From an uncultured Acidobacteriota bacterium (lineage in GTDB: Bacteria; Acidobacteriota; Vicinamibacteria; Vicinamibacterales; CAVVIG01), in assembly GCA_963794305.1 (NCBI GenBank), contig CAWCDQ010000012.1, positions 7,884-71,883 on the forward strand: a stretch of DNA of 64,000 bases, written 5' to 3'. Made by a program: the position numbers and the translations under genes. The notes beneath the pieces were generated by a model that ran no database searches, was not told the DNA's origin, and saw only the letters and a list, made by a program, of their open reading frames with translations. Shown here piece by piece: positions 1 to 64,000 of this stretch. How positions within the stretch are numbered: the stretch's first letter is position 1; each line of letters starts with the position of its first letter.

Positions 1-1343
1 TTACGTCTGGTATCGCAAGGACGCGGACGGCAAGTTCGGGATGGGCGTTCGGCATGCCGGAGCGCGAAGAAGAGCCGCAGTACGTCGAGAACTTCGCGCT
101 CTACAACGCGCCTCCGGGCACGGTCCAGCACATGGGCGTGTACTTCTACGCGACGCCGGATGCTGGCGAGCCGACGCGTGAGGCGGTGATGGCGTTCACC
201 CACGACGACACGTTCAAGCCGGTCGCCGGCTACAAGACGTTCGTGAACCATTTCCACCTCGACTTCACCGGCCGTCAGCGGGCGTCGGGCTCGCTCGACA
301 GCCGTCCAGGATCTGATGGCCATGCGGGCGCTCGGGCTCAACATCATCGGCCTGAGCGATTTCCACTTCGAACTGCACCCGAACGATCCGGGGCCGGAGC
401 GGTTCGGGGATCAGAAGGACTACTTCGAGGCGACGCGGCGGGCGTCGGACACCGACTTCCTCGTCACGCCGTGGGAAGAGCCGAGCGCGTACTTCGGCGG
501 GCACTACAACATCATGTTCCCGAAGCGGAACGTCTACTGGTCGAAGGTGCGCCAGCCGGGCAGCCGTTCACGGAGACGGATCCGGTCTACGGCAAGGTCT
601 ATCACACCGGCAACGCCGAAGACGTCCAGAAGATGATGGACCCCGAGGGCGCGTACTGGTACCACGCGCATCCGCGCACCAAGGGAACCACCGGGTATCC
701 CGGATCTGATCTTCGACAAGCCGTGGGTGAAGAACGACCGGTATCTGGGCGTGGCGTTCAAGCCGGGCATGGGACAGGACCAGTCGGAGGCGCGGATGTG
801 CGAGTGGCGGTGCTTTGACGCCGTCGACACGATGAACAACCTGTATGCGGGCATCGGGGCTGCGGCCGAAGCACATCTTCGCGGACATCGACACCTATCG
901 AAAGGGTCCGGAAGACGATACGTATGCCAACTTCCCGGTGAACTACCTGAAGATCGACAAGGTGCCGGGGCCGGACGAGGACTGGAGCCCGATGCTGAAG
1001 TCGCTGCGCGACGGCGACTACTTCGTGACGACCGGCGAGATTCTCATCAAGGGCTACAGCGTGTCGGGGAGCGGCACGAAGCGGACGATCAACGCCGACG
1101 TCGAGTGGACCTACCCGTTGTCGTTCGTGGAAGTGGTCTGGGGCGACGGCAAGAAAATCGACCGCCAGATCATCTCGGCGACCGATCTCGGCGCCGTTCG
1201 GAACGAAGAAGTTTGCCATTCCGTTCGACGCCACCGGCAAGACGTGGGTGCGGTTTGCGGTGTGGGATTCGGCCGGCGACGGCGGCTTTGTTCAACCTGT
1301 CTGGCTGACGCAGCCGAAGCAGACCACGGCAGGTGGAAGGTAG
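1..1343 (+). CDS. conserved hypothetical protein (His-rich, possibly a metal-dependent hydrolase). The 5' end lies outside the window and the frame is broken about 6 times.
   Basis: A sensible continuous peptide appears only after stitching ORFs 54-818, 316-636, 727-1308, 845-1351 and a final unlisted frame. Fragments include ..FVNHFHLDFTG / LGLNIIGLSDFHFELHPNDPGPERF / AYWYHAHPRTKG / DGDYFVTTGEILIKGYSVSG / FAIPFDATGKTWVRFAVWDSAGDGGFVQPVWL. Stop TAG at 1341-1343. No family recognised with certainty. Confidence 0.4.
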
Positions 1344-1347
1344 GACG

Positions 1348-4330
1348 ATGACGAAACACATGTTACACGGCCGGCCGGGCTGGCTCTCTGCAAACCGCGT
1401 CCGCGGTCGCGTTGGGGTCGGCGCTGTGCACTGCGATGCTGGCTCTCTTTTTGGCGTTGCCCGCGTTCGCGCAGGGAAGCGCGGCGTCAGGCGTGATCAG
1501 CGGAACGATCAAAGACGAGTCCGGTGGCGCGTTACCCGGCGTCACCGCGACTTTGACGAGTCCGGCGCTGCAGGTCAGGCAAGTGGTGGCGGTGAGCGAC
1601 TCCGAAGGCAACTACAGGTTCGGAGAGCTACCCGTCGGCACGTTTCGCGTGATGTACGAGTTGCAGGGCTTTACGGCCTTCATCCGCGACGATCTCCGCC
1701 TGCCGATCGGCTTCTCGGCAAAGGTCGACGTGGTGATGAAGGTCGGGACGGTCTCGACGAGACCGTGACCGTCAGCGGGGCCTCTCCGGTGATCGATGTC
1801 GAGCTCCACCTCGACTTCGGTGAGCTTCACAAAGGAAACGCTCAACGAAATTCCCCGCGGGCAGGACCTGTCGATGATCTACAGCATGGCACCCGGCGTG
1901 ACCTTGGCGGGGACGCCCGATGTCGGCGGCAGCAACATGGCCAACCGACAGAACATCTCGGCCGGCGGCGTTGCGCTTCAGCCGCGGCTGCTCTTCGAGG
2001 GCCTCAACATCGTGCTGAGCGACGACCAGAATTCCGGCGTCTACTTCAACTCAGACTCGCTCGAGGAGACGACGATTCAGAACGTCGGGTAACGACGCGG
2101 AAGTCATGACGCCCGGCATCTCGATGGTGGCCGTGGTGAAGTCCGGTGGCAACAACTTCCATGGCCTGTTCAAGGTCGAAGACGAACCGCCGGCGCTGCA
2201 GTCGAACAACCTGGACGATCACCTTCGGTCGCAGGGTCTGACCGCCGTACAGCCGATCAAATCGTTCTACAACTGGCAGGGCGACATCGGTGGCCGACTG
2301 CTACGTGACAAGCTGTGGTTCTACGATGGCTACAGCACACAGCAGAAGAACACCGGGATTGCGGGGTTCGTGACGAATGCCGGGCCCTGATGGCGTCTAC
2401 CTCACGGGCGATGAGCCCATCGCCTACGCCCAGACCGGCATCTGGCAGGTATCGCAGAAGTACTCGTATCAGTTGTCGCAAAACAATCGTGTCAATTACG
2501 TGTGGCAGCGTGGCAACAAGTTCGTCGGGCAGGATGGTGCGGGCCAACTGAGGCCCCTCGAGGCGACCCAGGATTACACGAATCCGACATCGGTCAACCG
2601 CGGAGAGTTTCAGCACGTCGGCAGTCACTCCGTCTTCAACATCGTTGGCGGATACGCCGGCTGGTGGTCCGACTACTCGTCGGCCCGTCAGGCCGACAAG
2701 TACGGCTTCACGCTGACGCCGAGCCGGTTGGACTTGACGACGGGACTGGCCACCGGAGCGTCCAACCCGAACACCAAGCTGCGACCTCAGGATCGATTCG
2801 CCGTCGACGTCGGTTACACGTTGATGCCGCAGAATTTTCTTGGCGGCCATCACGAGTTCAAGGTCGGCCTGACGTACGAGCACGACCACGAGGCCTGGTG
2901 GTATCCGGCGAACCCGAACAGTCTAGGCGACTACGTCCTCCTCAATCAGACGGTACTCGGGAAGGCCAATACACCGGTTCAGATACGCCTCTATAACATG
3001 CCGGTGTACCCATCGGACATGGCACAGCTGTTCGGGATGTACATCAAGGACACGTGGCGCGTTTCCGATTCGTTGACGGCCAACCTCGGCATCCGCTGGG
3101 ACTACGACCACACGTATCTGCCGGCGCAGAATCACGACGCAAGTCCGGATTTCCCCACGGTCTGGCCGGCGGGCAACTATCCGTATCAGAGCCTGTCGAA
3201 ATGGACGCGTTTCTCACCGCGCTTCGGTGTGGCATGGGACCAGGGCAAACTCGGCGTCTTCAAGGCGTTCGCCGGGACCTTCGGCTACGTCTTCGGCGCG
3301 CAGCAGGGAATCCAGTTCAACCAGAACGCGCTCCAGTACGCCACGTTCAAATGGCACGACAACAACGGCGACAATTTGTATCAACCCGGCGAGGTCAACC
3401 CGGATCTGAACGGAGCCGACTTCGTCAGCGTGAACGGTGCCGTTGGCAACAAGATCACCGACTCCCTCAATCAACCGCTGTTCGTCGAGGCGAGCGGCAG
3501 CTACGAGCGGCAGTTGGCGCCCAGCGTGGGCTTCACCGCGTCATACGTCTACCGGCACGCGAGCGACGTGTATACGCTGCCGGGTCCGAACGTGCTGCGC
3601 CCGCCCAGTGCGTACAACATTCCGATCACGCGTAAGGATCCCGGCCCGGACGGGGTCCTTGGCACCGGCGACGACGGCGGCCCGATCACGTTCTTCGATT
3701 ACTCGCCGGCGTACCGCGGCATCGCGTTCGTGCAAAACACGGCGACTAACAGCCCGAACCCGAATTGGTTCCACACGATGGAGTTCACCGTCGTCAAGCG
3801 TCCCACCAAACGGTGGCAGGGGTCGGCGTCGATATTCTGGGTCAAGAATCATCGATGGACGACCAATACCTTCAACGCGCCGCAGGACGCGTACAACGCG
3901 CTGGATACGACCTGGTTCTGGTCGGCGAACTTCAACGTCAGCTACAATCTGCCGCGCGGTATCCTGCTCGCGGCGTCGATGACTGCCAAGCAGGGTGCTA
4001 CGGGATCGCGGTCCGTGCTCTTCGGCACCGCCGATCCAGCGGGCGGCACACCACTTACCCAACTGGGGACGGCATTGATCAACGTCACTCCGTTACGGAT
4101 CCATCCTCGGACCGCCTCTGAACGTCCTGAATCTGCGCGTTCAGAAGTGGTTCGGTGTCACACGCGATGCGCAGATCGGTCTTGCTTTCGATGTGTTCAA
4201 CGCCTTGAACTCGAACGCACCGAATGCGTACAACCTGCAATCAGGTCCGACGTATCTCTATGCGACCGGCGTCAACGGCGGCATTCTGCCGGCCCGCGTC
4301 GGACGGATTGGGCTCTCGTTCAAGTTCTAG
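1348..4330 (+). CDS. TonB-dependent outer-membrane receptor with N-terminal carboxypeptidase-regulatory-like domain (about 6 frame breaks)
   Basis: SD GGAAGG lies before ATG 1348; an alternative TTG start is at 1412. Signal peptide ..ALFLALPAFAQG. CarboxypepD_reg motifs: SGTIKDESGGALPGVTATLTS..SDSEGNYRFGELPVGTFRV. A long beta-barrel body follows in ORFs 1796-2092, 2106-2390 and 2377-~4095. The C-terminal aromatic end ..RVGRIGLSFKF sits in another frame, with stop at 4328-4330. Confidence 0.8.
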
Positions 4331-4433
4331 AAAGGGCTAACCGGGATGGCCGATTCGCTTCGCGTCGACCACCCGTATCTCCGCGCGCAGATCGGCCGAA
4401 CCACCACAGCGCAAGGATGGATGCCTCCGGCGT

Positions 4434-6569
4434 CTACTTGAGCGCCTCTTGCACGCGCCTGGCGGCTTCCGAAACCGGGTCGAGTCGCAGGGCTTCCCGG
4501 ATGTGCGCGCGCGCATCCGCGAGCCGGCCGAGATTGGCGTTGGCGACGGCAAGGCCGATATGCGGCGCCGCCTCGCGCGGGCTCAAGCGGACGGCCTCTT
4601 CCAGCTCGCTCATTGCCTCGGTCCATCGATGTTGGAGGTTCAGGGCCAAGCCAAGTTGGGAGTGTGCGGCGGCCAGGGCCTCGTTCGTCGAGACCGCCCG
4701 TCGCAGAAATGTTTCGGCCAGCCCGGCCTCCTGCAGCTGAAGCCCGAGCAGACCGAGCGCAAGCCACCGTTCGGCATCGTCGGGACGCGCCGGTGTGACC
4801 GTGCGGAGCACGCGAAGCGCTCCCTCGCGATCCCCGACGGCGCCGAGCGCGCGAACGAGGTCGTATCCGGCCTGATCCGGTCGAACGCCGGCGTCGAGCG
4901 CGCGACGGAGGTACGGGATCGCTTCCTGTGGACGCTCGCCGTCGAGGTAAGTTTCACCGAGCGCGTATTCAACGACCGGCTGGCCGGGATCGAGCGCGAG
5001 CGCCTGCCGGAAATGCGTGATCGCGGACGCCGACTGGTCGTGCACGAGCAGTTGCTGTCCGACGCGGAAGTGCACGACCCCAGGATGGGGATACACGGCA
5101 GCCGCGCGTTGGACCCAGTCCTCCGCTTCGCCGTACCGGCCCAGCGTCACCAGGCGTTCGGCCATCCGGATGCGCTCCTCGGCGACGCCATCGTCGAGCC
5201 GCAGCGGGCGGTTGGCCCAGACAAGTAGCGCCACGAAGACGGCGGCCGCGAGAGCGGCCGACGCTCTGCGGCGTCCGCCGACGCCAGTTACAAACGTGTC
5301 CAGCGCCGCGCCAGAGACGACGCACAGCGGCATCAGTATCGGGAGCTGGTAGCGGTCGGTCACGTAGAAGACCGCCATCGCCACGCCGTACGCCGGAACG
5401 AACGAGGCCCAGACGAAGTACTCGAGCCGCTTCGACGGCGGCGTCGCGACGGCAAGTCCCGTCAGTCCCAGAGGGATCAGGATCCACGGACCGACGATGA
5501 GCAGCCGCAGGAGCGTGTGGGCGTCGCGCGAGAAGAATGGGTAGCTATAGTTCAGCCAGATGTAGCCGGCGCTGAACATCAGCGCCAGCTTTCGACCGAA
5601 CAGCGCTGCTGCCTGCAGCGGATGCTCGCGGATCCAGGTCAACCCGAGCATGTAGAAGAACCACGAGACCTCGCCATCGTCGAGCGGGCGGCCGACAGCC
5701 TGTTCGGCGAACCGGCGCGTGTCTTCCTGCTGTCCTTTCATGTTCGGCGTGATGCCGGGTACCGGCTGATACGTACCGTCGGCGCCGGGGTTGTTGCCCA
5801 CGTAGAAGTTCAGCCCGCCGTGCGACGACGTCACGGGTGACCAGTAGCCCGACACGGTGATGTTGCGAAACGTCACGGGGGCGAGCGCGAGCGACGCGCC
5901 GAGAGCGAACGCGGCCGCGAGCCGCCACCGTCGTACGACGATGAAAAAGAGGGCCACGACCCCGGCGGGAATCGCGACGTTTGGACGGTTGCACGCCTGG
6001 ATCCCGTAGAGCAGGCCTGTGAGGAGAGTCCATCGCCAGTCACTGCGTTTCAGGGCCAGCGCCAGGCAGGCGATCGTGGCGGCGGTAAGGACCGGATCGA
6101 GCGATGCCTGGAGGAGCAGCAGCTCGTAGAACGTGAAGAGGCCGGTGAGCGCCGCAAGCGCCGCCGCGAGCCATGCCGCCCGGCGGCCGAACCATTCGTT
6201 GGCAGCCACGTAGACGAACGCCACGGCGGCCGTGCCAAGCGCGCTCTGCACGACTCGCACCGCGGTGAACGAATGCGACACGATCAGCACCGTGGCGAGA
6301 AAATAGATGTAGAGGGGGGACAGGAAATAGAGGCCCGGGCCCAGACCGAGGTCGCCGCCCGCCACGCGTTCAGCGAGTTCGACGTACGCCGTCGTGTCGA
6401 GGCCTGCGTCGGGCTGCGTCAACACGTGGTCCTTCAGCTGCCACATGACCGCGAGCTTGAGCGCGAACACCGCGGCGAGAAAGAGACACAGCTTCGCGCC
6501 GTTCCGCGACGCGAGGCCCTCCGCGCGCCGTGGCCGTGCGGCGGCTCGCGCCCGTTCGCCTTTCACCAC
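4434..6569 (-). CDS. GT-C family (GT39 / ArnT-PMT-like) membrane glycosyltransferase with C-terminal TPR domain
   Basis: Intact 711-aa ORF with a GTG start. The N-terminal approximately 450 aa are polytopic membrane protein of the dolichyl/undecaprenyl-phosphate-sugar transferase type. The C-terminal approximately 250 aa are TPR repeats (..ALGETYLDGERPQEAIPYLRRALD.., ..HSQLGLALNLQHRWTEAMSELEEAVRLSP..). Confidence 0.85.
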   Translation of the reverse strand: MVKGERARAAARPRRAEGLASRNGAKLCLFLAAVFALKLAVMWQLKDHVLTQPDAGLDTTAYVELAERVAGGDLGLGPGLYFLSPLYIYFLATVLIVSHSFTAVRVVQSALGTAAVAFVYVAANEWFGRRAAWLAAALAALTGLFTFYELLLLQASLDPVLTAATIACLALALKRSDWRWTLLTGLLYGIQACNRPNVAIPAGVVALFFIVVRRWRLAAAFALGASLALAPVTFRNITVSGYWSPVTSSHGGLNFYVGNNPGADGTYQPVPGITPNMKGQQEDTRRFAEQAVGRPLDDGEVSWFFYMLGLTWIREHPLQAAALFGRKLALMFSAGYIWLNYSYPFFSRDAHTLLRLLIVGPWILIPLGLTGLAVATPPSKRLEYFVWASFVPAYGVAMAVFYVTDRYQLPILMPLCVVSGAALDTFVTGVGGRRRASAALAAAVFVALLVWANRPLRLDDGVAEERIRMAERLVTLGRYGEAEDWVQRAAAVYPHPGVVHFRVGQQLLVHDQSASAITHFRQALALDPGQPVVEYALGETYLDGERPQEAIPYLRRALDAGVRPDQAGYDLVRALGAVGDREGALRVLRTVTPARPDDAERWLALGLLGLQLQEAGLAETFLRRAVSTNEALAAAHSQLGLALNLQHRWTEAMSELEEAVRLSPREAAPHIGLAVANANLGRLADARAHIREALRLDPVSEAARRVQEALK

Positions 6570-6572
6570 CGG

Positions 6573-6857
6573 TCAGCCCTCGGGATCGGCTTCATGCGCG
6601 ACGATGCGAGCGCGACTAGCGGCAGGCGTCATGGATCTCTTCGAGCGTTTGATGAAGGGTATGGCCGCAGGTCCACGCGTCTGCTCGTCTATCCCGTCGT
6701 GAACGGGTGCGTCGGTGGCAGGTCCCACCGGCGCTCGAGCTCGACGAGGGGAGCGTATGTCGTTGTCGATGTCGACCTCGAAGCCGCGGCAGACGAACCA
6801 GCGCACCGCTTCCGAACCGATCAGTCCGGCGGATCCCGTGATGACCGCGACCGACAT
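6573..6857 (-). pseudogene. remnant of an NAD-dependent epimerase/dehydratase
   Basis: The first approximately 35 codons are a clean Rossmann N-terminus ([33 protein letters not shown]). The rest of the 94-aa ORF is low-complexity nonsense. A different frame ends with an epimerase-like tail (..[12 protein letters not shown]). A full-length enzyme would be about 330 aa, but only 285 bp lie between the flanking genes. Confidence 0.4.
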
Positions 6858-6863
6858 GCCCCG

Positions 6864-8363
6864 TCAGTAGCCGCCCCGGAGACGCAGACCCGCGGCCAGG
6901 CACATGCGCAACATGATAAGGCCGTTTTCCACGACGCTGATCATCTTGCTCACGCCGTACACGCGCTCCCGGTAGTGCACGGGCATGTCGACAATCGCCA
7001 GCTGCCGGCGGGACGCGCCGAACAGCAGCTCGTAGTCGCCCCAGCGATCCTCGACGCCCCAGGAGCCGACGAGCGGCTCGATGCGCTCCCAGTCTCGCCG
7101 CCACAGCGCCTTCGTCCCACAAAGCGTGTCCTTGACGTGCTGATCGAGCAGGTAGGAGAAAAGGTGGCTGAACATCTTGTTCGCGACCATGTTCGTGAAC
7201 TTCATCGCGGCCTTCGGCAGTGGATAGACCAGACGCGATCCGTTGACGAACTCGGCCCGCCGCTCGGTCAGCGCAAGGATGAACTGCGGCAGCTCCTCGG
7301 GTCTGACCGTGAGATCGCCATCGAGGATCACGAGGATGTCGCCGCGGCTGGCTCGAAAACCGGTCCAGACATTCCGCGCCTTGGAGATCGCGGGTCCCTC
7401 CACCAAGCGGATGTCCCGTCGCGGATACTGCTCTCGCAGGCGCCGGATCTCGTCGGCGGTGCCGTCGGTCGACCGGTCGTCGCAGAACACGATTTCGGTG
7501 TGGCGGCCGAGCTCCGGAATCCGCTCGACGGCCGAGGCGATGTTCCCGCGCTCGTTGCGGCATGGGACGACGACCGACACGCTGACGCTCTCCGGCGGCA
7601 CCGGCTGCGGCTCACGGCGGGCGACGATCACCGACACCAGGCACAGCCTCGAGAGCACCGGCATCCGGGCCAGGACCCGGTTGCAGAACTCCGACAGGAG
7701 CGGAATCTTCCTGGGGACCAGAATCAGGCGATATGTGCGCAGGGTGTTGAACCCGGCGAGCGCGAGCAGCCCGCGTACGTCGTGTTCGGACAGCCAGTTC
7801 GGCTCCAGCACCTGCATGCGAAGGCCGAGCGCTTCGGCCCATTCGAGCGCCGGCTGCCAGAGGCGGTTGTAGCTATAAACCAGGACGCGCGTGTGCGCCT
7901 CGCAAAGCGGAGTCAGGCGTCTCAGCGAGGCGAGCACGTCCACGGTGTCGCAGAGATCGTTCACGAGGACGTAGTCGAACGGTCCCGCCGTTTCAAGGGA
8001 TTCCGGATCCGACTGCAGGAAGGTAAACCGGGGATAACGAGCTCTGGCCACGTCGACGAGTGCCTGGCTGATTTCGACGCCGACGCCGTAGGACGGCTCC
8101 ACCGCGTCAAGCAAGTGGCCTGTTTGACAGCGGATGTTCAGGACACGCTTGCCCGGTTCGACAATGAAACGCAATGCGCGGCGAACGTGTCCGTAATAGT
8201 AGGCGTTCCGGTCGATCCAGCTCTGGCGCCGCGCCGCCAGTTGCGACTGATGCCGGCGACGGGCTTCCCGGCTGTTCTCGAGCGCGTCCAAGCCCGAGGC
8301 CGGTGTCGTCTCTGTTCCAAGGGAGCCCGGCGAACTCCGGTCAGATGGCGATGATGCTGGCAT
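6864..8363 (-). CDS. bifunctional class I SAM-dependent methyltransferase / family 2 glycosyltransferase (polyprenyl-phosphate sugar synthase-like)
   Basis: Intact 499-aa ORF. The N-terminal half carries a methyltransferase fold (VLNIRCQTGHLLDAVEPSYGVGVEIS..FDYVLVNDL). The C-terminal half carries GT2 motifs (VSVVVPCRNERGNI..VFCDDRSTDGT..ILVILDGDLT). Confidence 0.85.
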   Translation of the reverse strand: MPASSPSDRSSPGSLGTETTPASGLDALENSREARRRHQSQLAARRQSWIDRNAYYYGHVRRALRFIVEPGKRVLNIRCQTGHLLDAVEPSYGVGVEISQALVDVARARYPRFTFLQSDPESLETAGPFDYVLVNDLCDTVDVLASLRRLTPLCEAHTRVLVYSYNRLWQPALEWAEALGLRMQVLEPNWLSEHDVRGLLALAGFNTLRTYRLILVPRKIPLLSEFCNRVLARMPVLSRLCLVSVIVARREPQPVPPESVSVSVVVPCRNERGNIASAVERIPELGRHTEIVFCDDRSTDGTADEIRRLREQYPRRDIRLVEGPAISKARNVWTGFRASRGDILVILDGDLTVRPEELPQFILALTERRAEFVNGSRLVYPLPKAAMKFTNMVANKMFSHLFSYLLDQHVKDTLCGTKALWRRDWERIEPLVGSWGVEDRWGDYELLFGASRRQLAIVDMPVHYRERVYGVSKMISVVENGLIMLRMCLAAGLRLRGGY

Positions 8364-8469
8364 GTCCGCCGTTCGGGTTCAGGCTTGCCTCAAGGCCCGA
8401 TCAATATACGCCATGCGCAAGTTGCCGGCAGCAATTGACGGACCGGTCTCGACAAGATGGTCGTACGGG

Positions 8470-8694
8470 TCACTTCTCTCTGCGTTTGTGTTCGGCGACC
8501 GCGAGCTTTTCGCGCAGGTCCGCCGCCTGTTGGTCGAGGAGCCGCTGATTGAGCTGTGCGGCCGCTTCCCGGTCTTCGGGCATCGCCCGCGGACCCACGA
8601 CGCCTCCGAGGAGGGCGAGGCCCTTTGCGACGAGCTTGTATTCCTTCTCGGTGAACTTCACGCTGTAGGTGATCGCGGTGCTGATCTCAGCCAT
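8470..8694 (-). CDS. small hypothetical protein (74 aa, helical/coiled C-terminus)
   Basis: ATG at 8694 is preceded by GAGG at a 6-nt spacing. It is on the same strand as, and immediately upstream of, the MT-GT2 gene. Sequence MAEISTAITYSVKFTEKEYKLVAKGL..; no recognised family. Confidence 0.45.
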   Translation of the reverse strand: MAEISTAITYSVKFTEKEYKLVAKGLALLGGVVGPRAMPEDREAAAQLNQRLLDQQAADLREKLAVAEHKRREK

Positions 8695-8828
8695 GTATCG
8701 CCTCAATGATTCTGGAATGTGGCCTCCGCGCGGTCCGCTCGCCGATCTTCGGCGTCACGCCACGGCCGGACGGCGTGCCAGCAGTCGTCTCACTCTTCTC
8801 GGTGGATTCTCGAACTATGAACGGCGTG

Positions 8829-9146
8829 TCAGAACATCCGCGACAGCGACGCGAGCCCGCCAAACAGTGTCCCGGCGACGATACCGATGGCGGACACGAC
8901 GGCGACCAGAAGGATCAGGGCGGGCACGGAGGCGAGCGCCCACTTCACCATGAGCTTGACCATCGACCGGAACGGCATGTCCACGTTGATGACGCTCACG
9001 CGCATCGGCGTGGGAAGCGGCGCGGGCGGCGGCGTGACACGGTCCTGGGCAAAGAACGGGCGCTCACACTTCTGGCATTGCATCGCCCTGGGGTCATTGA
9101 ACACACTGCACGACGGACACTGGATGAGCGGTAACGGTCGCGTCAC
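8829..9146 (-). CDS. zinc-ribbon membrane protein (105 aa)
   Basis: GTG start at 9146 with a strong SD (AAGGAG, 6-nt spacer). CxxC..CxxC ribbon (CPSCSVF..CQKCERPF), a Pro-rich linker, and a C-terminal TM segment (ALASVPALILLVAVVSAIGIVAGTLFGGL). Confidence 0.55.
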   Translation of the reverse strand: MTRPLPLIQCPSCSVFNDPRAMQCQKCERPFFAQDRVTPPPAPLPTPMRVSVINVDMPFRSMVKLMVKWALASVPALILLVAVVSAIGIVAGTLFGGLASLSRMF

Positions 9147-9350
9147 GGTCTTCTCCTTCGCCGACCGCCTCTGGCGGACGGCGCTTCTGCGTTGGCGACT
9201 CCCTGCTCAGGAGTGCGAATGGTCGCTGTGAAGGCAAAGCAGCGCGGTGAACGCCTTGACATACCCTCATTGGACCATCGAGCTGGCGGACGGCAGATGA
9301 CGGGACGGGCCAATCGATTGACATTCGCGGCCGCACGATGGAACTGCTAG

Positions 9351-10370
9351 ATGGCCGGTAACTTACGAGCGCGTGGACCGTCGGTTCAGACCTGGGTGTT
9401 TCCTCACCTGATCGCGTGGCTGGAGAGTCAGCGCATCGACGCGGCGCCCATCAGCCGACTGCCTGGCATGGTCGGCAACGATCCCGATCGGCGCGTGTCC
9501 GAATCGACAGCCGAAGTCGCGTGGCGCCTCGCAGCGACCATGACCAACGACGCCGCCATCGGCGTGCATGTCGCCGAGTGGCTTCCGCGGGGCGCGCTCG
9601 ATTTGATCGAATATGCGGTCCGGTCGAGTCCCTCGCTCGCATCAGGCCTCGAACGGTTCGCGCGCTATGGCTGTCTGGTGAGCGACCGCGTCGCTGCGCG
9701 AACCGAATCGAACGACAGTGGGCTGCAGCTGATCATCCGCGACGTCGGCTCGTCGGTGCTGCATCCGGCGCGAGCGGAGTTCGCGCTGGCGCTCGCGTTG
9801 AAGCTCGCCCGCGATGTCACCGGAGTCTCGATCGTTCCGGTCCAGGTGGCCTTCGCTCATCATCGCCCTGACGACGTGTCAGCGCATCAGCGGTTCTTCC
9901 GTGTCCCCGTCCGTTTCGCCGCCGGGACCAATACGATGATCGTGAGCGCCGTCGACGCGGCGCGGCCACTGCCCGGAGCGGATGCCGCGCTGTCGACCAT
10001 CGTACGGCGACGGTTGGATCAGGTGCTTCCAGATGCGGTTCTGCCGACGTCTGCCTCGTTGAGCGCTCGCGTTCGGCGGATGCTGGTGGAGGATCTCGGG
10101 CAGACGACGCTCACCGCCGATTCAGTCGCAAAAGCGCTCGCGATGAGCAGACGAACCTTGACGCGTCGCCTCGGCGAGGAGGGCACGTCGTTCCGTGCCC
10201 TCCTGGACGATGTGCGCGCGGAGCTCTCGCGGGCGCTGCTGCAGGATCGAAGTTTGAGCATCGCCGATGTGGCGTTCTTCCTTCAGTACTCCGAGCCCGC
10301 GGCGTTTCATCGATCGTTTCGACGCTGGACGGGTCAGACGCCGCAGAATTACCGAGGATCCGATGCCTGA
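9351..10370 (+). CDS. AraC family transcriptional regulator
   Basis: Intact 339 aa. N-terminal AraC-type ligand-binding region and a C-terminal double HTH (..LTADSVAKALAMSRRTLTRRLGEEGTSFRALLDDVR..IADVAFFLQYSEPAAFHRSFRRWTGQTP). Confidence 0.85.
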   Translation: MAGNLRARGPSVQTWVFPHLIAWLESQRIDAAPISRLPGMVGNDPDRRVSESTAEVAWRLAATMTNDAAIGVHVAEWLPRGALDLIEYAVRSSPSLASGLERFARYGCLVSDRVAARTESNDSGLQLIIRDVGSSVLHPARAEFALALALKLARDVTGVSIVPVQVAFAHHRPDDVSAHQRFFRVPVRFAAGTNTMIVSAVDAARPLPGADAALSTIVRRRLDQVLPDAVLPTSASLSARVRRMLVEDLGQTTLTADSVAKALAMSRRTLTRRLGEEGTSFRALLDDVRAELSRALLQDRSLSIADVAFFLQYSEPAAFHRSFRRWTGQTPQNYRGSDA

Positions 10371-10906
10371 CGTCTCGAGCGCGGTTTCACCCGGTACTTC
10401 ACCAGCACGCAGCCGTTCTTGAACGGACGGCATTCCAGCAGCTCCAAATCGATCTGGCGCGTCATTTCATGGAACAGTGGGATCCCGGAGCCGAGCAGCA
10501 CCGGATGGATGTTGAAGCCGACTTCGTCGATAAGGCCCGCCTCGAAAAAGGACCTTGCCAGCTCGCCGCCGCCCATCAAGCAGATGTCCTTGCCGCGTTG
10601 TTGCTTCAATTGCCGGACGAATTCGACGGCGTCGGTGGCGACGATGGTGACGGCTCCGTCCGCATCGTCTGTACACGTTCGCGAGAAAACATAGGTCTGC
10701 TTGCCGGGATACGGCGCCTTACCATTGCTGTGCCGCAGGGCGACCTCGTAGGTCTTTCGGCCCATGAGCACGGTGTCGAACGTCTTCCAGTACGCAGCGG
10801 TCACTGCCGCCGCTTCATCGCTCCAGCGCAGCCAGTCGGTCGAGTGGTCCTTCCGCGCGAAGTAGTTGTCCAGGCTGTTCGCGCCGCCGAAGACGACCTT
10901 GCGCAT
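10349..10906 (-). CDS. dihydrofolate reductase family protein (RibD C-terminal domain type)
   Basis: Intact 185 aa. MRKVVFGGANSLDNYFARKD..VLMGRKTYE..ICLMGGGELARSFFEAGLIDEVGFNIHPVLLGSGIPLF. Confidence 0.8.
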   Translation of the reverse strand: MRKVVFGGANSLDNYFARKDHSTDWLRWSDEAAAVTAAYWKTFDTVLMGRKTYEVALRHSNGKAPYPGKQTYVFSRTCTDDADGAVTIVATDAVEFVRQLKQQRGKDICLMGGGELARSFFEAGLIDEVGFNIHPVLLGSGIPLFHEMTRQIDLELLECRPFKNGCVLVKYRVKPRSRRQASDPR

Positions 10907-10954
10907 AGGCCCTCCGCGAATGCGATGGTGATTCTACTCGGCCGGAGCCGCGGG

Positions 10955-12157
10955 TCATCCCGTCGCCGGCGGGACGCCGACGTACTTGGCGCGCGGGCGG
11001 ATCAGTTGTCCGGTCGCGTACTGCTCGATGGCGTGTCCGATCCAGCCGACGCTCCGGCCGATGGCGAAGAGCATCAGCGGCGCACCGCGCGTCAGCTTGA
11101 GCACGCGCGCGACCGCGGCGAGGCCGAAGTCGATGTTCGGGTGCTCGCCGGTGGCGGCAGTGGCGGCGTGCGCGAACTCCTTGACGAACCGCTGCTCGGC
11201 CGACTTCGGGTAGCGCTCGCCCAGCAAATCCAGAAGCAGTCGCGCGCGCGGATCGCCGTCGCGGTACAGAGGGTGTCCGAAACCGTCGATCGATTCGCCG
11301 CGGCGCAGCCGATCGCCGACCGCCGCGTGCAGCGAACGTCCGCGGCGGCTCAACGATTCCAGCATCGATTCCGCCCGGGCGCTGGCTCCGCCATGCTTCG
11401 GTCCTTCGAGGGCCGCCAGTCCGGCGATGACGACGGCGTAGGGATGCGAGCCGGCTGACGCGACGCAGCGCGCGGTGAAGGAGGACACGTTCAATTCGTG
11501 ATCGGCAGACAGGACGAGAGCCGCGCGCACGATCTCCGCGCCCGCGGCGCCGACGCGCCAATGCCGCGCGAGCGCGGCGTCGACCGTCGATCCACCGGGG
11601 TCCGAGGCGGTCGCGGCCCTGGTGAGGAGCCGAAGGATCCGTCCACCCGTCAGCGCCACGCTCGCCGGTCGAAGATCGAAGGCGAGCGGATCGCGAGCGG
11701 CGGCGGCCGCGAGCATCGTCTGCGCGCGCGTGATGAACGGATCGGACGCCTTTGCCGGCGCGAGATGCGCGATGGAGGTTGCCCGCGTCGTCTCGAATTG
11801 CCCCGTCCAGATCAACGCGGCGACTTCCTCGAGCGATCGCGAACGCGCGAGCGTCGCCACGTCCTGGCCGCGATAGAACAACCGGCGGCCGTCGATCAAC
11901 GCGATCGACGACTCCAGAATCGGCATGCCCCATTGCAGCGCGCGGGCCGCCGCCTTGTCCGGCTCGCGGCGTTCCTCGGTTCGCCGGCGCAGGCGCTCCA
12001 CATCGTCTCGCGAGTACGTCCGCTCTCTCGTCGAGCCGGGAGACGCCTGGGAGCGGACGAACCCGCGGCTGACGTACGCGTACAGCGTCGTGCGGCTGAC
12101 GCCAAGGAGTTGTGACGCCTCCGCGGCGCCGATCCACGCATGATGTCCGTCGTTCAT
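10955..12157 (-). CDS. citrate synthase-like protein with N-terminal MerR/excisionase-type HTH domain
   Basis: The real start is ATG 12157 (MNDGHHAWIGAAEASQLLGVSRTTLYAYVSRGFV). The listed 625-aa ORF extends upstream only as the antisense shadow of the next gene. The citrate synthase core is present (..EGPKHGGA.., ..DGFGHPLYRDGDPRA.., ..PNIDFGLA.., ..LIRPRAKYVG). Confidence 0.8.
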   Translation of the reverse strand: MNDGHHAWIGAAEASQLLGVSRTTLYAYVSRGFVRSQASPGSTRERTYSRDDVERLRRRTEERREPDKAAARALQWGMPILESSIALIDGRRLFYRGQDVATLARSRSLEEVAALIWTGQFETTRATSIAHLAPAKASDPFITRAQTMLAAAAARDPLAFDLRPASVALTGGRILRLLTRAATASDPGGSTVDAALARHWRVGAAGAEIVRAALVLSADHELNVSSFTARCVASAGSHPYAVVIAGLAALEGPKHGGASARAESMLESLSRRGRSLHAAVGDRLRRGESIDGFGHPLYRDGDPRARLLLDLLGERYPKSAEQRFVKEFAHAATAATGEHPNIDFGLAAVARVLKLTRGAPLMLFAIGRSVGWIGHAIEQYATGQLIRPRAKYVGVPPATG

Positions 12158-12158
12158 A

Positions 12159-12174
12159 TTGATTCGCCAATCAA
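12159..12174. promoter_or_regulatory. perfect inverted repeat TTGATTcgccAATCAA in the divergent intergenic region (candidate operator)
   Basis: 6-4-6 palindrome read directly, 2 nt upstream of the start of the HTH-citrate-synthase gene. It is flanked by the direct repeat ACGTTGAC at 12174-12181 and 12201-12208. Confidence 0.4.
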
Positions 12175-12176
12175 CG

Positions 12177-12205
12177 TTGACAGCATCATACATGGGCGCT
12201 ACGTT
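12177..12205 (+). promoter_or_regulatory. candidate sigma70-type promoter (TTGACA-N17-TACGTT) for the citrate synthase gene
   Basis: Consensus -35 at 12177-12182 and a -10-like TACGTT at 12200-12205. The predicted transcription start would fall at or next to ATG 12212, giving a leaderless or near-leaderless mRNA. Confidence 0.3.
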
Positions 12206-12211
12206 GACGGT

Positions 12212-13351
12212 ATGGCGAGCAGTGGACTGGACGGAGTCGTCGCGGCGACGACGCAGCTGAGTCTCGTCGACGGCGAGCGCGGCGAGCTCGTCATCGCGGG
12301 GTACCGGATCGACGATCTTGCGGAACATGCCACGTTCGAGGAAACGACGTGGCTGCTGTGGCACGGCGATCTTCCCTCGACCGAGCAGCTGGACGCCTTC
12401 CGCGGCGACCTCGCCGCGGTTCGCGTCATTCCCGATGCGACCCTCACGCTGCTCCGCGAGTGCGCGCATCGCGATCTCGACGTGATGGACGCGCTGCGCA
12501 TCGCCGCGGGGACGCTCTCGCTCGTCTCCGACGAGGCGACGGGCATCGTCGCGCGCGTTCCCACGATCGTCGCCGCCTATTGGCGGCTGCGGCGCGGACA
12601 GGAGCCGGTGGCGCCGCGCACGGACCTCGGCCACGCCGCCAACTTTCTCTACATGCTGAGCGGAGATGTTCCGCTTCCAGAGCGGGTCCGGGGACTCGAG
12701 ACGTATCTCAACACGGTGATCGATCACGGTCTCAATGCCTCGACGTTCACCGCGCGGGTGATCACGTCCACCGGATCCGATCTGGTGTCTGCCGTCGTCG
12801 GCGCGCTGGGCGCGCTCAAGGGCCCGCTTCATGGCGGCGCGCCAGGGCCGGCGCTGGACATGGTGTTCGAGATCGGCGACGCATCACGCGCCGAGGCCGT
12901 TCTGCGCCGGAAGATCGAGACGGGCGAGAAGCTGATGGGCTTCGGACATCGCGTCTACAAGGTGCGCGACCCCAGGGCCGACGTGCTCGCAAAGGCGGCC
13001 GAACGGATGTTCACGCGCGCGGGCGACATGTCGCTCTACACGCTCGCTCGATCGGTCGAGGCTGAAGCGCTGCGGCTGCTCGAAATCTACAAGCCGGGTC
13101 GACGGCTTCAAACCAACGTGGAGTTCTATACGGCGCTGCTCCTCCACGGTCTCGGATTCGACGTGCCGCTCTTCACTCCCACGTTCGCGGTGAGCCGCGT
13201 GAGCGGATGGATCGCCCACGCGTTCGAGCAGCGACGCGCGAATCGAATCATCCGGCCCCAGTCGGAGTACGTGGGCCCACGCGACCGGAAGTGGGCGCCG
13301 CTTTCACAGCGCGTCGAATCTGCCGCGACGGAAATGAGCAGCCTCCTCTGA
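12212..13351 (+). CDS. citrate synthase (short, approximately 380-aa type)
   Basis: Motifs GPLHGGAPGPAL, MGFGHRVYKVRDPRA and RIIRPQSEYVGP. Start taken at MASSGLDGVVAA. The listed ORF start at 12140 overlaps the divergent gene. Confidence 0.85.
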   Translation: MASSGLDGVVAATTQLSLVDGERGELVIAGYRIDDLAEHATFEETTWLLWHGDLPSTEQLDAFRGDLAAVRVIPDATLTLLRECAHRDLDVMDALRIAAGTLSLVSDEATGIVARVPTIVAAYWRLRRGQEPVAPRTDLGHAANFLYMLSGDVPLPERVRGLETYLNTVIDHGLNASTFTARVITSTGSDLVSAVVGALGALKGPLHGGAPGPALDMVFEIGDASRAEAVLRRKIETGEKLMGFGHRVYKVRDPRADVLAKAAERMFTRAGDMSLYTLARSVEAEALRLLEIYKPGRRLQTNVEFYTALLLHGLGFDVPLFTPTFAVSRVSGWIAHAFEQRRANRIIRPQSEYVGPRDRKWAPLSQRVESAATEMSSLL

Positions 13352-13702
13352 TCATGAGCCTCCCGCCGAATGCGCGTCCCTCGTGTGCTGACATAGAATT
13401 GCTGTTCGCCGCCTATGCAGAGGTACAGGGCGGCGGGACCTCGGCAGCGCGAATTGACAGGGGGCGGGAGAAAACTCACAGGGATAAAGGGTTGCTCTCC
13501 CTCATCTTTCTTCCTTGACTTGTCCAAGCCCAGCCTCGCATACCCCGGTTAACGCGGATATTAGTCTTCGCTTGGGATGACAAGTTGGTTTTGAAGACAG
13601 CCTCGTAATTCCACGATCGCTGAGATAACTGACGTTTTTCGGTCGAGCCGATGAGCCTTCGCTGGCACGCCATTGGCTGTGTCCGCGACACATTGGACTG
13701 AT

Positions 13703-14839
13703 ATGGCCGCCAACAAAGACGCGATTCCACGGGAAGAGCATCCACTAGCGGCCGAGCCGCTGCCTGTTCGTACGCCCAGGCCGCACAAAGCTCCGGCCGC
13801 ATCGCGGCCACCCAGCTCCTTCATGAAGCTCCTGTCGGGCCGAAAGGCAGAGGGGCCGATCGCCGACTTTCCGAGCGAGAAGAAAGTATCGGCACGCACG
13901 ATCTGGCTGGTCGCCGCCGCCGCCCTCGGCGTCGCTCTCGCCGTGGCACTGGCGATGTTCGTGCCGCGATGGTGGGCCGGCACGCCGGTGCCTCAAGTTG
14001 GACAGCTCGCCGTCATCTCTCAGCCTGCCGGCGCCGAAGTGATCGTCGACGGGCAGCCGCGCGGCATCACGCCGTTGACGCTTTCACTGCCGAGCGGCGC
14101 GCACAGTCTGCAGCTCAATCGGGCCGAGGTCTCGCGAAGCTTCGAGGTCAACATCAAGGCCGGCGCCGAGGTTCTGCACCACGTGGACCTGGAGCCGCGA
14201 CAGGCGGCGCCGCAAGGGGGACAACTCGTCGTCAGCTCCGACCCGCCGGGCGCGCGCGTGACGGTGGACGGTCAGGCCCGCGGTGTGTCGCCGGTCACGG
14301 TCGACGATCTTTCAGCCGGTCAGCACGCCGTCGTGATTCACGGCGACTCCGGCTCCGTCCAGCGGACCGTGTCAATTCAGCGCGGGCAAACGGCTTCACT
14401 CGTCGTGTCGATGAACCAGGGGTCGTCGTTCGGCTGGGTCTCGATTACCTCGCCGTTCGTCCTGCAGGTCTTCGAAAACGATCGCCGGCTCGGCACCACG
14501 GAAACCGACCGCATCATGATGTCGGCAGGGAAGCACACCCTCAAGATGGTGAATGCGAAACTGGGCTATCAGCGAACGCAGGCGGTGCAGGTGCCGGCGA
14601 ACGCCGCCTTCAACCTGAAGATCGAAGTGCCCGATGGCGTGGTGAACCTGAACGCGCTCCCGTGGGCTGAAGCCTGGATCGATGGCCGGCGGGTCGGCGA
14701 CACGCCGCTCGGCAACCTCAAGCTCCCGATCGGCGAGCACGAGGCGTTGTTCCGCAATCCACAATTCGGAGAACGGCGCCTGAACTTCGTCGTGAACGCC
14801 AGTGAACCAACCCGTGTTTCTGTGGATCTCCGGAAATGA
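13703..14839 (+). CDS. PEGA domain-containing membrane-anchored protein
   Basis: One TM segment (IWLVAAAALGVALAVALAMFV) followed by several PEGA repeats (ISQPAGAEVIVDGQPRGITPLTL; VSSDPPGARVTVDGQARGVSPVTV; WAEAWIDGRRVGDTPL). Confidence 0.8.
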   Translation: MAANKDAIPREEHPLAAEPLPVRTPRPHKAPAASRPPSSFMKLLSGRKAEGPIADFPSEKKVSARTIWLVAAAALGVALAVALAMFVPRWWAGTPVPQVGQLAVISQPAGAEVIVDGQPRGITPLTLSLPSGAHSLQLNRAEVSRSFEVNIKAGAEVLHHVDLEPRQAAPQGGQLVVSSDPPGARVTVDGQARGVSPVTVDDLSAGQHAVVIHGDSGSVQRTVSIQRGQTASLVVSMNQGSSFGWVSITSPFVLQVFENDRRLGTTETDRIMMSAGKHTLKMVNAKLGYQRTQAVQVPANAAFNLKIEVPDGVVNLNALPWAEAWIDGRRVGDTPLGNLKLPIGEHEALFRNPQFGERRLNFVVNASEPTRVSVDLRK

Positions 14840-15820
14840 AAGAACGGCTTTCCTGCGCGATTCTGGTATCGCTGGTCCTGGGCCTGGGGAGTGCCAGCGC
14901 ACAATCCAACCAGCCGCTCGACGATGCGAAGACGTTGTACGATTCAGCCTCCTTCGACGAGGCTCTCCAACTGCTGGACGGTCTGGGCCGGACGCAGCCG
15001 GAAACCGACGTCGAAGAGGTCCAACGCTACCGCGCGCTCTGCCTGCTCGCGCTCAACAGGACGAACGACGCGCAGAAGGCCATTGAAATCGTCTTCTCCC
15101 GCGATCCGCTCTACCGGCTCTCTCCGGGCGAGGCGCCGCCTCGCATGCAGGCGGCGTTTGCTGAAGTCAGAAAGCGGTTGCTGCCGTCTGTCACCGAGCA
15201 GTTGTATGCGGCGGCGAAACTGAGCTTCGATAAGAAGGAGTACACACTCGCCGCCACCCAGTTTCAGGATCTGCTCACGTTTCTCGACGACGACGACGCC
15301 AAATCGCTGCCGAGCCTGAAGGAATTTCGCATGCTCGCGACCGGCTTTCACGATCTCAGCGCGTCGGCCGCCGCGGTGAACGTCGCGAAGTCGAACCCGC
15401 CGGCTCCCGCGCCGGCAGAACCGGTTCCGTGCGCCTCAGACCAACGCTCGAGCCACTGCAGCGAATCAAATCGTGCCGGCGAACCAGGTGCCGTCACCAG
15501 GTCAGGCCGCGGCCTCTCAAGTGGTCTCCGAGGATTCTGCGGGTGGCGTTCTTCAGCCTCCGGTCGCAATCAAACAGCAGATGCCGATCTGGGTCGCGTC
15601 GAAGACCCTGCTGCCGAAGGGCAGTACCGGCAAGCTGCGGCTGATCATCGACGAACGCGGCAACGTCGAGGAAGCACGAATGGTGGAATCGGTCCATTCC
15701 GTCTACGACGCACTGCTCATCTCCGCGACGCGTTTATGGAAATATGAGCCGGCGAAACTGGATGGCCGTCCGGTGCGCTACGCGAAGATGATTCAGATCG
15801 TGCTGAATCCGGCGCCCTAG
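14836..15820 (+). CDS. TPR-like / TonB C-terminal domain protein (1 frame break near 15420)
   Basis: ATGA overlap with the PEGA gene stop. Signal peptide (LVSLVLGLGSASAQ), a helical TPR-like region, and a Pro/Ala linker. The TonB_C domain lies in ORF 15473-15820 (PPVAIKQQMPIW..GKLRLIIDERGNVEEARMVESVHSVYDALLISATRLWKYEPAKLDGRPV). Confidence 0.7.
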
Positions 15821-15860
15821 CATCTCAAAACGTCCGGGCCCGTTTGATAGACTACGGGCC

Positions 15861-16703
15861 ATGCGACCACGCGCGACAGCGCGCCTGCGTCTGCCGTCGC
15901 GCGCGACTCTCGCCTGGGTTTTCGCTGCGCTCCTCGCAGCGCCCGCGACCGCACACGCTCAGACAGACGAAATCCAGGTGTACGACGGCGGTCTCGCGCC
16001 GGTCGGCGTATTCAATCTCACCGTTCACAACAACTTCACGCCGATTGGAGTCACGAAGCCGGCGTTTCCCGGCGCGGTGATCGCGGACAAGTCGTTCAAC
16101 GGCGTGCCGGAGTGGGCGCTGGGCGTCACGCCGTGGTTCGAGGCCGGGCTCTACCTGCCGCTGTACAGCAGGGACAAAGTCACCGGCTTCGGCCTGGACG
16201 GGTTCAAGTTGCGGGCGCTGTTCGCCGTGCCGAACGCGGACGATCGACGGTTCTTCTACGGCGCAAACTTCGAGTTCAGCGTCAACGCGCACCGGTGGGA
16301 CACCGCGCGCTTCAGCTCGGAGGTGCGCCCCATCATCGGCTGGCACCTCAAGCCGATCGACATCATCATCAATCCCATCGTCGACACCGCGTACGACGGG
16401 CTGAAGAACCTCGAGTTCGTGCCGGCGACGCGCGTGGCGTACAACTTTTCCTCGGGCTGGACGCTGGCGGCCGAGGAGTACGCCGATTTCGGACCAATCC
16501 ACGCGTTCGCGCCGCGCGGCGAACAGGTACACCAGATTTACGCCGTGGTGGATCGCACCTGGAAGGAATGGGAGATCGAGGGCGGCATCGGCGTGGGGTT
16601 GACCGACGCGTCGGACCGTCTCACGTTCAAGCTGATTCTCGCGCGCGACCTGAACAAGCACTCTACCGGTCGTTCGAGTGTTCCTGCGCCCGCGCACCCA
16701 TGA
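15861..16703 (+). CDS. outer-membrane beta-barrel protein (MetA-pathway/transporter-like)
   Basis: Intact 280 aa. Signal peptide ending AHAQ, alternating beta-strand pattern with aromatic girdle residues, and a start motif TDEIQVYDG. Confidence 0.55.
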   Translation: MRPRATARLRLPSRATLAWVFAALLAAPATAHAQTDEIQVYDGGLAPVGVFNLTVHNNFTPIGVTKPAFPGAVIADKSFNGVPEWALGVTPWFEAGLYLPLYSRDKVTGFGLDGFKLRALFAVPNADDRRFFYGANFEFSVNAHRWDTARFSSEVRPIIGWHLKPIDIIINPIVDTAYDGLKNLEFVPATRVAYNFSSGWTLAAEEYADFGPIHAFAPRGEQVHQIYAVVDRTWKEWEIEGGIGVGLTDASDRLTFKLILARDLNKHSTGRSSVPAPAHP

Positions 16704-17572
16704 GCATGCCGATCATGCTGCGCGCGTTCCCTTCGTGGCACGCGTACTCGTAGATCGGACCGGCCGTTTTCTTCAGCGGAAACATGGCCGTGAACGGTCG
16801 CGTCCACGTCGACGGATCCTCGGCCGTGAACCTGATACTCGATCGTGTCGGCATCGGTGCGCGTGAAGCGTTCGACCAGATGCAGGTGCTCGGTCGATCC
16901 CCGAAATGCCGTCTTGTCGGTGAAGCCGACCGTGTCGACGACCAGCGTCGAGCCTTCCCAGCGTCCGCGTGAATCGCCCATCCATCGCGGGATCTCGCCG
17001 TGCGCACGGCCATCCATCGGCACGATGCGCGCGTCGTGGATCATCTCGGACACGATCGCCACGTAGCCGCGCGTCTGGATGATCTGGACGTTGTTGTTGT
17101 AGACGCCCGGCAGCATCGGCGGCCCCGCGACGGACCAGTTGAGGCACCGTTCGTTGAGGGCCCGATCCTCCGGGCCGTCGGCCGGGCCGCGCGCGCGTCG
17201 CGCCTGAGCCCGCGCCGCCGCGCGCTGCTGCGCCTCGGCGGTCTGCGCCGGCACCCGTCCGTCGGTCGGATCGACGATGAGCGACGTGCGGCCGTTGGTC
17301 AGGAACCGCGTGCCGGGATCCCACCAGTCGGGCCCCGCCGTATTGTTCGTGGTGCTCTGACGCTCGATGGTCGCCCGCTCGTATTCGGCGGCTTCCGCCG
17401 GCGTGAGCGTCGCCCTCGCGGCGAGGTCGCGCGGCCGCTCGAGCGGCGTCATCGTCGCGTAGGTCCAGATGCCTTCGAGGTCGCCGGAGGCGGGATGCTG
17501 CGCGTGAATCGCCAGCGATGCCGCCAGGATTGACGCGACGAGACTGCACGCCGCCGACGCGCGATAGGCCAT
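16663..17572 (-). CDS. conserved secreted hypothetical protein, paralogue 1 (1 frame break near 16830)
   Basis: Signal peptide (LVASILAASLAIHAQ). The core LIVDPTDGRVP..YNNNVQIIQTRGYVAIVSEMIHDARIVPMDGR..WEGSTLVVDTVGF..HLVERFTR continues in ORF 16663-17013 (..PIYEYACHEGN..). By eye it is about 50% identical to CDS 27543-28476. Confidence 0.6.
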
Positions 17573-17685
17573 CTCCCGCCGACCTCCCGGGTGCTATTAT
17601 CGCCCGCGTTATCGGTCGTGGCGGGGGAATCGACGCGGTCCCCGCAGCTGGTCGCACCGCATGTTCCGCTGAAGAAGGAGCACCC

Positions 17686-18965
17686 GTGACGAACATATTG
17701 CCGCCTCGTCGCACCGTTGCGATCGCCCTGCTGGCGTTGTCGTTGACCGCGGCCACACCCAGCGGCAGGCCGGAGGACGTCGGTATGTCGTCGGAGCGCC
17801 TCCAGCGCATCAACGACGTCGTCAAGACCTACATCGACGCCGGCCAGATTTCCGGCGCCGTGACCATGGTGTCGCGCAAGGGCCGCATCGCGCATTACGA
17901 GGCGCAGGGCCTCATGGATATCGAAGCGAAGACAGCCGATGCGCAAGGACGCGATCTTCCGCATGGCGTCGATGTCGAAGCCGGTGACCGGCGTGGCGAT
18001 CCTGATGCTCATGGAAGAAGGGAAGCTGCGCCTCACCGATCCGGTGTCGCGGTTCATTCCGGAGTTCAAGAACCCGAAGGTGGCGATGCTGAAAGCCGGC
18101 GGCCGGGCCGACGCCGCCCGTCGCACAAGGTCAGCGCCCGCCCGAGCCGGAGATCTACACCGTGCCGGCCGAGCGCGAGCTGACGATTCGCGATCTGATG
18201 ACGCACACCAACGGCCTTGAAACCGGCGGGCCCGGATCGCGCGAAGGCGGACGGATTTCGCCGCGAAACACCAGCAGCAACCTGGCGGCGTACGTGCCGA
18301 CGCTTGGCGCGGTCCCGCTCGATTTCCAGCCCGGCACGAAGTGGCAGTACAGCGCGCTCGCGGGCATCGAGACGCTCGGTCGCATCGTCGAGATCGCGTC
18401 GGGAATGACGTTCGATCAGTTTCTGCAGAAGAGAATCTTCGAGCCGCTCGGGATGAAGGACACGGCGTTCTTCCCGACCGACGATCGCAAGGCGCGCGTC
18501 GTCACGCTCTACGAGCGCAAGCCGTCGGGGCTGTCGCGCATCGAAACGCCGTCCTGGCTGGCGACCACGACGCTGTTCTCGGGCGGCGGCGGACTGTGGT
18601 CGACGCCGGAGGACTACATGCAGTTTGCGCAGATGCTGGTGAACGGCGGACAGCTGAACGGCAAGCGTCTCCTCAGCCCGCTCACCGTGGATCTGATGGC
18701 GTCGAATCACGTCGGCGATCTGTACTCGGGAGTGGCGCAGCGGCTGAAGGGCATGGGCTTCGGTCTCACCGTCGAAGTCGTGATGGACAACGTGTCGGCG
18801 AACCGCCGCGAGTCGAACGGCAGCTTCGGGTGGGACGGCGCCTTCGGCACGCATTTCTGGGTCGATCGCAAGGAGCAGCTCGTCGGGCTGCTGATGGTGC
18901 AGGAGTCCAACGGTCAGCTGATGCGCGACTTCGAGAACGCGGTGATGCAGGCCATCGTCGAATAG
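17686..18965 (+). CDS. serine hydrolase, beta-lactamase (class C / D-aminopeptidase-like) family (2 frame breaks near 17935 and 18140)
   Basis: SD GAAGGAG before GTG 17686. SxxK active-site motif in FRMASMSKPVTGVAILML. The body lies in ORF 18162-18965 (..LLSPLTVDLMASNHVG..GWDGAFGTHFWVD). Confidence 0.8.
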
Positions 18966-18990
18966 CGCGTGATCGGCTGAGAGGTTCGCC

Positions 18991-20901
18991 ATGAACGAGT
19001 CGAACGAGCGGCGCGATCTGGGGATGGATCGCCGGATCCCACGGCGCGACTTTCTCAACGGCGTCGCGGTCGCGATTGGCGGGGCGTGCGCCGCGTCCCG
19101 GATCGCCGCGCTCGGCGCCGACGGATTCGCGAAGGCGGCGCAGGCAGGCGCGCCCGCAGCCGCCGACTACCCGCCGGCGCTCACGGGCTTGCGCGGAAAC
19201 TATCCCGAGGCGGTCGACGCGTTCGCCCCGATGCAGCGCGGCGCGTATCGTCAATTCCCGGCGCTGGACGTCGACACGCACGAAGAGTACGACCTGGTCG
19301 TTGTCGGCGGTGGGATTTCCGGACTCGCCGCCGCGCACTTCTGGCGCCGCGCGCTCGGCACGAACCAGCGAATCCTCGTGCTCGACAACCACGACGACTT
19401 CGGCGGTCACGCGAAGCGCAACGAGTTCACGTACCAGGGCCGCACCTTCATCGGCTACGGCGGCACCCAGAGTATCGCGACACCCTATCCGTACAGCTAC
19501 ACGGCGAAGCGGCTGATCGAGGAGCTCGGCATCGAGGTCGAGCGCAACGGCGAGTTCGCCAACCGCGGCGCGCTCGCGAAGCTCGGGCCGTCGATGTTCT
19601 TCGACAAGGAGCACTTCGGCGAGGATCGCCTCGTCGCTGGAAACGGCCGCCTCCCGTGGCCGGAGTTTCTGCGGCAGGTGCCGCTGCCGGAGCACGCCCG
19701 CCACGATCTGATTCGCCTCTACGGCAAGAATCCCGACTATCTAACGGGCATGAGCGCCGAGCAGAAGCTCGCAACGCTCGCGCGAATCAGCTGGCAGGAG
19801 TTCCTCCTGAAGCACGCGAAGATGTCGCCGGACGCGCTGCCGTTTTTCCTGGGACAGGGTGGCCGCAACAACAAACGGGTGGATACGACGCCGGCGCTCG
19901 AGGCCGCGCGGCGCGGCTCGGTCGGCTTCAACGGTCTCGGCCTGACGTTCGAGGAAGAGTTCCGCGAATCGTCGTACACGTTTCATTTTCCCGACGGCAA
20001 CGCGTCGATCGCGCGGCTCCTCGTCAACCGGCTGGTGCCGTCGGCGCTTCCCGGGAAGCAGACGATGGAGACGATCGTTCAGGCGCCGATGGCGTACGGC
20101 AAGCTCGACGATCCCAAATCGGATGTCCGCGTCCGGCTGAAGAGCACGGTGGTGCGCGTCGAACACGAGGGCGAGCCGCGGCACGCCGAACGCGTTCGCG
20201 TCGCGTACCGGCGCGACGGCAAGACCTGCGGCGTCAGGGCACGCCATGTGATTCTCGCCTGCTACAACGCGCTGATTCCGTCGCTGGTGCCGGAGCTGCC
20301 CGCCGCGCAGAAGGATGCGCTCGCGTACTCCGTCAAAGTGCCGATGATGTACAACAACGTGCTGATCCGCCGCTGGACCGCGTTCGAGAAGCTGGGCGTC
20401 TCGAACATCTCGGCGCCGGGCATGTACCACACGAGCTGCGGACTCGATCCGGGCACGTCGATCGGCGGCTATCGCGGCGTGACGACGGCCGAGGAGCCGA
20501 TCATCGTGCGGTTCGTGCGCAATCCCAACAAGCCGGGCCTTCCGAGGCGCGAGCAGAACCGGGCGGGACAGCAGGAGCTGCTGTCGATGTCGTTCGAGCA
20601 ATTCGAGCTCGAGATTCGGCGCCAGCTCGCGCGGATGCTCGGCAGCGGCGGCTTCGATCCGTCCGCCGACATCGTCGGCATCACCGTGAATCGATGGCCG
20701 CACGGCTACGCCTACACGTACGACACGCTCGGCGATCCCGACGTGCCGCCCGAACAGCGGCCGCACGTGGTGGGACGTCAGCGGTTCGGGCGCATCGCGA
20801 TTGCCAATGCGGACGCCGGAGCGGGCGCGTTCACCAACCAGGCGATCGACGAAGCCAACCGCGCAGTCGAGGAGTTGTTCGTGGCCGGCGGTCTGGCCTG
20901 A
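18991..20901 (+). CDS. Tat-exported FAD/NAD(P)-binding amine oxidoreductase (spermidine dehydrogenase-like)
   Basis: Intact 636 aa. Twin-arginine signal (RRIPRRDFLNGVAVAIGGA), dinucleotide-binding fold (YDLVVVGGGISGLAAAHFW) and a C-terminal amine-oxidase-like region. Confidence 0.75.
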   Translation: MNESNERRDLGMDRRIPRRDFLNGVAVAIGGACAASRIAALGADGFAKAAQAGAPAAADYPPALTGLRGNYPEAVDAFAPMQRGAYRQFPALDVDTHEEYDLVVVGGGISGLAAAHFWRRALGTNQRILVLDNHDDFGGHAKRNEFTYQGRTFIGYGGTQSIATPYPYSYTAKRLIEELGIEVERNGEFANRGALAKLGPSMFFDKEHFGEDRLVAGNGRLPWPEFLRQVPLPEHARHDLIRLYGKNPDYLTGMSAEQKLATLARISWQEFLLKHAKMSPDALPFFLGQGGRNNKRVDTTPALEAARRGSVGFNGLGLTFEEEFRESSYTFHFPDGNASIARLLVNRLVPSALPGKQTMETIVQAPMAYGKLDDPKSDVRVRLKSTVVRVEHEGEPRHAERVRVAYRRDGKTCGVRARHVILACYNALIPSLVPELPAAQKDALAYSVKVPMMYNNVLIRRWTAFEKLGVSNISAPGMYHTSCGLDPGTSIGGYRGVTTAEEPIIVRFVRNPNKPGLPRREQNRAGQQELLSMSFEQFELEIRRQLARMLGSGGFDPSADIVGITVNRWPHGYAYTYDTLGDPDVPPEQRPHVVGRQRFGRIAIANADAGAGAFTNQAIDEANRAVEELFVAGGLA

Positions 20902-21185
20902 TCGCTACCGCCAAGACAACTCCGTCTCGATTGCGGACGCCAGCCGCGCTTCAAGTCATGAAAGCGAAATCACGTTGAGAGGGCCTTGCCGGCCCATCCG
21001 GTAGAGCTTACGCAGTCGCGCGGCGAATGGTTGACCTTACGAGTTCCGCACGGATTCTTTTCACCGCAACCTCACTTTTCTCTCACCCATCCCTCACACG
21101 CCGCTCTCGCGCTGTTCATAGCATTCATCAAGCAAGTCGTAGTAGGCCACGAGGGGCCGCGGCTGACGACGGGCAAGGAGTGTTC

Positions 21186-23591
21186 ATGAGCAAACGACAG
21201 CTTTTCGTTCGGATTCTGGCGGCGGCACTACTCGTCGGGCCATTCCTGTTGAGCGGGGCGGAATGGGCCGGCAGCGGACCGGCATCGGCGGCATCGAAAA
21301 AACACAGAGCGGCTGCGACGCGGTCGAGCCCCATCGCCATCACTCACGACGACGCCTTCGTCTGGAGCGTCAATCCCGACAACGATTCGGTCTCCGTGTT
21401 CCGTGTTCCGAACGACGAGAACATCAAGGTCGCCGAGATTGCGGTGGGCAAGGAACCGTGGTGCGTGGCCGTCACGCCGGACGATGAGAAGGCCTACGTG
21501 ACGAACATGGCGAGCGGCACGGTGTCGGTCATCAGCACGTTCAGCAGACAGGTCATCGACACAATCAAGGTTGGCACCGAACCATTTGGCTGCGCTATCA
21601 GCCCGGACGGGAGGGATCTGTACGTTGCGAATCAATCGTCAGGCACCGTTTCGGTGATCAACACGCGGCGCGACAAAGTAACCGAGACGATCGAAAACGT
21701 CGGCGTCAAACCGCACGGCATCGCGATCAGCGCTGACGGCGCGCGCGTGTTCGTCACGCAGTTCCTCGCCCTGAAACCCGAAGACGATCCGCGCCCCTTG
21801 ACACAGAGCGAAGGGGCTGACGACGGGCGCGAGGGGCGCGTGACCGTCATCAAGGCCAGCAACAACAAGGTCATCGGCACGATCCGGCTGACGCCGCTCG
21901 CCGACGTCGGGGCCGCCTTCAGGTCTGACGGCAACACCCTGAATCGTGAGCCGCTCAGCGGCACCCTGGACAACGTGACGGGAGCGTTTCCGAACCTGCT
22001 CGAGTCGATCACGATCAAGGATGACCTCGCATACATCCCGGGCACGTGCTCGTCGCCCAACGGGCCATTCCGGTTCAACGTCAATGTTCAGAGCTGCCTC
22101 TCCACCATCGACATCAAGGAGAAGACTGAAGCGTTCAAGACCCTCAACATGAACGTCGGCGTCAACTTCGAGCCCGTGGGCAGGAAGCTGTTCAACACCA
22201 ACCCATTCGCGGTCGCGTTCAAGCAATCGGCCGACGAAGGGTTCATCACCCTGGGGGCAACGAATCGGCTGCTCCGGGTCACGCTGAACAGCGACGGGTC
22301 CCCGACGATCAATCCGCCGCTCAACGCGAATGACCCAGGCAACATCGTTCGCATACAACTCAAGGATCCGGGCGAAATCAACCTGCCCGATCCCGACGAC
22401 ACGATTGGCGGACACAACCCTCGCGGCGTCGTCTTGAACTCGGACGACACCCGCGCTTACGTCATGGACTTTCTCTCGCGCGACATCGCCATCGTCGACG
22501 TCTCGGGAAATGATCCGCAGCTCTACAGGACGCTCGCGAGAGTGCAGTCGGCCGATCTGCCGGCGGCCGGCACCGATGCAGGGGTCGCGCACCGCGGCAA
22601 ATATCTGTTCAACACCGCGATCGGGCCGGAAGGAAGTCAGCCGAACTCGGTGCGCCCGTCGGGCCGGATGTCCGACACCGGGTGGGGGTCCTGCTACAGC
22701 TGCCACCCCAATGCGTTGACCGACACGGTCACGTGGATGTTCGCCGATGGGCCGCGGCAGGCGATCTCGATGGAGAGCACGTTTGAGTTCGGCGCGGCGA
22801 CGATCGCGAATGGCGCACCCGTTCTGCCCGATTCGCATCAGCGCGCGCTGAACTGGTCAGCGGTACGGGATGAAGTGCAGGACTTCACGCGTAACGTCCG
22901 GGCAGTGTCCGGCGGTGGCGGGCTGGTGAGAGTCGATGCGAACGGCAATCCCGTGCCCGAAGGGACAGCCGGTCTGGCGCAGCTGCCGGATCTGCGGCCG
23001 ACGGCCAACGGCGGTCTGAATGCCGACCTGGACGCCATCGCCACTTATCTGGCAACAGGCGTGCGGGCGCCGATTTCGCCGATTCCGGCGCACAACGTGC
23101 GGGCGGCGATCGGCCGCGCGATCTTCGAAGTTCAGGGTTGCCAGAACTGCCACGGCGGCAAGAACTGGACGATCAGCGCGCTTGACTCCGCACCGCCGCC
23201 GCTCGCCACCGAGGTTGTGGACGCACAGCTGGTCAGGTTCCTATGCCGCGTCGGCACGTTCGATCCGTCCCTCTTCACCGACGGCGTGAGCAACGAGATT
23301 CGCGCCAATGCCGCAGCCAACACGCAGGCGCGCGGCACACTCGGCTTCAACGTGCCGTCGCTCATCTCGGTGTTTGCAAGCGCCCCCTACCTGCACAGCG
23401 GCGCGGCGGCGTCGCTGGATGACGTGCTCGCAAACGTGACACACCGCACGGCCGGCCGCGCCGACCGCGCGGACTTCCTGGGCGTCCCGGCATTTCGCCG
23501 GTTCCTCGTTCAGTTCCTGAGGTCAATCGATCGCGATACACCGCCAGTCCTCGACGTCAACCCGCCGCTGGACGTCTGCGGACCCCAATAG
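21186..23591 (+). CDS. secreted YVTN-type beta-propeller protein with two c-type haem motifs
   Basis: SD AAGGAG before ATG 21186, then a signal peptide. YVTN repeats (KAYVTNMASGTVSVIS.., DLYVANQSSGTVSVIN..). CxxCH appears twice (CYSCHP, CQNCHGG) in the C-terminal third, resembling a di-haem peroxidase/MauG. Confidence 0.75.
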   Translation: MSKRQLFVRILAAALLVGPFLLSGAEWAGSGPASAASKKHRAAATRSSPIAITHDDAFVWSVNPDNDSVSVFRVPNDENIKVAEIAVGKEPWCVAVTPDDEKAYVTNMASGTVSVISTFSRQVIDTIKVGTEPFGCAISPDGRDLYVANQSSGTVSVINTRRDKVTETIENVGVKPHGIAISADGARVFVTQFLALKPEDDPRPLTQSEGADDGREGRVTVIKASNNKVIGTIRLTPLADVGAAFRSDGNTLNREPLSGTLDNVTGAFPNLLESITIKDDLAYIPGTCSSPNGPFRFNVNVQSCLSTIDIKEKTEAFKTLNMNVGVNFEPVGRKLFNTNPFAVAFKQSADEGFITLGATNRLLRVTLNSDGSPTINPPLNANDPGNIVRIQLKDPGEINLPDPDDTIGGHNPRGVVLNSDDTRAYVMDFLSRDIAIVDVSGNDPQLYRTLARVQSADLPAAGTDAGVAHRGKYLFNTAIGPEGSQPNSVRPSGRMSDTGWGSCYSCHPNALTDTVTWMFADGPRQAISMESTFEFGAATIANGAPVLPDSHQRALNWSAVRDEVQDFTRNVRAVSGGGGLVRVDANGNPVPEGTAGLAQLPDLRPTANGGLNADLDAIATYLATGVRAPISPIPAHNVRAAIGRAIFEVQGCQNCHGGKNWTISALDSAPPPLATEVVDAQLVRFLCRVGTFDPSLFTDGVSNEIRANAAANTQARGTLGFNVPSLISVFASAPYLHSGAAASLDDVLANVTHRTAGRADRADFLGVPAFRRFLVQFLRSIDRDTPPVLDVNPPLDVCGPQ

Positions 23592-23623
23592 CGCCGGCCT
23601 TCCTCGGGTAATTCTTCTGACAA

Positions 23624-23649
23624 CGGACCCGGCGCACGCGCCGGGTCCG
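23624..23649. terminator. perfect 12-bp-arm palindrome between convergent genes (candidate bidirectional terminator hairpin)
   Basis: CGGACCCGGCGC-ac-GCGCCGGGTCCG read directly. It lies 33 nt after the stop of 21186-23591 and 88 nt after the stop of 23737-24621. No clear U-tract. Confidence 0.45.
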
Positions 23650-23736
23650 CATCTCGCAAATATCGCGTCACCTACGATAGACTCTCCGCCCATCGGAGGA
23701 GAGTGGTCGGGGTAAAAGATGGCTCGGCCAGTTTCC

Positions 23737-24621
23737 CTACGTCGGAACCGGCGAATCCGGATGCGTCGAATATCGTCCGCCGCCGCTGGGTTTCGCGATG
23801 AAGTCGCCCCAGTTCACGTCGGCCCAGACCTTGAGCTTCGTGTCGTACAGGAAAATCGTCGAGTCCGGCTGACGCGCGCAGGACAGATGCAGGACCGCGC
23901 GATAGAGCGCATCGAGCGTGGGGCGGTAGTGGCCGCTGTTCGCGCTGATCTTCTTCAGCTTTCCCTTCCGCACGATCCACTCGCCGGCGCAGATCACGCC
24001 GTCAGTTCCGAACGAGCTGTGATGCACCTGCTTGAGCTGGCAGACCGATGAATAGAACGTCACGTCGTCCGAGCCGGGCGGACACATGCACACCCACATG
24101 ACGCCCTCGTCGCGCCAGTCGTCGGGCACGGGAAACTCCACGCCGTTGGCGGCGCCCAGCTTGGCCGCTCCCTGCGGCGGCAACAGGCCCTTGATCGTTC
24201 CGGTGTCGAGGACCTGACCGTCGAGCCGCGTCATGGTGGACTCGATCTTCACGACGAACGGCTGTCGTTGCGCGTCGACGTAGCGCGCCACGTGGTTGAG
24301 CCGATCGTATTCGTAAAGGTCGGCGTCAAGCGGAAGGTTGATGCGCTTGTACTCCGTGTCCGGCTCTAGCAGACCCTTCTTGGGTTTCTCCGGCCCCTTG
24401 TCCGTGAACTTGTACGGCCCGCTCGGCGGCGTCACCGAGGCCTGCCGGAGGAGTGGCGGCTTCTCTTCCGGCGGCGGCTTCAGGACGTCCATCGGCAGGC
24501 GAGTCAGCGGCGGCTTGAAGAAGAGTTCGATGACCGGGTCTTTCTCGGCGGCGACCACGGCGGCGTCGTGATCGGCCTTGTCGTACTTGTCGTAACGCGA
24601 GTTGGCAGGCGGAAAAGCCAT
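23737..24621 (-). CDS. hypothetical protein (orphan, 294 aa)
   Basis: Intact ORF with normal third-position GC bias. No signal peptide. The N-terminus is Pro/Lys-rich and probably disordered. The C-terminal globular part holds clustered Cys/His (VMWVCMCPPGSDD..QVHHSSFGTDGVICAGEW..ANSGHYRPT). No family recognised. Confidence 0.6.
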   Translation of the reverse strand: MAFPPANSRYDKYDKADHDAAVVAAEKDPVIELFFKPPLTRLPMDVLKPPPEEKPPLLRQASVTPPSGPYKFTDKGPEKPKKGLLEPDTEYKRINLPLDADLYEYDRLNHVARYVDAQRQPFVVKIESTMTRLDGQVLDTGTIKGLLPPQGAAKLGAANGVEFPVPDDWRDEGVMWVCMCPPGSDDVTFYSSVCQLKQVHHSSFGTDGVICAGEWIVRKGKLKKISANSGHYRPTLDALYRAVLHLSCARQPDSTIFLYDTKLKVWADVNWGDFIAKPSGGGRYSTHPDSPVPT

Positions 24622-24700
24622 AGTTGCGCTCTGCGCAGCGCTCCTTTATGGATGAGGTTTCGCGCGCGAGTATAGCAGAGGCTCAGAGTGGAGAACCGTC

Positions 24701-24706
24701 TATAAT
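24701..24706 (+). promoter_or_regulatory. consensus -10 hexamer TATAAT, 9 nt upstream of the TTG start at 24716
   Basis: Read directly. A perfect TATAAT is rare in this GC-rich DNA. Confidence 0.35.
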
Positions 24707-24715
24707 CCGGGCATC

Positions 24716-27082
24716 TTGCGCACCATTTCACTCTTAGCGGTGAGCGGAATCGCGATCGCCGCGACACTGGCCGCGCACGCGCAGAGTGTGAATCGCGGCT
24801 GGACGATCGTCGGCGCCGAGATGGCGGATGGCAGCGGTGCGCCGCTGCGGCATGCGAACGTCCGCTTCGTCAACGACCGCATCGTCGCGGTCGGCGATGT
24901 GAAGCCACAAAAGGGCGACGAAGTCGTGGACGGCAAGGGGCTCGTCGTCGCGCCAGGCTTCATCGACATTCACAACCACTCATCGTCCGGCCTGGCGGAC
25001 GATCCGGCCGCCGAGACGCAGATCGCGCAGGGGATCACCACCGTGGTGCTCGGGCCCGACGGCGATTCTCCCTGGCCGATCGGCGAGTACCTCTCGGAGC
25101 GACGGCGCGCGCCCTCGTCCGTCAACGTCGCCACGTTTGTCGGGCATGCCACCGTGCGACGGCAGGTGATGAAGGACGACTACAAGCGCGCCGCCCGGGC
25201 CGAGGAGGTCGCGCGGATGGCGCTGCTCGTCGATCAGGGCATGCGCGAGGGCGCGGCCGGGCTGTCGAGCGGCCTCGAGTACGAAGTGGGCGGCTATGCC
25301 GAGACGAGCGAGCTCGTCGAGCTCGCAAAGGTGGTGGCGCGCTACGGCGGCGTCTACATGTCGCACATACGCGACGAGGCCGACAAGAGCTTCGACGCGC
25401 TGAAGGAAGCGATCGCGATCGGTGAAGGTGCCCACGTCGCCGTGCAGATCTCCCACATCAAGCTCGGCACCGTCGGCGTGTGGCGCAAGAGCGCCGAAGC
25501 GATTGCGCTGATCGAAGGCGCGCGCGCACGCGGCGTGGACGTGACCGCGGACGCGTATCCCTACAATGCGTGGAGCTCGACGATCACAGTGCTGGTGCCC
25601 GACAAGCGGTACGACCATCCGCCGAGCGTCGAGAAGGCGCTCGCCGACGTGGGCGGCGCCGCCAATGTGCTCATCGTCCGCCACGCGGCGCATCCGGACT
25701 ACGAGTTCCGCACGCTGGAGGCCGTGGCGAAGGAGCAGCACAAGACGCCGGTCGATCTGTTCATCCAGATCGTCAAGGACGGCGGCGCCGGCGTCGTCTG
25801 TACCTCGATGGTCGACGAGGATATTCGTGCGTTCTACTCGCGCCCGTGGGTGATGGTCGCGAGCGACGGCGGCATTGCGACGCGACATCCGCGCGGCGCC
25901 GGCACCTTTCCACGCGTGCTCGGCCGCTACGTCCGCGACGATCGGTGGCTGACGCTGCCCGAGGCGATCCGGAAGATGACCAGCGCGCCGGCCGCCAGGC
26001 TCCGCCTCGAAGGCCGCGGGCATATCGAGGTCGGCGCGATTGCCGACCTCGTGCTGTTCAACGCCAAAACGATTGTTGACCGGTCGACGTTCACCGATCC
26101 GGCGGTTCTGCCGACCGGCGTCGAAAAAGTGTTCATCGGCGGCGAGCTCGCGTGGGACAACGGCAAGCCGGCGCCGGCGAGGCCGGGGAAAGTGCTGATG
26201 TCCGGCCACACGCCGGCGGAGACCGATGCGGGCGCCTATCGCCTGGTTCCGAACTGGGGAACGTTGCCGGCCGGCCTTCAGTTCGGCGAGGTGCCCGGCA
26301 TGACGATCGACGACGCGGGACGCGTGTTCGCGTTCACGCGCGCCGAGCCGCCGGTCATCGAGTTCGACCCGTCGGGCAAGGTTCTCAAGACGTGGGGCGA
26401 GAAGATGTTCGTCTGGCCTCACGGCATCCGTGTGGATCGCAACGGGTTCCTGTGGATCACCGACGGCCGCGCGCGCAACGGCATCGGACAGCAGGTGTTC
26501 AAGTTCACGCGCGACGGTCAGCTGGTGATGACGCTCGGCAAGAAGGGCGTGTCAGGCGACGGCCCGGACACCTTCAACAGCCCCACCGACGTCGCCGTCG
26601 CGCCAAACGGTGACATCTTCGTGTCGGACGGCCACGTCAACTCGCGCATCGTGAAGTTCTCGAGCGACGGCACGTTCATCAAGGCCTGGGGCAAGCGCGG
26701 CGAAGGTCCCGGCGAGTTCAACGTGCCTCACACGATGTTCTTCGACTCGCGCGGCCGGCTGCTCGTCGGCGATCGCGCCAATCGCCGGATCCAGATCTTC
26801 GACCAGGACGGGACGTTTCTCGATCAGTGGACGCAGTTCGGATCGCCCAGCGGCATCTTCATCGCGCCGGACGACACGCTCTATGTCGTCGACTACAACG
26901 ACAAGATGGCGCTCATCGTCGGCAACGCGAAGGATGGTTCGATACGGACGCGGAGCGAGCAGGTGCTGGCTGAAGGCGTGGCGGTGGACAAGCAGGGATC
27001 GATCTACGTCGGCGAAACCGTGATCGGCCACCTCGGCGACACAATCACCGGACACACGGTCAAGAAGCTGGTGAAAAAGTAG
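24716..27082 (+). CDS. N-acyl-D-amino-acid deacylase (D-aminoacylase) family amidohydrolase fused to a peptidyl-alpha-hydroxyglycine alpha-amidating lyase (PAL)-like NHL beta-propeller
   Basis: Intact 788 aa with a signal peptide (AIAATLAAHAQS). Amidohydrolase motifs: GFIDIHNHS, YMSHIRDE, ISHIKL, HPRGAGTFPRVLG. C-terminal NHL blades: WPHGIRVDRNGFLWITD, FNSPTDVAVAPNGDIFVSDGHVNSRIVKFSSDG, EFNVPHTMFF, VGDRANRRIQIFDQDG. Confidence 0.85.
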   Translation: MRTISLLAVSGIAIAATLAAHAQSVNRGWTIVGAEMADGSGAPLRHANVRFVNDRIVAVGDVKPQKGDEVVDGKGLVVAPGFIDIHNHSSSGLADDPAAETQIAQGITTVVLGPDGDSPWPIGEYLSERRRAPSSVNVATFVGHATVRRQVMKDDYKRAARAEEVARMALLVDQGMREGAAGLSSGLEYEVGGYAETSELVELAKVVARYGGVYMSHIRDEADKSFDALKEAIAIGEGAHVAVQISHIKLGTVGVWRKSAEAIALIEGARARGVDVTADAYPYNAWSSTITVLVPDKRYDHPPSVEKALADVGGAANVLIVRHAAHPDYEFRTLEAVAKEQHKTPVDLFIQIVKDGGAGVVCTSMVDEDIRAFYSRPWVMVASDGGIATRHPRGAGTFPRVLGRYVRDDRWLTLPEAIRKMTSAPAARLRLEGRGHIEVGAIADLVLFNAKTIVDRSTFTDPAVLPTGVEKVFIGGELAWDNGKPAPARPGKVLMSGHTPAETDAGAYRLVPNWGTLPAGLQFGEVPGMTIDDAGRVFAFTRAEPPVIEFDPSGKVLKTWGEKMFVWPHGIRVDRNGFLWITDGRARNGIGQQVFKFTRDGQLVMTLGKKGVSGDGPDTFNSPTDVAVAPNGDIFVSDGHVNSRIVKFSSDGTFIKAWGKRGEGPGEFNVPHTMFFDSRGRLLVGDRANRRIQIFDQDGTFLDQWTQFGSPSGIFIAPDDTLYVVDYNDKMALIVGNAKDGSIRTRSEQVLAEGVAVDKQGSIYVGETVIGHLGDTITGHTVKKLVKK

Positions 27083-27096
27083 CGCGGCTCGACGCG

Positions 27097-27546
27097 CTAT
27101 TTGATCTCCTGAAACCGCACTTCGAGATACGTCAGCGTTCCCTCCAGATCCTTGTACCAGTGCGGGGCGCCAGCCGGCACGAGCACGACATCACCTTTGG
27201 CCACGTGGCGCGTCTGGCCTCCCTCGATCGTCGCGCTGCCGGCCGCGGCTCCCGCGGCGCGGACGATGGCGCCGCCGGTCACGAGCGTGCCGGCGCCGCT
27301 GATGATGTGATGCACCTCGATGAATCCGGGGTGCGCGATGGCGCCCTGCGGCCTGGTTCGCTCGACGACGTTGATGCGGTAGTGATCCGTGTTTTGCACC
27401 GGCGCGGTGTGCATGTCGGGCGCGCTCTTCGCCGTTTCCTTGAGCGTCGCCGTCAATTCGGCATCGCTCAAGTAGGTGGCCGGCGCGGGCGCCCCGGTCT
27501 GGGCCGCACCCACCAGAGCGATCAACATGACGAGCGCCGACTTCAT
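27097..27546 (-). CDS. secreted cupin domain protein
   Basis: Start ATG 27546 (MKSALVMLIALVGAAQTGA) forms an ATGA overlap with the upstream gene's stop. Cupin strands: GFIEVHHIISGAGTLVTGG..GDVVLVPAGAPHWY. Confidence 0.7.
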   Translation of the reverse strand: MKSALVMLIALVGAAQTGAPAPATYLSDAELTATLKETAKSAPDMHTAPVQNTDHYRINVVERTRPQGAIAHPGFIEVHHIISGAGTLVTGGAIVRAAGAAAGSATIEGGQTRHVAKGDVVLVPAGAPHWYKDLEGTLTYLEVRFQEIK

Positions 27547-28476
27547 TTCTGCGTCTTCTGCTTCTGCTGATCCTCGAAGCGCGCGCCCTTCAGGACGCCT
27601 TCGAGACCGTAGTTGCTCTCGTGGCAGGCATATTCGTAAATCAATTCGTCGGTGCGCGTCATCGGGATGGAAGCGCTCCACTTCGCCGTCCACGTCGACG
27701 GATCGTCGACCGTGAACTCGTAGCGAAGCGTGTCCTTGTCCACGCGGGTGAACCGTTCCACCAGGTGCATTTTCGACGAAGCGCCCCGGAAGCCGGCCTC
27801 CTGCGAGAAATTGGTCGTGTCGACCACCAGCGTCTCGCCTTCCCAGTGCCCGACTGAATCACCGGTGAGCGACCTGATGTTCGCCGGTGCGTGCGGCCGG
27901 CCGTCCAGCGGCACGATGCGCGCGCTGTGAATCATCTCGTTCAGGATGACGACGTGGTCGCGCGTCTGCACCAGCTGCATGTTGTTGTTGTAGGCGCTGG
28001 GGATCATCGGCGGACCCGAGTTGAATCCCAGCACGCATCGTTCGGCGAGCGGCCGTTCCTCGGGGTTGTCGTACTTGCCGCGGCGATCGGCGGCGCGCTT
28101 CTGTGCCTCCGGGGTGAGCGGCGGGACGCGCCCGTCCGGCGGATCCACGACCAATGACGTCTGCTTCGCGATCCGCTTGCCGAAGTCCCACCAGAAGTCG
28201 TTGTAGGCGCGCTCGACGTCGGCGGCGGCGCCGCCGCCGCGATTGTCCTTGTTGCCGCTCTCGATCCGCTGCTGCGCGAACTCCTCCGCCTCCTCGTCGC
28301 TCAGGGAGCTTTTGCCGGCGAATGCGCCGGGACGTTCGAACGGCGTGAGCTGCGCGAAGTCCCACGTGCCCTGAAGGTCGGGGTGGCCGTCCGGCGTGGG
28401 CCACCTTCGGCTTCGCCGTCTGGCCGGAGACCACCACGGCGGAGAGGAGGAAAATCCCGAGGAAAACGGAACGCAT
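27543..28476 (-). CDS. conserved secreted hypothetical protein, paralogue 2 (1 frame break near 28395)
   Basis: ATG 28476 with signal peptide MRSVFLGIFLLSAVVVSGQ. After a 1-nt shift it reads PDGHPDLQGTWDF..LVVDPPDGRVP..YNNNMQLVQTRDHVVILNEMIHSARIVPLDGR..LIYEYACHESN. Paralogous to 16663-17572. Confidence 0.6.
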
Positions 28477-28505
28477 ACAGCCGCTCCTTTCGTCGTCGGG
28501 CCGAT

Positions 28506-28511
28506 TATAAT
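28506..28511 (+). promoter_or_regulatory. consensus -10 hexamer TATAAT upstream of 28529 (SD GGAGG at 28519-28523)
   Basis: Read directly in the 52-bp divergent intergenic region. Confidence 0.35.
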
Positions 28512-28528
28512 CGCGGCCGGAGGCGGGA

Positions 28529-29815
28529 ATGAGATTTGTGCCCTTGGCGCTTCGGGTCCCGGTCTTCGCTCTCGGGGTGCTGACCGCGGCGACGGTGTCG
28601 GCTCAGCAGTCGCCGAACCAGGTCACGTTCACGAAGGATGTGGCGCCGATTTTCCAGAAGTCCTGCCAGAACTGCCACCGGCCCGGCTCGATCGCCCCGA
28701 TGTCGCTGCTGACCTACGAGGACGCGCGTCCGTGGGCGCGGTCGATCAAACAGCGGGTCGAGGCGCGGCAGATGCCTCCGTGGCACGTCGATCGGACCGT
28801 TGGCATCCGGCAGTTCAAGGACGATCCGTCGCTCACGGATCAGGAAATCGAGACGCTCTCCGCGTGGGCCGCGGCGGGCGCTCCGCGCGGCAATCCGGCC
28901 GACATGCCTCCTCCGCGCCAGTTCGACGACGCCGATCGGTGGCATATCGGCAAGCCGGATCTCATCGTGCCGATGCCGAAGGCGTTCACGGTGAAGACCG
29001 AGGCCGCCGACTGGTGGGGCATCTTCGAAGCGGAATCCGGCCTTACGGAGGATCGCTACATCAAGGCGGTCGAAGCGAAACCGTCACCTGGAGCGCGACG
29101 CGTCGTGCACCACTCGGTCGAGACGCTCGTCTATAACGACGGCACGAGCGGCGGAGGGACCCTGGTCGAGTACGCCGTCGGCAAGAACGGCGACGTGTTC
29201 CCCGAAGGCTCGGGCAAGCTGATGAAAGCCGGCGCCAAGGTCCGCTTCAACATGCACTACCACGCCATCGGCGAGCCGGTCACCGATCGTACCGAGGTCG
29301 GCATCGTGTTCTACCCGAAGGGCGTCGTCCCGAAGCATGTGGTGACGACGATCCTGTCGCCGAACCAGGACGACCTCGACATCCCGGCGGGCGCCGACAA
29401 CGTGCGCAGCGACGCGTACTTCAAGATGGAGAAGCCGTCGCACCTGGTCGGCTTCATGCCGCACATGCACAATCGCGGCAAGCGCCAGTGCCTCGAGGCG
29501 ATCTATCCGGACATGCGCGTGGAACAGTTGAACTGCGTGAACTACGACTTCAACTGGCAGATCGTCTACAACTACGCCGACAACGTGGCGCCGCTGCTGC
29601 CGGCGGGAACGATCATGCACGTCATCAGCTGGCACGACAACTCGGCGGCGAACAAGTACAACCCGGATCCGAGAAACTGGGTCGGCTTCGGCAATCGCAC
29701 GACCGACGACATGTCGCGGCACTGGCTGACGTTCTACACGATGACCGACGAGGAGTTCAAAGCCGAAGTGGCCGCGCGCAACGCGTTGAAGGTCAAGAGC
29801 ACCAGCCAGCCGTGA
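28529..29815 (+). CDS. secreted c-type haem domain fused to a PHM/DBH-like copper type II monooxygenase fold
   Basis: Intact 428 aa with a signal peptide. N-terminal CxxCH (FQKSCQNCHRPGSIAPMSL..RQMPPW). It then carries, in the PHM order, HH (VVHHSVE), H (NMHYHAIG), HxH (MPHMHNRGK) and M (TDDMSRHWLTFY). Confidence 0.7.
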   Translation: MRFVPLALRVPVFALGVLTAATVSAQQSPNQVTFTKDVAPIFQKSCQNCHRPGSIAPMSLLTYEDARPWARSIKQRVEARQMPPWHVDRTVGIRQFKDDPSLTDQEIETLSAWAAAGAPRGNPADMPPPRQFDDADRWHIGKPDLIVPMPKAFTVKTEAADWWGIFEAESGLTEDRYIKAVEAKPSPGARRVVHHSVETLVYNDGTSGGGTLVEYAVGKNGDVFPEGSGKLMKAGAKVRFNMHYHAIGEPVTDRTEVGIVFYPKGVVPKHVVTTILSPNQDDLDIPAGADNVRSDAYFKMEKPSHLVGFMPHMHNRGKRQCLEAIYPDMRVEQLNCVNYDFNWQIVYNYADNVAPLLPAGTIMHVISWHDNSAANKYNPDPRNWVGFGNRTTDDMSRHWLTFYTMTDEEFKAEVAARNALKVKSTSQP

Positions 29816-30699
29816 ACAACCACGTCCGGAAGGAACCGCGGAGACCGCGGAAATCGCTGAGAAATATTTTGATCGTCTCCGCGTTCTTTGCGCTCTCTGC
29901 GGTTTCTTCCGTACGTGTCACCGCCCAGGTGCGCTATGCCACCGGCCAGGACGTCGTCCCGGTGTTCGAGGGCTGGGAGCGCAACGCCGACGGCAGCTTC
30001 AACATGGTCTTCGGCTACATGAACCGGAACTACGAGGAGGAGGTCGACGTGCCGGTCGGCCCCAACAACGCCCTCGAGCCGGGTGACGTCGATCAGGGGC
30101 AGCCGGCGCACTTCTACGCACGCCGTCAGCAATACGTCTTCTCGGTACGCGTGCCGAAGGATTGGGGCAAGAAGGATCTCGTCTGGACGCTGACGAGCCA
30201 CGGCAAGACGGAGAAGGCGTACGCGTCGCTGATGCCCGTCTGGGAGATCGACGCCGGCACCTATCAGCAGAATCGGGGTGGTCCCGGCGAGCTGGGCGAG
30301 CCTGACGATCCGCCGTCGATCAAGGTCGAAGGCGCGCCGCAGCGAACGATCGCCGCCGGCGCCGCGCTCACGCTCGATGCGTTCGTCACCGACGATGGCC
30401 GGCCGAGTGCGCGCCCGAGCCAAAGCGGTTCGAACGCGCGCGTCGAAGGTCCGCTGATGCAGGCGATGGTGCGCCTCGATCGCGGAGTGCGCCTGGGCGT
30501 CATCTGGGTCGTCTATCGCGGAGATGCGCACGCCGTGACGTTCGAGCCGCGCAAGGTTCCGGTGGCCGACGGGAAAGCCTCCACGTCCGTCAGATTCAGC
30601 GCGCCGGGCACCTACGTCCTCCGAGCCTATGCCGACGACGGCATCCTGGTTGCGGCCAAGGACGTCACCGTCACCGTGACGTCGGGTTCGGCGCGGTAG
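29812..30699 (+). CDS. hypothetical secreted protein, translationally coupled to the PHM-like gene
   Basis: GTG 29812 overlaps stop TGA 29813-29815. The apparent signal peptide (ILIVSAFFALSAVSSVRVTAQ) is encoded by a palindromic repeat element. The mature part (VRYATGQDVVPVFEGWERNADGSFNMVFGY..) ends in an Ig-like region. No family recognised. Confidence 0.55.
   Translation: MNNHVRKEPRRPRKSLRNILIVSAFFALSAVSSVRVTAQVRYATGQDVVPVFEGWERNADGSFNMVFGYMNRNYEEEVDVPVGPNNALEPGDVDQGQPAHFYARRQQYVFSVRVPKDWGKKDLVWTLTSHGKTEKAYASLMPVWEIDAGTYQQNRGGPGELGEPDDPPSIKVEGAPQRTIAAGAALTLDAFVTDDGRPSARPSQSGSNARVEGPLMQAMVRLDRGVRLGVIWVVYRGDAHAVTFEPRKVPVADGKASTSVRFSAPGTYVLRAYADDGILVAAKDVTVTVTSGSAR
29828..29910. repeat. palindromic copy of intergenic repeat family 2 (GGAAGRAACCGCGGAGACCGC..)
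   Basis: The left arm is GGAAGGAACCGCGGAGACCGCGGAAATCGCTGAGA. The reverse complement of the right arm is GGAAGAAACCGCAGAGAGCGCAAAGAACGCGGAGA. A third arm is at 31319-31356. Confidence 0.6.
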
Positions 30700-30720
30700 G
30701 GTATCGCCGACCCGTTCTGT

Positions 30721-31174
30721 TCAGGATTGGGTCTTGGGTTTCCCGGGACGCCGCGGGCGTGCCGGCCGGAGATGCTCGTCGAGGAGTGCGATCCGAGACA
30801 CCACATCCTCGTGCAGCGTCCTCATGTGCGCGCGGGTTTCCTCATTCAGCGAGTGCATTTCCCGCCGCGTCTCTCTCTCATCGTTCAGCGTGCGCATTCC
30901 GGCGTCTCATCGTTCAGCGTACGCATTTCCTGGCGGGTTTCATCGTTCAGCGTGCGCATTTCCTGACGGTGTCGCCGATCAGGGAGTGCATTTCCTCGAA
31001 GCGTCGTAAGCCCTTCATTCATCTCCGACGGACCGCAGAAAATTCGCCGCGGACTTCCGTGCGGAATTCCGAAATCTGCGCCTCCAGCGCTGTCATCCGG
31101 TCGGGCAATGTTTCCAGACCTGCCACCTTTTGCTCCAGGACTTCGACGCGTTGCTCGAGCGACTGCGACTTCAC
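30721..31174 (-). CDS. small coiled-coil protein with 11-residue tandem repeats (about 5 frame breaks)
   Basis: SD GGAGG lies 7 nt before GTG 31174. The N-terminus is clean: VKSQSLEQRVEVLEQKVAGLETLPDRMTALEAQISEFRTEVRGEFSAV. Repeated units xEMRTLNDETRQ follow, spread over three frames. The C-terminus is ..EMHSLNEETRAHMRTLHEDVVSRIALLDEHLRP..KTQS, with stop at 30721-30723. Confidence 0.4.
30842..31030. repeat. tandem array of about 6 units of about 33 bp (TCATCGTTCAGCGTGCGCATTTCC..)
   Basis: The CAT of the conserved GCATTTCC core recurs at 30856, 30895, 30924, 30957, 30989 and 31020, giving spacings of 39, 29, 33, 32 and 31 bp. It encodes the coiled-coil repeats on the minus strand. Confidence 0.7.
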
Positions 31175-31318
31175 GTGTGAACCTCCAGGCTGCAGGCGGA
31201 TGCTTCAAGGGCGCCCGTCGCCTGGAAGAACTCCAAACCGCGTGCCGACGACGCTACCATCGTCGCGCGAAGTTCTCAAGCAGGTCTCGACGCGATGTGC
31301 GCGCTTAGATACGAGTAA

Positions 31319-31356
31319 GAAGAAACCGCGGAGACCGCAAAGATCGCCAAGACAAT
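31319..31356. repeat. solo arm of intergenic repeat family 2
   Basis: GAAGAAACCGCGGAGACCGCAAAGATCGCCAAGACAAT matches about 30 of 36 positions of the left arm at 29829. Confidence 0.55.
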
Positions 31357-31398
31357 GTTTTCTTGGAATCTAATGCCAGGTTTTTCGAAGAAGCGACG

Positions 31399-31421
31399 GT
31401 AGTGTCCGGCTTTAGCCGGAC
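31399..31421. repeat. half-copy (single hairpin) of the REP-like element, inverted orientation
   Basis: GTAGTGTCCGGCTTTAGCCGGAC is the reverse complement of the 3' half of the elements at 40208, 46404 and 51923. Confidence 0.6.
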
Positions 31422-31497
31422 CAAGAGCATGAGGCCATCGCGGACGTGAGAGTGACTGGCGTGGGCGGCCGCATATAATCGCCACGGAGGCCTTTTC

Positions 31498-32500
31498 GTG
31501 CGCATTGTTTCTGCTCTGGTCATCGCCACCCTTGCCGTTTCAAGACCTGCCGTCGCGCAGCCACCAGGCACTCCCGCCGCGCCGGCGCAGGTGGCGACGC
31601 CGACCGACGTCCAGCCGGGCAGCATCAACAACGAGGACGTTCCCTATCCGTACCCGGTGTCGTATCTGCCATTCGTGTCGTACGGGCAGGACGTGCGCAT
31701 GGCCTACATGGACGTGCCGCCGGCAGGCCAGGCAAACGGACGCACGGTTGTTCTGCTGCACGGGATGAACTTCGCCGGTTTCTACTGGGCGAACGTGATC
31801 GACGTCCTCCGGAAGGACGGCTACCGCGTGGTCGTGACCGACCAGATCGGGTTTGGCCGATCGTCGAAGCCGATCATTCCCTACAACTTCCACGACATGG
31901 CGTTGAACACGAACCGGGTGCTGGAGCATCTCGGCATCGCGAAGGCGGCGATCGTCGGCCACTCGATGGGCGGGATGCTCGCCGCGCGCTTCGCTTCGTC
32001 GTATCCCGCGGTCACCGAGCGCGTCGTCTTGTACGACCCCATCGGGCTGACCGACGCGCGATTCGAGCGGCCCTTACCGCAGCACCGACGAGGTGTACAA
32101 AGGCATGCTGGCATTCAGCTATCAGCAGGCGTACGCCACGATCAAGCGCTACTTCCCGACGCCGGAGTCGTGGAAGCCCGAGTACGAAAAGCTGGTGCGG
32201 CTGATGTACGCGTGGACGCTGACCGGCGACTGGCCGCGGATGGCCATGGTGCGGACGCTGCTGCAGCAGATGGTCTATGCCGATCCGGTCGTCGACGATT
32301 GGGCGCACATCAAGGCGAAGGCCCTGGTGATTGGCGGTGAAAAGGACGGCCCTGATTTTCCGAAGCTGGCGAAACATGTCGCGGACACGATTCCCGGTGC
32401 GCAGCTCTACCTCGTGCCGAATGCCGGCCACGTCCTGCATTTCGAGACGCCGGATGTCTTCAACCGCGAGCTGTTGAAGTTCCTGAAAGCGAATCCCTGA
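31498..32500 (+). CDS. alpha/beta hydrolase (1 frame break near 32080)
   Basis: GTG start and a signal peptide. Motifs HGMNFAGFYW and the nucleophile elbow GHSMGG. The C-terminal half lies in ORF 32093-32500 (..LVIGGEKDGP..VPNAGHVLHFETP). Confidence 0.8.
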
Positions 32501-32501
32501 C

Positions 32502-33372
32502 ATGACCGACGAACCGTTGATTCGCGACATCTCCGACACCGCGCGGTGGATGGCCGTCTATCGCGCGCGGGAAACCGAGCGTGCGGACGCAGCGTTCAAG
32601 GATCCGTTCGCCCGCGCGCTGGCGGGCGAGCGCGGCGAGCGAATCGCCGACGCGATGAAGTTCAGCGACGAGAACGCGTGGTCGTTCATCGCGCGCACGC
32701 ATCTGTTCGATCGGTTCGTGACGAGACTCGCGCAGCACGGCGCGGACACGATCGTGAACCTGGCGGCCGGCCTCGACACGCGCCCGTACCGCATGGCAGC
32801 TGCCATCGTCGCTGCGCTGGGTGGAAGTCGATCTGCCGGATATCCTCGACTACAAGGAAGAGATTCTCGGCGACGCGAAGCCGGTGTGCGAACTGGAGCG
32901 TGTGCGCCTCGATCTGTCGAACGAAGACGGCCGCCGCGGCCTCTTCGCGGATCTCGGCCGCCGCGCGAAACACGTGGCGGTGATCTCGGAAGGCCTCGTC
33001 ATCTATCTCATGCCCGAGGCGGTTGCCGCGCTGGCGCGCGACCTGTCCGGCCCGCCGGCCTTTCAGCACTGGGTGCTCGATCTGGCATCGCCAGGATTGC
33101 TCGAGATGATGAAGCAGTCGGTGGGCAGCGCGATGAGCGCGGCCGGCGCACCGTTCCTCTTTGCGCCGGCGGAGGGTCCGCCATTCTTCGCGGCGCACGG
33201 GTGGCAGCCGATTGAAGTTCGCTCGCTCATCAAGTCGGCGGCAAAGCTCGGACGTCTGCCGCTCGCGCTGCGCATGTTCGCGATGCTGCCGGATTCCGAC
33301 GGTGCGCAGGGCAGCCGTCCGTGGTCGGCGGTGTGTCTGTTCGCGCGACAGTCGGCGCATAGGACGGCCTGA
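32502..33372 (+). CDS. class I SAM-dependent methyltransferase (leucine carboxyl / O-methyltransferase family) (1 frame break near 32800)
   Basis: DTARWMAVYRARE..FKDPFA..IVNLAAGLDTRPYR, followed in the second frame by VEVDLPDILDYKEEIL..VISEGLVIYL. Confidence 0.75.
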
Positions 33373-33380
33373 GGCCGTCC
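33362..33380 (+). terminator. 8-bp stem hairpin GGACGGCC-tga-GGCCGTCC enclosing the stop codon of 32502-33372
   Basis: Read directly. It lies between convergent genes and has no U-tract. Confidence 0.3.
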
Positions 33381-33441
33381 CCTACGGAAGACACCGATCG
33401 AAGGCCGTCATCTACGAACAGGAAATCCGAGGAGAGGACCA

Positions 33442-34860
33442 TTACGGTCTGCGCTCGGGCGCGATTCGTTCGAGCCGGGCGTACAGCGAGAGCACCGGCT
33501 GGCGCGACTGTTCCATCGCCGACAGTATTTCGGTGCGAGACGACCCGTGCGCCAGCTCGAGCAGCCGGTTGACGAACGCGAACCAGAGCGTTCTCCGGCT
33601 GACGTCGGCTTCGGTATGGCGCAGGAATTCGACGAACGCGCGCAGCGCCCTGCTGCGCACAGCGCTCTGCGGCATCAGCTCGAGCATCCATGTGAACAAC
33701 GCCGACTTCTCGTAGAAGTAGTCGCGTTCGGCCGCCTCGCTCATGCCGCTCCATTGTTCGACCTCGGTGAGCAGCCGTTCGGCCTGGCTGCGCCACTCGG
33801 CGGTCTGCCGCACCCGCAGCGGCAAGGGCGCCGCGTCGGGGCCCCGTAGCCGCGCCATCGCATCGTGCAGGCGCGCGGCGTCGCCGGACTGCCAGTACAG
33901 GTCGATGCGCGCGGGCGCGAGTGTCGACAGCGGGCGGGTGAGGTCGGATTCAATCGGGCTGATGTCGGCGTCCGCTCGCGCACGCCTGCGCGCGGCATTG
34001 AAGGTGGACGGCGTCACTGTCGCCGAGACGTTGTCGGCGCAGCGCGGCGCCTTGAGCTGCGCGACGAGATAGGTCCGCAGCGCGTCCATCGCGGTAAACC
34101 CGGTCACGCCCATCGCCGTGTCGGCTATTTGCAGATCGGTTATCCGCGAGACGATGTCGAGCGCGGCGGACGAGAAGCCGGCAGCGTCGCGCGAACTGCC
34201 CTCGAGGATCAGGCGGAGCAAGCTCTCGAGATAGGCAGCTTCGTCCGGTCCCTGGCGGAAACGTTGAATCGCGAGCGCGAGTGCCGGGATCTCGGACGGC
34301 AGATGGGCGCGCCACGCGTAAAACTCGAGGAAATGAATGGCGTCGCCGCGATTGCTGGCGTACGCTGTGCCCGCGATCGAGCCGAGCGTGCGGTAGTAGT
34401 CGTCGACGGCGGGCACCAGCGGATCCGCGCAGACACCGGGCGCGAGGTTGAGTTCGATCCACTCGAACAGGTCGCGCGCATGCAGCGGGTCGATCCTCGC
34501 CATCAGCTGAACTGCGCGGAGCTGCAGCGTGACACGCGTGAGCGCCGTCGTGTACGCGAAGAGCTGCGCGCCCTGCCGGCTGTCGGGCGGGATCTGCTGG
34601 CTGGTGGAGCGGCGGTACTGTTCCGGCGCCGCATAGGCCCGCACGTAGGCGGTGTCGAGCATCTCGAGACGCCAGGCCCGATCCACCTTTGACAGCTGCG
34701 ACAACCGGATCAGCACGTCGGCTTCGAACTCGGGAGGGAGGCTCGCCGCGTCGGCTTCCAGAAGCTCGATCGCGGCGTCGTGACGCGGCCGCTGGTCCTG
34801 GCCCTCGAGCGTGACGACCAGCATCAGCGTCGCGCAGCACACGCAGGCGGCTCGTCGCAT
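33442..34860 (-). CDS. hypothetical secreted helical-repeat protein (472 aa)
   Basis: Start taken at MRRAACVCCATLMLVVTLEGQ (ATG 34860). The ORF is intact and all-helical in composition. No family recognised. Confidence 0.55.
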   Translation of the reverse strand: MRRAACVCCATLMLVVTLEGQDQRPRHDAAIELLEADAASLPPEFEADVLIRLSQLSKVDRAWRLEMLDTAYVRAYAAPEQYRRSTSQQIPPDSRQGAQLFAYTTALTRVTLQLRAVQLMARIDPLHARDLFEWIELNLAPGVCADPLVPAVDDYYRTLGSIAGTAYASNRGDAIHFLEFYAWRAHLPSEIPALALAIQRFRQGPDEAAYLESLLRLILEGSSRDAAGFSSAALDIVSRITDLQIADTAMGVTGFTAMDALRTYLVAQLKAPRCADNVSATVTPSTFNAARRRARADADISPIESDLTRPLSTLAPARIDLYWQSGDAARLHDAMARLRGPDAAPLPLRVRQTAEWRSQAERLLTEVEQWSGMSEAAERDYFYEKSALFTWMLELMPQSAVRSRALRAFVEFLRHTEADVSRRTLWFAFVNRLLELAHGSSRTEILSAMEQSRQPVLSLYARLERIAPERRP

Positions 34861-34974
34861 TGACAGCGTCCGACGGTTAGACGACGAGTGTCGGGCGATG
34901 GCCGTTGGCGATCGTCGGGTACGGCTCGCCCGGCGTCCGACGTTGGTGTGGTACCGTACCATCTCGTTTCTGAC

Positions 34975-36708
34975 ATGACACGTCCTGACCGGGCCGCCTT
35001 TCCACTCGCTGGTCTGGTTGCAAGCATCCTCGTCTTCGCCTGGCCTCAGCTCTCCGCGTGGGTGCGCGGGGCGTCGCCATGGTATCCGCTGGTGACGGTG
35101 CTGTTCACCCTGATTGTGGTGGCGATCGTCGTCACATGGCCGCGACCTGCCGGGGCGCCGGATCGCCGCGCAGCGTCTCGCTGCGGCCGGCGGCGGCGAT
35201 CGTCGCGGCCGTGGCGGCGGCGCTCATCGTCGTCGTGGCATACCGGTGGACCCGCATCCTGGCCTGGCAGTCGTACCAGGCCGACATGCTGATCGTCATT
35301 CGGGAAGCGACGCGCCGGTTTCTGAGCGGGCGAACGCCGTACGCGACCTATCGCACCTACGACGCGCCGTGGAACATCGCGATGCCGTACGGCCCTGGAC
35401 TGTGGGGACCCTTTCTCGTCGCGCAGTTCCTGCGGCTCGACTTCCGGTTCCTGACGATCGCCGGCGAGCTGTTCGTGCCGCTGTGGTGCGGCGTCGCGGC
35501 GGTCGTCGAGTGGCTGCGCGGAAACGTCAGCCAGCGCCGTCTGGTGGCTCCTGATTCTGGCGGCGCTCGTCTTGACGTTCGATGTTCAGGGCTTCACGCT
35601 GATCGGCCACACGCCGGTGTATTGGCCGCTCCTTCCACTGTTCGCCGCTGCGGTCGGACGCTCGAAGATGGGCGCAGGCCGCATGTCTTCTCGGGGTTCT
35701 CGTCCTCGCCCGTACGACGATGGTCGCGCTCATTCCAGTGTTGCTGCTGGCGGTGTGGAACGACGACAGGCCGCGGTTTCCGCTCGTCCTGGCTGTGCTG
35801 ACAGGCACGATCGCCGCGCGGTCTCCTTCCATTCGTCGTGTGGGACTACCGTTCGATCTGGGACAACATGGTGCTCTCGTATCCCCGCGTGATGCGGGAG
35901 GCGGTGTGGCCGGTCCTGGCGCGCGGCGGAATCGAAACGATCGGCCTCACGGAATGGCTCATCGAGCGGCATCGCGAGGCTCTCGTGGTGCCGGCGCAGC
36001 TGCTGGTGATGGGCGGCGTGTACGCGGCGGCCTGGCGCGCCATCCGGCGGGACGCGTCACCGCTGCCCTGGATGGCCCTGGCCCTGTTCGCGTTCAGCAT
36101 GACGTCGCTGTACCCGGTGCACTACCTGTACTACGACGTGCTGCTGCTGCTCATCTCGGGTGCTCTCGTCGGCACGCTTGGATCGGCGCCGGTGAGGATG
36201 AGTGCGGCGGCCATGGCTGCTCTCGGTCGGCGCCGTGATTCTGCTGATGGTGGGAGTGGCTCACGTCCTGCTGTCGCCGTTGCCTCAGGTCGAGGCCGGC
36301 GACGACTCGTCGAGCGCGATGATGCGCTCGGGATTCGCGATGAGCGAGAGCGATGGCCAGCGGCGGTTCTCGTGGATCGTCGGACACGAGGCGACGGTCG
36401 TGCTGCCGCGGCGGTCGGCGCAGGCGGCAGCGATTGTCCTCACGGCCCAGTCGCCGTTCGGCAGCGCGGATGCGCCGCAGACGGTGACGGCGATCCTGAA
36501 CGGCAACGTGCTGGGACATACTACGGTCGCGGCCGGATGGCGCGAGATTCCGTTCGCAGCGCCGCGATCGGCCTGGTGGATCGGGTTCAACCAGCTCCGC
36601 CTCGTGTTCTCATCGACCGTGTCGCCGCGCGCCATCGGCGCGGGCGACGATGCGCGTGAACTGGCGCTGGCGGTCAGCAGCGTATCGGTGACCCCGAAGA
36701 GAGAATGA
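34975..36708 (+). CDS. polytopic membrane protein, DUF2029/PimE-like (GT-C type) glycosyltransferase candidate (about 5 frame breaks)
   Basis: Stitched from ORFs 34888, 35058, 35572, 35720, 35838 and 36202, with breaks near 35165, 35525, 35670, 35820 and 36205. The first-loop motif is YQADMLIVIREATRRFLSGRTPYA. Many TM segments are followed by a soluble C-terminal domain. Confidence 0.5.
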
Positions 36709-36732
36709 TCCGCATGCGATCGGTACGCCCGC

Positions 36733-38412
36733 GTGGCCGGCTTCGGCGCGATCTATCTCGCGGCCTGCCGGATCATGCTCGCTCCCATCGTCAACTTCGC
36801 GCAGCTTCGCACCGCGAGCTACGGCGGCGACGCGCGGGCCTTCATCTGGGTGCTCGCCTGGGACAACCACGTCGTGCTCGACCGCGTCCCTTCGCTGTTC
36901 GACGCGAACAAGCTCTTCCCGCTGCCCAACGCGCTGGCGTATGGGGAGCACCTGTTCAGCATCAGCCTGTTCACGCTGCCGGTGTACGCCGTCACCCGCA
37001 ATCCGGTTCTCGCCTACAACGTCGTGTGGCTCCTCGCGTACCTGCTGACCGCGGCCGCCGTGCACGCGCTCGCCTGGCGCTACACACGCGATCACCTGGC
37101 GGCGATGACGGCCGCGATGGCGTTCACCTTCTGCTTTTTTCGCATGCACCATGGCCACGGTCACCTCAACCTGATCTGGTGTTTCTGGATTCCGCTGTCG
37201 TTCATCGCGATCGATCGGTGGGCGGAGCGGCCAGGCTGGTTCAGGCTCGGCATCTGGACGGCGATCCTCGTCCTTCAGGCGCTTGCGGCGTGGTATCAGG
37301 CCGTCCTGATTGTGGTGGCGGATCTGATCTTTCTCGCGTGGCTGTTTGCGGTCGAGCGGAAGATGCCGCCGGTCTCCCAGATCCTCCTCCATGGATTCGT
37401 CGGCGCGCTTGCGGCCTTCGCGCTCGTCTGGCCGTTCGCCCGCTACTACTTCATCCTTCACAACGAGCCTCCGTCGTACGCCGCGGCGGCTTCCGCCGAT
37501 CTGGCCGGCTGGTTCGTGCCGCCGGAGAATACGTGGATGGGGCAATGGCTCCTCGCGCACAACGTGAAGGGGCCGCGATGGATCTGGGGCGAGCTGACGG
37601 TGTATCTCGGCTGGATCACCCTCGGCCTCGCGTCGGCCGGCGCGGTTGTGGCGATGCGCAGCCGCGACGCGCTCACGCGGCGCGCAAGATTCTTCATCGT
37701 GCTCGGCGTGGTCGCGGCGGTGCTGGCGCTCGGCCCGTCGCCGGGCGAGGTCGCGTCCGGATCGTTCGGCTGGTCGCCCTTCGGCATACTGGCGCACGTG
37801 CCAGGGCTGAGCCTGTTCAGAATTCCCGCTCGCTACACGGAGCTCATGAACCTTGCGTTGGCGCTGCTCGCAGCGACGGCCTGCGCGGCGTTGCATCGCC
37901 GCTTCGGCACAGCCGGACGCGCGGTGACGATCGCGTTGACCATGCTTCTGCTCGGCCGAGTTCTACGTCGTCAAGTTCCCGGGTGGCGAGCCGCAGCCTT
38001 TCCCGGTGCCGCCGGTCTACAAGTACGTCGCGACGCTGCCGCCTGGCGCCGTCCTGTCGCTGCCGGACTACGCGAGGACGGACCTCTGGTTCCTGGAGGC
38101 CGACTATCAGTACTTCTCGACCGCGCACTGGCATCCCGCCGTCAACGGCGACTCGCGTGAATTTCCGCCGCAGTTCGTCGACGTCGCCGAGCGCATGAAG
38201 CGGTTTCCCGACCCGTCCGCCGCGGAGACGATGCGCACGACCGGCGTGAAGTACGTCGTTCTCCATGCCGGTCAGCGAGGCGGGGAGGACCTGCTCGCGC
38301 CGGCCGGGGCCAGCGCGGATTTTCGGCTGCGGGCGAGGTTCGATCGCGACTACCTGTTCGAGGTCGTCCCTGCCGAGTCGCGGCGGGCCGGATGGGAGCG
38401 CGCTCACGGTGA
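36733..38412 (+). CDS. large polytopic membrane protein, GT-C-like (1-2 frame breaks; 3' end uncertain)
   Basis: ORF 36733-38160 (..FIWVLAWDNHVVLDRVPSLFDANKLFPLPNALAYGEHLFS..FFRMHHGHGHLNLIW..) continues in ORF 38006 (..EFYVVKFPGGEPQPFPVPPVYKYVATLPPGAVLSLP..YLFEVVP). An alternative ATG at 36705 forms an ATGA overlap with the upstream stop. The probable end is TGA 38410-38412, overlapping the next ATG. Confidence 0.5.
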
Positions 38413-39368
38413 TGGCGGCAGCTCCTCGAACGTCGCCGGACATGACGGTCATCGTGCCTTGCTACAACGAGGCCGAGATCGTCGAGCGTTTCTGGACGGA
38501 GCTGTCGACGGTCCTCGAGCGGCTCGACGTCACCTGGCGGGTCTGCTTCATCGACGACGGGAGCACCGACTCGACGCTCGAGCGGCTGAACCGCCTCGCG
38601 ATCGCCGACTCGCGGATCCAGGTCTATTCGCTGTCCAGGAACTTCGGGCATCAGGTGGCGCTCTCCGCCGGCCTCGACGTCACGCCGGGATCGCCGGTCG
38701 TGATGATGGACGCGGACCTTCAGCATCCGCCCGCGCTCATTCCCCAGATGATTGCGCTCTGGCGCGGCGGCTGCGACGTGGTGTCGGCGGTTCGAGAGGA
38801 CACCGAGGACGCCACGTGGTTCAAGAGGGCCACGGGGAACGTCTTCTACCGGCTGATCAACCGCTTCAGCGAGACGCCGATCGTCCCTGGCGCCGCCGAC
38901 TTCTGCCTGCTCTCGGCTCGCGCTCACCAGGCTATCTGCTCGATGCCGGAACGGCATCGCTTCCTGCGCGGCATGGTGTCGTGGATCGGATTCAATCGGT
39001 CGTACTTGCCGTTCCAGGCTCCGCGCCGGCCGGCCGGCCAGTCGAAGTACACGACGTTCAAGATGCTGAGCCTCGCCATCGACGCGCTGTTTTCGTTCTC
39101 GGCGGCGCCGATGCGCATGGCCACGCGCTTCGGGCTGGCGCTGCTGGTGCCGGGGATGGCGTACTTCCTCTACATCCTGATCCGGTATGTGGCCCTCGAC
39201 GACTTCGTGCGCGGGTGGGGCTCGCTCATCGGGACGCTGATGATCATCGGCGGTGTCCAGCTGATTTTCATCGGGATGGTCGGCGAGTACCTCGCGCGCA
39301 TTTTCGAAGAATCGAAGCGAAGGCCGCTGTACTTCTTCAAGCAGACGCCAGATGACGGCGACCGCTGA
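38412..39368 (+). CDS. family 2 glycosyltransferase, GtrB/ArnC-like polyprenyl-phosphate sugar synthase
   Basis: Intact. MTVIVPCYNEAEIV..CFIDDGSTDST..VVMMDADLQHPP..GFNRSY..QSKYT, plus two C-terminal TM helices, the typical GtrB architecture. Confidence 0.85.
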   Translation: MAAAPRTSPDMTVIVPCYNEAEIVERFWTELSTVLERLDVTWRVCFIDDGSTDSTLERLNRLAIADSRIQVYSLSRNFGHQVALSAGLDVTPGSPVVMMDADLQHPPALIPQMIALWRGGCDVVSAVREDTEDATWFKRATGNVFYRLINRFSETPIVPGAADFCLLSARAHQAICSMPERHRFLRGMVSWIGFNRSYLPFQAPRRPAGQSKYTTFKMLSLAIDALFSFSAAPMRMATRFGLALLVPGMAYFLYILIRYVALDDFVRGWGSLIGTLMIIGGVQLIFIGMVGEYLARIFEESKRRPLYFFKQTPDDGDR

Positions 39369-40195
39369 GCGGGCGTGTCCGCTGTGCGGATCCCCTCGTG
39401 CGGCGCCGATCTTCAGAAAGCGTGAGGTCGACTATTGGCGGTGCGGCGCGTGCACCTTCAGGTTCGCCACGCCGGACGTCAACCCGAACCTGACGAAGAC
39501 GCTGGCGGACTACGAGGAGGCGTACCTCCAGTACCTTGGCGACGATGCGAGCGATGCCGTCAACTTCGAGTCGCTCTGCCGCTGGATGGAAGGATTCGCG
39601 ACGCTCGAGGGAAAGCGGCTCCTCGACGTCGGCGCCGGCAGCGGCAAGCTCGTACGCTTTCTGCGCAGCCGCGGGATGGATGCTCACGGGATCGAGCCGT
39701 CGCGCGCGCTCTTCGATCGATTTCCTCCGCGACGACCCGGCGTTCACATGTGCCACGCTCGAGGATCTGCACGCGTCGGCGCCGCAGACCTACGACATCG
39801 TCACCGCCTTCGATGTCATCGAGCATGTGCCCGATCCTGGCGGGTTCCTCGCAGGGATCGAGAAACTGCTCGCGCCTGGAGGAACGTGCTTCGTGTCTAC
39901 GCCAGACGTCGAGAGCCTGACCGCCAGGGTGTTCGGCCGCCGGTGGCACTTCTACTACTCATACCATCTGTCGTATCTCGGCCCGCGAACCATCGCGCGA
40001 GCCGCCGCGCCGCACGGACTGCACGTGATCGACGTGCGGCATCGCGGCCGCCTGCGGTCGACGGCCTACATGATCCGATATGGAGCGGAGATGATCGGCG
40101 GGATGCGCGCGCCGGCGTGGGCGCGCTGGTTCGACGGGTGGTACCTGCCCGTGAATCTCTTCGACACGATGTATCTCGTGTTGCGACGCGTGTAG
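39352..40195 (+). CDS. class I SAM-dependent methyltransferase with N-terminal zinc ribbon (1 frame break near 39720)
   Basis: CPLCGS..CGAC ribbon and LLDVGAGSGKLVRFL. In the second frame it reads YDIVTAFDVIEHVPDPGGFLAGIEKLLAPGGTCFVSTP. It overlaps the GT2 stop by 17 nt. Confidence 0.75.
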
Positions 40196-40207
40196 GGACG
40201 CGTTCCG

Positions 40208-40262
40208 GTAGTGTCCGCCTTTTAGGCGGACCGCGAGCAGTCCGGCTAAAGCCGGACACTAC
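40208..40262. repeat. REP-like double-hairpin element, copy A
   Basis: GTAGTGTCCGCCttttaGGCGGACcgcgagcaGTCCGGCtaaaGCCGGACACTAC, located between convergent gene ends. Confidence 0.8.
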
Positions 40263-40275
40263 CGACTAAGGGAGC

Positions 40276-40959
40276 CTACCCTCTGTCTTTGAAGAAGAGG
40301 TACGGATCGATCGCCTTCCCCTTCCACCATTGTCTGTCGGCGTTCAACTCGAACACCGCGAAATGCAGATGCGGCGTATTCGGCGGCGCGTTGCCCGTCG
40401 TGCCGACGTAGCCGATCACGTCGCCCTGCGAGACCGCCATGCCTTCCTTCACGCCGTCGGCATACCGCTGCAGGTGCGCGTAGTAGTAACAGAGATGCCC
40501 GGACGGATCGAACTGGTAGATCGTGAGGCCGCCGGCCTTGCTGTTGAACAGCTTCGCGATCGTGCCGTTCTCGACGGCATGCACCGGCGTGTTGCGAGGG
40601 GCCAGGATGTCGGCCGCCTCGTGCGGCCGCTTGCTGCCGCGCGTCTCGGCGAAGCCGCCCTTGAGCGACTCGATCGTTTCGCCGTCGATCGGCATGCGGA
40701 GACGGCCACGCGGGATGTCGCCGGTCGTCGCCGTCGGTGACGGCGCGGCGCTGATGCGTGCGTCGGCCGGGCCGGCTGGGGCTGAAGCGCGCGCGTCACG
40801 CGCGTCGGTTGCAGGCGCCGGCTCGGCACGGAGGACGAGATCCGATCCCGTGGGCCTCGGCGGGCCGTGCGTCCGCAGCCAGCCGTCGACCGCCGCTCCC
40901 GCAGCGAACGCGGCGAGCAGCGCGAGTGGAATCGCGCCGCTGAAACGCTGCCTGCTCAT
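40276..40959 (-). CDS. M23 family metallopeptidase
   Basis: Start MSRQRFSGAIPLALLAAFAAGAAV (ATG 40959). Motifs HEAADILAPRNTPVHAV..GYVGTTGNAPPNTPHLHFAV. Confidence 0.85.
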   Translation of the reverse strand: MSRQRFSGAIPLALLAAFAAGAAVDGWLRTHGPPRPTGSDLVLRAEPAPATDARDARASAPAGPADARISAAPSPTATTGDIPRGRLRMPIDGETIESLKGGFAETRGSKRPHEAADILAPRNTPVHAVENGTIAKLFNSKAGGLTIYQFDPSGHLCYYYAHLQRYADGVKEGMAVSQGDVIGYVGTTGNAPPNTPHLHFAVFELNADRQWWKGKAIDPYLFFKDRG

Positions 40960-41952
40960 TTGAAGATCACCGGCGTGCCCGGCTTCACGAGCGCGGCAAC
41001 CCGCGCCGCGTCCCAATTCGTCAGGCGCACGCAGCCGTGCGATTCGGTATGTCCGATGTGGCCCGGCTCCGGCGTGCCGTGAAGGCCGTAGTGTTCGAGG
41101 TTCAGCGCGATCCAGACGACGCCCACCGGATTGTTCGGGCCCGGCTTGATCGCGGCGCCCACGTCCTTGGGGTTGGCATCCCAGAACAGATCCGGGTTGT
41201 AGTGGAACACCGGGTGCCAGCCGATACCCGTGACCTTCCAGTCGCCAATCGGCAGCGGGTCGTGGAGGCTGCCGCTCGAGACCGGCGCGTAGAACACCAG
41301 CGTGCCGTCCGCGCGCGTTGCGCGCAGCGCCGACTCCTCGCGAGAGACTTCGATGCGGACGTCGCTGTTTGCCGCGTCGTGAACGGGTTTGGCGTCCGGA
41401 TCGAAGGGCGTCGACGTCCGGCACTTTGATCGTGCGCCCGGCCGTCATCGGCACGCCGCGATTCAGTTGCGCGAGAAGCTCAGGCGAGGCGTGAAACCGC
41501 TCGGCGAGCCGCTCCATCGGGGACTGGTAGCCGAGGGCATCGAGCTTTGCCTGATCCTCGAGTTTGGGCGGGATCCGTTTCTCAAACGGCCCTTTGACGT
41601 CCGCGTCCGTCAACTTGTAGCTCGTGATGGCGGGTTGGTCGAACCCGGCGCCGAGCGCCTTCCAGGTCGCGCAATCAGGTTGACCGGTGGGCTGCAGCTT
41701 GTTCGCCGTCTGCCAGGCGATGAGCGCATGCGACAGGTTCGCGCCTCGTGCGGCCGTCGATCTGGCCCGGCGAAAAACCCTCCCGATCCAGCCGCACCTG
41801 GAAGCCGACGAGATCGCCGCACGAGAGCGATCGGCCGGCGGTGTATGCGGAGCAGGTTTGGCGGGACGTGTCTTTGGCGCCGCCCCGACGCTGACCTGCA
41901 GCGCGGTTCCTGCGACGAGGGCAACGATCAGCTGGATAGTGCGCTTCAGCAT
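40956..41952 (-). CDS. L,D-transpeptidase (YkuD) with N-terminal peptidoglycan-binding domain (3 frame breaks)
   Basis: Start MLKRTIQLIVALVAGTAL. PG-binding-like region FQVRLDREGFSPGQIDGR..ALIAWQTANKLQPTGQPD. Catalytic region HGTPEPGHIGHTESHGCVRLTNWDA. Its stop forms an ATGA overlap with the M23 start. Breaks are near 41845, 41757 and 41407. Confidence 0.75.
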
Positions 41953-42023
41953 CCTGCAGATGGACTGTGCAGGAGCCGTGCCGCGTGGAAGGCAGAGCAG
42001 TAGAATGATCGGTCGTTTCAGCG

Positions 42024-45000
42024 ATGCGCGCAACGTTGTCCAGCCCTACCGTTTTCCTTTGCACGCTGTTGGCCTCGCTCGGCCTGCTCGGCGCGCTGGC
42101 CTCTTCGAGCCAGGAAACACCAGGCCGCACCGCGCCCGCTGACACGCGCCGACGGATTTCAGACGAGCGTCAAACCTTTTCTCCAGACCTATTGCTTCGC
42201 ATGCCACAGCGGCAACCAGCCTGCGGCCGGACTGGATCTGACGTCCTATTCCGATCGTGATTCCGTCGTCAGGGATCAGCGCCGGTGGAATCTGGTGCTC
42301 GCGCGGCTCAAGGCGGGGGAGATGCCTCCCACTCAGGCGAGGCAGCGTCCGACGTCCGCTCAGGTTCAATCGGTCATCGAGTGGATTGAGGCGATGGCCG
42401 CCGAGGAGGCCGCACGCCATCCCGGCGATCCGGGCATCGTGCTCGCGCGGAGGTTGAGCAACGCCGAATACGACTACACCATCCGCGATTTGACCGGGGT
42501 CGACATCCGCCCGACGAAGGAGTTTCCGGTGGATCCCGCCAACCAGGCGGGCTTCGACAACTCGGGAGAGTCGCTGGCGATGTCTCCCGCCCTGATCAAG
42601 AAATACCTCGACGCCACCAGGCTCGTGGCCAGCCACATCGTGTTTGTGCCGGGCGGCTTCTCGTTCGCGCCGTACCCGGTCGTGACGGACGAAGACCGCG
42701 ACAAGTACGCGGTGAACCGCATCGTCGATTTCTACAAGCGCCAGCCGCTGGACTACGCCGATTACTTTCTGGCCGCGTGGCGCTATCGCCATCGCGCCGC
42801 GCTGCGCCGGCCAGACGCGACGCTCGCCGATGTCGCCAGGGACGCCAGGGTCAGCCCCAAATACCTGAACAGGATCTGGGCGATGCTGACGGCGCCGGCC
42901 GACGACGTCGGGCCGATGGCGGCGCTCCGGGTACGCTGGAACGCGCCTGCCGCCACCTGTCGACCACAAGGAACCGGACACGCTCCGCGCGGCGGCGAGC
43001 TGGATGCGCGATTTCATCGTGGGTCTTCGGCCTCGTGTCGCGATGACGTTCGACAACCTCCCCGCGCGAGGGATCGCCGCCGGCTCGCAGTCGCTGGTGC
43101 TCTGGAAAGATCGCCAGTACGCCGAACACCGGACCACCTATCCTGGCAATGCGCTGCAGCTCGATCTGTCGGCCTACCGACCGTCCGACCCGCTGGTGAT
43201 CGCTCCGGCCACGGAGGAGGCGCGTGCGCGGTACGAGCAGTCGTTCAAGGAATTCTGCGCCCTGTTCCCCGATACGTTTTATGTCTCGGAGCGCGGCCGC
43301 ATGTTCCTGACCAACCCGCGCGAGATCGCCTCCGACGCGGAGGGACACCGCTTGTTGAGCGCCGGTTTCCACAGTCAGATGGGCTACTTCCGCGATGATG
43401 CGCCGCTCTACGAGCTGGTGCTCGATCGCGACCAGCAGCGCCAATTGGACGGCTTGTGGAACGATCTCGATTTCATCACGCTCGCTCCCGTCAGGCAGTT
43501 CAAGCAGTTCATCTGGTTCGAGCGCGCGGAGCCGCCCAGCTTCATGGTCAGCGCGCAGTTCAACGGTTTCCGCTCGGAGGACGACGACATCACCTCGGAG
43601 GCGAAAATCACGAGGCTCGCCGAGGTGTATCTGGCCAAGGCGCGCGAGGTGACCAACGACGTTGCGCTCGGCGTCGTCCGGGACTATTTCGATCGCATGA
43701 ACGCGAACGTGCGCGCGCTGGAACGCGCGAAGGCCGCTGCCGAACCGAGCCACCTCGACGCGCTGCTCGCGTTCGCCGGCCGCGCGTACCGCCGCCCCCT
43801 GACGAAAGCGGAGAAGGACGATCTCCTCGCCTTCTACCATTCGCTGCGCGATCAACACCTCAGTCACGAAGACGCGATTCGCGACGCCGTGGTCAGCGTG
43901 CTGATGTCGCCGTTCTTCTGCTACCGCGTCGACCCGCCTTCGCTCACGCAGAATTCGGGGCGAGCTTCGGCGGGCCAGGCGGCCGACGTCGAGCCGCTCG
44001 CCGACTACGCGCTCGCGAGCCGCTTGAGCTACTTCCTCTGGTCGAGCATGCCAGACGACGAGCTGATGAAACACGCGGCCGCCGGAGATCTGCGCAAGCC
44101 CGACGTGCTGGCGGCGCAGGCAAGGCGCATGCTGCAGGACGGCCGCATCCGGAACCTGGCGACTGAATTTGCCGGCAACTGGCTCGACGTCCGCCGGTTC
44201 GAAGAGCACAACGCCGTGGACCGCGAGCGGTTCCCCGCCTTCACGAACGAGCTGCGCGAAGCGATGTTCGAGGAGCCGATCCGCTTTGTCGTGGACCTCA
44301 TTCAGCGCAACGGCTCCGTCCTCGATTTCCTCTACGGCAACTACACGTTCGTCAATCCGGTGCTGGCCCGGCACTACGGGATGCCGGAGCCGCCAGCCGA
44401 CGAGATGGGTCCGCGTCGATGAGGCGCAAAAGTACGCGCGCGGCGGACTGCTGCCGATGTCGGTCTTCCTGACGAAGAACGCGCCCGGCTTGCGGACCAG
44501 CCCGGTCAAACGCGGCTACTGGATCGTTCATCGTCTGCTCGGCGAATACATTCCGCGCGCCGCCGCCCGATGTTCCCGTGCTGCCGACCGACGAGACGAA
44601 GCTCGGGGATCTGACGCTCCGCGAAACGCTCGCCCAGCATCGGGCGAACCCGGCCTGTGCCAGCTGCCACGCGAAGTTCGACGCCTTTGGGCTCGTGTTC
44701 GAAGGCTATGGACCGGTTGGAGAGACGCGCACCCAGGACCTCGCGGGACGGCCGGTGCAGATCGACGCGACGTTCCCCGACGGCACCGCCGGCAACGGAC
44801 TCGAAGGGCTGCGCGCGTTCATGCGCGCGAAAGGGCAGAGCAAGTTCGTCGACAACCTGTGCCGCGAACTGCTGGTCTATGGATTGGGCCGCAGCCTGCT
44901 GCTGTCCGACGAACCGCTCCTTGCCGACATGCGCAAAAACCTGTCGACGCGCGGCTTCAAGTTTGGCAACCTTGTCCAGAGCATCGTCACCAGCCGGCAG

Positions 45001-45033
45001 TTCCTGACGAAGCAGTCGATGCCCGGCTCCTGA
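42024..45033 (+). CDS. DUF1592/DUF1588/DUF1585-family protein with PSCyt-type c-haem domain (4 frame breaks)
   Basis: Signal peptide and CxxCH (YCFACHSGNQPAAGLDL..LKAGEMPP). Family motifs: RRLSNAEYDYTIRDLTG, LASRLSYFLWSSMPDDEL, RTSPVKRGYWI, NPACASCHAKFDAFG. Breaks are near 42150, 42945, 44405 and 44555. Confidence 0.8.
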
Positions 45034-45041
45034 ATGAACCC

Positions 45042-46381
45042 ATGACGAAGAGCAGCCCTCTCCAGCGAAATTCGCGTGAACTGTCGCGGCGCCGGTTTCT
45101 TCGCGGCACCGGCGTCGTGATGGCGCTGCCATGGCTCGAGTCGCTGCCGGTCTGGGGCGCCGAGCCGATGGCTGCCGCTGCGCCGAAACGGCTTGCCGTC
45201 CTGTTCATGGCCAACGGCGTCAATCCCGATCTGTGGTGGGCGAAGGGCTCGGGCGCCGCGATTGAACTGGGTCCCAGCCTGGCGCCGCTGGAACCGCTCA
45301 AAGGCAAGTTCAACTACATCAAGGGCCTGTTCAACAAGGCCGCGACCGGCGTCGGCATCCATCCGGGCATGACCGGCAACATGCTGTCCGGCGTGTCGCT
45401 CACAAGGGCGCCGAACTGCACGGCGGCGTCAGCCTGGATCAGGTGCTGGCCAGCCACATCGGCGACCAGACCGTGCAGCCGAGCATGGTCCTGGGATGCG
45501 AGCAGCCGATCACCGGCTACCACGAGACGAACTTCTCGATGGCCTACAGCTCGCACATCTCCTGGCAGAGTCCGACGTCGCCGGTGCCGATGGAGGTGTA
45601 TCCGTCGCTGGCGTTCGACAGCCTGTTCGACAACCGCGGCAGCCAGCGCAACCTGAGCGTGCTCGATCGCGTCATGGAGCAGGCCGGATCGCTCAGCCGG
45701 CGCGTCAGTTCCACGGACAAGGCAAAGCTGGACGAATACCTCACCAGCGTGCGCGAGGTGGAGAAGCGCGCTCAGGACATGCGCGCCGCGAAGGACAAGG
45801 CCGACGCCAACGCCAGAGGCCGCAGCGTGCCCGTGGCCATGATGGCGCGCCCCGACAACGGCTTGCCCGAGGACATCCGCGAGCACATGCGGCTGATGTG
45901 CGACATCATGGCGCTGGCGTTCCAGACCGACAAGACACGCGTCGCCACGCTGCTGCTGTGCCGCGACATCTCCGGCCTGTTCTATCCGTTCCTGGACGTG
46001 AGGCTGGCGCATCACCTGGCCAGCGCACGAGGACAGTCGCGACGCGTACAAGCGGATCAAGCAGTTACTACATGAGCCAGTACGCCTATCTGATCGACAA
46101 GCTCGCCGCGATGCCGGAAGGCGAGAGCACGGTGCTCGACAACTCGTGCCTCGTGTTCATGTCGAACATGTGGTCGGGCAGCAATCACGACAGCACGAAG
46201 GTGCCCGTGCTCACGGCCGGCGACGCTCGGCGGGACGCTCGAAACCGGCCGCGTCCTCGACTACACGCTCGCCGGCGACGAGAACCGCAAGTTGTGCAGC
46301 TTCTATCTCTCGCTGATGGACCGGATGGGCGTGAAGCTCGATCGGTTCGGCGACGCTACACAGCGGCTGGACGGGATCTGA
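45042..46381 (+). CDS. DUF1552 family protein, Tat signal (4 frame breaks)
   Basis: SRRRFLRGTGVVMALPWLES. Pieces lie in ORFs 44169 (tail), 45443-46075 and 45496 (tail), with a final frame to stop 46379-46381. Motifs ..SWQSPTSPVP.., ..LAFQTDKTRVATL.., ..STVLDNSCLVFMSNMWSGSNH... Paralogue of 48052-49395. Confidence 0.8.
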
Positions 46382-46403
46382 CGCGGCATCGAGCGTTTCA
46401 TCT

Positions 46404-46455
46404 GTAGTGTCCGCCTTCAGGCGGACCGCCGAAGTCCGGCTAAGCCGGACACTAC
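46404..46455. repeat. REP-like double-hairpin element, copy B
   Basis: GTAGTGTCCGCCttcaGGCGGACcgccgaaGTCCGGCtaaGCCGGACACTAC, located between convergent gene ends. Confidence 0.8.
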
Positions 46456-46478
46456 CGACTACAGGGAAGCCATTTTCT

Positions 46479-48046
46479 TCACTCAGTCGCCCCAAGCTGC
46501 TTGAGCAGCGCCACCGTGCTGGGATGTGCCAATGCGATCGGCGGCTCGAAGCCGAGCAAATCTGCGCCAGCCGGGGCCGCAGCTCTCCCTCGGCCGGTGG
46601 TTGAACCGAACATCGCCGCCGCGAGCGGTGTGATTCCGCGCGTATTTTTCACGTTGACGCCGGCGCCGCGCTCGACGAGGAACTGGACGACCGTGTCGTA
46701 GCCGAGCGCGGCCGCGACATGAAGCGCGGTATCGCCGGTCTGGCTCGCCGCATTCACGTCGCCGCCCAGTGCGACCGCCGCTGCGACGGCATCGCGCACG
46801 CGGCTTTCCGGTTCGACTTTGCCAAAGTCGATCGTTTCGATTCCGCGCCGGCTCGCCGTCTTGCTCGATCCCATTCCCGCGGCCAGCATGACCGCCGTGG
46901 TCCCGTTCGGCATGATCAGACTCGGATCGGCGCCTCCGGCCACGAGCGCCCTCATGATGTCGGGCTCGAGGAACCGGGCCGCGAGCAGATACGGCGGTGT
47001 TCCGATCAGCGTTGCTGGAAGGTTCCAGTCGGTGGTATCGCGCCGCATCGGCGTGCCCTTCGTGATCTGGAAGATTCGGATCGGCGCCGCGCGCGAGGAG
47101 CGCGTTCACCAGCTTCAGATCGCTTCTCAAGATCGCCGCGTGCAGGGCGGTGTATCCACTGCCGATGGCATTGGGATCGGCGCCGTGTTCCAGCAGCAGC
47201 GCCGCGACGCTGCCATGGCCGCTGTGCGCGGCGAGCACGAGCGCACTGACAGCGTCCGGCTGCGAATCGTTCGCGTCCGCGCCCGCTTTCAGCAATATGC
47301 GTGCGGACTCGTCGTCGCCAACGCGGGCGGCAAACAGGAGCGGCGTGGCGCCGCCGCGCAACACGGTGTAGTTCAGCTCCTCCCGGCCCGCCCGCTGCGT
47401 CTGCTCGCCGACGACGGTCTGCGGGTAGGTGAGCGAACGGGCGCGGACATCGGCGCCGGCGTCGATCAGCAGCTGCACGACGTCCGGGTGGCGTTCGGCC
47501 ACCGCCCACATCAGCGCGGTCTGTTGATGATGCGTGCTCCCTGGCGTTCACGGCGGCGCCGCGAACGATCAGCGCACGAACCGCCTTCGCGTCGCCCGCG
47601 CGTGCGCAGGTCATCAGTACCGTCTCGCCGCCGGACAGGGCCGCCCTGGGGTCGGCGTCCGCCGCCAGCAGCCGCTCGACCATCGGCGCGCTGCGATTCG
47701 TGCAGGCCAGATGCAGGGGCGTGGCTCCGAGGTCGTTGGCGGCATTCGCGCGCGCGCCGGAGCGAATCAGCAGATCGGCCATGGCAAGGTCGTCGCGATG
47801 CACCGCCCAGTGAAGCGCCGTCGCGCCATCACCCTGCGCCGCATTCACATCGATGCGCTGCTTCAGCAGCGCTCGCACCGATTCAATGTCGCGGTCTTTC
47901 ACCGCCTGGATCAGCCTGCGGGTCGATCGGTGCAGCGGCGCCGATTGTGGACGCGATGGCGACCAGACAGGCAGACGCACGGCGAGGCGACCAGACAAGC
48001 TCCGACGAGTTCCGAATTCAGCAATGCGCGACATATCGCGACGCAT
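46479..48046 (-). CDS. ankyrin repeat protein (at least 2 frame breaks)
   Basis: Stitched from ORFs 47006-48046, 46483-47511 and 46479-47048. There are at least 10 ANK repeats (GATALHWAVHRDDLAMADLLIRSGARANA.., GDTALHVAAALGYDTVVQFLVERGAGVNV..). The start lies 5 nt after the stop of the DUF1552 gene. Confidence 0.75.
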
Positions 48047-48051
48047 CGCGC

Positions 48052-49395
48052 CTACAACGAGAGAATCCGCGCATCGACTCGTCCCGTGCTGTCCCCGATC
48101 GAATCCCGGTGGATGCCGAACTGATCCAGCAGCGTCAGATGCAGATTCGCCAGCGGCATCTGCTTGAATCGAATATGCCGTCCGCCCTTCAGGTGTCCGG
48201 CGCCGCCTCCGGCAAGGATCATCGGAATATCAATCGGCGAATGGCTGTTGCTGTCCGCGATGCCCGCGCCGTACATCATCGTCACGTGGTCGAGGAGCGT
48301 GCCGTCGCCGTCAGGCGTCGCCTGGAGCTTCTGGAGCATCCGCGCGAACATCTGCATGTGATACGCGTTGATCTTCGCGACCTTGGCGACTTTCTCCGGC
48401 TCCTGCTGGTGGTGCGAGATCGGGTGATGCGCGTCGGGGACGCCGATCTGCGGATAGGTCATGCCGCTGTGCTCGTGTCCCACCATGAAGGTGATGACGC
48501 GGGTGAGATCGCATTGAAACGCCAGCACCTGCAGATCGAGCATCAGGTTCATGTGATCTTCCCAGCCGGCTGGAATGCCGGCGGGATGATCGACCAGCGG
48601 CAGTTCACGATCGCTCTGCTGCTCGGCAATCTGAATGCGCTGCTCGACGCCGCGGATGGCGTCGAGATACTCGGTCAGCTTCGTGCGATCGTTCTGAGGC
48701 AGCGCTCCCCGAAGGTGCGCGACCTCTTCGCTGACCGAGTCGAGCACGCTTCGCTGCTGTTGCAGCCGCGCCAGCCGCGCCTTCGGATCCGTGCTGGTGC
48801 TGTCGCCGAACAGGCGCTCGAACACCACGCGCGGGTTGTTCTGCGTCGGCAGCGGCGTGTTCTGGCTCTTCCAGCTGATCGTGTTCGTGTACGGACAGGC
48901 GAACCCGGTGTCGCAGGCGCCTGCTGTCTCGCCGGACTCGATCGCCAGTTCGAGCGACGCCAGCTGCGTCAGCTTGCCGGTCTCCTGCGCCAGGATCTGA
49001 TCCATCGAGATGCCGGCATCGAGCCAGGTCTCGCTCGTCGGCGGTGAGACGTCGGTCAGAAAGCGCGTGCTCGCTTTCGCATGGGCCCCGCCTGGCCGTC
49101 CGGGCGGGGGAATGCACTCCAGCCCGCTCAGCACGAGCACCTGCTCGCGAAACGGCGCGAGGGCGCTCAACGTGGGCGTCAGCTCGTAGCCCGGACCTTC
49201 GATCGACGGCAGATAGTTCTTCATGATCATGCCGTTGGGCACGTACATGACGCCGAACCGGTTGATCGGTTTGGCGGCCGTCTTCTGAAAAGCCGAAAGC
49301 GCGGGCACCATGCTGTCGAGCAGCGGCAGCGCCAGCATCGAGCCCAGGCCGCGTAAGGCCGTGCGCCGCGGGATGACACGCTTCGAGATGATCAT
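48052..49395 (-). CDS. DUF1552 family protein, Tat signal (intact)
   Basis: Start MIISKRVIPRRTALRGLGSMLALPLLDS. The 447-aa body is continuous. The ATGA overlap (49392-49395) with the upstream gene's stop is visible once one frame break is corrected. Confidence 0.85.
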   Translation of the reverse strand: MIISKRVIPRRTALRGLGSMLALPLLDSMVPALSAFQKTAAKPINRFGVMYVPNGMIMKNYLPSIEGPGYELTPTLSALAPFREQVLVLSGLECIPPPGRPGGAHAKASTRFLTDVSPPTSETWLDAGISMDQILAQETGKLTQLASLELAIESGETAGACDTGFACPYTNTISWKSQNTPLPTQNNPRVVFERLFGDSTSTDPKARLARLQQQRSVLDSVSEEVAHLRGALPQNDRTKLTEYLDAIRGVEQRIQIAEQQSDRELPLVDHPAGIPAGWEDHMNLMLDLQVLAFQCDLTRVITFMVGHEHSGMTYPQIGVPDAHHPISHHQQEPEKVAKVAKINAYHMQMFARMLQKLQATPDGDGTLLDHVTMMYGAGIADSNSHSPIDIPMILAGGGAGHLKGGRHIRFKQMPLANLHLTLLDQFGIHRDSIGDSTGRVDARILSL

Positions 49396-51873
49396 TGGCG
49401 GACCTTTCCAGTTGTCGAGCCCGGGTCGCCGCTCGCGACAGCCATGCTGAACGGCGTGCTCGCGACGATGCCGGCGATGACCGATGACCACGAGTAGTCG
49501 GCGGCCGCCGCATCGCGCGCGATCTCTGCGGACGGCGGGCATGTCGGGGTAGTCGAGACCGCGGCCGATCGCGTAGGCCAGCAGCTTCGCGCTGAGCGTG
49601 CGGACGAAGTCTTCTTTGTGGCTGACGAGCAGCGTCCGCAGGCCGGCGACTCCCTCGAATCGTGTGCCGTCCGGGAACGAGGCCGACGGATCGATCGGCA
49701 CGCCGTCGCTCACCGTGCGCCATTTTCCGAGGGCGTCGAAATTCTCGAGCGCGAACCCCAGCGGGTCCATCCGCTGATGGCACGACGCGCACGCGGGATT
49801 CTTCCGGTGGATCTGCATCCGCTCGCGGAGCGATTGCGGCTGACCCTCGGCGCCCGGTTCCTTGAGCGCAGGAATGTCGGGCGGCGGCGGCGGGGGAGGG
49901 GCGCCAAGCATGTTCGCCAGCAGCCAGCGTCCGCGCATCGTCACCGACGTGCGATTGGGGTATGAGGTGACCGTCAGGATGCTCGACTGGCCGAGGAGGC
50001 CTCCGCGGGTGCCGTCAGTGAACGTGACGCGCCGGAAATGATCGCCGTAGATATTGCGGATGCCGTAGTGCGTCGCCAGCCGCGCGTTCAGAAACGAATA
50101 ATTGGCGGTCAGCAGCTCCACCACGCTGCGATTGTCGTGCAGCTGGCTGCCGACAAACAGCCTGGTCTCCTGCTCCATCGCGTCGCGCAGGTTTTCGTCG
50201 AATTCCGGATAGAGCTCCGTGTCGGGGACGACACCCGAAAGCTTGCTCAACTCGAGCCAGCGGCTCGCGAAATTGTCGATCAGCGCCTTCGACCGCGGAT
50301 CGCGAAGCATCCGCTGCACCTGGTGCTCCAGCGTCGCCCGATCGCTCAGCTGTCCGCGAACCGCGGTATTTCGCAGCTCGTCGTCCGGGATGCTGCTCCA
50401 GAGAAAGAACGACAGCCGCGACGCCAGATCGAGATCGCCGAGGCGATAGACCGACCCGGTCGCCAGACCGGCGGGTTCGTGTTCGATGCGAAAGAGGAAG
50501 CTCGGTGCGGCGAGGATGCGCTCGATCCCGCGCTCGATGCCGGCATCGAAGTTCCCTTCGGTCCGGCCCGCCTTGTAGAAGCCGAGGAGCATCTGCACCT
50601 CGCTCTCGGTGACGGGCCGACGGTAGGCGCGCGCGGCGAGCGTCGACAGGATTGTCCTGGCGCACGCGTCTTCGGTCGCGGCATCCTTCGGTTGGCAGAC
50701 AAACAGCTTGCGGCGGCTCGGCGAGGCTCCCGAGTCCGGCTTTCCGTACGGGCCGCCAATCGACACGATCTCCACGGCGGGATTGCCATGGTAGTACTCG
50801 TTGGTCGTGCGTCCAAAGCCGGTCTGCGGCGGCTGCAGCACGCCTTCGGCTTCCCAGAATCGACTCACGAAGGACACGGCAACGTCGTGAGGGCCGGCCT
50901 TCACAGGCACGCGTACCTCGAGATTCGCGTCGGCCGTGTGCATGTATTCTTCGAACGCCGGATCGCCCTGCGTGTTGCCGGCGAAGTTTTCCGGAGCGGT
51001 CATCCCCTTCGCTTCGCCGCCCACCGTGAACCGCTTGACGCGGATGCCGTCGACGCGGACGTCGAGCTCATGCGGCTCGCCCATGCCGATGATGTAGTCG
51101 TACTCCTGCCGGCGCAGTAAGACCTTGATCGTGTACTCCGCATCGAGCGGGAAGTGATACCGGATCAGCGCGCCGCCCCGTGAACCGAACGGCAGATCGT
51201 CGCCGAGACGGTCATCCTGCACCAGCGCCTTGGAAATCTTGAAGCTGTCGACGACGGGACGCAGCGCCGGATCGCCGACGGCAAGGCGGCTGAGCGTTCG
51301 CGCCGCGGAGAGGTAGTTCTCGAGCAGCGCCGGCGAGACCGACAGCACGCTCGCCACGTTGTCGAAGCCTTCCTGATCGGCTTCGTCCGACGACAGCAAC
51401 GCACGGGCATCGATCTCGAGGCCGAGCAGATCGCGGATGGCGTTGGCGTACTCGCTGCGGTTCAATCGGTGGACGGGAACGCGGCCAGGATCCGGATGTG
51501 CTGCCGCCGCGCCGTCCAGTGCCTGTTCCAACGCCGCCGCGGCTGCCCGGTATGTGGCGGCATCCGGACGCGGCCGGCCCGGGGGCGGCATTTCGCCAGT
51601 GCGGAGCTTCGTGGCGATCTGTTCCCACCGTTGCGCGTCGGCTGCCACGTCCCGCACGTCGAGACGGTCGATCGCGAGGCCGGCGGTTTTCAGCGTGTCG
51701 TTGTGGCAGGTGACGCAGTACTTGTTGAGCGTCTGTTCGAGAGTCGGCGTTGAGGGAGAAGGGCTGGCGACTTGCGACGCCCGTGCGGTCATCTGGCCGG
51801 CCCACACTCCGGCCACGCCCAGCAGCGTCAGCAGCGCAGGCAGCAATCGCGGACGTGCCGCGCGTTCAGGCAT
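49392..51873 (-). CDS. DUF1592/DUF1588/DUF1585-family protein with PSCyt-type c-haem domain (1 frame break near 49530)
   Basis: Signal peptide and CxxCH (YCVTCHNDTLKTAGLAIDRL..LRTGEMPPPG). Motifs HRLNRSEYANAIRDLLG, LASRLSFFLWSSIPDDEL, NPACASCHQRMDPLG. The corrected C-terminus is ..RQIARDAAAADYSWSSVIAGIVASTPFSMAVASG..VRQ. Confidence 0.85.
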
Positions 51874-51922
51874 TCTCGGCCCTTCCGGCCCAAGTATGCC
51901 CTAAAGGGCTTTCCCCATGTGT

Positions 51923-51976
51923 GTAGTGTCCGCCTTTAGGCGGACCGCGCGCAGTCCGGCTAAAGCCGGACACTAC
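51923..51976. repeat. REP-like double-hairpin element, copy C
   Basis: GTAGTGTCCGCCtttaGGCGGACcgcgcgcaGTCCGGCtaaaGCCGGACACTAC, located between the DUF1592 start region and the RND gene end. Confidence 0.8.
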
Positions 51977-51988
51977 CGACTGTAGGAG

Positions 51989-54900
51989 CTACTTGCCGGC
52001 TGTTGCCGGTGTCAGCGACCGTGTGTCCTGGCGCGACTTCATCCAGGTCTGGAGCTGTGCCATGTAGGTATAGACCACCGGGGTCAGGAACAGCGTGACG
52101 AGCTGCGAGAAGAGAAGGCCGCCGACCACGACCAACCCCAGCGGCTGCCGCGCTTCGCCGCCCGCGCCGTAGCCGACCGCGATCGGCAGCGCGCCGAGCA
52201 GCGCGGCCATCGTCGTCATCATGATGGGACGGAAGCGAATCAGGCAGCCTTCGTAGATCGCAGCCTCCGGCGTCTTGCCGCCGCGTTCCGCTTCGAGCGC
52301 GAAGTCGATCTGCATGATCGCGTTCTTTTCGACGATGCCGATCAGCATGATCATGCCGACGAACGCGTAGATGTTCAGATCCATCCGGAAGACGAGGAGT
52401 GTGACGAGCGCGCCGAATGCGGCCGAGGGCAGGCCCGAGAGAATCGTGAGCGGGTGGATGTAGCTCTCGTAGAGGATCCCCAGCACGATGTAGACGACCA
52501 TGATCGCGATCACGAGCAGGACGGCAAGGTTGCCGAGCGAGCTCTCGAACGCTTTCGCGGCGCCCTGGAATGCGCCGCTCACGCCTTCCGGCAGCGTCTC
52601 GTCCGCAATCTTCTGCACGCGGGTCAGCACATCGCCGAGCGATGCGCCCGGAGCGAGGCCGAAGGAGATCGTGACGGCCGGCAGCTGTCCGTGATGGTTC
52701 ACCGTCTGGGGGCCGACGACCTGCGTGGTCTTGGCGAGCGTGTCGAGCGGCACCACGGTGCCCGCATTCGCCGTCCCCGCGCCGCCGAGCGCGCCGCCGA
52801 TCGTGCCCGACGCCGTGCCTCCGCCGGCCGCTGCTCCAGCGCCGCCGGCTGCCGCCGCGTTCGCGGCGTTCGCGGCAGCACCAGCACCCGCCTGCGGCGT
52901 CGCCTTGAAGTAGAGCATCGACAACGCGCCCGGGTCGTTCTGGAACTGCGGCGCGAGCTCGAGCAGCACCTTGTACTCGTTCACCGGCGCGTAGATCGTC
53001 GAGACCCAGCGCGGACCGTAGGCGTCGTAGAACGCGCTCTCGATCTGGTTCGCGGTGACGCCGAGCGCCGCGGCCTTGTCGCGGTCGATTTCAACGTTGA
53101 CCTGCGGGCTCGAAATCTCGAGGTCGCTGGTCAAATCCTCGATGCCGGGCAGGCCGTTGAGCGCCTTGCGCAGGTTGCGCGACGCTTCGTACAGCTGCTC
53201 GCGGTTGGGCGACTGCATCGAGAACTGGTACAGGCTCTTGCTGACCTGGCCGCCGATGCGCACCGTCGGCGGGTTCTGCATGTAGACGTCCATGCCGGCA
53301 ATCCTGGCGATCTCCGGCCTGCAGCTTCGCGATGATGTCGCCGGCCAGCTCCTTGCGGTCTCCACGCGGCTTCAGGTGGACGACGATCTGTCCGAGGTTC
53401 GGTCCGCCGAGCGTGGCCGCCGCGCTGCCGCCGATGGTCGAGACGAGCCCTTCGACGTTGGGGTCTGCGCGAATGATGTTGGCGACCTTGTCCTGGTACT
53501 CGACCAGCTTGTCGTACGACGTGCCCTGCGCCGCCTCGGTGGTGACCGCGATCTGGTCGGTGTCCTGCTCGGGGATGAAGCCCTTGGGCACGAGCACGAA
53601 GAGCACGCCGGTGAGAATCAGCACGGCCACGAACGACGACCATCGTGGCGGGACGATGGCGCAGGACGATCTGCAGCGCCTTGTCGTAGCCGCTGCAGCA
53701 TGCTGTCGAAGCCCTGCTCGGTGACGCGGCCGAACTTCGACTCCTCGCCGTGCTTGTGCGGCTTCTTGAGGAACAGGCTGCACAGCATCGGCGTGAGCGT
53801 GACCGAGACGACGCCGGAGATCAGGATGGCGACGCAGATGGTGACGGAGAACTCGCGGAACAGGCGGCCGAGGACGCCGCCCATGAACAGCACGGGAATG
53901 AACACCGCCGCGAGCGACAGCGTCATCGACACGATGGTGAAGCCGATTTCACGCGAGCCGACGAGCGACGCCGTCAGCGGATCCTCGCCCATCTCGACGT
54001 GCCGGTAGATGTTCTCCAGCATCACGATCGCGTCGTCGACGACGAAGCCGACCGACAGGATGAGCGCCATCATCGACAGGTTGTCGAGGCTGTAGCCCAG
54101 CATGTACATGACCGCGAAGGTGCCGATGATCGAGAACGGCAGCGCGAGGCTGGGGATGATCGTGGCCCACACGTTCCGCAGGAACACGAAGATCACCATG
54201 ATGACCAGCGCGAGGGTCAGCAGCATGGTGAACTGCACGTCGCGGTACGACTCGCGGATCGTGTCGGAGCGATCGTAGAGCACGTCCATGTGGATGCTGG
54301 ACGGCAGCTCGAGCTTCCACTGCGGCATCAGCGCCTTCACGGCGTCGGCGACCGCGATCGTGTTCGTGCCGGGCTGGCGCTGGATGCCGAGCGTGATCGC
54401 CCGCTGCGTGTCGTCGCGCGTGTAGAACCACGACGCCGTCCGCTCGTCTTCGACGCCGTCCTTGATGTTGCCGAGCTCGCCCAGCCGCACCGGCGCGCCG
54501 TTGCGGTAGGCGACGATCATGTTCTTGTACTCGTCGGCCGTCATCAGCTGGCCGGTCGCCTGGAGCGTGTAGGTCTTGTGCGGGCCGATGATCGAGCCGG
54601 TCGGCGTGTTCACGTTCCAGTTGCGGAGCGACGCTTCGACCTCGTTGATGCCGATCTGCCGCGCGGCGAGCGCGTGGGGATCGAGCTGCGCGTGGACGGC
54701 GAACTTCTGGCTGCCGAGCACCTGCACCTGCGCGACGCCGCTGACCATCGAGATGCGCTGCGCGATGCGCGTTTCGGCGTACTCGTCGAGGGTCCACGGC
54801 GGCACCGTCGTCGACGTGATCACGAGATAGAGAATCGGCTGGTCGGCCGGATTCACCTTGGTGAAGGTGGGCGGCGTCGGCATGCCCTGCGGCAGCAGGC

Positions 54901-55250
54901 GCGCCGCCTGCGTGATCGCGCCCTGCACGTCGACCGCGGCGCCGTCGAGGCTGCGGTTCAGGTCGAACTCGAGCGTGATCTGCGTCGAGCCGAGCGAGTT
55001 GACCGACGTCATCGACTCGAGGCCGGCGATCATCGAGAACTGGTTCTCGAGCGGCGTCGCGACCGAGGCGCCCATCGTCTCCGGGCTGGCGCCCGGCAGC
55101 TGCGCCGTGACCAGCAGCGTCGGGAAGTCGACGTTGGGCAGGTCGCTGACCGGCAGCGAGCGATACGCCACCATGCCGAACAAGCGCGATCGCCGCCATG
55201 AGCAGGCTCGTGGCGATCGGCCGCTTGATGAACCCTTCAGAGATATTCAC
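51989..55250 (-). CDS. RND multidrug efflux permease (AcrB/MdtC-like), distal gene of a tandem pair (4 frame breaks)
   Basis: GTG 55250 (VNISEGFIKRPIATSLLM). Motifs LDNLSMMALILSVGFVVDDAIVMLENI and, in the C-terminal half, NAIMQIDFALEAER..IRFRPIMMTTMAALLGALP. Breaks are near 55182, 53700, 53635 and 53320. Confidence 0.85.
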
Positions 55251-55264
55251 TAGTCACCGAATTG

Positions 55265-58200
55265 CTATGCGGTAGCGGGCTTTGCCACCGCGCCTCGAAT
55301 CTTGCGCGTCTTGAACAGCCCGGCCATGTAGGTGTAGACCACCGGCGTGAGATACAGCGTGATGAGCTGCGAGACGACGAGTCCGCCGACGACCGCGAGC
55401 CCGAGCGGACGGCGCGCCTCGCCGCCGGCGCCGTAGCCGAGCGCGATCGGCACCGACCCGAGCAGCGCGGCCATCGTCGTCATCATGATCGGACGGAAGC
55501 GGATCACGCAGCCTTCGTAGATCGCTTCGGTCGGCGTCTTGCCGTGCTGCCGCTCGGCTTCCAGCGCGAAGTCGATCTGCATGATCGCGTTCTTCTTCAC
55601 GATGCCGATGAGCATGACCAGGCCGACGAACGAGTAGATGTTCAGCTCGTTGCCGAACAGGTAGAGCGTGACCAGCGCGCCGAGGCCGGCCGACGGCAGC
55701 CCCGAGAGAATCGTGATCGGGTGAATGTAGCTCTCGTAGAGCGCGCCGAGCACGATGTAGACGACGCCGATGGCGACGAAGAGCAGCAGGCCGAGGTTGT
55801 TCATCGACTGCTGGAACACCTTGGCCTGCCCCTCGAAGCTGGTCGTGATCGTCGGCGGCAGCAGCCGGTCGGCGACCTGCTTCACGTGCGCGGTGGCCGC
55901 GCCGAGCGAGACGCCCGGCTTGAGGCCGAACGACACCGACACCGACGGCAGCTGTCCCGAGTGGTTGATCGACTGCGGTCCGACCGTCTCCTTGAAATCG
56001 ATCACCGACTGCAGCGGCACCAGCGAGCCGTTGGGCGCCTTGAACGCGACCTTCTCGAGCGAGTCGATGTGGCCCTGGTACTTCGGGTCGAGCTCGAGCA
56101 GGACGCGGTACTGCGCGGTGTCGCCGTAGATCGTGGTCGACCACTTCGGCCCGAGCGCGTCGTAGAGCGCGTTCTGGACCGTGGTGGCGTTAGCCCGGTC
56201 GCCGCGGCCTTGTCGCGATTGATCACCAGGTTGATGCGCGGGCTCTTCATCTCCATGTCGGTGGAGACATCCTGCACCTCCGGCGACGCTCGCTGCGATG
56301 GCCGCCTCCAGCTTCGGCGCCCACTCGTAGAGCTCGTCGGTGTTCATGCTCTGCATCATGATGCTGAAGTTCTGGTTGCCCATGCGCCCGCCGATCTGCA
56401 GAGAGGGCGGGAGGCCGACGAAGCCCGTGAAGCCGGGGAACCGGAGCAGCTGCGGCCGCAGCTGCTGCGCGATCTGCTGCGCCGTCAGGTCGCGCTGCGC
56501 GCGCGGCAGCGAGCTGCACCATGATGCGGCCGTTGTTCGAGCCGCCGCCGCCCGGGCCGCCGCCGACGCTGGCGAGGAACGAGTCGACGTACTTGTTCCG
56601 GATGACGACGTCGCCGACCTGCTGCGTCCACTTGCGCCATGTCGTAGTACGACGTGCCCTGGCCCGCCTGCAGGTTGACGAACATCGAGTCGTTGTCCTG
56701 ATCGGGGATGAACCCGGTCGGGATGATGTTGAACATGTGCACCGTCGAAGCTAGCGACGGCGACGAAGACGCCGAGCATGACCACGCGGTGGCGCAGCAC
56801 GATCGCCAGGCTCCACTCGTAGCCGTGCGAGCAGCGCGTCGAAGGCGCGGTCCATCAGCCCGGCGAAGCCCTTCTTGGTGTGGACCACCTTGCAGGAAGC
56901 GGCTGCACAGCATCGGCGTCAGCGTGACCGACACGATGCCGGAGATCAGAATCGCGGTGGTGATGGTGACGGCGAACTCGCGGAACAGCCGGCCGAGGAT
57001 CCCGCTCATGAAGAGAATCGGGATGAACACCGCGGCCAGCGACGTGGTCATCGTCAGAATCGTGAAGCCGATTTCCTGCGAGCCCTTCAGCGACGCCTCG
57101 AGCGGCTTCTCGCCGCTCTCCATGTGCCGCACGATGTTCTCGAGCATCACGATGGCGTCGTCGACGACGAAGCCGATCGAGAGGATGAGCGCCATCATCG
57201 ACAGGTTGTTGAGGCTGAAGTGCAGCATCTGCATCACGGCGAAGGTGCCGAGGATGGAGAAGGGCAGCGCGAGCGCCGGAATCAGCGTCGCCGACGCGTT
57301 GTGGAGGAAGAGGTAGATGACGCCGACCACCAGCACCAGCGTGATGAGCATCGTCACCTGGATGTCCTTGAACGCCGCGCGGATCGTGCGCGAGCGATCC
57401 TGCCGCGGCGTGAGGTGCACCGACGGCGGGAGCTGCGATTCGAAGGACGGCAGGAGCTGCGCGGACGGCGTCGGTCACCTCGATGGTGTTCGTTCCCGGC
57501 TGCCGCATCACCTGCAGCGTGATCGCGGTCTGCTTCAGCGGCGGGGCCGTCGGCCCGCCCGGCTTCGTGTAGAACCACGAGCCGTTCATGACGTTCTCGA
57601 TGCTGTCGATGACGTTGGCCACCTGATCGAGGCGGACCGGCGCGCCCTTGCGATAGCTGACGATGATCGGCCGGAACGCGGCCGCGTTCATCAGCTGACC
57701 GCCCGCCTTGATGTTGTAGGTGGACTGCGCGCCGAACAGCTGGCCGGTCGGCAGGTTGACGTTCCAGTTCTGGAGCGCCGTGTCGATCTCGTTGAGGCCG
57801 ATCTGCTGCGCGTGGAGCTTGTCGGGGTCGAGCTGCACGCGCACGGCGTACTTCGACGCGCCCTGCACCTGCACCTGCGAGACGCCGCTCACCATCGAGA
57901 TGCGCGGCGCGATCATCGTTTCCGCGTAGTCGTCGAGCGCCGACAGCGGCAGCGTGTTGGACGTCAGGTTCAGCATCAGGATCGGCTGATCGTTCGGGTT
58001 GTTCTTGCGGAACGACGGCGGCGACGGCATGCCCGCCGGCAGCAGCGGCATCACCGCGGCGATCGCGGTCTGCACGTCGACCGTCGCGCTGTCGATGTCG
58101 CGATTGAGGTCGAACTGCAGCGTGATGTTCGTGTTGCCCGAGCCGCTGCGCGACGTCATCGAGTCGAGGCCGGCAATCGTCGTGAACTGGCGCTCCAGCG

Positions 58201-58401
58201 GGCTGGCCACCGACGAGGCCATCGTGCCCGGATCGCCGCCGGGCAGCCCGGCGCTGACGTTGAGCGTCGGGTAGTCCACCTGCGGCAGATCGCTGACCGG
58301 CAGCGCCCGGTACGCGATGACGCCGAACAGCGCGATGCCCGACCATCAGCAGGCTGGTCGCGATCGGGCGCGCCGGATGAAGACTCTCAGAAGACGTTCA
58401 C
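55265..58401 (-). CDS. RND multidrug efflux permease (AcrB/MdtB-like), proximal gene of a tandem pair (about 11 frame breaks)
   Basis: Stitched from ORFs 56855-58279, 56485-57420, 55265-56800 and short pieces (56247-56522, 56002-56277). Motifs ..FIRR..PIATSLLMVG.., LNNLSMMALILSIGFVVDDAIVMLENI, NAIMQIDFALEAER..IRFRPIMMTTMAALLGSVP. Confidence 0.8.
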
Positions 58402-58447
58402 GGCGATGCTCCGCTGACTGGCGCTCGATGCCGCACTGCCGACATGC

Positions 58448-59845
58448 TACTGACGACCCGCGCCGGCTCCGCCAGCGGGTGGCGCGCCGGCCGCGCCGCG
58501 GGCGCCGTCGCCGCCAGCTCGGCTGCCGCCTTCACCGCCGCCGCGACTGCCGCCGTCCGCGCCGCCCCGGTTGCCGCCGCGGCCGCCGCGCCCACGTCCG
58601 GCGCCGCCGCCGCCGGCCGGTCAGATCCGTCGTCACGCGCGATCCCGGCTCGAGGCGCAGCTGACCTTCGGTGACGACCGTCTCACCCGGCTTCAGGCCT
58701 TTCTGCACGACGGTGTCGTCCTCGACACGCTGGCCGACGGTCACCGAGCGCTGCTCGACCGTCTGATCGTCTTTCACGACGAACACGTACTGGCCGTCCT
58801 GGCCGGTCTGCACGGCCTGCGACGGCACGACGGTCGCGTTGTCGAGCGTGGTGAGCCGCAGCGAGACGCGCGCGAACTGGCCCGGCCACAGACGACGGTC
58901 CGGGTTGTCGAAGGTCGCCTTGAGCTTGATCGTGTCGGTGGTCATGTCGACGGCGTTGTCGACGAAGGAGAGCGTGCCGACCGAAGGCTGCGCCGTGGTG
59001 TCCTGCGGCGTCGCGGTGACGGGGAGCTTGCCGCCGGTCATGTGCGATTTGATCGTGCCGAGATGGATGGCCGGCACGGTGAAGGTGACGAGCACGGGCT
59101 GCACGCGCGCGATCGTCGTCATCTCCGTCTGGTTCGCGGTGACGAGGCTGCCGACCTTGACCGACAGGTTGCCGGTCTGTCCGTCGATCGGCGACTTGAT
59201 GGTCGTGTAGTCGAGCGAGACTTTCGCGGCGTCCACGGCGCCTTGCTGCGCCGCGAGCTGCGCGCGGGCGCTGTCGATGGACGCGCGGTCGGCCTTGACG
59301 AGCGCGGCGGTCGCGTCGGCCTGCGCTCGCGTCTGCTCGGCGATGTCCTTCGAGATGATGCCGCGCGTGTTCAGCTGCTGCTGGCGCTCGGCCGTGAGCT
59401 GCATGTACTCGGCGTTGGCCGCGTCGCGCGCCAGCTGCGCTTCGGCTTGCGCCAGCAGGGCGCGGTCGCGCACCAGGTTCGCATCCGCCATCGCGAGCGC
59501 GGCCTCGAAGGGGCGACGATCGAGGCTGACGAGGACCTGTCCCTGCTTGACCATATCGCCTTCGTGGAAGGACAGTTCCTCCACGACGCCGGTGACCTGG
59601 GAGCGCAGCGAGATGCTGGCGTACGCTTCGACGTTGCCGATAGCGGCGAGATCGACGGGAACATCCTTCGCGGTGACCTTGGAGGTCACGACCGGCGCCG
59701 CCGCGCCGTCGCCGCCGCGTCCTCGTCCGCGTCCGCCGCCACCGGGTCCGGCCGCTGATGTATTGCTACCGCAGGCGGCGCCCGCAAGGGCGGTCGCGCC
59801 AGCCGCGGCGATGATAAGAGACCGGAAACAAAAGCGTCTGAACAC
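58448..59845 (-). CDS. RND periplasmic adaptor (membrane fusion protein, MdtA/HlyD_D23 family), lipoprotein
   Basis: SD GGAG before GTG 59845. Lipobox-like ALAGAAC. Barrel-sandwich and coiled-coil hairpin regions (..VSLDRRPFEAALAMADANLVRDRALLAQAEAQLARD..). The 3' end is ambiguous: the listed frame stops at 58532, while a Gly/Arg-rich alternative frame stops at 58448. Confidence 0.8.
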
Positions 59846-59953
59846 CGTTAGCTCCAAGCTGTGGGAAGGCACACTGATCCGTGTCGTATAGGAGGATACG
59901 GGGGCTTCGACCACACTATTTACCCCCAGGACGTCATTTGATGTCTCTTTTTA

Positions 59954-59969
59954 GAATACTTACGTATTC
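59954..59969. promoter_or_regulatory. perfect inverted repeat GAATACttacGTATTC abutting ATG 59970
   Basis: 6-4-6 palindrome read directly in the AT-rich 124-bp divergent region between the efflux operon and the Kdo-hydroxylase-like gene. No SD is visible. Confidence 0.35.
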
Positions 59970-60845
59970 ATGACGAAAGTTATAGAAATCAACGGGTTTA
60001 GCTGGTCTGGACCGGCTTCGACACACGCGGTTCAGAGCGCCGTCCCTGCGCTCGAGGCGGGCGAGGTCCTGTTTCTGCCGGATCTTCGCTTCGAGGTGGA
60101 AACGCCAGAGGCTCTGCTATTTACGCCGTCAATCCTCGGCAGTTCCAAGAACGCCAGCTACGATCCGGCGTCGGGGCGCCTGGGCGGAACGACGGCGGCT
60201 GGCGGCGGACGCCGAGACGCTGCGCCCGTTTCATCCGCCGTTTCAGCGAATCGGCCGCGTCGCTCGTGCAGCGATTGCTGCCGGCGTACGGCAATCGGCT
60301 GGTTCGCGGGCGCGCGAGCTTCCGCCCGGCCGAAATCGCCGGGCGCCAGACAACGTGGCGGAAGGACGACACGCGGCTGCACGTGGACGCGTTTCCGGCG
60401 ACGCCGTCCGGCGGACGACGGATCCTCCGCGTGTTCAGCAACGTGAACCCCGAGGGGCGCGCGCGATCCTGGCGGCTCGGCGACGACTTCGAGGCTGTCG
60501 CGCGCCGGTTCGCGCCGCAGCTGCGGCCGCCGTTGCCGGGCGTCGGCCACCTGCTCGCGCTGCGCGCGTGACGAAGACGCCGCGCTCGGCGTACGACGCG
60601 CTGATGCTGCAGCTGCACGATCGGATGAAGGCGGACGAGGCGTTTCAGAAGGACTCGCCGCAGAGCCGCGTGGAACTGCCGGCGGGATCCACCTGGCTGG
60701 CGTTCACGGATCAGGTGAGCCACGCGGCCACCCACGGACAGTATCAACTCGAGCAGACGTTCCTGCTGCCGGTCGACGCCATGCTCGACCGAGCCGCTCT
60801 CCGCTTCGCATTCTCGAGCGCCTGAAGCAGCGAAAACTGACATAG
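59970..60845 (+). CDS. Kdo hydroxylase (KdoO)-family Fe(II)/2-oxoglutarate dioxygenase-like protein (4 frame breaks)
   Basis: ALEAGEVLFLPDLRFEV..SKNASYDP, then ..RFSESAASLVQRLLPAYGNRLVRGRASFRPAEIAGR..WRKDDTRLHVDAFPATPSGGRRILRVFSNVNPEG. C-terminus ..STWLAFTDQVSHAATHGQYQLEQTFLLP. The family was recognised from memory of the Kdo_hydroxy motif set and has not been verified. Confidence 0.55.
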
Positions 60846-60850
60846 AGAGG

Positions 60851-60870
60851 TTGGCGAGTCAACCCGCCAA
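60851..60870 (+). terminator. hairpin TTGGCG-agtcaacc-CGCCAA followed by TTCTTCT
   Basis: Read directly, 6 nt downstream of the stop at 60843-60845. Confidence 0.35.
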
Positions 60871-60899
60871 TTCTTCTATCGCAGGATGGTGGCCTTCAC

Positions 60900-60999
60900 T
60901 AGGATTAGGAGCTAGGAGCTAGGGGCTAGCTGGGGCCAGAGGCACTATTCAATCAGCAATCACAATCAATTTGCATTTTGCAATTTGCATTTTGCAATG
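60900..60999. repeat. block of heptanucleotide tandem repeats: (TAGGAGC)x3-4, (AATCAVM)x2-3, (TGCAWTT)x4
   Basis: 60906-60933 reads TAGGAGC TAGGAGC TAGGGGC TAGCTGG. 60951-60999 reads AATCAGC AATCACA ATCAATT TGCATTT TGCAATT TGCATTT TGCAATG. It lies in a convergent intergenic region. Confidence 0.75.
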
Positions 61000-61001
61000 A
61001 G

Positions 61002-61388
61002 TCAGTCCCTGACCGCTTTGATGATCGCCTCCATGTGGGCGAGGTACTTCTCGAACGCCCGCCGGCCGGCCGGCGTGAGACGGAATTCGGTGCGCGGCAT
61101 GCGGCCGTCGAACGTCTTCTCGCACGCGACGTACTGCGCGTCTTCGAGCTTCCGCGCGTGGACGCTCAGGTTGCCGTCGGTGGTCTGCAGCAGCCGCTTC
61201 AGATCGTTGAACGTGAGGCGATCGTTCACCGCCAGCGCGCTGACGATCCCCAGCCGCAGCCGCTCGTGAATCAGGCGATCGAGCTCGAGGGGACTGCGCT
61301 TCGGGGTTTCAGATTTCAGGTTCTTGATTTCAGATTTGCTGGCGCGGATTTCAGATTTACTGCGCGCCGCCGCTGTTCTAGCCGCCAT
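61002..61388 (-). CDS. winged-helix (HTH_34-type) transcriptional regulator with repeat-encoded N-terminal tail
   Basis: Intact 128 aa. ..LDRLIHERLRLGIVSALAVNDRLTFNDLKRLLQTTDGNLSVHARKLEDAQYV..RTEFRLTPAGRRAF. The N-terminus reads SKSEIRASKSEIKNLKSE. Confidence 0.75.
   Translation of the reverse strand: MAARTAAARSKSEIRASKSEIKNLKSETPKRSPLELDRLIHERLRLGIVSALAVNDRLTFNDLKRLLQTTDGNLSVHARKLEDAQYVACEKTFDGRMPRTEFRLTPAGRRAFEKYLAHMEAIIKAVRD
61305..61360. repeat. 3 x 21-bp tandem repeat built on ATTTCAG heptamers, inside the 5' end of the regulator gene
   Basis: GGTTTCAGATTT / GATTTCAGATTT / GATTTCAGATTT start at 61305, 61326 and 61347. Confidence 0.7.
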
Positions 61389-61967
61389 ATTTCCTCGCGA
61401 TCACCAGACCGAACCCGATGTGCAGACCGCCGAAGCCGGCGGCCATCAACCAGTGTCCCCACGCCGCGGGCACCGCGAACGCCACGACGCCGAGCGCCAT
61501 GAAGCAGAGCCCCAGCATCGGCACGATGCGGACGGAGAACGCGCCGCCGGTGGCGGCGGCGGTTCCGTACAGCAGCAGCCAGCAGCCCGGCAGCCGCGCC
61601 ATCAGGCCGCCCAGCACGAACACCGGCGTGAGCACCATGCCGGCGACGAGCGGCGGCAGATACGCCAGCGCAAAGCGATGGGCCGGCGCCGCTGACGACA
61701 GCGGCGTGCCCGCACGGCGCGCCTTGATCGTCATCGCGCCGAGCGCGATCGCGGCGCCGACGCCGCGTCGGCGAGCCACACCAGCACCCAGCGGAGCGAA
61801 TCGTCGGGCGGTCCCGACACCGCCGCCGTGATCAGCGCGGTGACGCCCATGGCCACGCCGCCCCAGCCCGGCACGGCGGTGAATTCGGTGGCGCGCGCCA
61901 TCGTGTCGCGGATGAAGCGGAGGTTGTCGATCGCGTGCGCGTGGATCGGCTCGGGCGCTCCCATCAA
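61378..61967 (-). CDS. hypothetical integral membrane protein (1 frame break near 61765)
   Basis: MMGAPEPIHAHAIDNLRFIRDTMARATEFTAVPGWGGVAMGVTALI.. continues in ORF 61378-61779 (4-5 TM segments). It overlaps the regulator start by 11 nt. Confidence 0.55.
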
Positions 61968-62018
61968 GGGCTTTATAGCACAGAGAGCAGGGCTCGGGGT
62001 TCAGGGTTCAGGGAGTGA

Positions 62019-62441
62019 TCACTGCGCGCGCAGCAGCAGGACCGGCACCTTGACGAGGTGGCGGACCTTGTCGGCGGTCGCGCCGAGCAGGACGTCCTTG
62101 ACGAAGCGGTGGCCGTGGGTCGACATGGCGATCAGGTCGACGCCCTGTTCCTGGGACACCTTGATCAGCTCGGTCGCCGGATCGCCCATCGCCAGACGCG
62201 TATCGACCGTCAACCCGCGCGCTTCGAGCTCACCGCGCAGTCGATCCAGGTAGTCGCGGTCGATTTTCATTTCCTCGGACTCGCGCAGCTTGAGCTGGTC
62301 GAAGTTGCGCGCCGCCCAGCCGTCGGCCACATGCACGAGCAGCAGCGAGGCGCCGGTCAACCTCGCGAGATCGGCGACGTGTCCGAGAATCGTCTTGTCG
62401 GCGGCCGAGTTCTCGACCGCGACGAGAATGCGACGGTACAT
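62019..62441 (-). CDS. universal stress protein (UspA family)
   Basis: Intact 140 aa. MYRRILVAVENS..LLLVHV..DLIAMSTHGHRFVKDVLLGATADKVRHLVKVPVLLL. Confidence 0.85.
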   Translation of the reverse strand: MYRRILVAVENSAADKTILGHVADLARLTGASLLLVHVADGWAARNFDQLKLRESEEMKIDRDYLDRLRGELEARGLTVDTRLAMGDPATELIKVSQEQGVDLIAMSTHGHRFVKDVLLGATADKVRHLVKVPVLLLRAQ

Positions 62442-62442
62442 C

Positions 62443-63771
62443 TCAGGCGCCTGTGAAAATCTGGTACAGCAGGTAGACGTTCAGCACAGCGATGATAACC
62501 GCAACCGTGCACGCCAGCGCCTTGACCCAGCCGGCGTTGGCGAACGGGCCCATCTTGTGCGGATCGCTCGTGAACATGACCAGCGGAAACACCGCGAACG
62601 GCAGCTGCAGGCTCAGGACGACCTGGCTCAGGATGATGAGCGGGCCGGTGCCGCGCTCGCCGTAGAGCGCGATGACGACCACCGCCGGCACGATCGCGAT
62701 CAACCGCGTGACGAGCCGGCGCAGCCAGGGACGGATGCGCAGGTTGATGAACCCTTCCATCACGATCTGGCCGGCGAGCGTGCCGGTGAGCGTCGCGTTC
62801 TGCCCCGAGCAGAGCAGCGCCACCGCGAACAGGATGCTCGCCATCGTCGTGCCCAGCAGCGGCGAGAGCAGCTGGTAGGCGTCGCCGATCTCGGCCACAT
62901 CCTGGTGGCCGGTGCCGTGGAAGGTCGCGGCCGCCATGATGAGGATCGCCGCGTTGATGAACAGCGCGAACATCAGCGCGACCGCGGAATCGATGGACGC
63001 GAAACGGATCGCCTCTTCCTTGCCGGCCGCCGTGTCGGAGTACTTGCGGGTCTGCACGATCGACGAGTGCAGGTACAGGTTGTGCGGCATCACCGTCGCG
63101 CCGAGGATGCCGATCGCGATGTAGAGCATGCTCGGGTTTTGCAGAATCTCCGTTCGCGGGATGAAGCCGAGCGCCACGCCCGCGAGATCCGGCCGCGAGA
63201 GCCACAGCTCGATGGCGAACGAACCGGCGATCAGGCAGATCAGCGCGACGACCAGCGCTTCGACGTAGCGGAAGCCGCGGTGCTGCAGGAACAGCACGAT
63301 CAGCACGTCGAGCGCCGTGAGGATCACGCCCCAGAGCAGCGGGAGATGGAACAGCAGGTTGAGCGCGATCGCGGCGCCGATCACCTCCGCCAGGTCACAG
63401 GCGGCAATCGCGATTTCGCACAGCAGCCACAGGACGATGACGACGGGCCGCGAGTAGCTGTCGCGGCAGGCCTGGGCGAGATCGCGTCCGCTGGCGATGC
63501 CCAGCCGCGCCGACAGCGCCTGCAGCAGGATCGCCATCAGGTTGGAGATCATGATCACGCTGAGCAGCGTGTAGCCGTATCGGGCGCCGCCGGCGAGGTC
63601 GGTTGCCCAATTCCCGGGATCCATGTAGCCGACCGCGACAAGGTAGCCGGGTCCGGCAAACGCGAACATCTTGCGCCAGAAGCCGGCGCTGGCCGGGATG
63701 GCGATGGATGCCGTGAACTTCGGGAAGGCTGAGGCCGCTCGAGGGGAGACGCCAGCCGCTGGTCGGCTCAC
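62443..63771 (-). CDS. mntH: Nramp family divalent metal (Mn2+/Fe2+) transporter MntH
   Basis: Intact 442 aa. [23 protein letters not shown], ..[14 protein letters not shown].., 11-12 TM segments. Its stop lies 1 nt before the usp start. Confidence 0.9.
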
Positions 63772-63801
63772 TCATCTATGGCGTCGCCAGATGTTTGAGT
63801 A

Positions 63802-63822
63802 GTCAAAATTATCTATATCATG
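63802..63822 (-). promoter_or_regulatory. AT-rich Fur/Mur-box-like sequence upstream of mntH
   Basis: On the minus strand it reads CATGATATAGATAATTTTGAC. By eye the embedded GATATAGATAATTTTGACT matches the 19-mer GATAATGATAATCATTATC at about 12 of 19 positions. It lies 30-50 nt upstream of the start. Confidence 0.25.
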
Positions 63823-63888
63823 TCTCGTAATCCTCAATTGCGCAAGCGTTAAAGTGAGGTTCTCGACCGAGTGGGTCGTATGACGTGC

Positions 63889-64000
63889 TCAGGATAGGAG
63901 AGCCTGCGATCTCAGCCGTTTTCCCGGCGACAGACTCGCCAGCTTCACCGTATCGATGAACGCGCCTTGCGCCGCACTTCCTACCGATCCGCACGACGAT
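63889..64000 (-). CDS. 3' end of an unidentified gene (partial, runs out of the window)
   Basis: An open minus-strand frame reads ..GAFIDTVKLASLSPGKRLRSQALLS, with stop TGA at 63889-63891. It is too short to classify. Confidence 0.2.
   Translation of the reverse strand, partial: SSCGSVGSAAQGAFIDTVKLASLSPGKRLRSQALLS

Follow-up and report, generated by a model that had tools for sequence, protein, structure and literature searches.

The window, the whole 64-kb stretch of DNA from a soil acidobacterium analysed here, carries gene D, whose predicted product joins a c-type cytochrome domain to a PHM-like core, and gene A, whose propeller resembles PAL. In animals, a PHM-type copper monooxygenase starts peptide amidation and a PAL-type lyase completes it. 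Near D and its constant partner gene, E, PAL-like NHL genes are clearly found above background, and their adjacency to this haem-fused protein points tentatively to a bacterial pathway of two steps, as yet uncharacterised. We give an even chance to the whole reading, in which D and E would form a haem-driven hydroxylase, A would be a hydrolase-lyase, and PAL-like propellers would be recurrent but facultative downstream partners. The observations of an earlier note on this DNA are confirmed and its interpretation is partly supported. Features are collected in Table 1.

Table 1. Features of the region and their positions in the window
Feature	Position	Strand	Details
C paralogue	16681..17542 (about)	-	44-47% identity with intact homologues of C across the main aligned stretch
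TATAAT hexamer, perfect	24701..24706	+	10 nt upstream of A's TTG start
Gene A	24716-27082	+	TTG start, 788 aa; predicted signal peptide ~aa 1-23
A N-terminal amidohydrolase domain, aa 29-497	24800..26206	+	D-aminoacylase / N-acyl-D-amino-acid deacylase type
A C-terminal six-bladed NHL propeller, aa 505-788	26228..27079	+	PAL-like, signature R542-H569-H640-H672-R687-E753
Cupin	27097-27546	-	149 aa, small, secreted; Cupin_2 E 1e-6; convergent with A
Gene C	27543..28476	-	secreted; 934 nt here, 311-313 aa in intact homologues
Palindrome ATTATAAT	28504..28511	.	inside the 52-nt divergent intergenic region; TATAAT at 28506-28511
Gene D	28529-29815	+	428 aa, secreted; GGAGG 5 nt upstream of ATG
D class-I c-type cytochrome domain, aa 30-125	28616..28903	+	C46-x-x-C49-H50; M82 in MPPW, candidate axial ligand
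D first beta-sandwich, aa 140-275	28946..29353	+	CuH-domain equivalent (hhalign); pLDDT 76-92
D second beta-sandwich, aa 280-410	29366..29758	+	CuM-domain equivalent (hhalign); model confidence low in parts
Gene E	29812-30699	+	295 aa, GTG start overlapping D's TGA as GTGA

The haem-fused PHM-like protein D and its partner E

In D, a signal peptide is followed by a c-type haem domain and then by a PHM/DBH-like core of two domains; the sequence contains the motifs CQNCH, VVHHSVE, NMHYHAIG, MPHMHNRGK and TDDMSRHWLTFY. When the D family is aligned by hhalign to rat PHM, H194, H195 and H243 pair with the CuH ligands H107, H108 and H172, while H312, H314 and M395 pair with the CuM ligands H242, H244 and M314. 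The earlier proposal that these residues follow the order and spacing of the PHM ligands holds, as all six align and are invariant, together with CxxCH and M82, in 76 homologues (49-92% identity) and 26 paralogues (38-45%). The motif matches thus go beyond coincidence. Pocket positions 310, 397 and 399 vary among the same sequences. A structural comparison agrees: the best Foldseek matches of the D model are PHM (3mll, E 1e-4, probability 1.0) and human DBH, although AlphaFold gives only a mediocre model of D (pLDDT 64, falling under 50 in some of the CuM domain, and an rmsd to PHM of 8-10 A). D is thus predicted to have the PHM/DBH fold with a complete putative set of copper ligands, as in PHM (the PAM core; 1PHM, 1OPM, 3MLL) and DBH (4ZEL; Pfam PF01082 and PF03712), which likewise comprise two beta-sandwich domains.

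The sequence relationship is distant. The window's D matches no copper-monooxygenase model of Pfam even at E<=10 and none of NCBIfam at E<=0.01, and PHM is not among the matches in PDB sequence searches; the PF01082 and PF03712 models miss D because its sequence is too remote. Within the D family, 12 of 76 members match Cu2_monoox_C (best E 2.3e-5) and 8 match Cu2_monooxygen. For A, profile searches find both Amidohydro_3 and NHL; for D, the Cytochrome_CBB3 match (E 3.7e-5) lies under the gathering score. The remoteness of D from PHM, with an hhalign probability of about 30% (28-35% against the rat sequence), could mean that D is no oxygenase: copper bound by its conserved His and Met residues would instead serve in electron transfer or copper handling, or in a reaction of the oxidase/reductase kind, and the haem would be its redox partner. 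H245 is an extra invariant His with no ligand counterpart in PHM, conservation of H364 and H369 is confined to close homologues, and copper chaperones and cupredoxin-like proteins likewise have His/Met copper sites on beta-sandwiches. We nevertheless consider this very improbable, as D has the full PHM ligand set across both domains, shares the local motifs HxHxxGK and (T/S)xD(D/E)M with PHM, and is matched by Foldseek to PHM and DBH over ~300 aligned columns rather than to chaperone or cupredoxin folds.

We infer that D is a PHM/DBH-class two-copper monooxygenase fused to haem c. As the earlier note had described, a secreted CxxCH domain precedes the PHM-like core, and with the invariant Met82 it appears compatible with electron entry. 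Electrons would pass from the periplasmic respiratory pool to the c-type haem (CxxCH and Met82) and on to the His3 copper site (H194, H195 and H243), with O2 binding and C-H hydroxylation of the substrate at the His2Met site (H312, H314 and M395). Since the haem would feed electrons to the copper, it may stand in for the ascorbate on which the animal enzymes depend. Compared with PHM and DBH, D is bacterial and predicted to be periplasmic, carries an N-terminal cytochrome domain and has no DOMON domain; its gene has an obligate partner encoding an Ig-like protein and occurs in tandem arrays of paralogues, and the disulfide pattern of PHM is presumably not kept. In PHM, R240, N316 and Y318 hold the glycine carboxylate and backbone; D does not conserve them, so the peptidyl- or N-acyl-glycine specificity suggested earlier is unsupported.

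Judged by its sequence relatives, D belongs to a very large, unannotated and mainly acidobacterial family; searched with the D-family profile, it has 17188 representatives at E<=0.001, a number that falls to 2829 with a limit of E<=1e-30. The same profile recovers, at E 1e-70 to 1e-156, longer uncharacterised bacterial proteins of the form AhpC/TSA (redoxin) - cytochrome c - Cu2_monoox_C. These share the haem and PHM-like core with D but have an extra N-terminal thiol-redoxin and often a C-terminal EF-hand, hydrolase or TPR, whereas D lacks these and pairs with E. The AhpC/TSA domain would be another electron-input module on a common core.

The earlier note recorded E as a translationally coupled unknown. 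The coupling stands, through the GTGA overlap, but E had gone unrecognised as the constant partner of D, with which it is paired in 82 of 84 loci; in tandem arrays, which contain up to four diverged copies of the D-E pair, the numbers of E and D genes are roughly equal. In the predicted model, E has a hydrophobic helix at its N terminus, followed by two beta-sandwich domains of Ig-like type whose structural matches are generic tandem-Ig only, and conservation analysis finds no conserved His, Cys, Met or metal ligands among E homologues. E is probably membrane-anchored and may serve D as a non-catalytic Ig-like subunit or anchor.

An amidohydrolase joined to a PAL-like propeller

The product of A is predicted to be a secreted fusion of an amidohydrolase and a PAL-like propeller. 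Its D-aminoacylase-type half, correctly recognised before, matches Amidohydro_3 with 89.6 bits against a cut-off of 29.7 (Pfam, E 4e-25), and its best PDB matches are 9g5m (E 1e-69) and D-aminoacylase of Alcaligenes faecalis (1M7J, E 1e-68), which aligns end to end with the first 500 residues; N-acyl-D-glutamate deacylase (3GIP) is a further known relative. A retains the HxH motif (H86, H88), the two His that follow and the catalytic Asp; the metal-ligand Cys96 of D-aminoacylase is replaced by Asp115, and the score falls under the NCBIfam subfamily cut-off (184 versus 340 bits). Unlike D-aminoacylase, the domain is secreted and joined to a PAL-like propeller. The earlier note took the fusions in A and D for novel, but neither is unique: besides the large D family, about 60 clusters hold full-length amidohydrolase-NHL fusions at 73-96% identity. 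In one locus (L173) the two halves are encoded by neighbouring separate genes.

PAL (rat PAM 498-820, 3FVZ) is likewise a six-bladed NHL propeller, fused in PAM to PHM where A has the amidohydrolase. The A propeller contains VWPHGIRVD, LWITDG, FNSPTDVAVAPNGDIFVSDGHVNSRIVKFSSDG, FNVPHT and DRANRRIQIF and is 39% identical to rat PAL 559-717 over 165 residues (E 6e-33). The match to the PAL core claimed in the earlier note is only partial: these motifs, the identity and four of the six active-site residues (PAL R533, H585, H690 and R706) stand, but Tyr654 is replaced by His640 (SDGH rather than SDGY, as had been noticed), His786, the third zinc ligand, by Glu753, and the calcium-site Asp787 by Gly; Met784 is also replaced, by Leu. 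Nor does overall homology lie nearer to PAL than to generic NHL proteins, as HMMER scores the propeller higher for TRIM2/3 (113.6 bits) than for PAL (105.7 bits), and the PAL-likeness would thus reside only in active-site residues. Across an alignment of 63 sequences, the window's domain and 62 fusions, about 60 share the signature in Table 1, which is also present in 67 metagenomic relatives. Stand-alone NHL neighbours of D-E elsewhere keep PAL H585, Y654, H690, R706 and H786, some also R533.

A may therefore be bifunctional, the first half acting as a metal-dependent member of the N-acyl-D-amino-acid deacylase family and the second as a PAL-like metallo-propeller with a 2-His-1-Glu site, His for the catalytic Tyr and both substrate-binding Arg. 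In the sequence of reactions that we propose, D would hydroxylate the carbon beside an amide nitrogen and, as happens in eukaryotic PAM, a PAL-like enzyme would then cleave the carbinolamide; the amidohydrolase half of A would act on a neighbouring amide bond.

Association of D-E with A and PAL-like NHL genes

Associations were counted in 84 species loci of D with flanks of 10 kb. Fifteen NHL genes lie within 10 kb of D, all with PAL H690 and R706 and 14 with H585; 11 have Y654 and H786, and three have the H/E variant of A. Nine of the 15 are within 500 bp of D or E, against 1.29 expected (placement test, P<5e-6). Direct adjacency of a PAL-like NHL gene to D or E has at least four independent forms, including the same-strand, operon-like orders aminotransferase-NHL-D-E (L045), D-E-NHL (L118) and cupin-NHL-D-E (L101). 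Co-occurrence, which the earlier note had set beforehand as its point of refutation, exceeds background for PAL-like NHL genes, but the partnership of D-E with the A fusion is not obligatory.

The neighbourhood could be coincidental, with D-E a self-sufficient cytochrome-c-driven copper hydroxylase, A an unrelated secreted deacylase or lyase held nearby by inherited synteny, and the other adjacencies a product of the abundance and tandem duplication of NHL genes in Acidobacteriota. An amidohydrolase like that of A is near D in none of the 84 loci, and 69 have no PAL-like gene within 10 kb. Of eight A-lineages, three (L085/86, L088 and L173) lack D-E near the A orthologue, and D and E are both missing from 77 of the 80 metagenomic loci surrounding A-type NHL genes, although many of these contigs are short. 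PAL-like NHL genes come in several copies, often in tandem (a second copy in 8 of the 80 metagenome loci), six Vicinamibacterales array loci represent one inherited arrangement, the closest D homologues with long flanks (L001, L002) adjoin a ribosomal-protein/EF-G cluster, and A and D have separate promoters. Against this, the placement test remains significant with related loci collapsed (4 of 10 NHL genes within 500 bp versus 0.72 expected, P=0.004), the adjacencies involve two PAL subtypes, with three of the gene orders same-strand with short gaps, and in five of the eight A-lineages D-E lies 1-3.3 kb downstream of A, a linkage maintained from 73 to 96% identity despite changes in the genes between them. 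We regard coincidence as possible but rather doubtful.

Conservation of D is very high, its best 120 homologues among the matches listed being 71-96% identical to the query, and most sampled Vicinamibacterales and Bryobacteraceae genomes have at least one copy. Together with the translation genes beside D-E in L001 and L002 and the constant, probably anchored E, which suggests a fixed location, this would suit a housekeeping modifier of an envelope or periplasmic macromolecule (e.g., a protein, lipid or glycan residue), outside any catabolic or amidating small-molecule route and with PAL-like enzymes uninvolved. Such a role seems unlikely to us: the arrays of diverged D-E pairs and their varying pocket residues resemble the substrate diversification typical of catabolic enzymes, D-E neighbours include a P450, PQQ dehydrogenase, molybdenum hydroxylase, TPP enzyme and aminotransferase, and PAL-like genes recur beside D-E.

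Promoters, the cupin and gene C

Perfect TATAAT hexamers precede both A and D, as reported earlier. The window holds four, against 0.92 expected, each 10-28 nt upstream of a start codon; A, D and a downstream hydrolase each have their own and hence do not form one operon. The hexamer before A implies an own promoter, with a leader that would be very short or absent, and the palindrome ATTATAAT is a candidate -10 element shared by D and the divergent C. The region may comprise three separate transcription units (D-E, A and C-cupin) with periplasmic or secreted products.

C and the cupin, the latter identified as before, would be two small secreted proteins recurring in the same neighbourhoods. 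The C stop and cupin start overlap as ATGA, coupling the cupin translationally to C upstream. Cupin homologues occur beside A orthologues or D-E in L003, L087, L088, L089, L101, L172 and L173, and a partial one in L171. In 22 of the 84 loci a C homologue lies no more than 10 kb from D, and C homologues adjoin PAL-like NHL genes in L027, L094 and L116; C itself has no match in Pfam, NCBIfam or the PDB. What had been listed as one CDS has no single open frame, being frameshifted near 28395, just past the signal peptide, relative to intact homologues. As the window holds many further frameshifts relative to orthologues, an assembly error is the probable cause here. The paralogue of C noted earlier is present elsewhere in the window and is likewise frameshifted, at about 16830.

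Gene layout and assembly quality

The window has a G+C content of 65%, and five proteins are encoded at 24.7 to 30.7 kb: A, a fusion of an amidohydrolase and a PAL-like NHL propeller; a small cupin; C, a secreted protein of no known family; D, which joins a cytochrome c to a PHM-like protein; and E, the Ig-like partner of D. By inspection, all five have hydrophobic N-terminal segments resembling signal peptides. D and E overlap by GTGA, and C and the cupin by ATGA. The closest public relatives are metagenome-assembled Vicinamibacterales and other Acidobacteriota.

Features of the window (window coordinates) and of comparison loci from other genomes and metagenomes (L numbers)
Feature	Position	Strand	Size or remark
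A	24716-27082	+	788 aa
Small cupin	27097-27546	-	
C, unknown protein	27543-28476	-	frame not intact
D	28529-29815	+	428 aa
E	29812-30699	+	295 aa
Secreted beta-propeller protein	21027-23591	+	854 aa
Gene between the propeller protein and A	23737-24621	-	294 aa
Probable flavin oxidoreductase	18991-20901	+	636 aa
TATAAT hexamers	24701, 28504/28506, 31474		A's hexamer 10 nt from TTG start
Frameshift-split genes	31498-32500, 32502-33372, 34975-36705, 36775-38389, 40959-41952, 16681-17542, 27543-28476		
Unfused amidohydrolase and PAL-like NHL genes	L173, 8001-10369		494 aa and 294 aa; stop and start abut
C homologue directly upstream of PAL-like NHL gene	L027, 2060-3814	same strand	
C homologue directly upstream of PAL-like NHL gene	L094, 224-1817	same strand	
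C homologue directly upstream of PAL-like NHL gene	L116, 3618-4971	same strand	
Array of four D and three or four E, capped by canonical PAL-like gene	L042, 10001-20806; also L044, L049, L052, L058, L059		about 10 kb
NHL adjoining E-D-D'-E'	L018		
NHL adjoining D'-E'-E-D	L028		
Aminotransferase-NHL-D-E	L045	one strand	
D-E-NHL	L118	one strand	
Cupin-NHL-D-E	L101	one strand	second A-type NHL gene facing

Every motif quoted for A and D in an earlier reading of the sequence is present, as are the TATAAT hexamers it placed before both genes. This hexamer occurs four times in the 64-kb window, against 0.92 expected, each time 10 to 28 nt upstream of a start codon (A, D, C, and a downstream alpha/beta-hydrolase gene); that of C lies on the opposite strand, as the palindrome ATTATAAT. 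Upstream of A and of D, a sigma-70 scan returned -10 hexamers only and no complete -35/-10 promoter. From the placement, transcripts in this organism may have very short leaders or none, and since each has its own hexamer close before its start, A and D appear to be transcribed separately, each with a very short leader.

C, previously read as one open frame, shifts frame near 28395 relative to intact homologues of 311 to 313 aa. When compared with orthologues that are 75 to 90% identical (L086 and L087), frameshifts are also seen in genes for a hydrolase, an LCM methyltransferase, two large unknown proteins, YkuD, and a paralogue of C. With so many such shifts across the window, an indel-error-prone assembly is the likely cause in C, and we judged it more likely than a pseudogene. 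The frames of A, D, and E are intact despite these errors.

Other genes lie just upstream. The C-terminal region of the YNCE/lactonase-type beta-propeller protein bears a weak resemblance to di-haem cytochrome c peroxidase, MbnH, and RoxA, which would place a periplasmic haem enzyme next to the region. The gene that follows it matches nothing in Pfam or NCBIfam, and none of the 84 D-centred loci contains a homologue. Farther upstream is a gene for what is probably a secreted flavin oxidoreductase, bearing a GGGISG dinucleotide-binding motif and a twin-arginine-like signal (RRDFLNGVA).

A D-aminoacylase-type amidohydrolase fused to a propeller

The first 500 residues of A form a D-aminoacylase-type amidohydrolase (Pfam Amidohydro_3, PF07969, 89.6 bits versus a cut-off of 29.7). 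Its best solved relatives, 9g5m (E = 1.5e-69) and the Alcaligenes D-aminoacylase 1m7j (E = 1.5e-68), are similar over the full length. The metal and catalytic residues of the Alcaligenes faecalis enzyme we take to be His67, His69, Cys96, His220, His250, and Asp366; on that numbering, the HxH pair, both further histidines, and the catalytic Asp align with identical residues in A, and Cys96 aligns with Asp115. The N-terminal half is a fairly ordinary member of the D-aminoacylase family, and stand-alone amidohydrolases very similar to it are common. The fusion itself recurs in about 60 clusters at 73 to 96% identity. In L173, an amidohydrolase 86% identical to that of A and a PAL-like NHL protein are encoded by separate, abutting genes: either A is unfused here or a frameshift splits the fusion. 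Their adjacency argues that the two halves work together.

The last 288 residues constitute an NHL propeller (Pfam NHL, E = 4e-20) with six blades readable in the alignment. PAL, the lyase half of the animal amidating enzyme PAM, shares 39% identity with it over 165 residues (E = 6e-33; rat sequence, identical to PDB 3fvz and 5wm0). Active-site residues were mapped in an alignment of 63 sequences, comprising the window's domain and 62 full-length fusions. PAL R533, H585, H690, and R706 correspond to R542, H569, H672, and R687 of A, each conserved in 60 of the 63, so that the substrate-binding Arg pair of PAL (Arg533 and Arg706) is kept. The third zinc ligand, His786, is replaced by Glu753 (likewise in 59 of 63), making a 2-His-1-carboxylate metal site possible. 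As the earlier note had pointed out, the catalytic Tyr position (Tyr654) reads His (His640), a residue that the subfamily keeps, and Gly replaces the calcium-site Asp787. The propeller thus resembles PAL in its active-site pattern yet lacks both the catalytic Tyr and the third His, which are defining features of PAL.

Whole-domain HMMER scores do not single out PAL, which reaches 105.7 bits in one register versus 113.6 bits for TRIM2. TRIM71 scores 140 bits, a sum of overlapping repeat registers of which the best single one gives 63 bits, and its alignment lacks the active-site His residues. As judged from these alignments, the propeller is PAL-like by active-site pattern, absent from the aligned TRIM71, and not by whole-domain score. 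Its R-H-H-H-R-E signature defines a sizeable bacterial subfamily and is found in 67 metagenomic relatives.

PAL-like NHL genes of different subtypes often occur as adjacent pairs (L100, L102, L107, L116, L120, L122, L137, and L156), in which an A-type copy (R-H-H-H-R-E) is accompanied by a more divergent one, sharing 27 to 54% identity with A's domain. In L101, the locus for which the signature of the second copy was read, it is canonical (R-H-Y-H-R-H).

D, a putative haem-fused copper monooxygenase, and its partner E

Direct Pfam and NCBIfam scans with D, and sequence and profile searches of the PDB, detect its cytochrome c part only, and weakly. Of the domains proposed in the earlier note, Amidohydro_3 and NHL are recovered in A and cytochrome c in D, the last below the gathering score (24.4 versus 27 bits); the copper monooxygenase models PF01082 and PF03712 do not match the window's D even at E ≤ 10. 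As direct searches went no further than the cytochrome, the link to PHM, the hydroxylase half of PAM, required a fold search, scans of single family members, and hhalign. Among 76 D relatives, 12 match PF03712 (Cu2_monoox_C; best E = 2.3e-5) and 8 match PF01082 (Cu2_monooxygen; best E = 7e-3).

The AlphaFold model of D, derived from 41 sequences, reaches moderate quality only (pLDDT 64), with a good first beta-sandwich and a second that is poor in parts. A Foldseek search of the PDB with this model gives rat PHM and human dopamine beta-hydroxylase (DBH) as best matches (probability 1.0, about 300 columns), with E = 1e-4 and a TM score on target of 0.43 to 0.47 for PHM, and the two-domain beta-sandwich core of copper type II monooxygenases (PHM/DBH/TBH) is found in this moderate-quality model. 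When the D family was compared by hhalign with the rat PHM sequence from the PDB, D H194, H195, and H243 aligned with the ligands of the first copper site, CuH (His107, His108, and His172), and H312 and H314 with those of the second, CuM (His242 and His244). M395 pairs with PHM M314 (GNRTTDDMSRHWLTFY versus GGTSSDEMCNLYIMYY) only in the extended, low-confidence part of the alignment. The hhalign probability is only 28 to 35%, as PHM entered the comparison as a single sequence.

This alignment is backed by three independent observations. The six candidate copper ligands, together with CxxCH and Met82, are invariant in 76 homologues drawn from the 84 loci, nearly all from species-representative genomes; they are also invariant in 26 paralogues that are only 38 to 45% identical; and individual members match the Pfam models. 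The haem motif (C46, C49, and H50) and distal M82, likewise invariant, are features of class I c-type cytochromes. We hold the assignment of D to the PHM/DBH fold and ligand set to be very probable. The remote sequence similarity to PHM would also suit a copper/haem protein that is not an oxygenase; with all six ligand positions invariant, we consider such a protein highly improbable.

In PHM, Arg240, Asn316, and Tyr318 hold the glycine carboxylate and backbone. None is kept in D, where M310, R397, and W399 align, and the residues there differ from one paralogue group to another (E/Q, I/T/F/H/S, and L/I/W, respectively). Peptidyl-glycine is therefore not predicted as the substrate of D. Although proposed to work like PHM and DBH, D is at most a remote superfamily member, as it falls below Pfam thresholds, lacks the PHM substrate residues, differs in its electron-entry module, and has an obligate partner.

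That partner, E, follows D in 82 of 84 loci, both exceptions being truncated contigs, and tandem arrays hold roughly one E per D. It consists of an N-terminal helix and two Ig-like sandwiches with no conserved His, Cys, or Met, and a structure search with its model returned generic tandem-Ig matches only, without a functional clue. We read E as a non-catalytic subunit or anchor of D.

A D-family profile search of 1.84 billion cluster representatives yielded 17188 relatives at E ≤ 0.001, of which 2829 are at E ≤ 1e-30. Public annotation of D reads only "cytochrome c" or "hypothetical protein." Among the longer relatives scanned, 8 of 10 carry an N-terminal AhpC/TSA redoxin on the cytochrome c-Cu2_monoox_C core, so a PHM-like core joined to an electron-input module seems to be how the family is generally built. 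In these proteins (P0252, P0292, P0312, P0318, P0346, P0358, and P0374 among them), a thiol-redox module may feed the same core; some have extra EF-hand, alpha/beta-hydrolase, GAF, or TPR domains.

Association of D-E with PAL-like genes and a possible pathway

The earlier note named the genomic association of PHM-like and PAL-like genes among the tests of their pairing. The pairing is not obligatory, but PAL-like NHL genes do lie beside D or E above chance placement. No PAL-like gene occurs within 10 kb of D in 69 of the 84 D-centred loci, and none of the 84 has an amidohydrolase like that of A within this distance. The 15 NHL genes found near D all have H690 and R706, and all but one have H585; Y654 is present with H786 in 11, and A's variant in 3. 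Nine of these 15 lie within 500 bp of D or E, whereas placing them at random in the loci where they occur predicts 1.29 (P < 5e-6). Counting the six related Vicinamibacterales array loci as one leaves 4 of 10 versus 0.72 (P = 0.004). PAL-like propellers are hence recurrent, facultative neighbors of D-E, well above chance placement within the same loci.

Within these arrays, gene orders such as D-E, D-E, E-D, D-E are seen, and the canonical PAL-like gene at the end is on the opposite strand. The D paralogues have diverged, keeping all haem and copper ligands and differing at pocket positions.

For A itself, D-E lies 1 to 3.3 kb downstream in the window and in L087, L170, L171, and L172, at identities down to 73%, and the genes between (cupin, C, PadR, and others) turn over in the A clade. 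Three of eight A lineages (L085/86, L088, and L173) lack D-E in otherwise syntenic surroundings, and among 80 metagenomic loci around A-type NHL genes, many on short contigs, 3 have D or E and 77 have neither. These absences would fit a merely coincidental synteny of A and D-E; set beside the repeated downstream position of D-E and the adjacency of other PAL-like genes to D, we think coincidence somewhat unlikely. A version in which the two are unlinked and D-E is an indel-prone insertion was dropped, as the NHL neighbors proved to be PAL-like and adjacent and more A orthologues with D-E downstream came to light. The closest D homologues with long flanks adjoin a ribosomal-protein/EF-G cluster, which speaks against an obligatory link and might be expected of a housekeeping hydroxylase unrelated to PAL. 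The excess of PAL-like genes within 500 bp points the other way, and we regard a housekeeping role as improbable.

We propose that D acts in the periplasm as a PHM/DBH-type monooxygenase with two coppers. In place of ascorbate, the c-type haem fused to it would pass respiratory-chain electrons to the His3 copper site; O2 activation and hydroxylation of a C-H bond would take place at the His2Met site, with E holding or positioning D. With a PAL-like propeller alongside, the simplest reading is PAM logic, in which hydroxylation next to an amide nitrogen would be followed by metal-assisted carbinolamide cleavage. As the window's propeller is fused to an N-acyl-D-amino-acid-deacylase-type hydrolase, substrates with N-acylated amino-acid termini are suggested. 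The analysis establishes which domains are present, that the ligands are conserved, that D pairs with E, and that the adjacency to PAL-like genes is not random; metal binding, the route of the electrons, activity, coupling, and substrate are inferred. We give this scheme as a whole, including the coupling of D to PAL-like enzymes, an even chance.

A bolder version, which we hold to be a long shot, is a periplasmic, ascorbate-free PAM counterpart of Acidobacteriota with split genes. D, with E, would hydroxylate the alpha-carbon of N-acyl or peptidyl residues ending in glycine or a D-amino acid, the PAL-like propeller would release the amide and a 2-oxo acid, and A's D-aminoacylase-type domain would act on that N-acyl-D-amino-acid substrate class as well. 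PHM abstracts the pro-S hydrogen of glycine, which corresponds to the alpha-hydrogen position in a D-residue, and the pituitary enzyme also accepts C-terminal D-Ala. If true, the route could mineralise peptidoglycan-derived or other D-amino-acid-containing necromass and would mark a prokaryotic ancestry of PAM's two halves.

PHM, DBH, and TBH are textbook animal copper enzymes in which the electron supply and the cooperation of the distant copper sites are still debated. Our literature search found no work on bacterial PHM-like or PAL-like proteins or haem-fused forms, and no characterised bacterial member. What is new here is a large unannotated D family, its apparent built-in replacement for ascorbate, its tandem diversification, and its facultative, statistically supported link to PAL-like genes, which bears on the origin of peptide amidation. 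Carrying the six PHM ligands and, as its presumed electron donor, a covalent haem, the family would offer a natural ascorbate-free model system and, given the tandem arrays, new C-H hydroxylases whose pockets have diversified. Together with its recurrent PAL-like neighbors, it would give a concrete, testable handle on whether peptide amidation has a prokaryotic origin. A further possibility is a so far unknown route of oxidative C-N cleavage in abundant soil bacteria.

C has no relative in Pfam, NCBIfam, or the PDB. Its homologues occur within 10 kb of D in 22 of the 84 loci and, as they also lie directly upstream of PAL-like NHL genes, C may be tied to the lyase and not to D-E. Cupin homologues recur in related neighborhoods.
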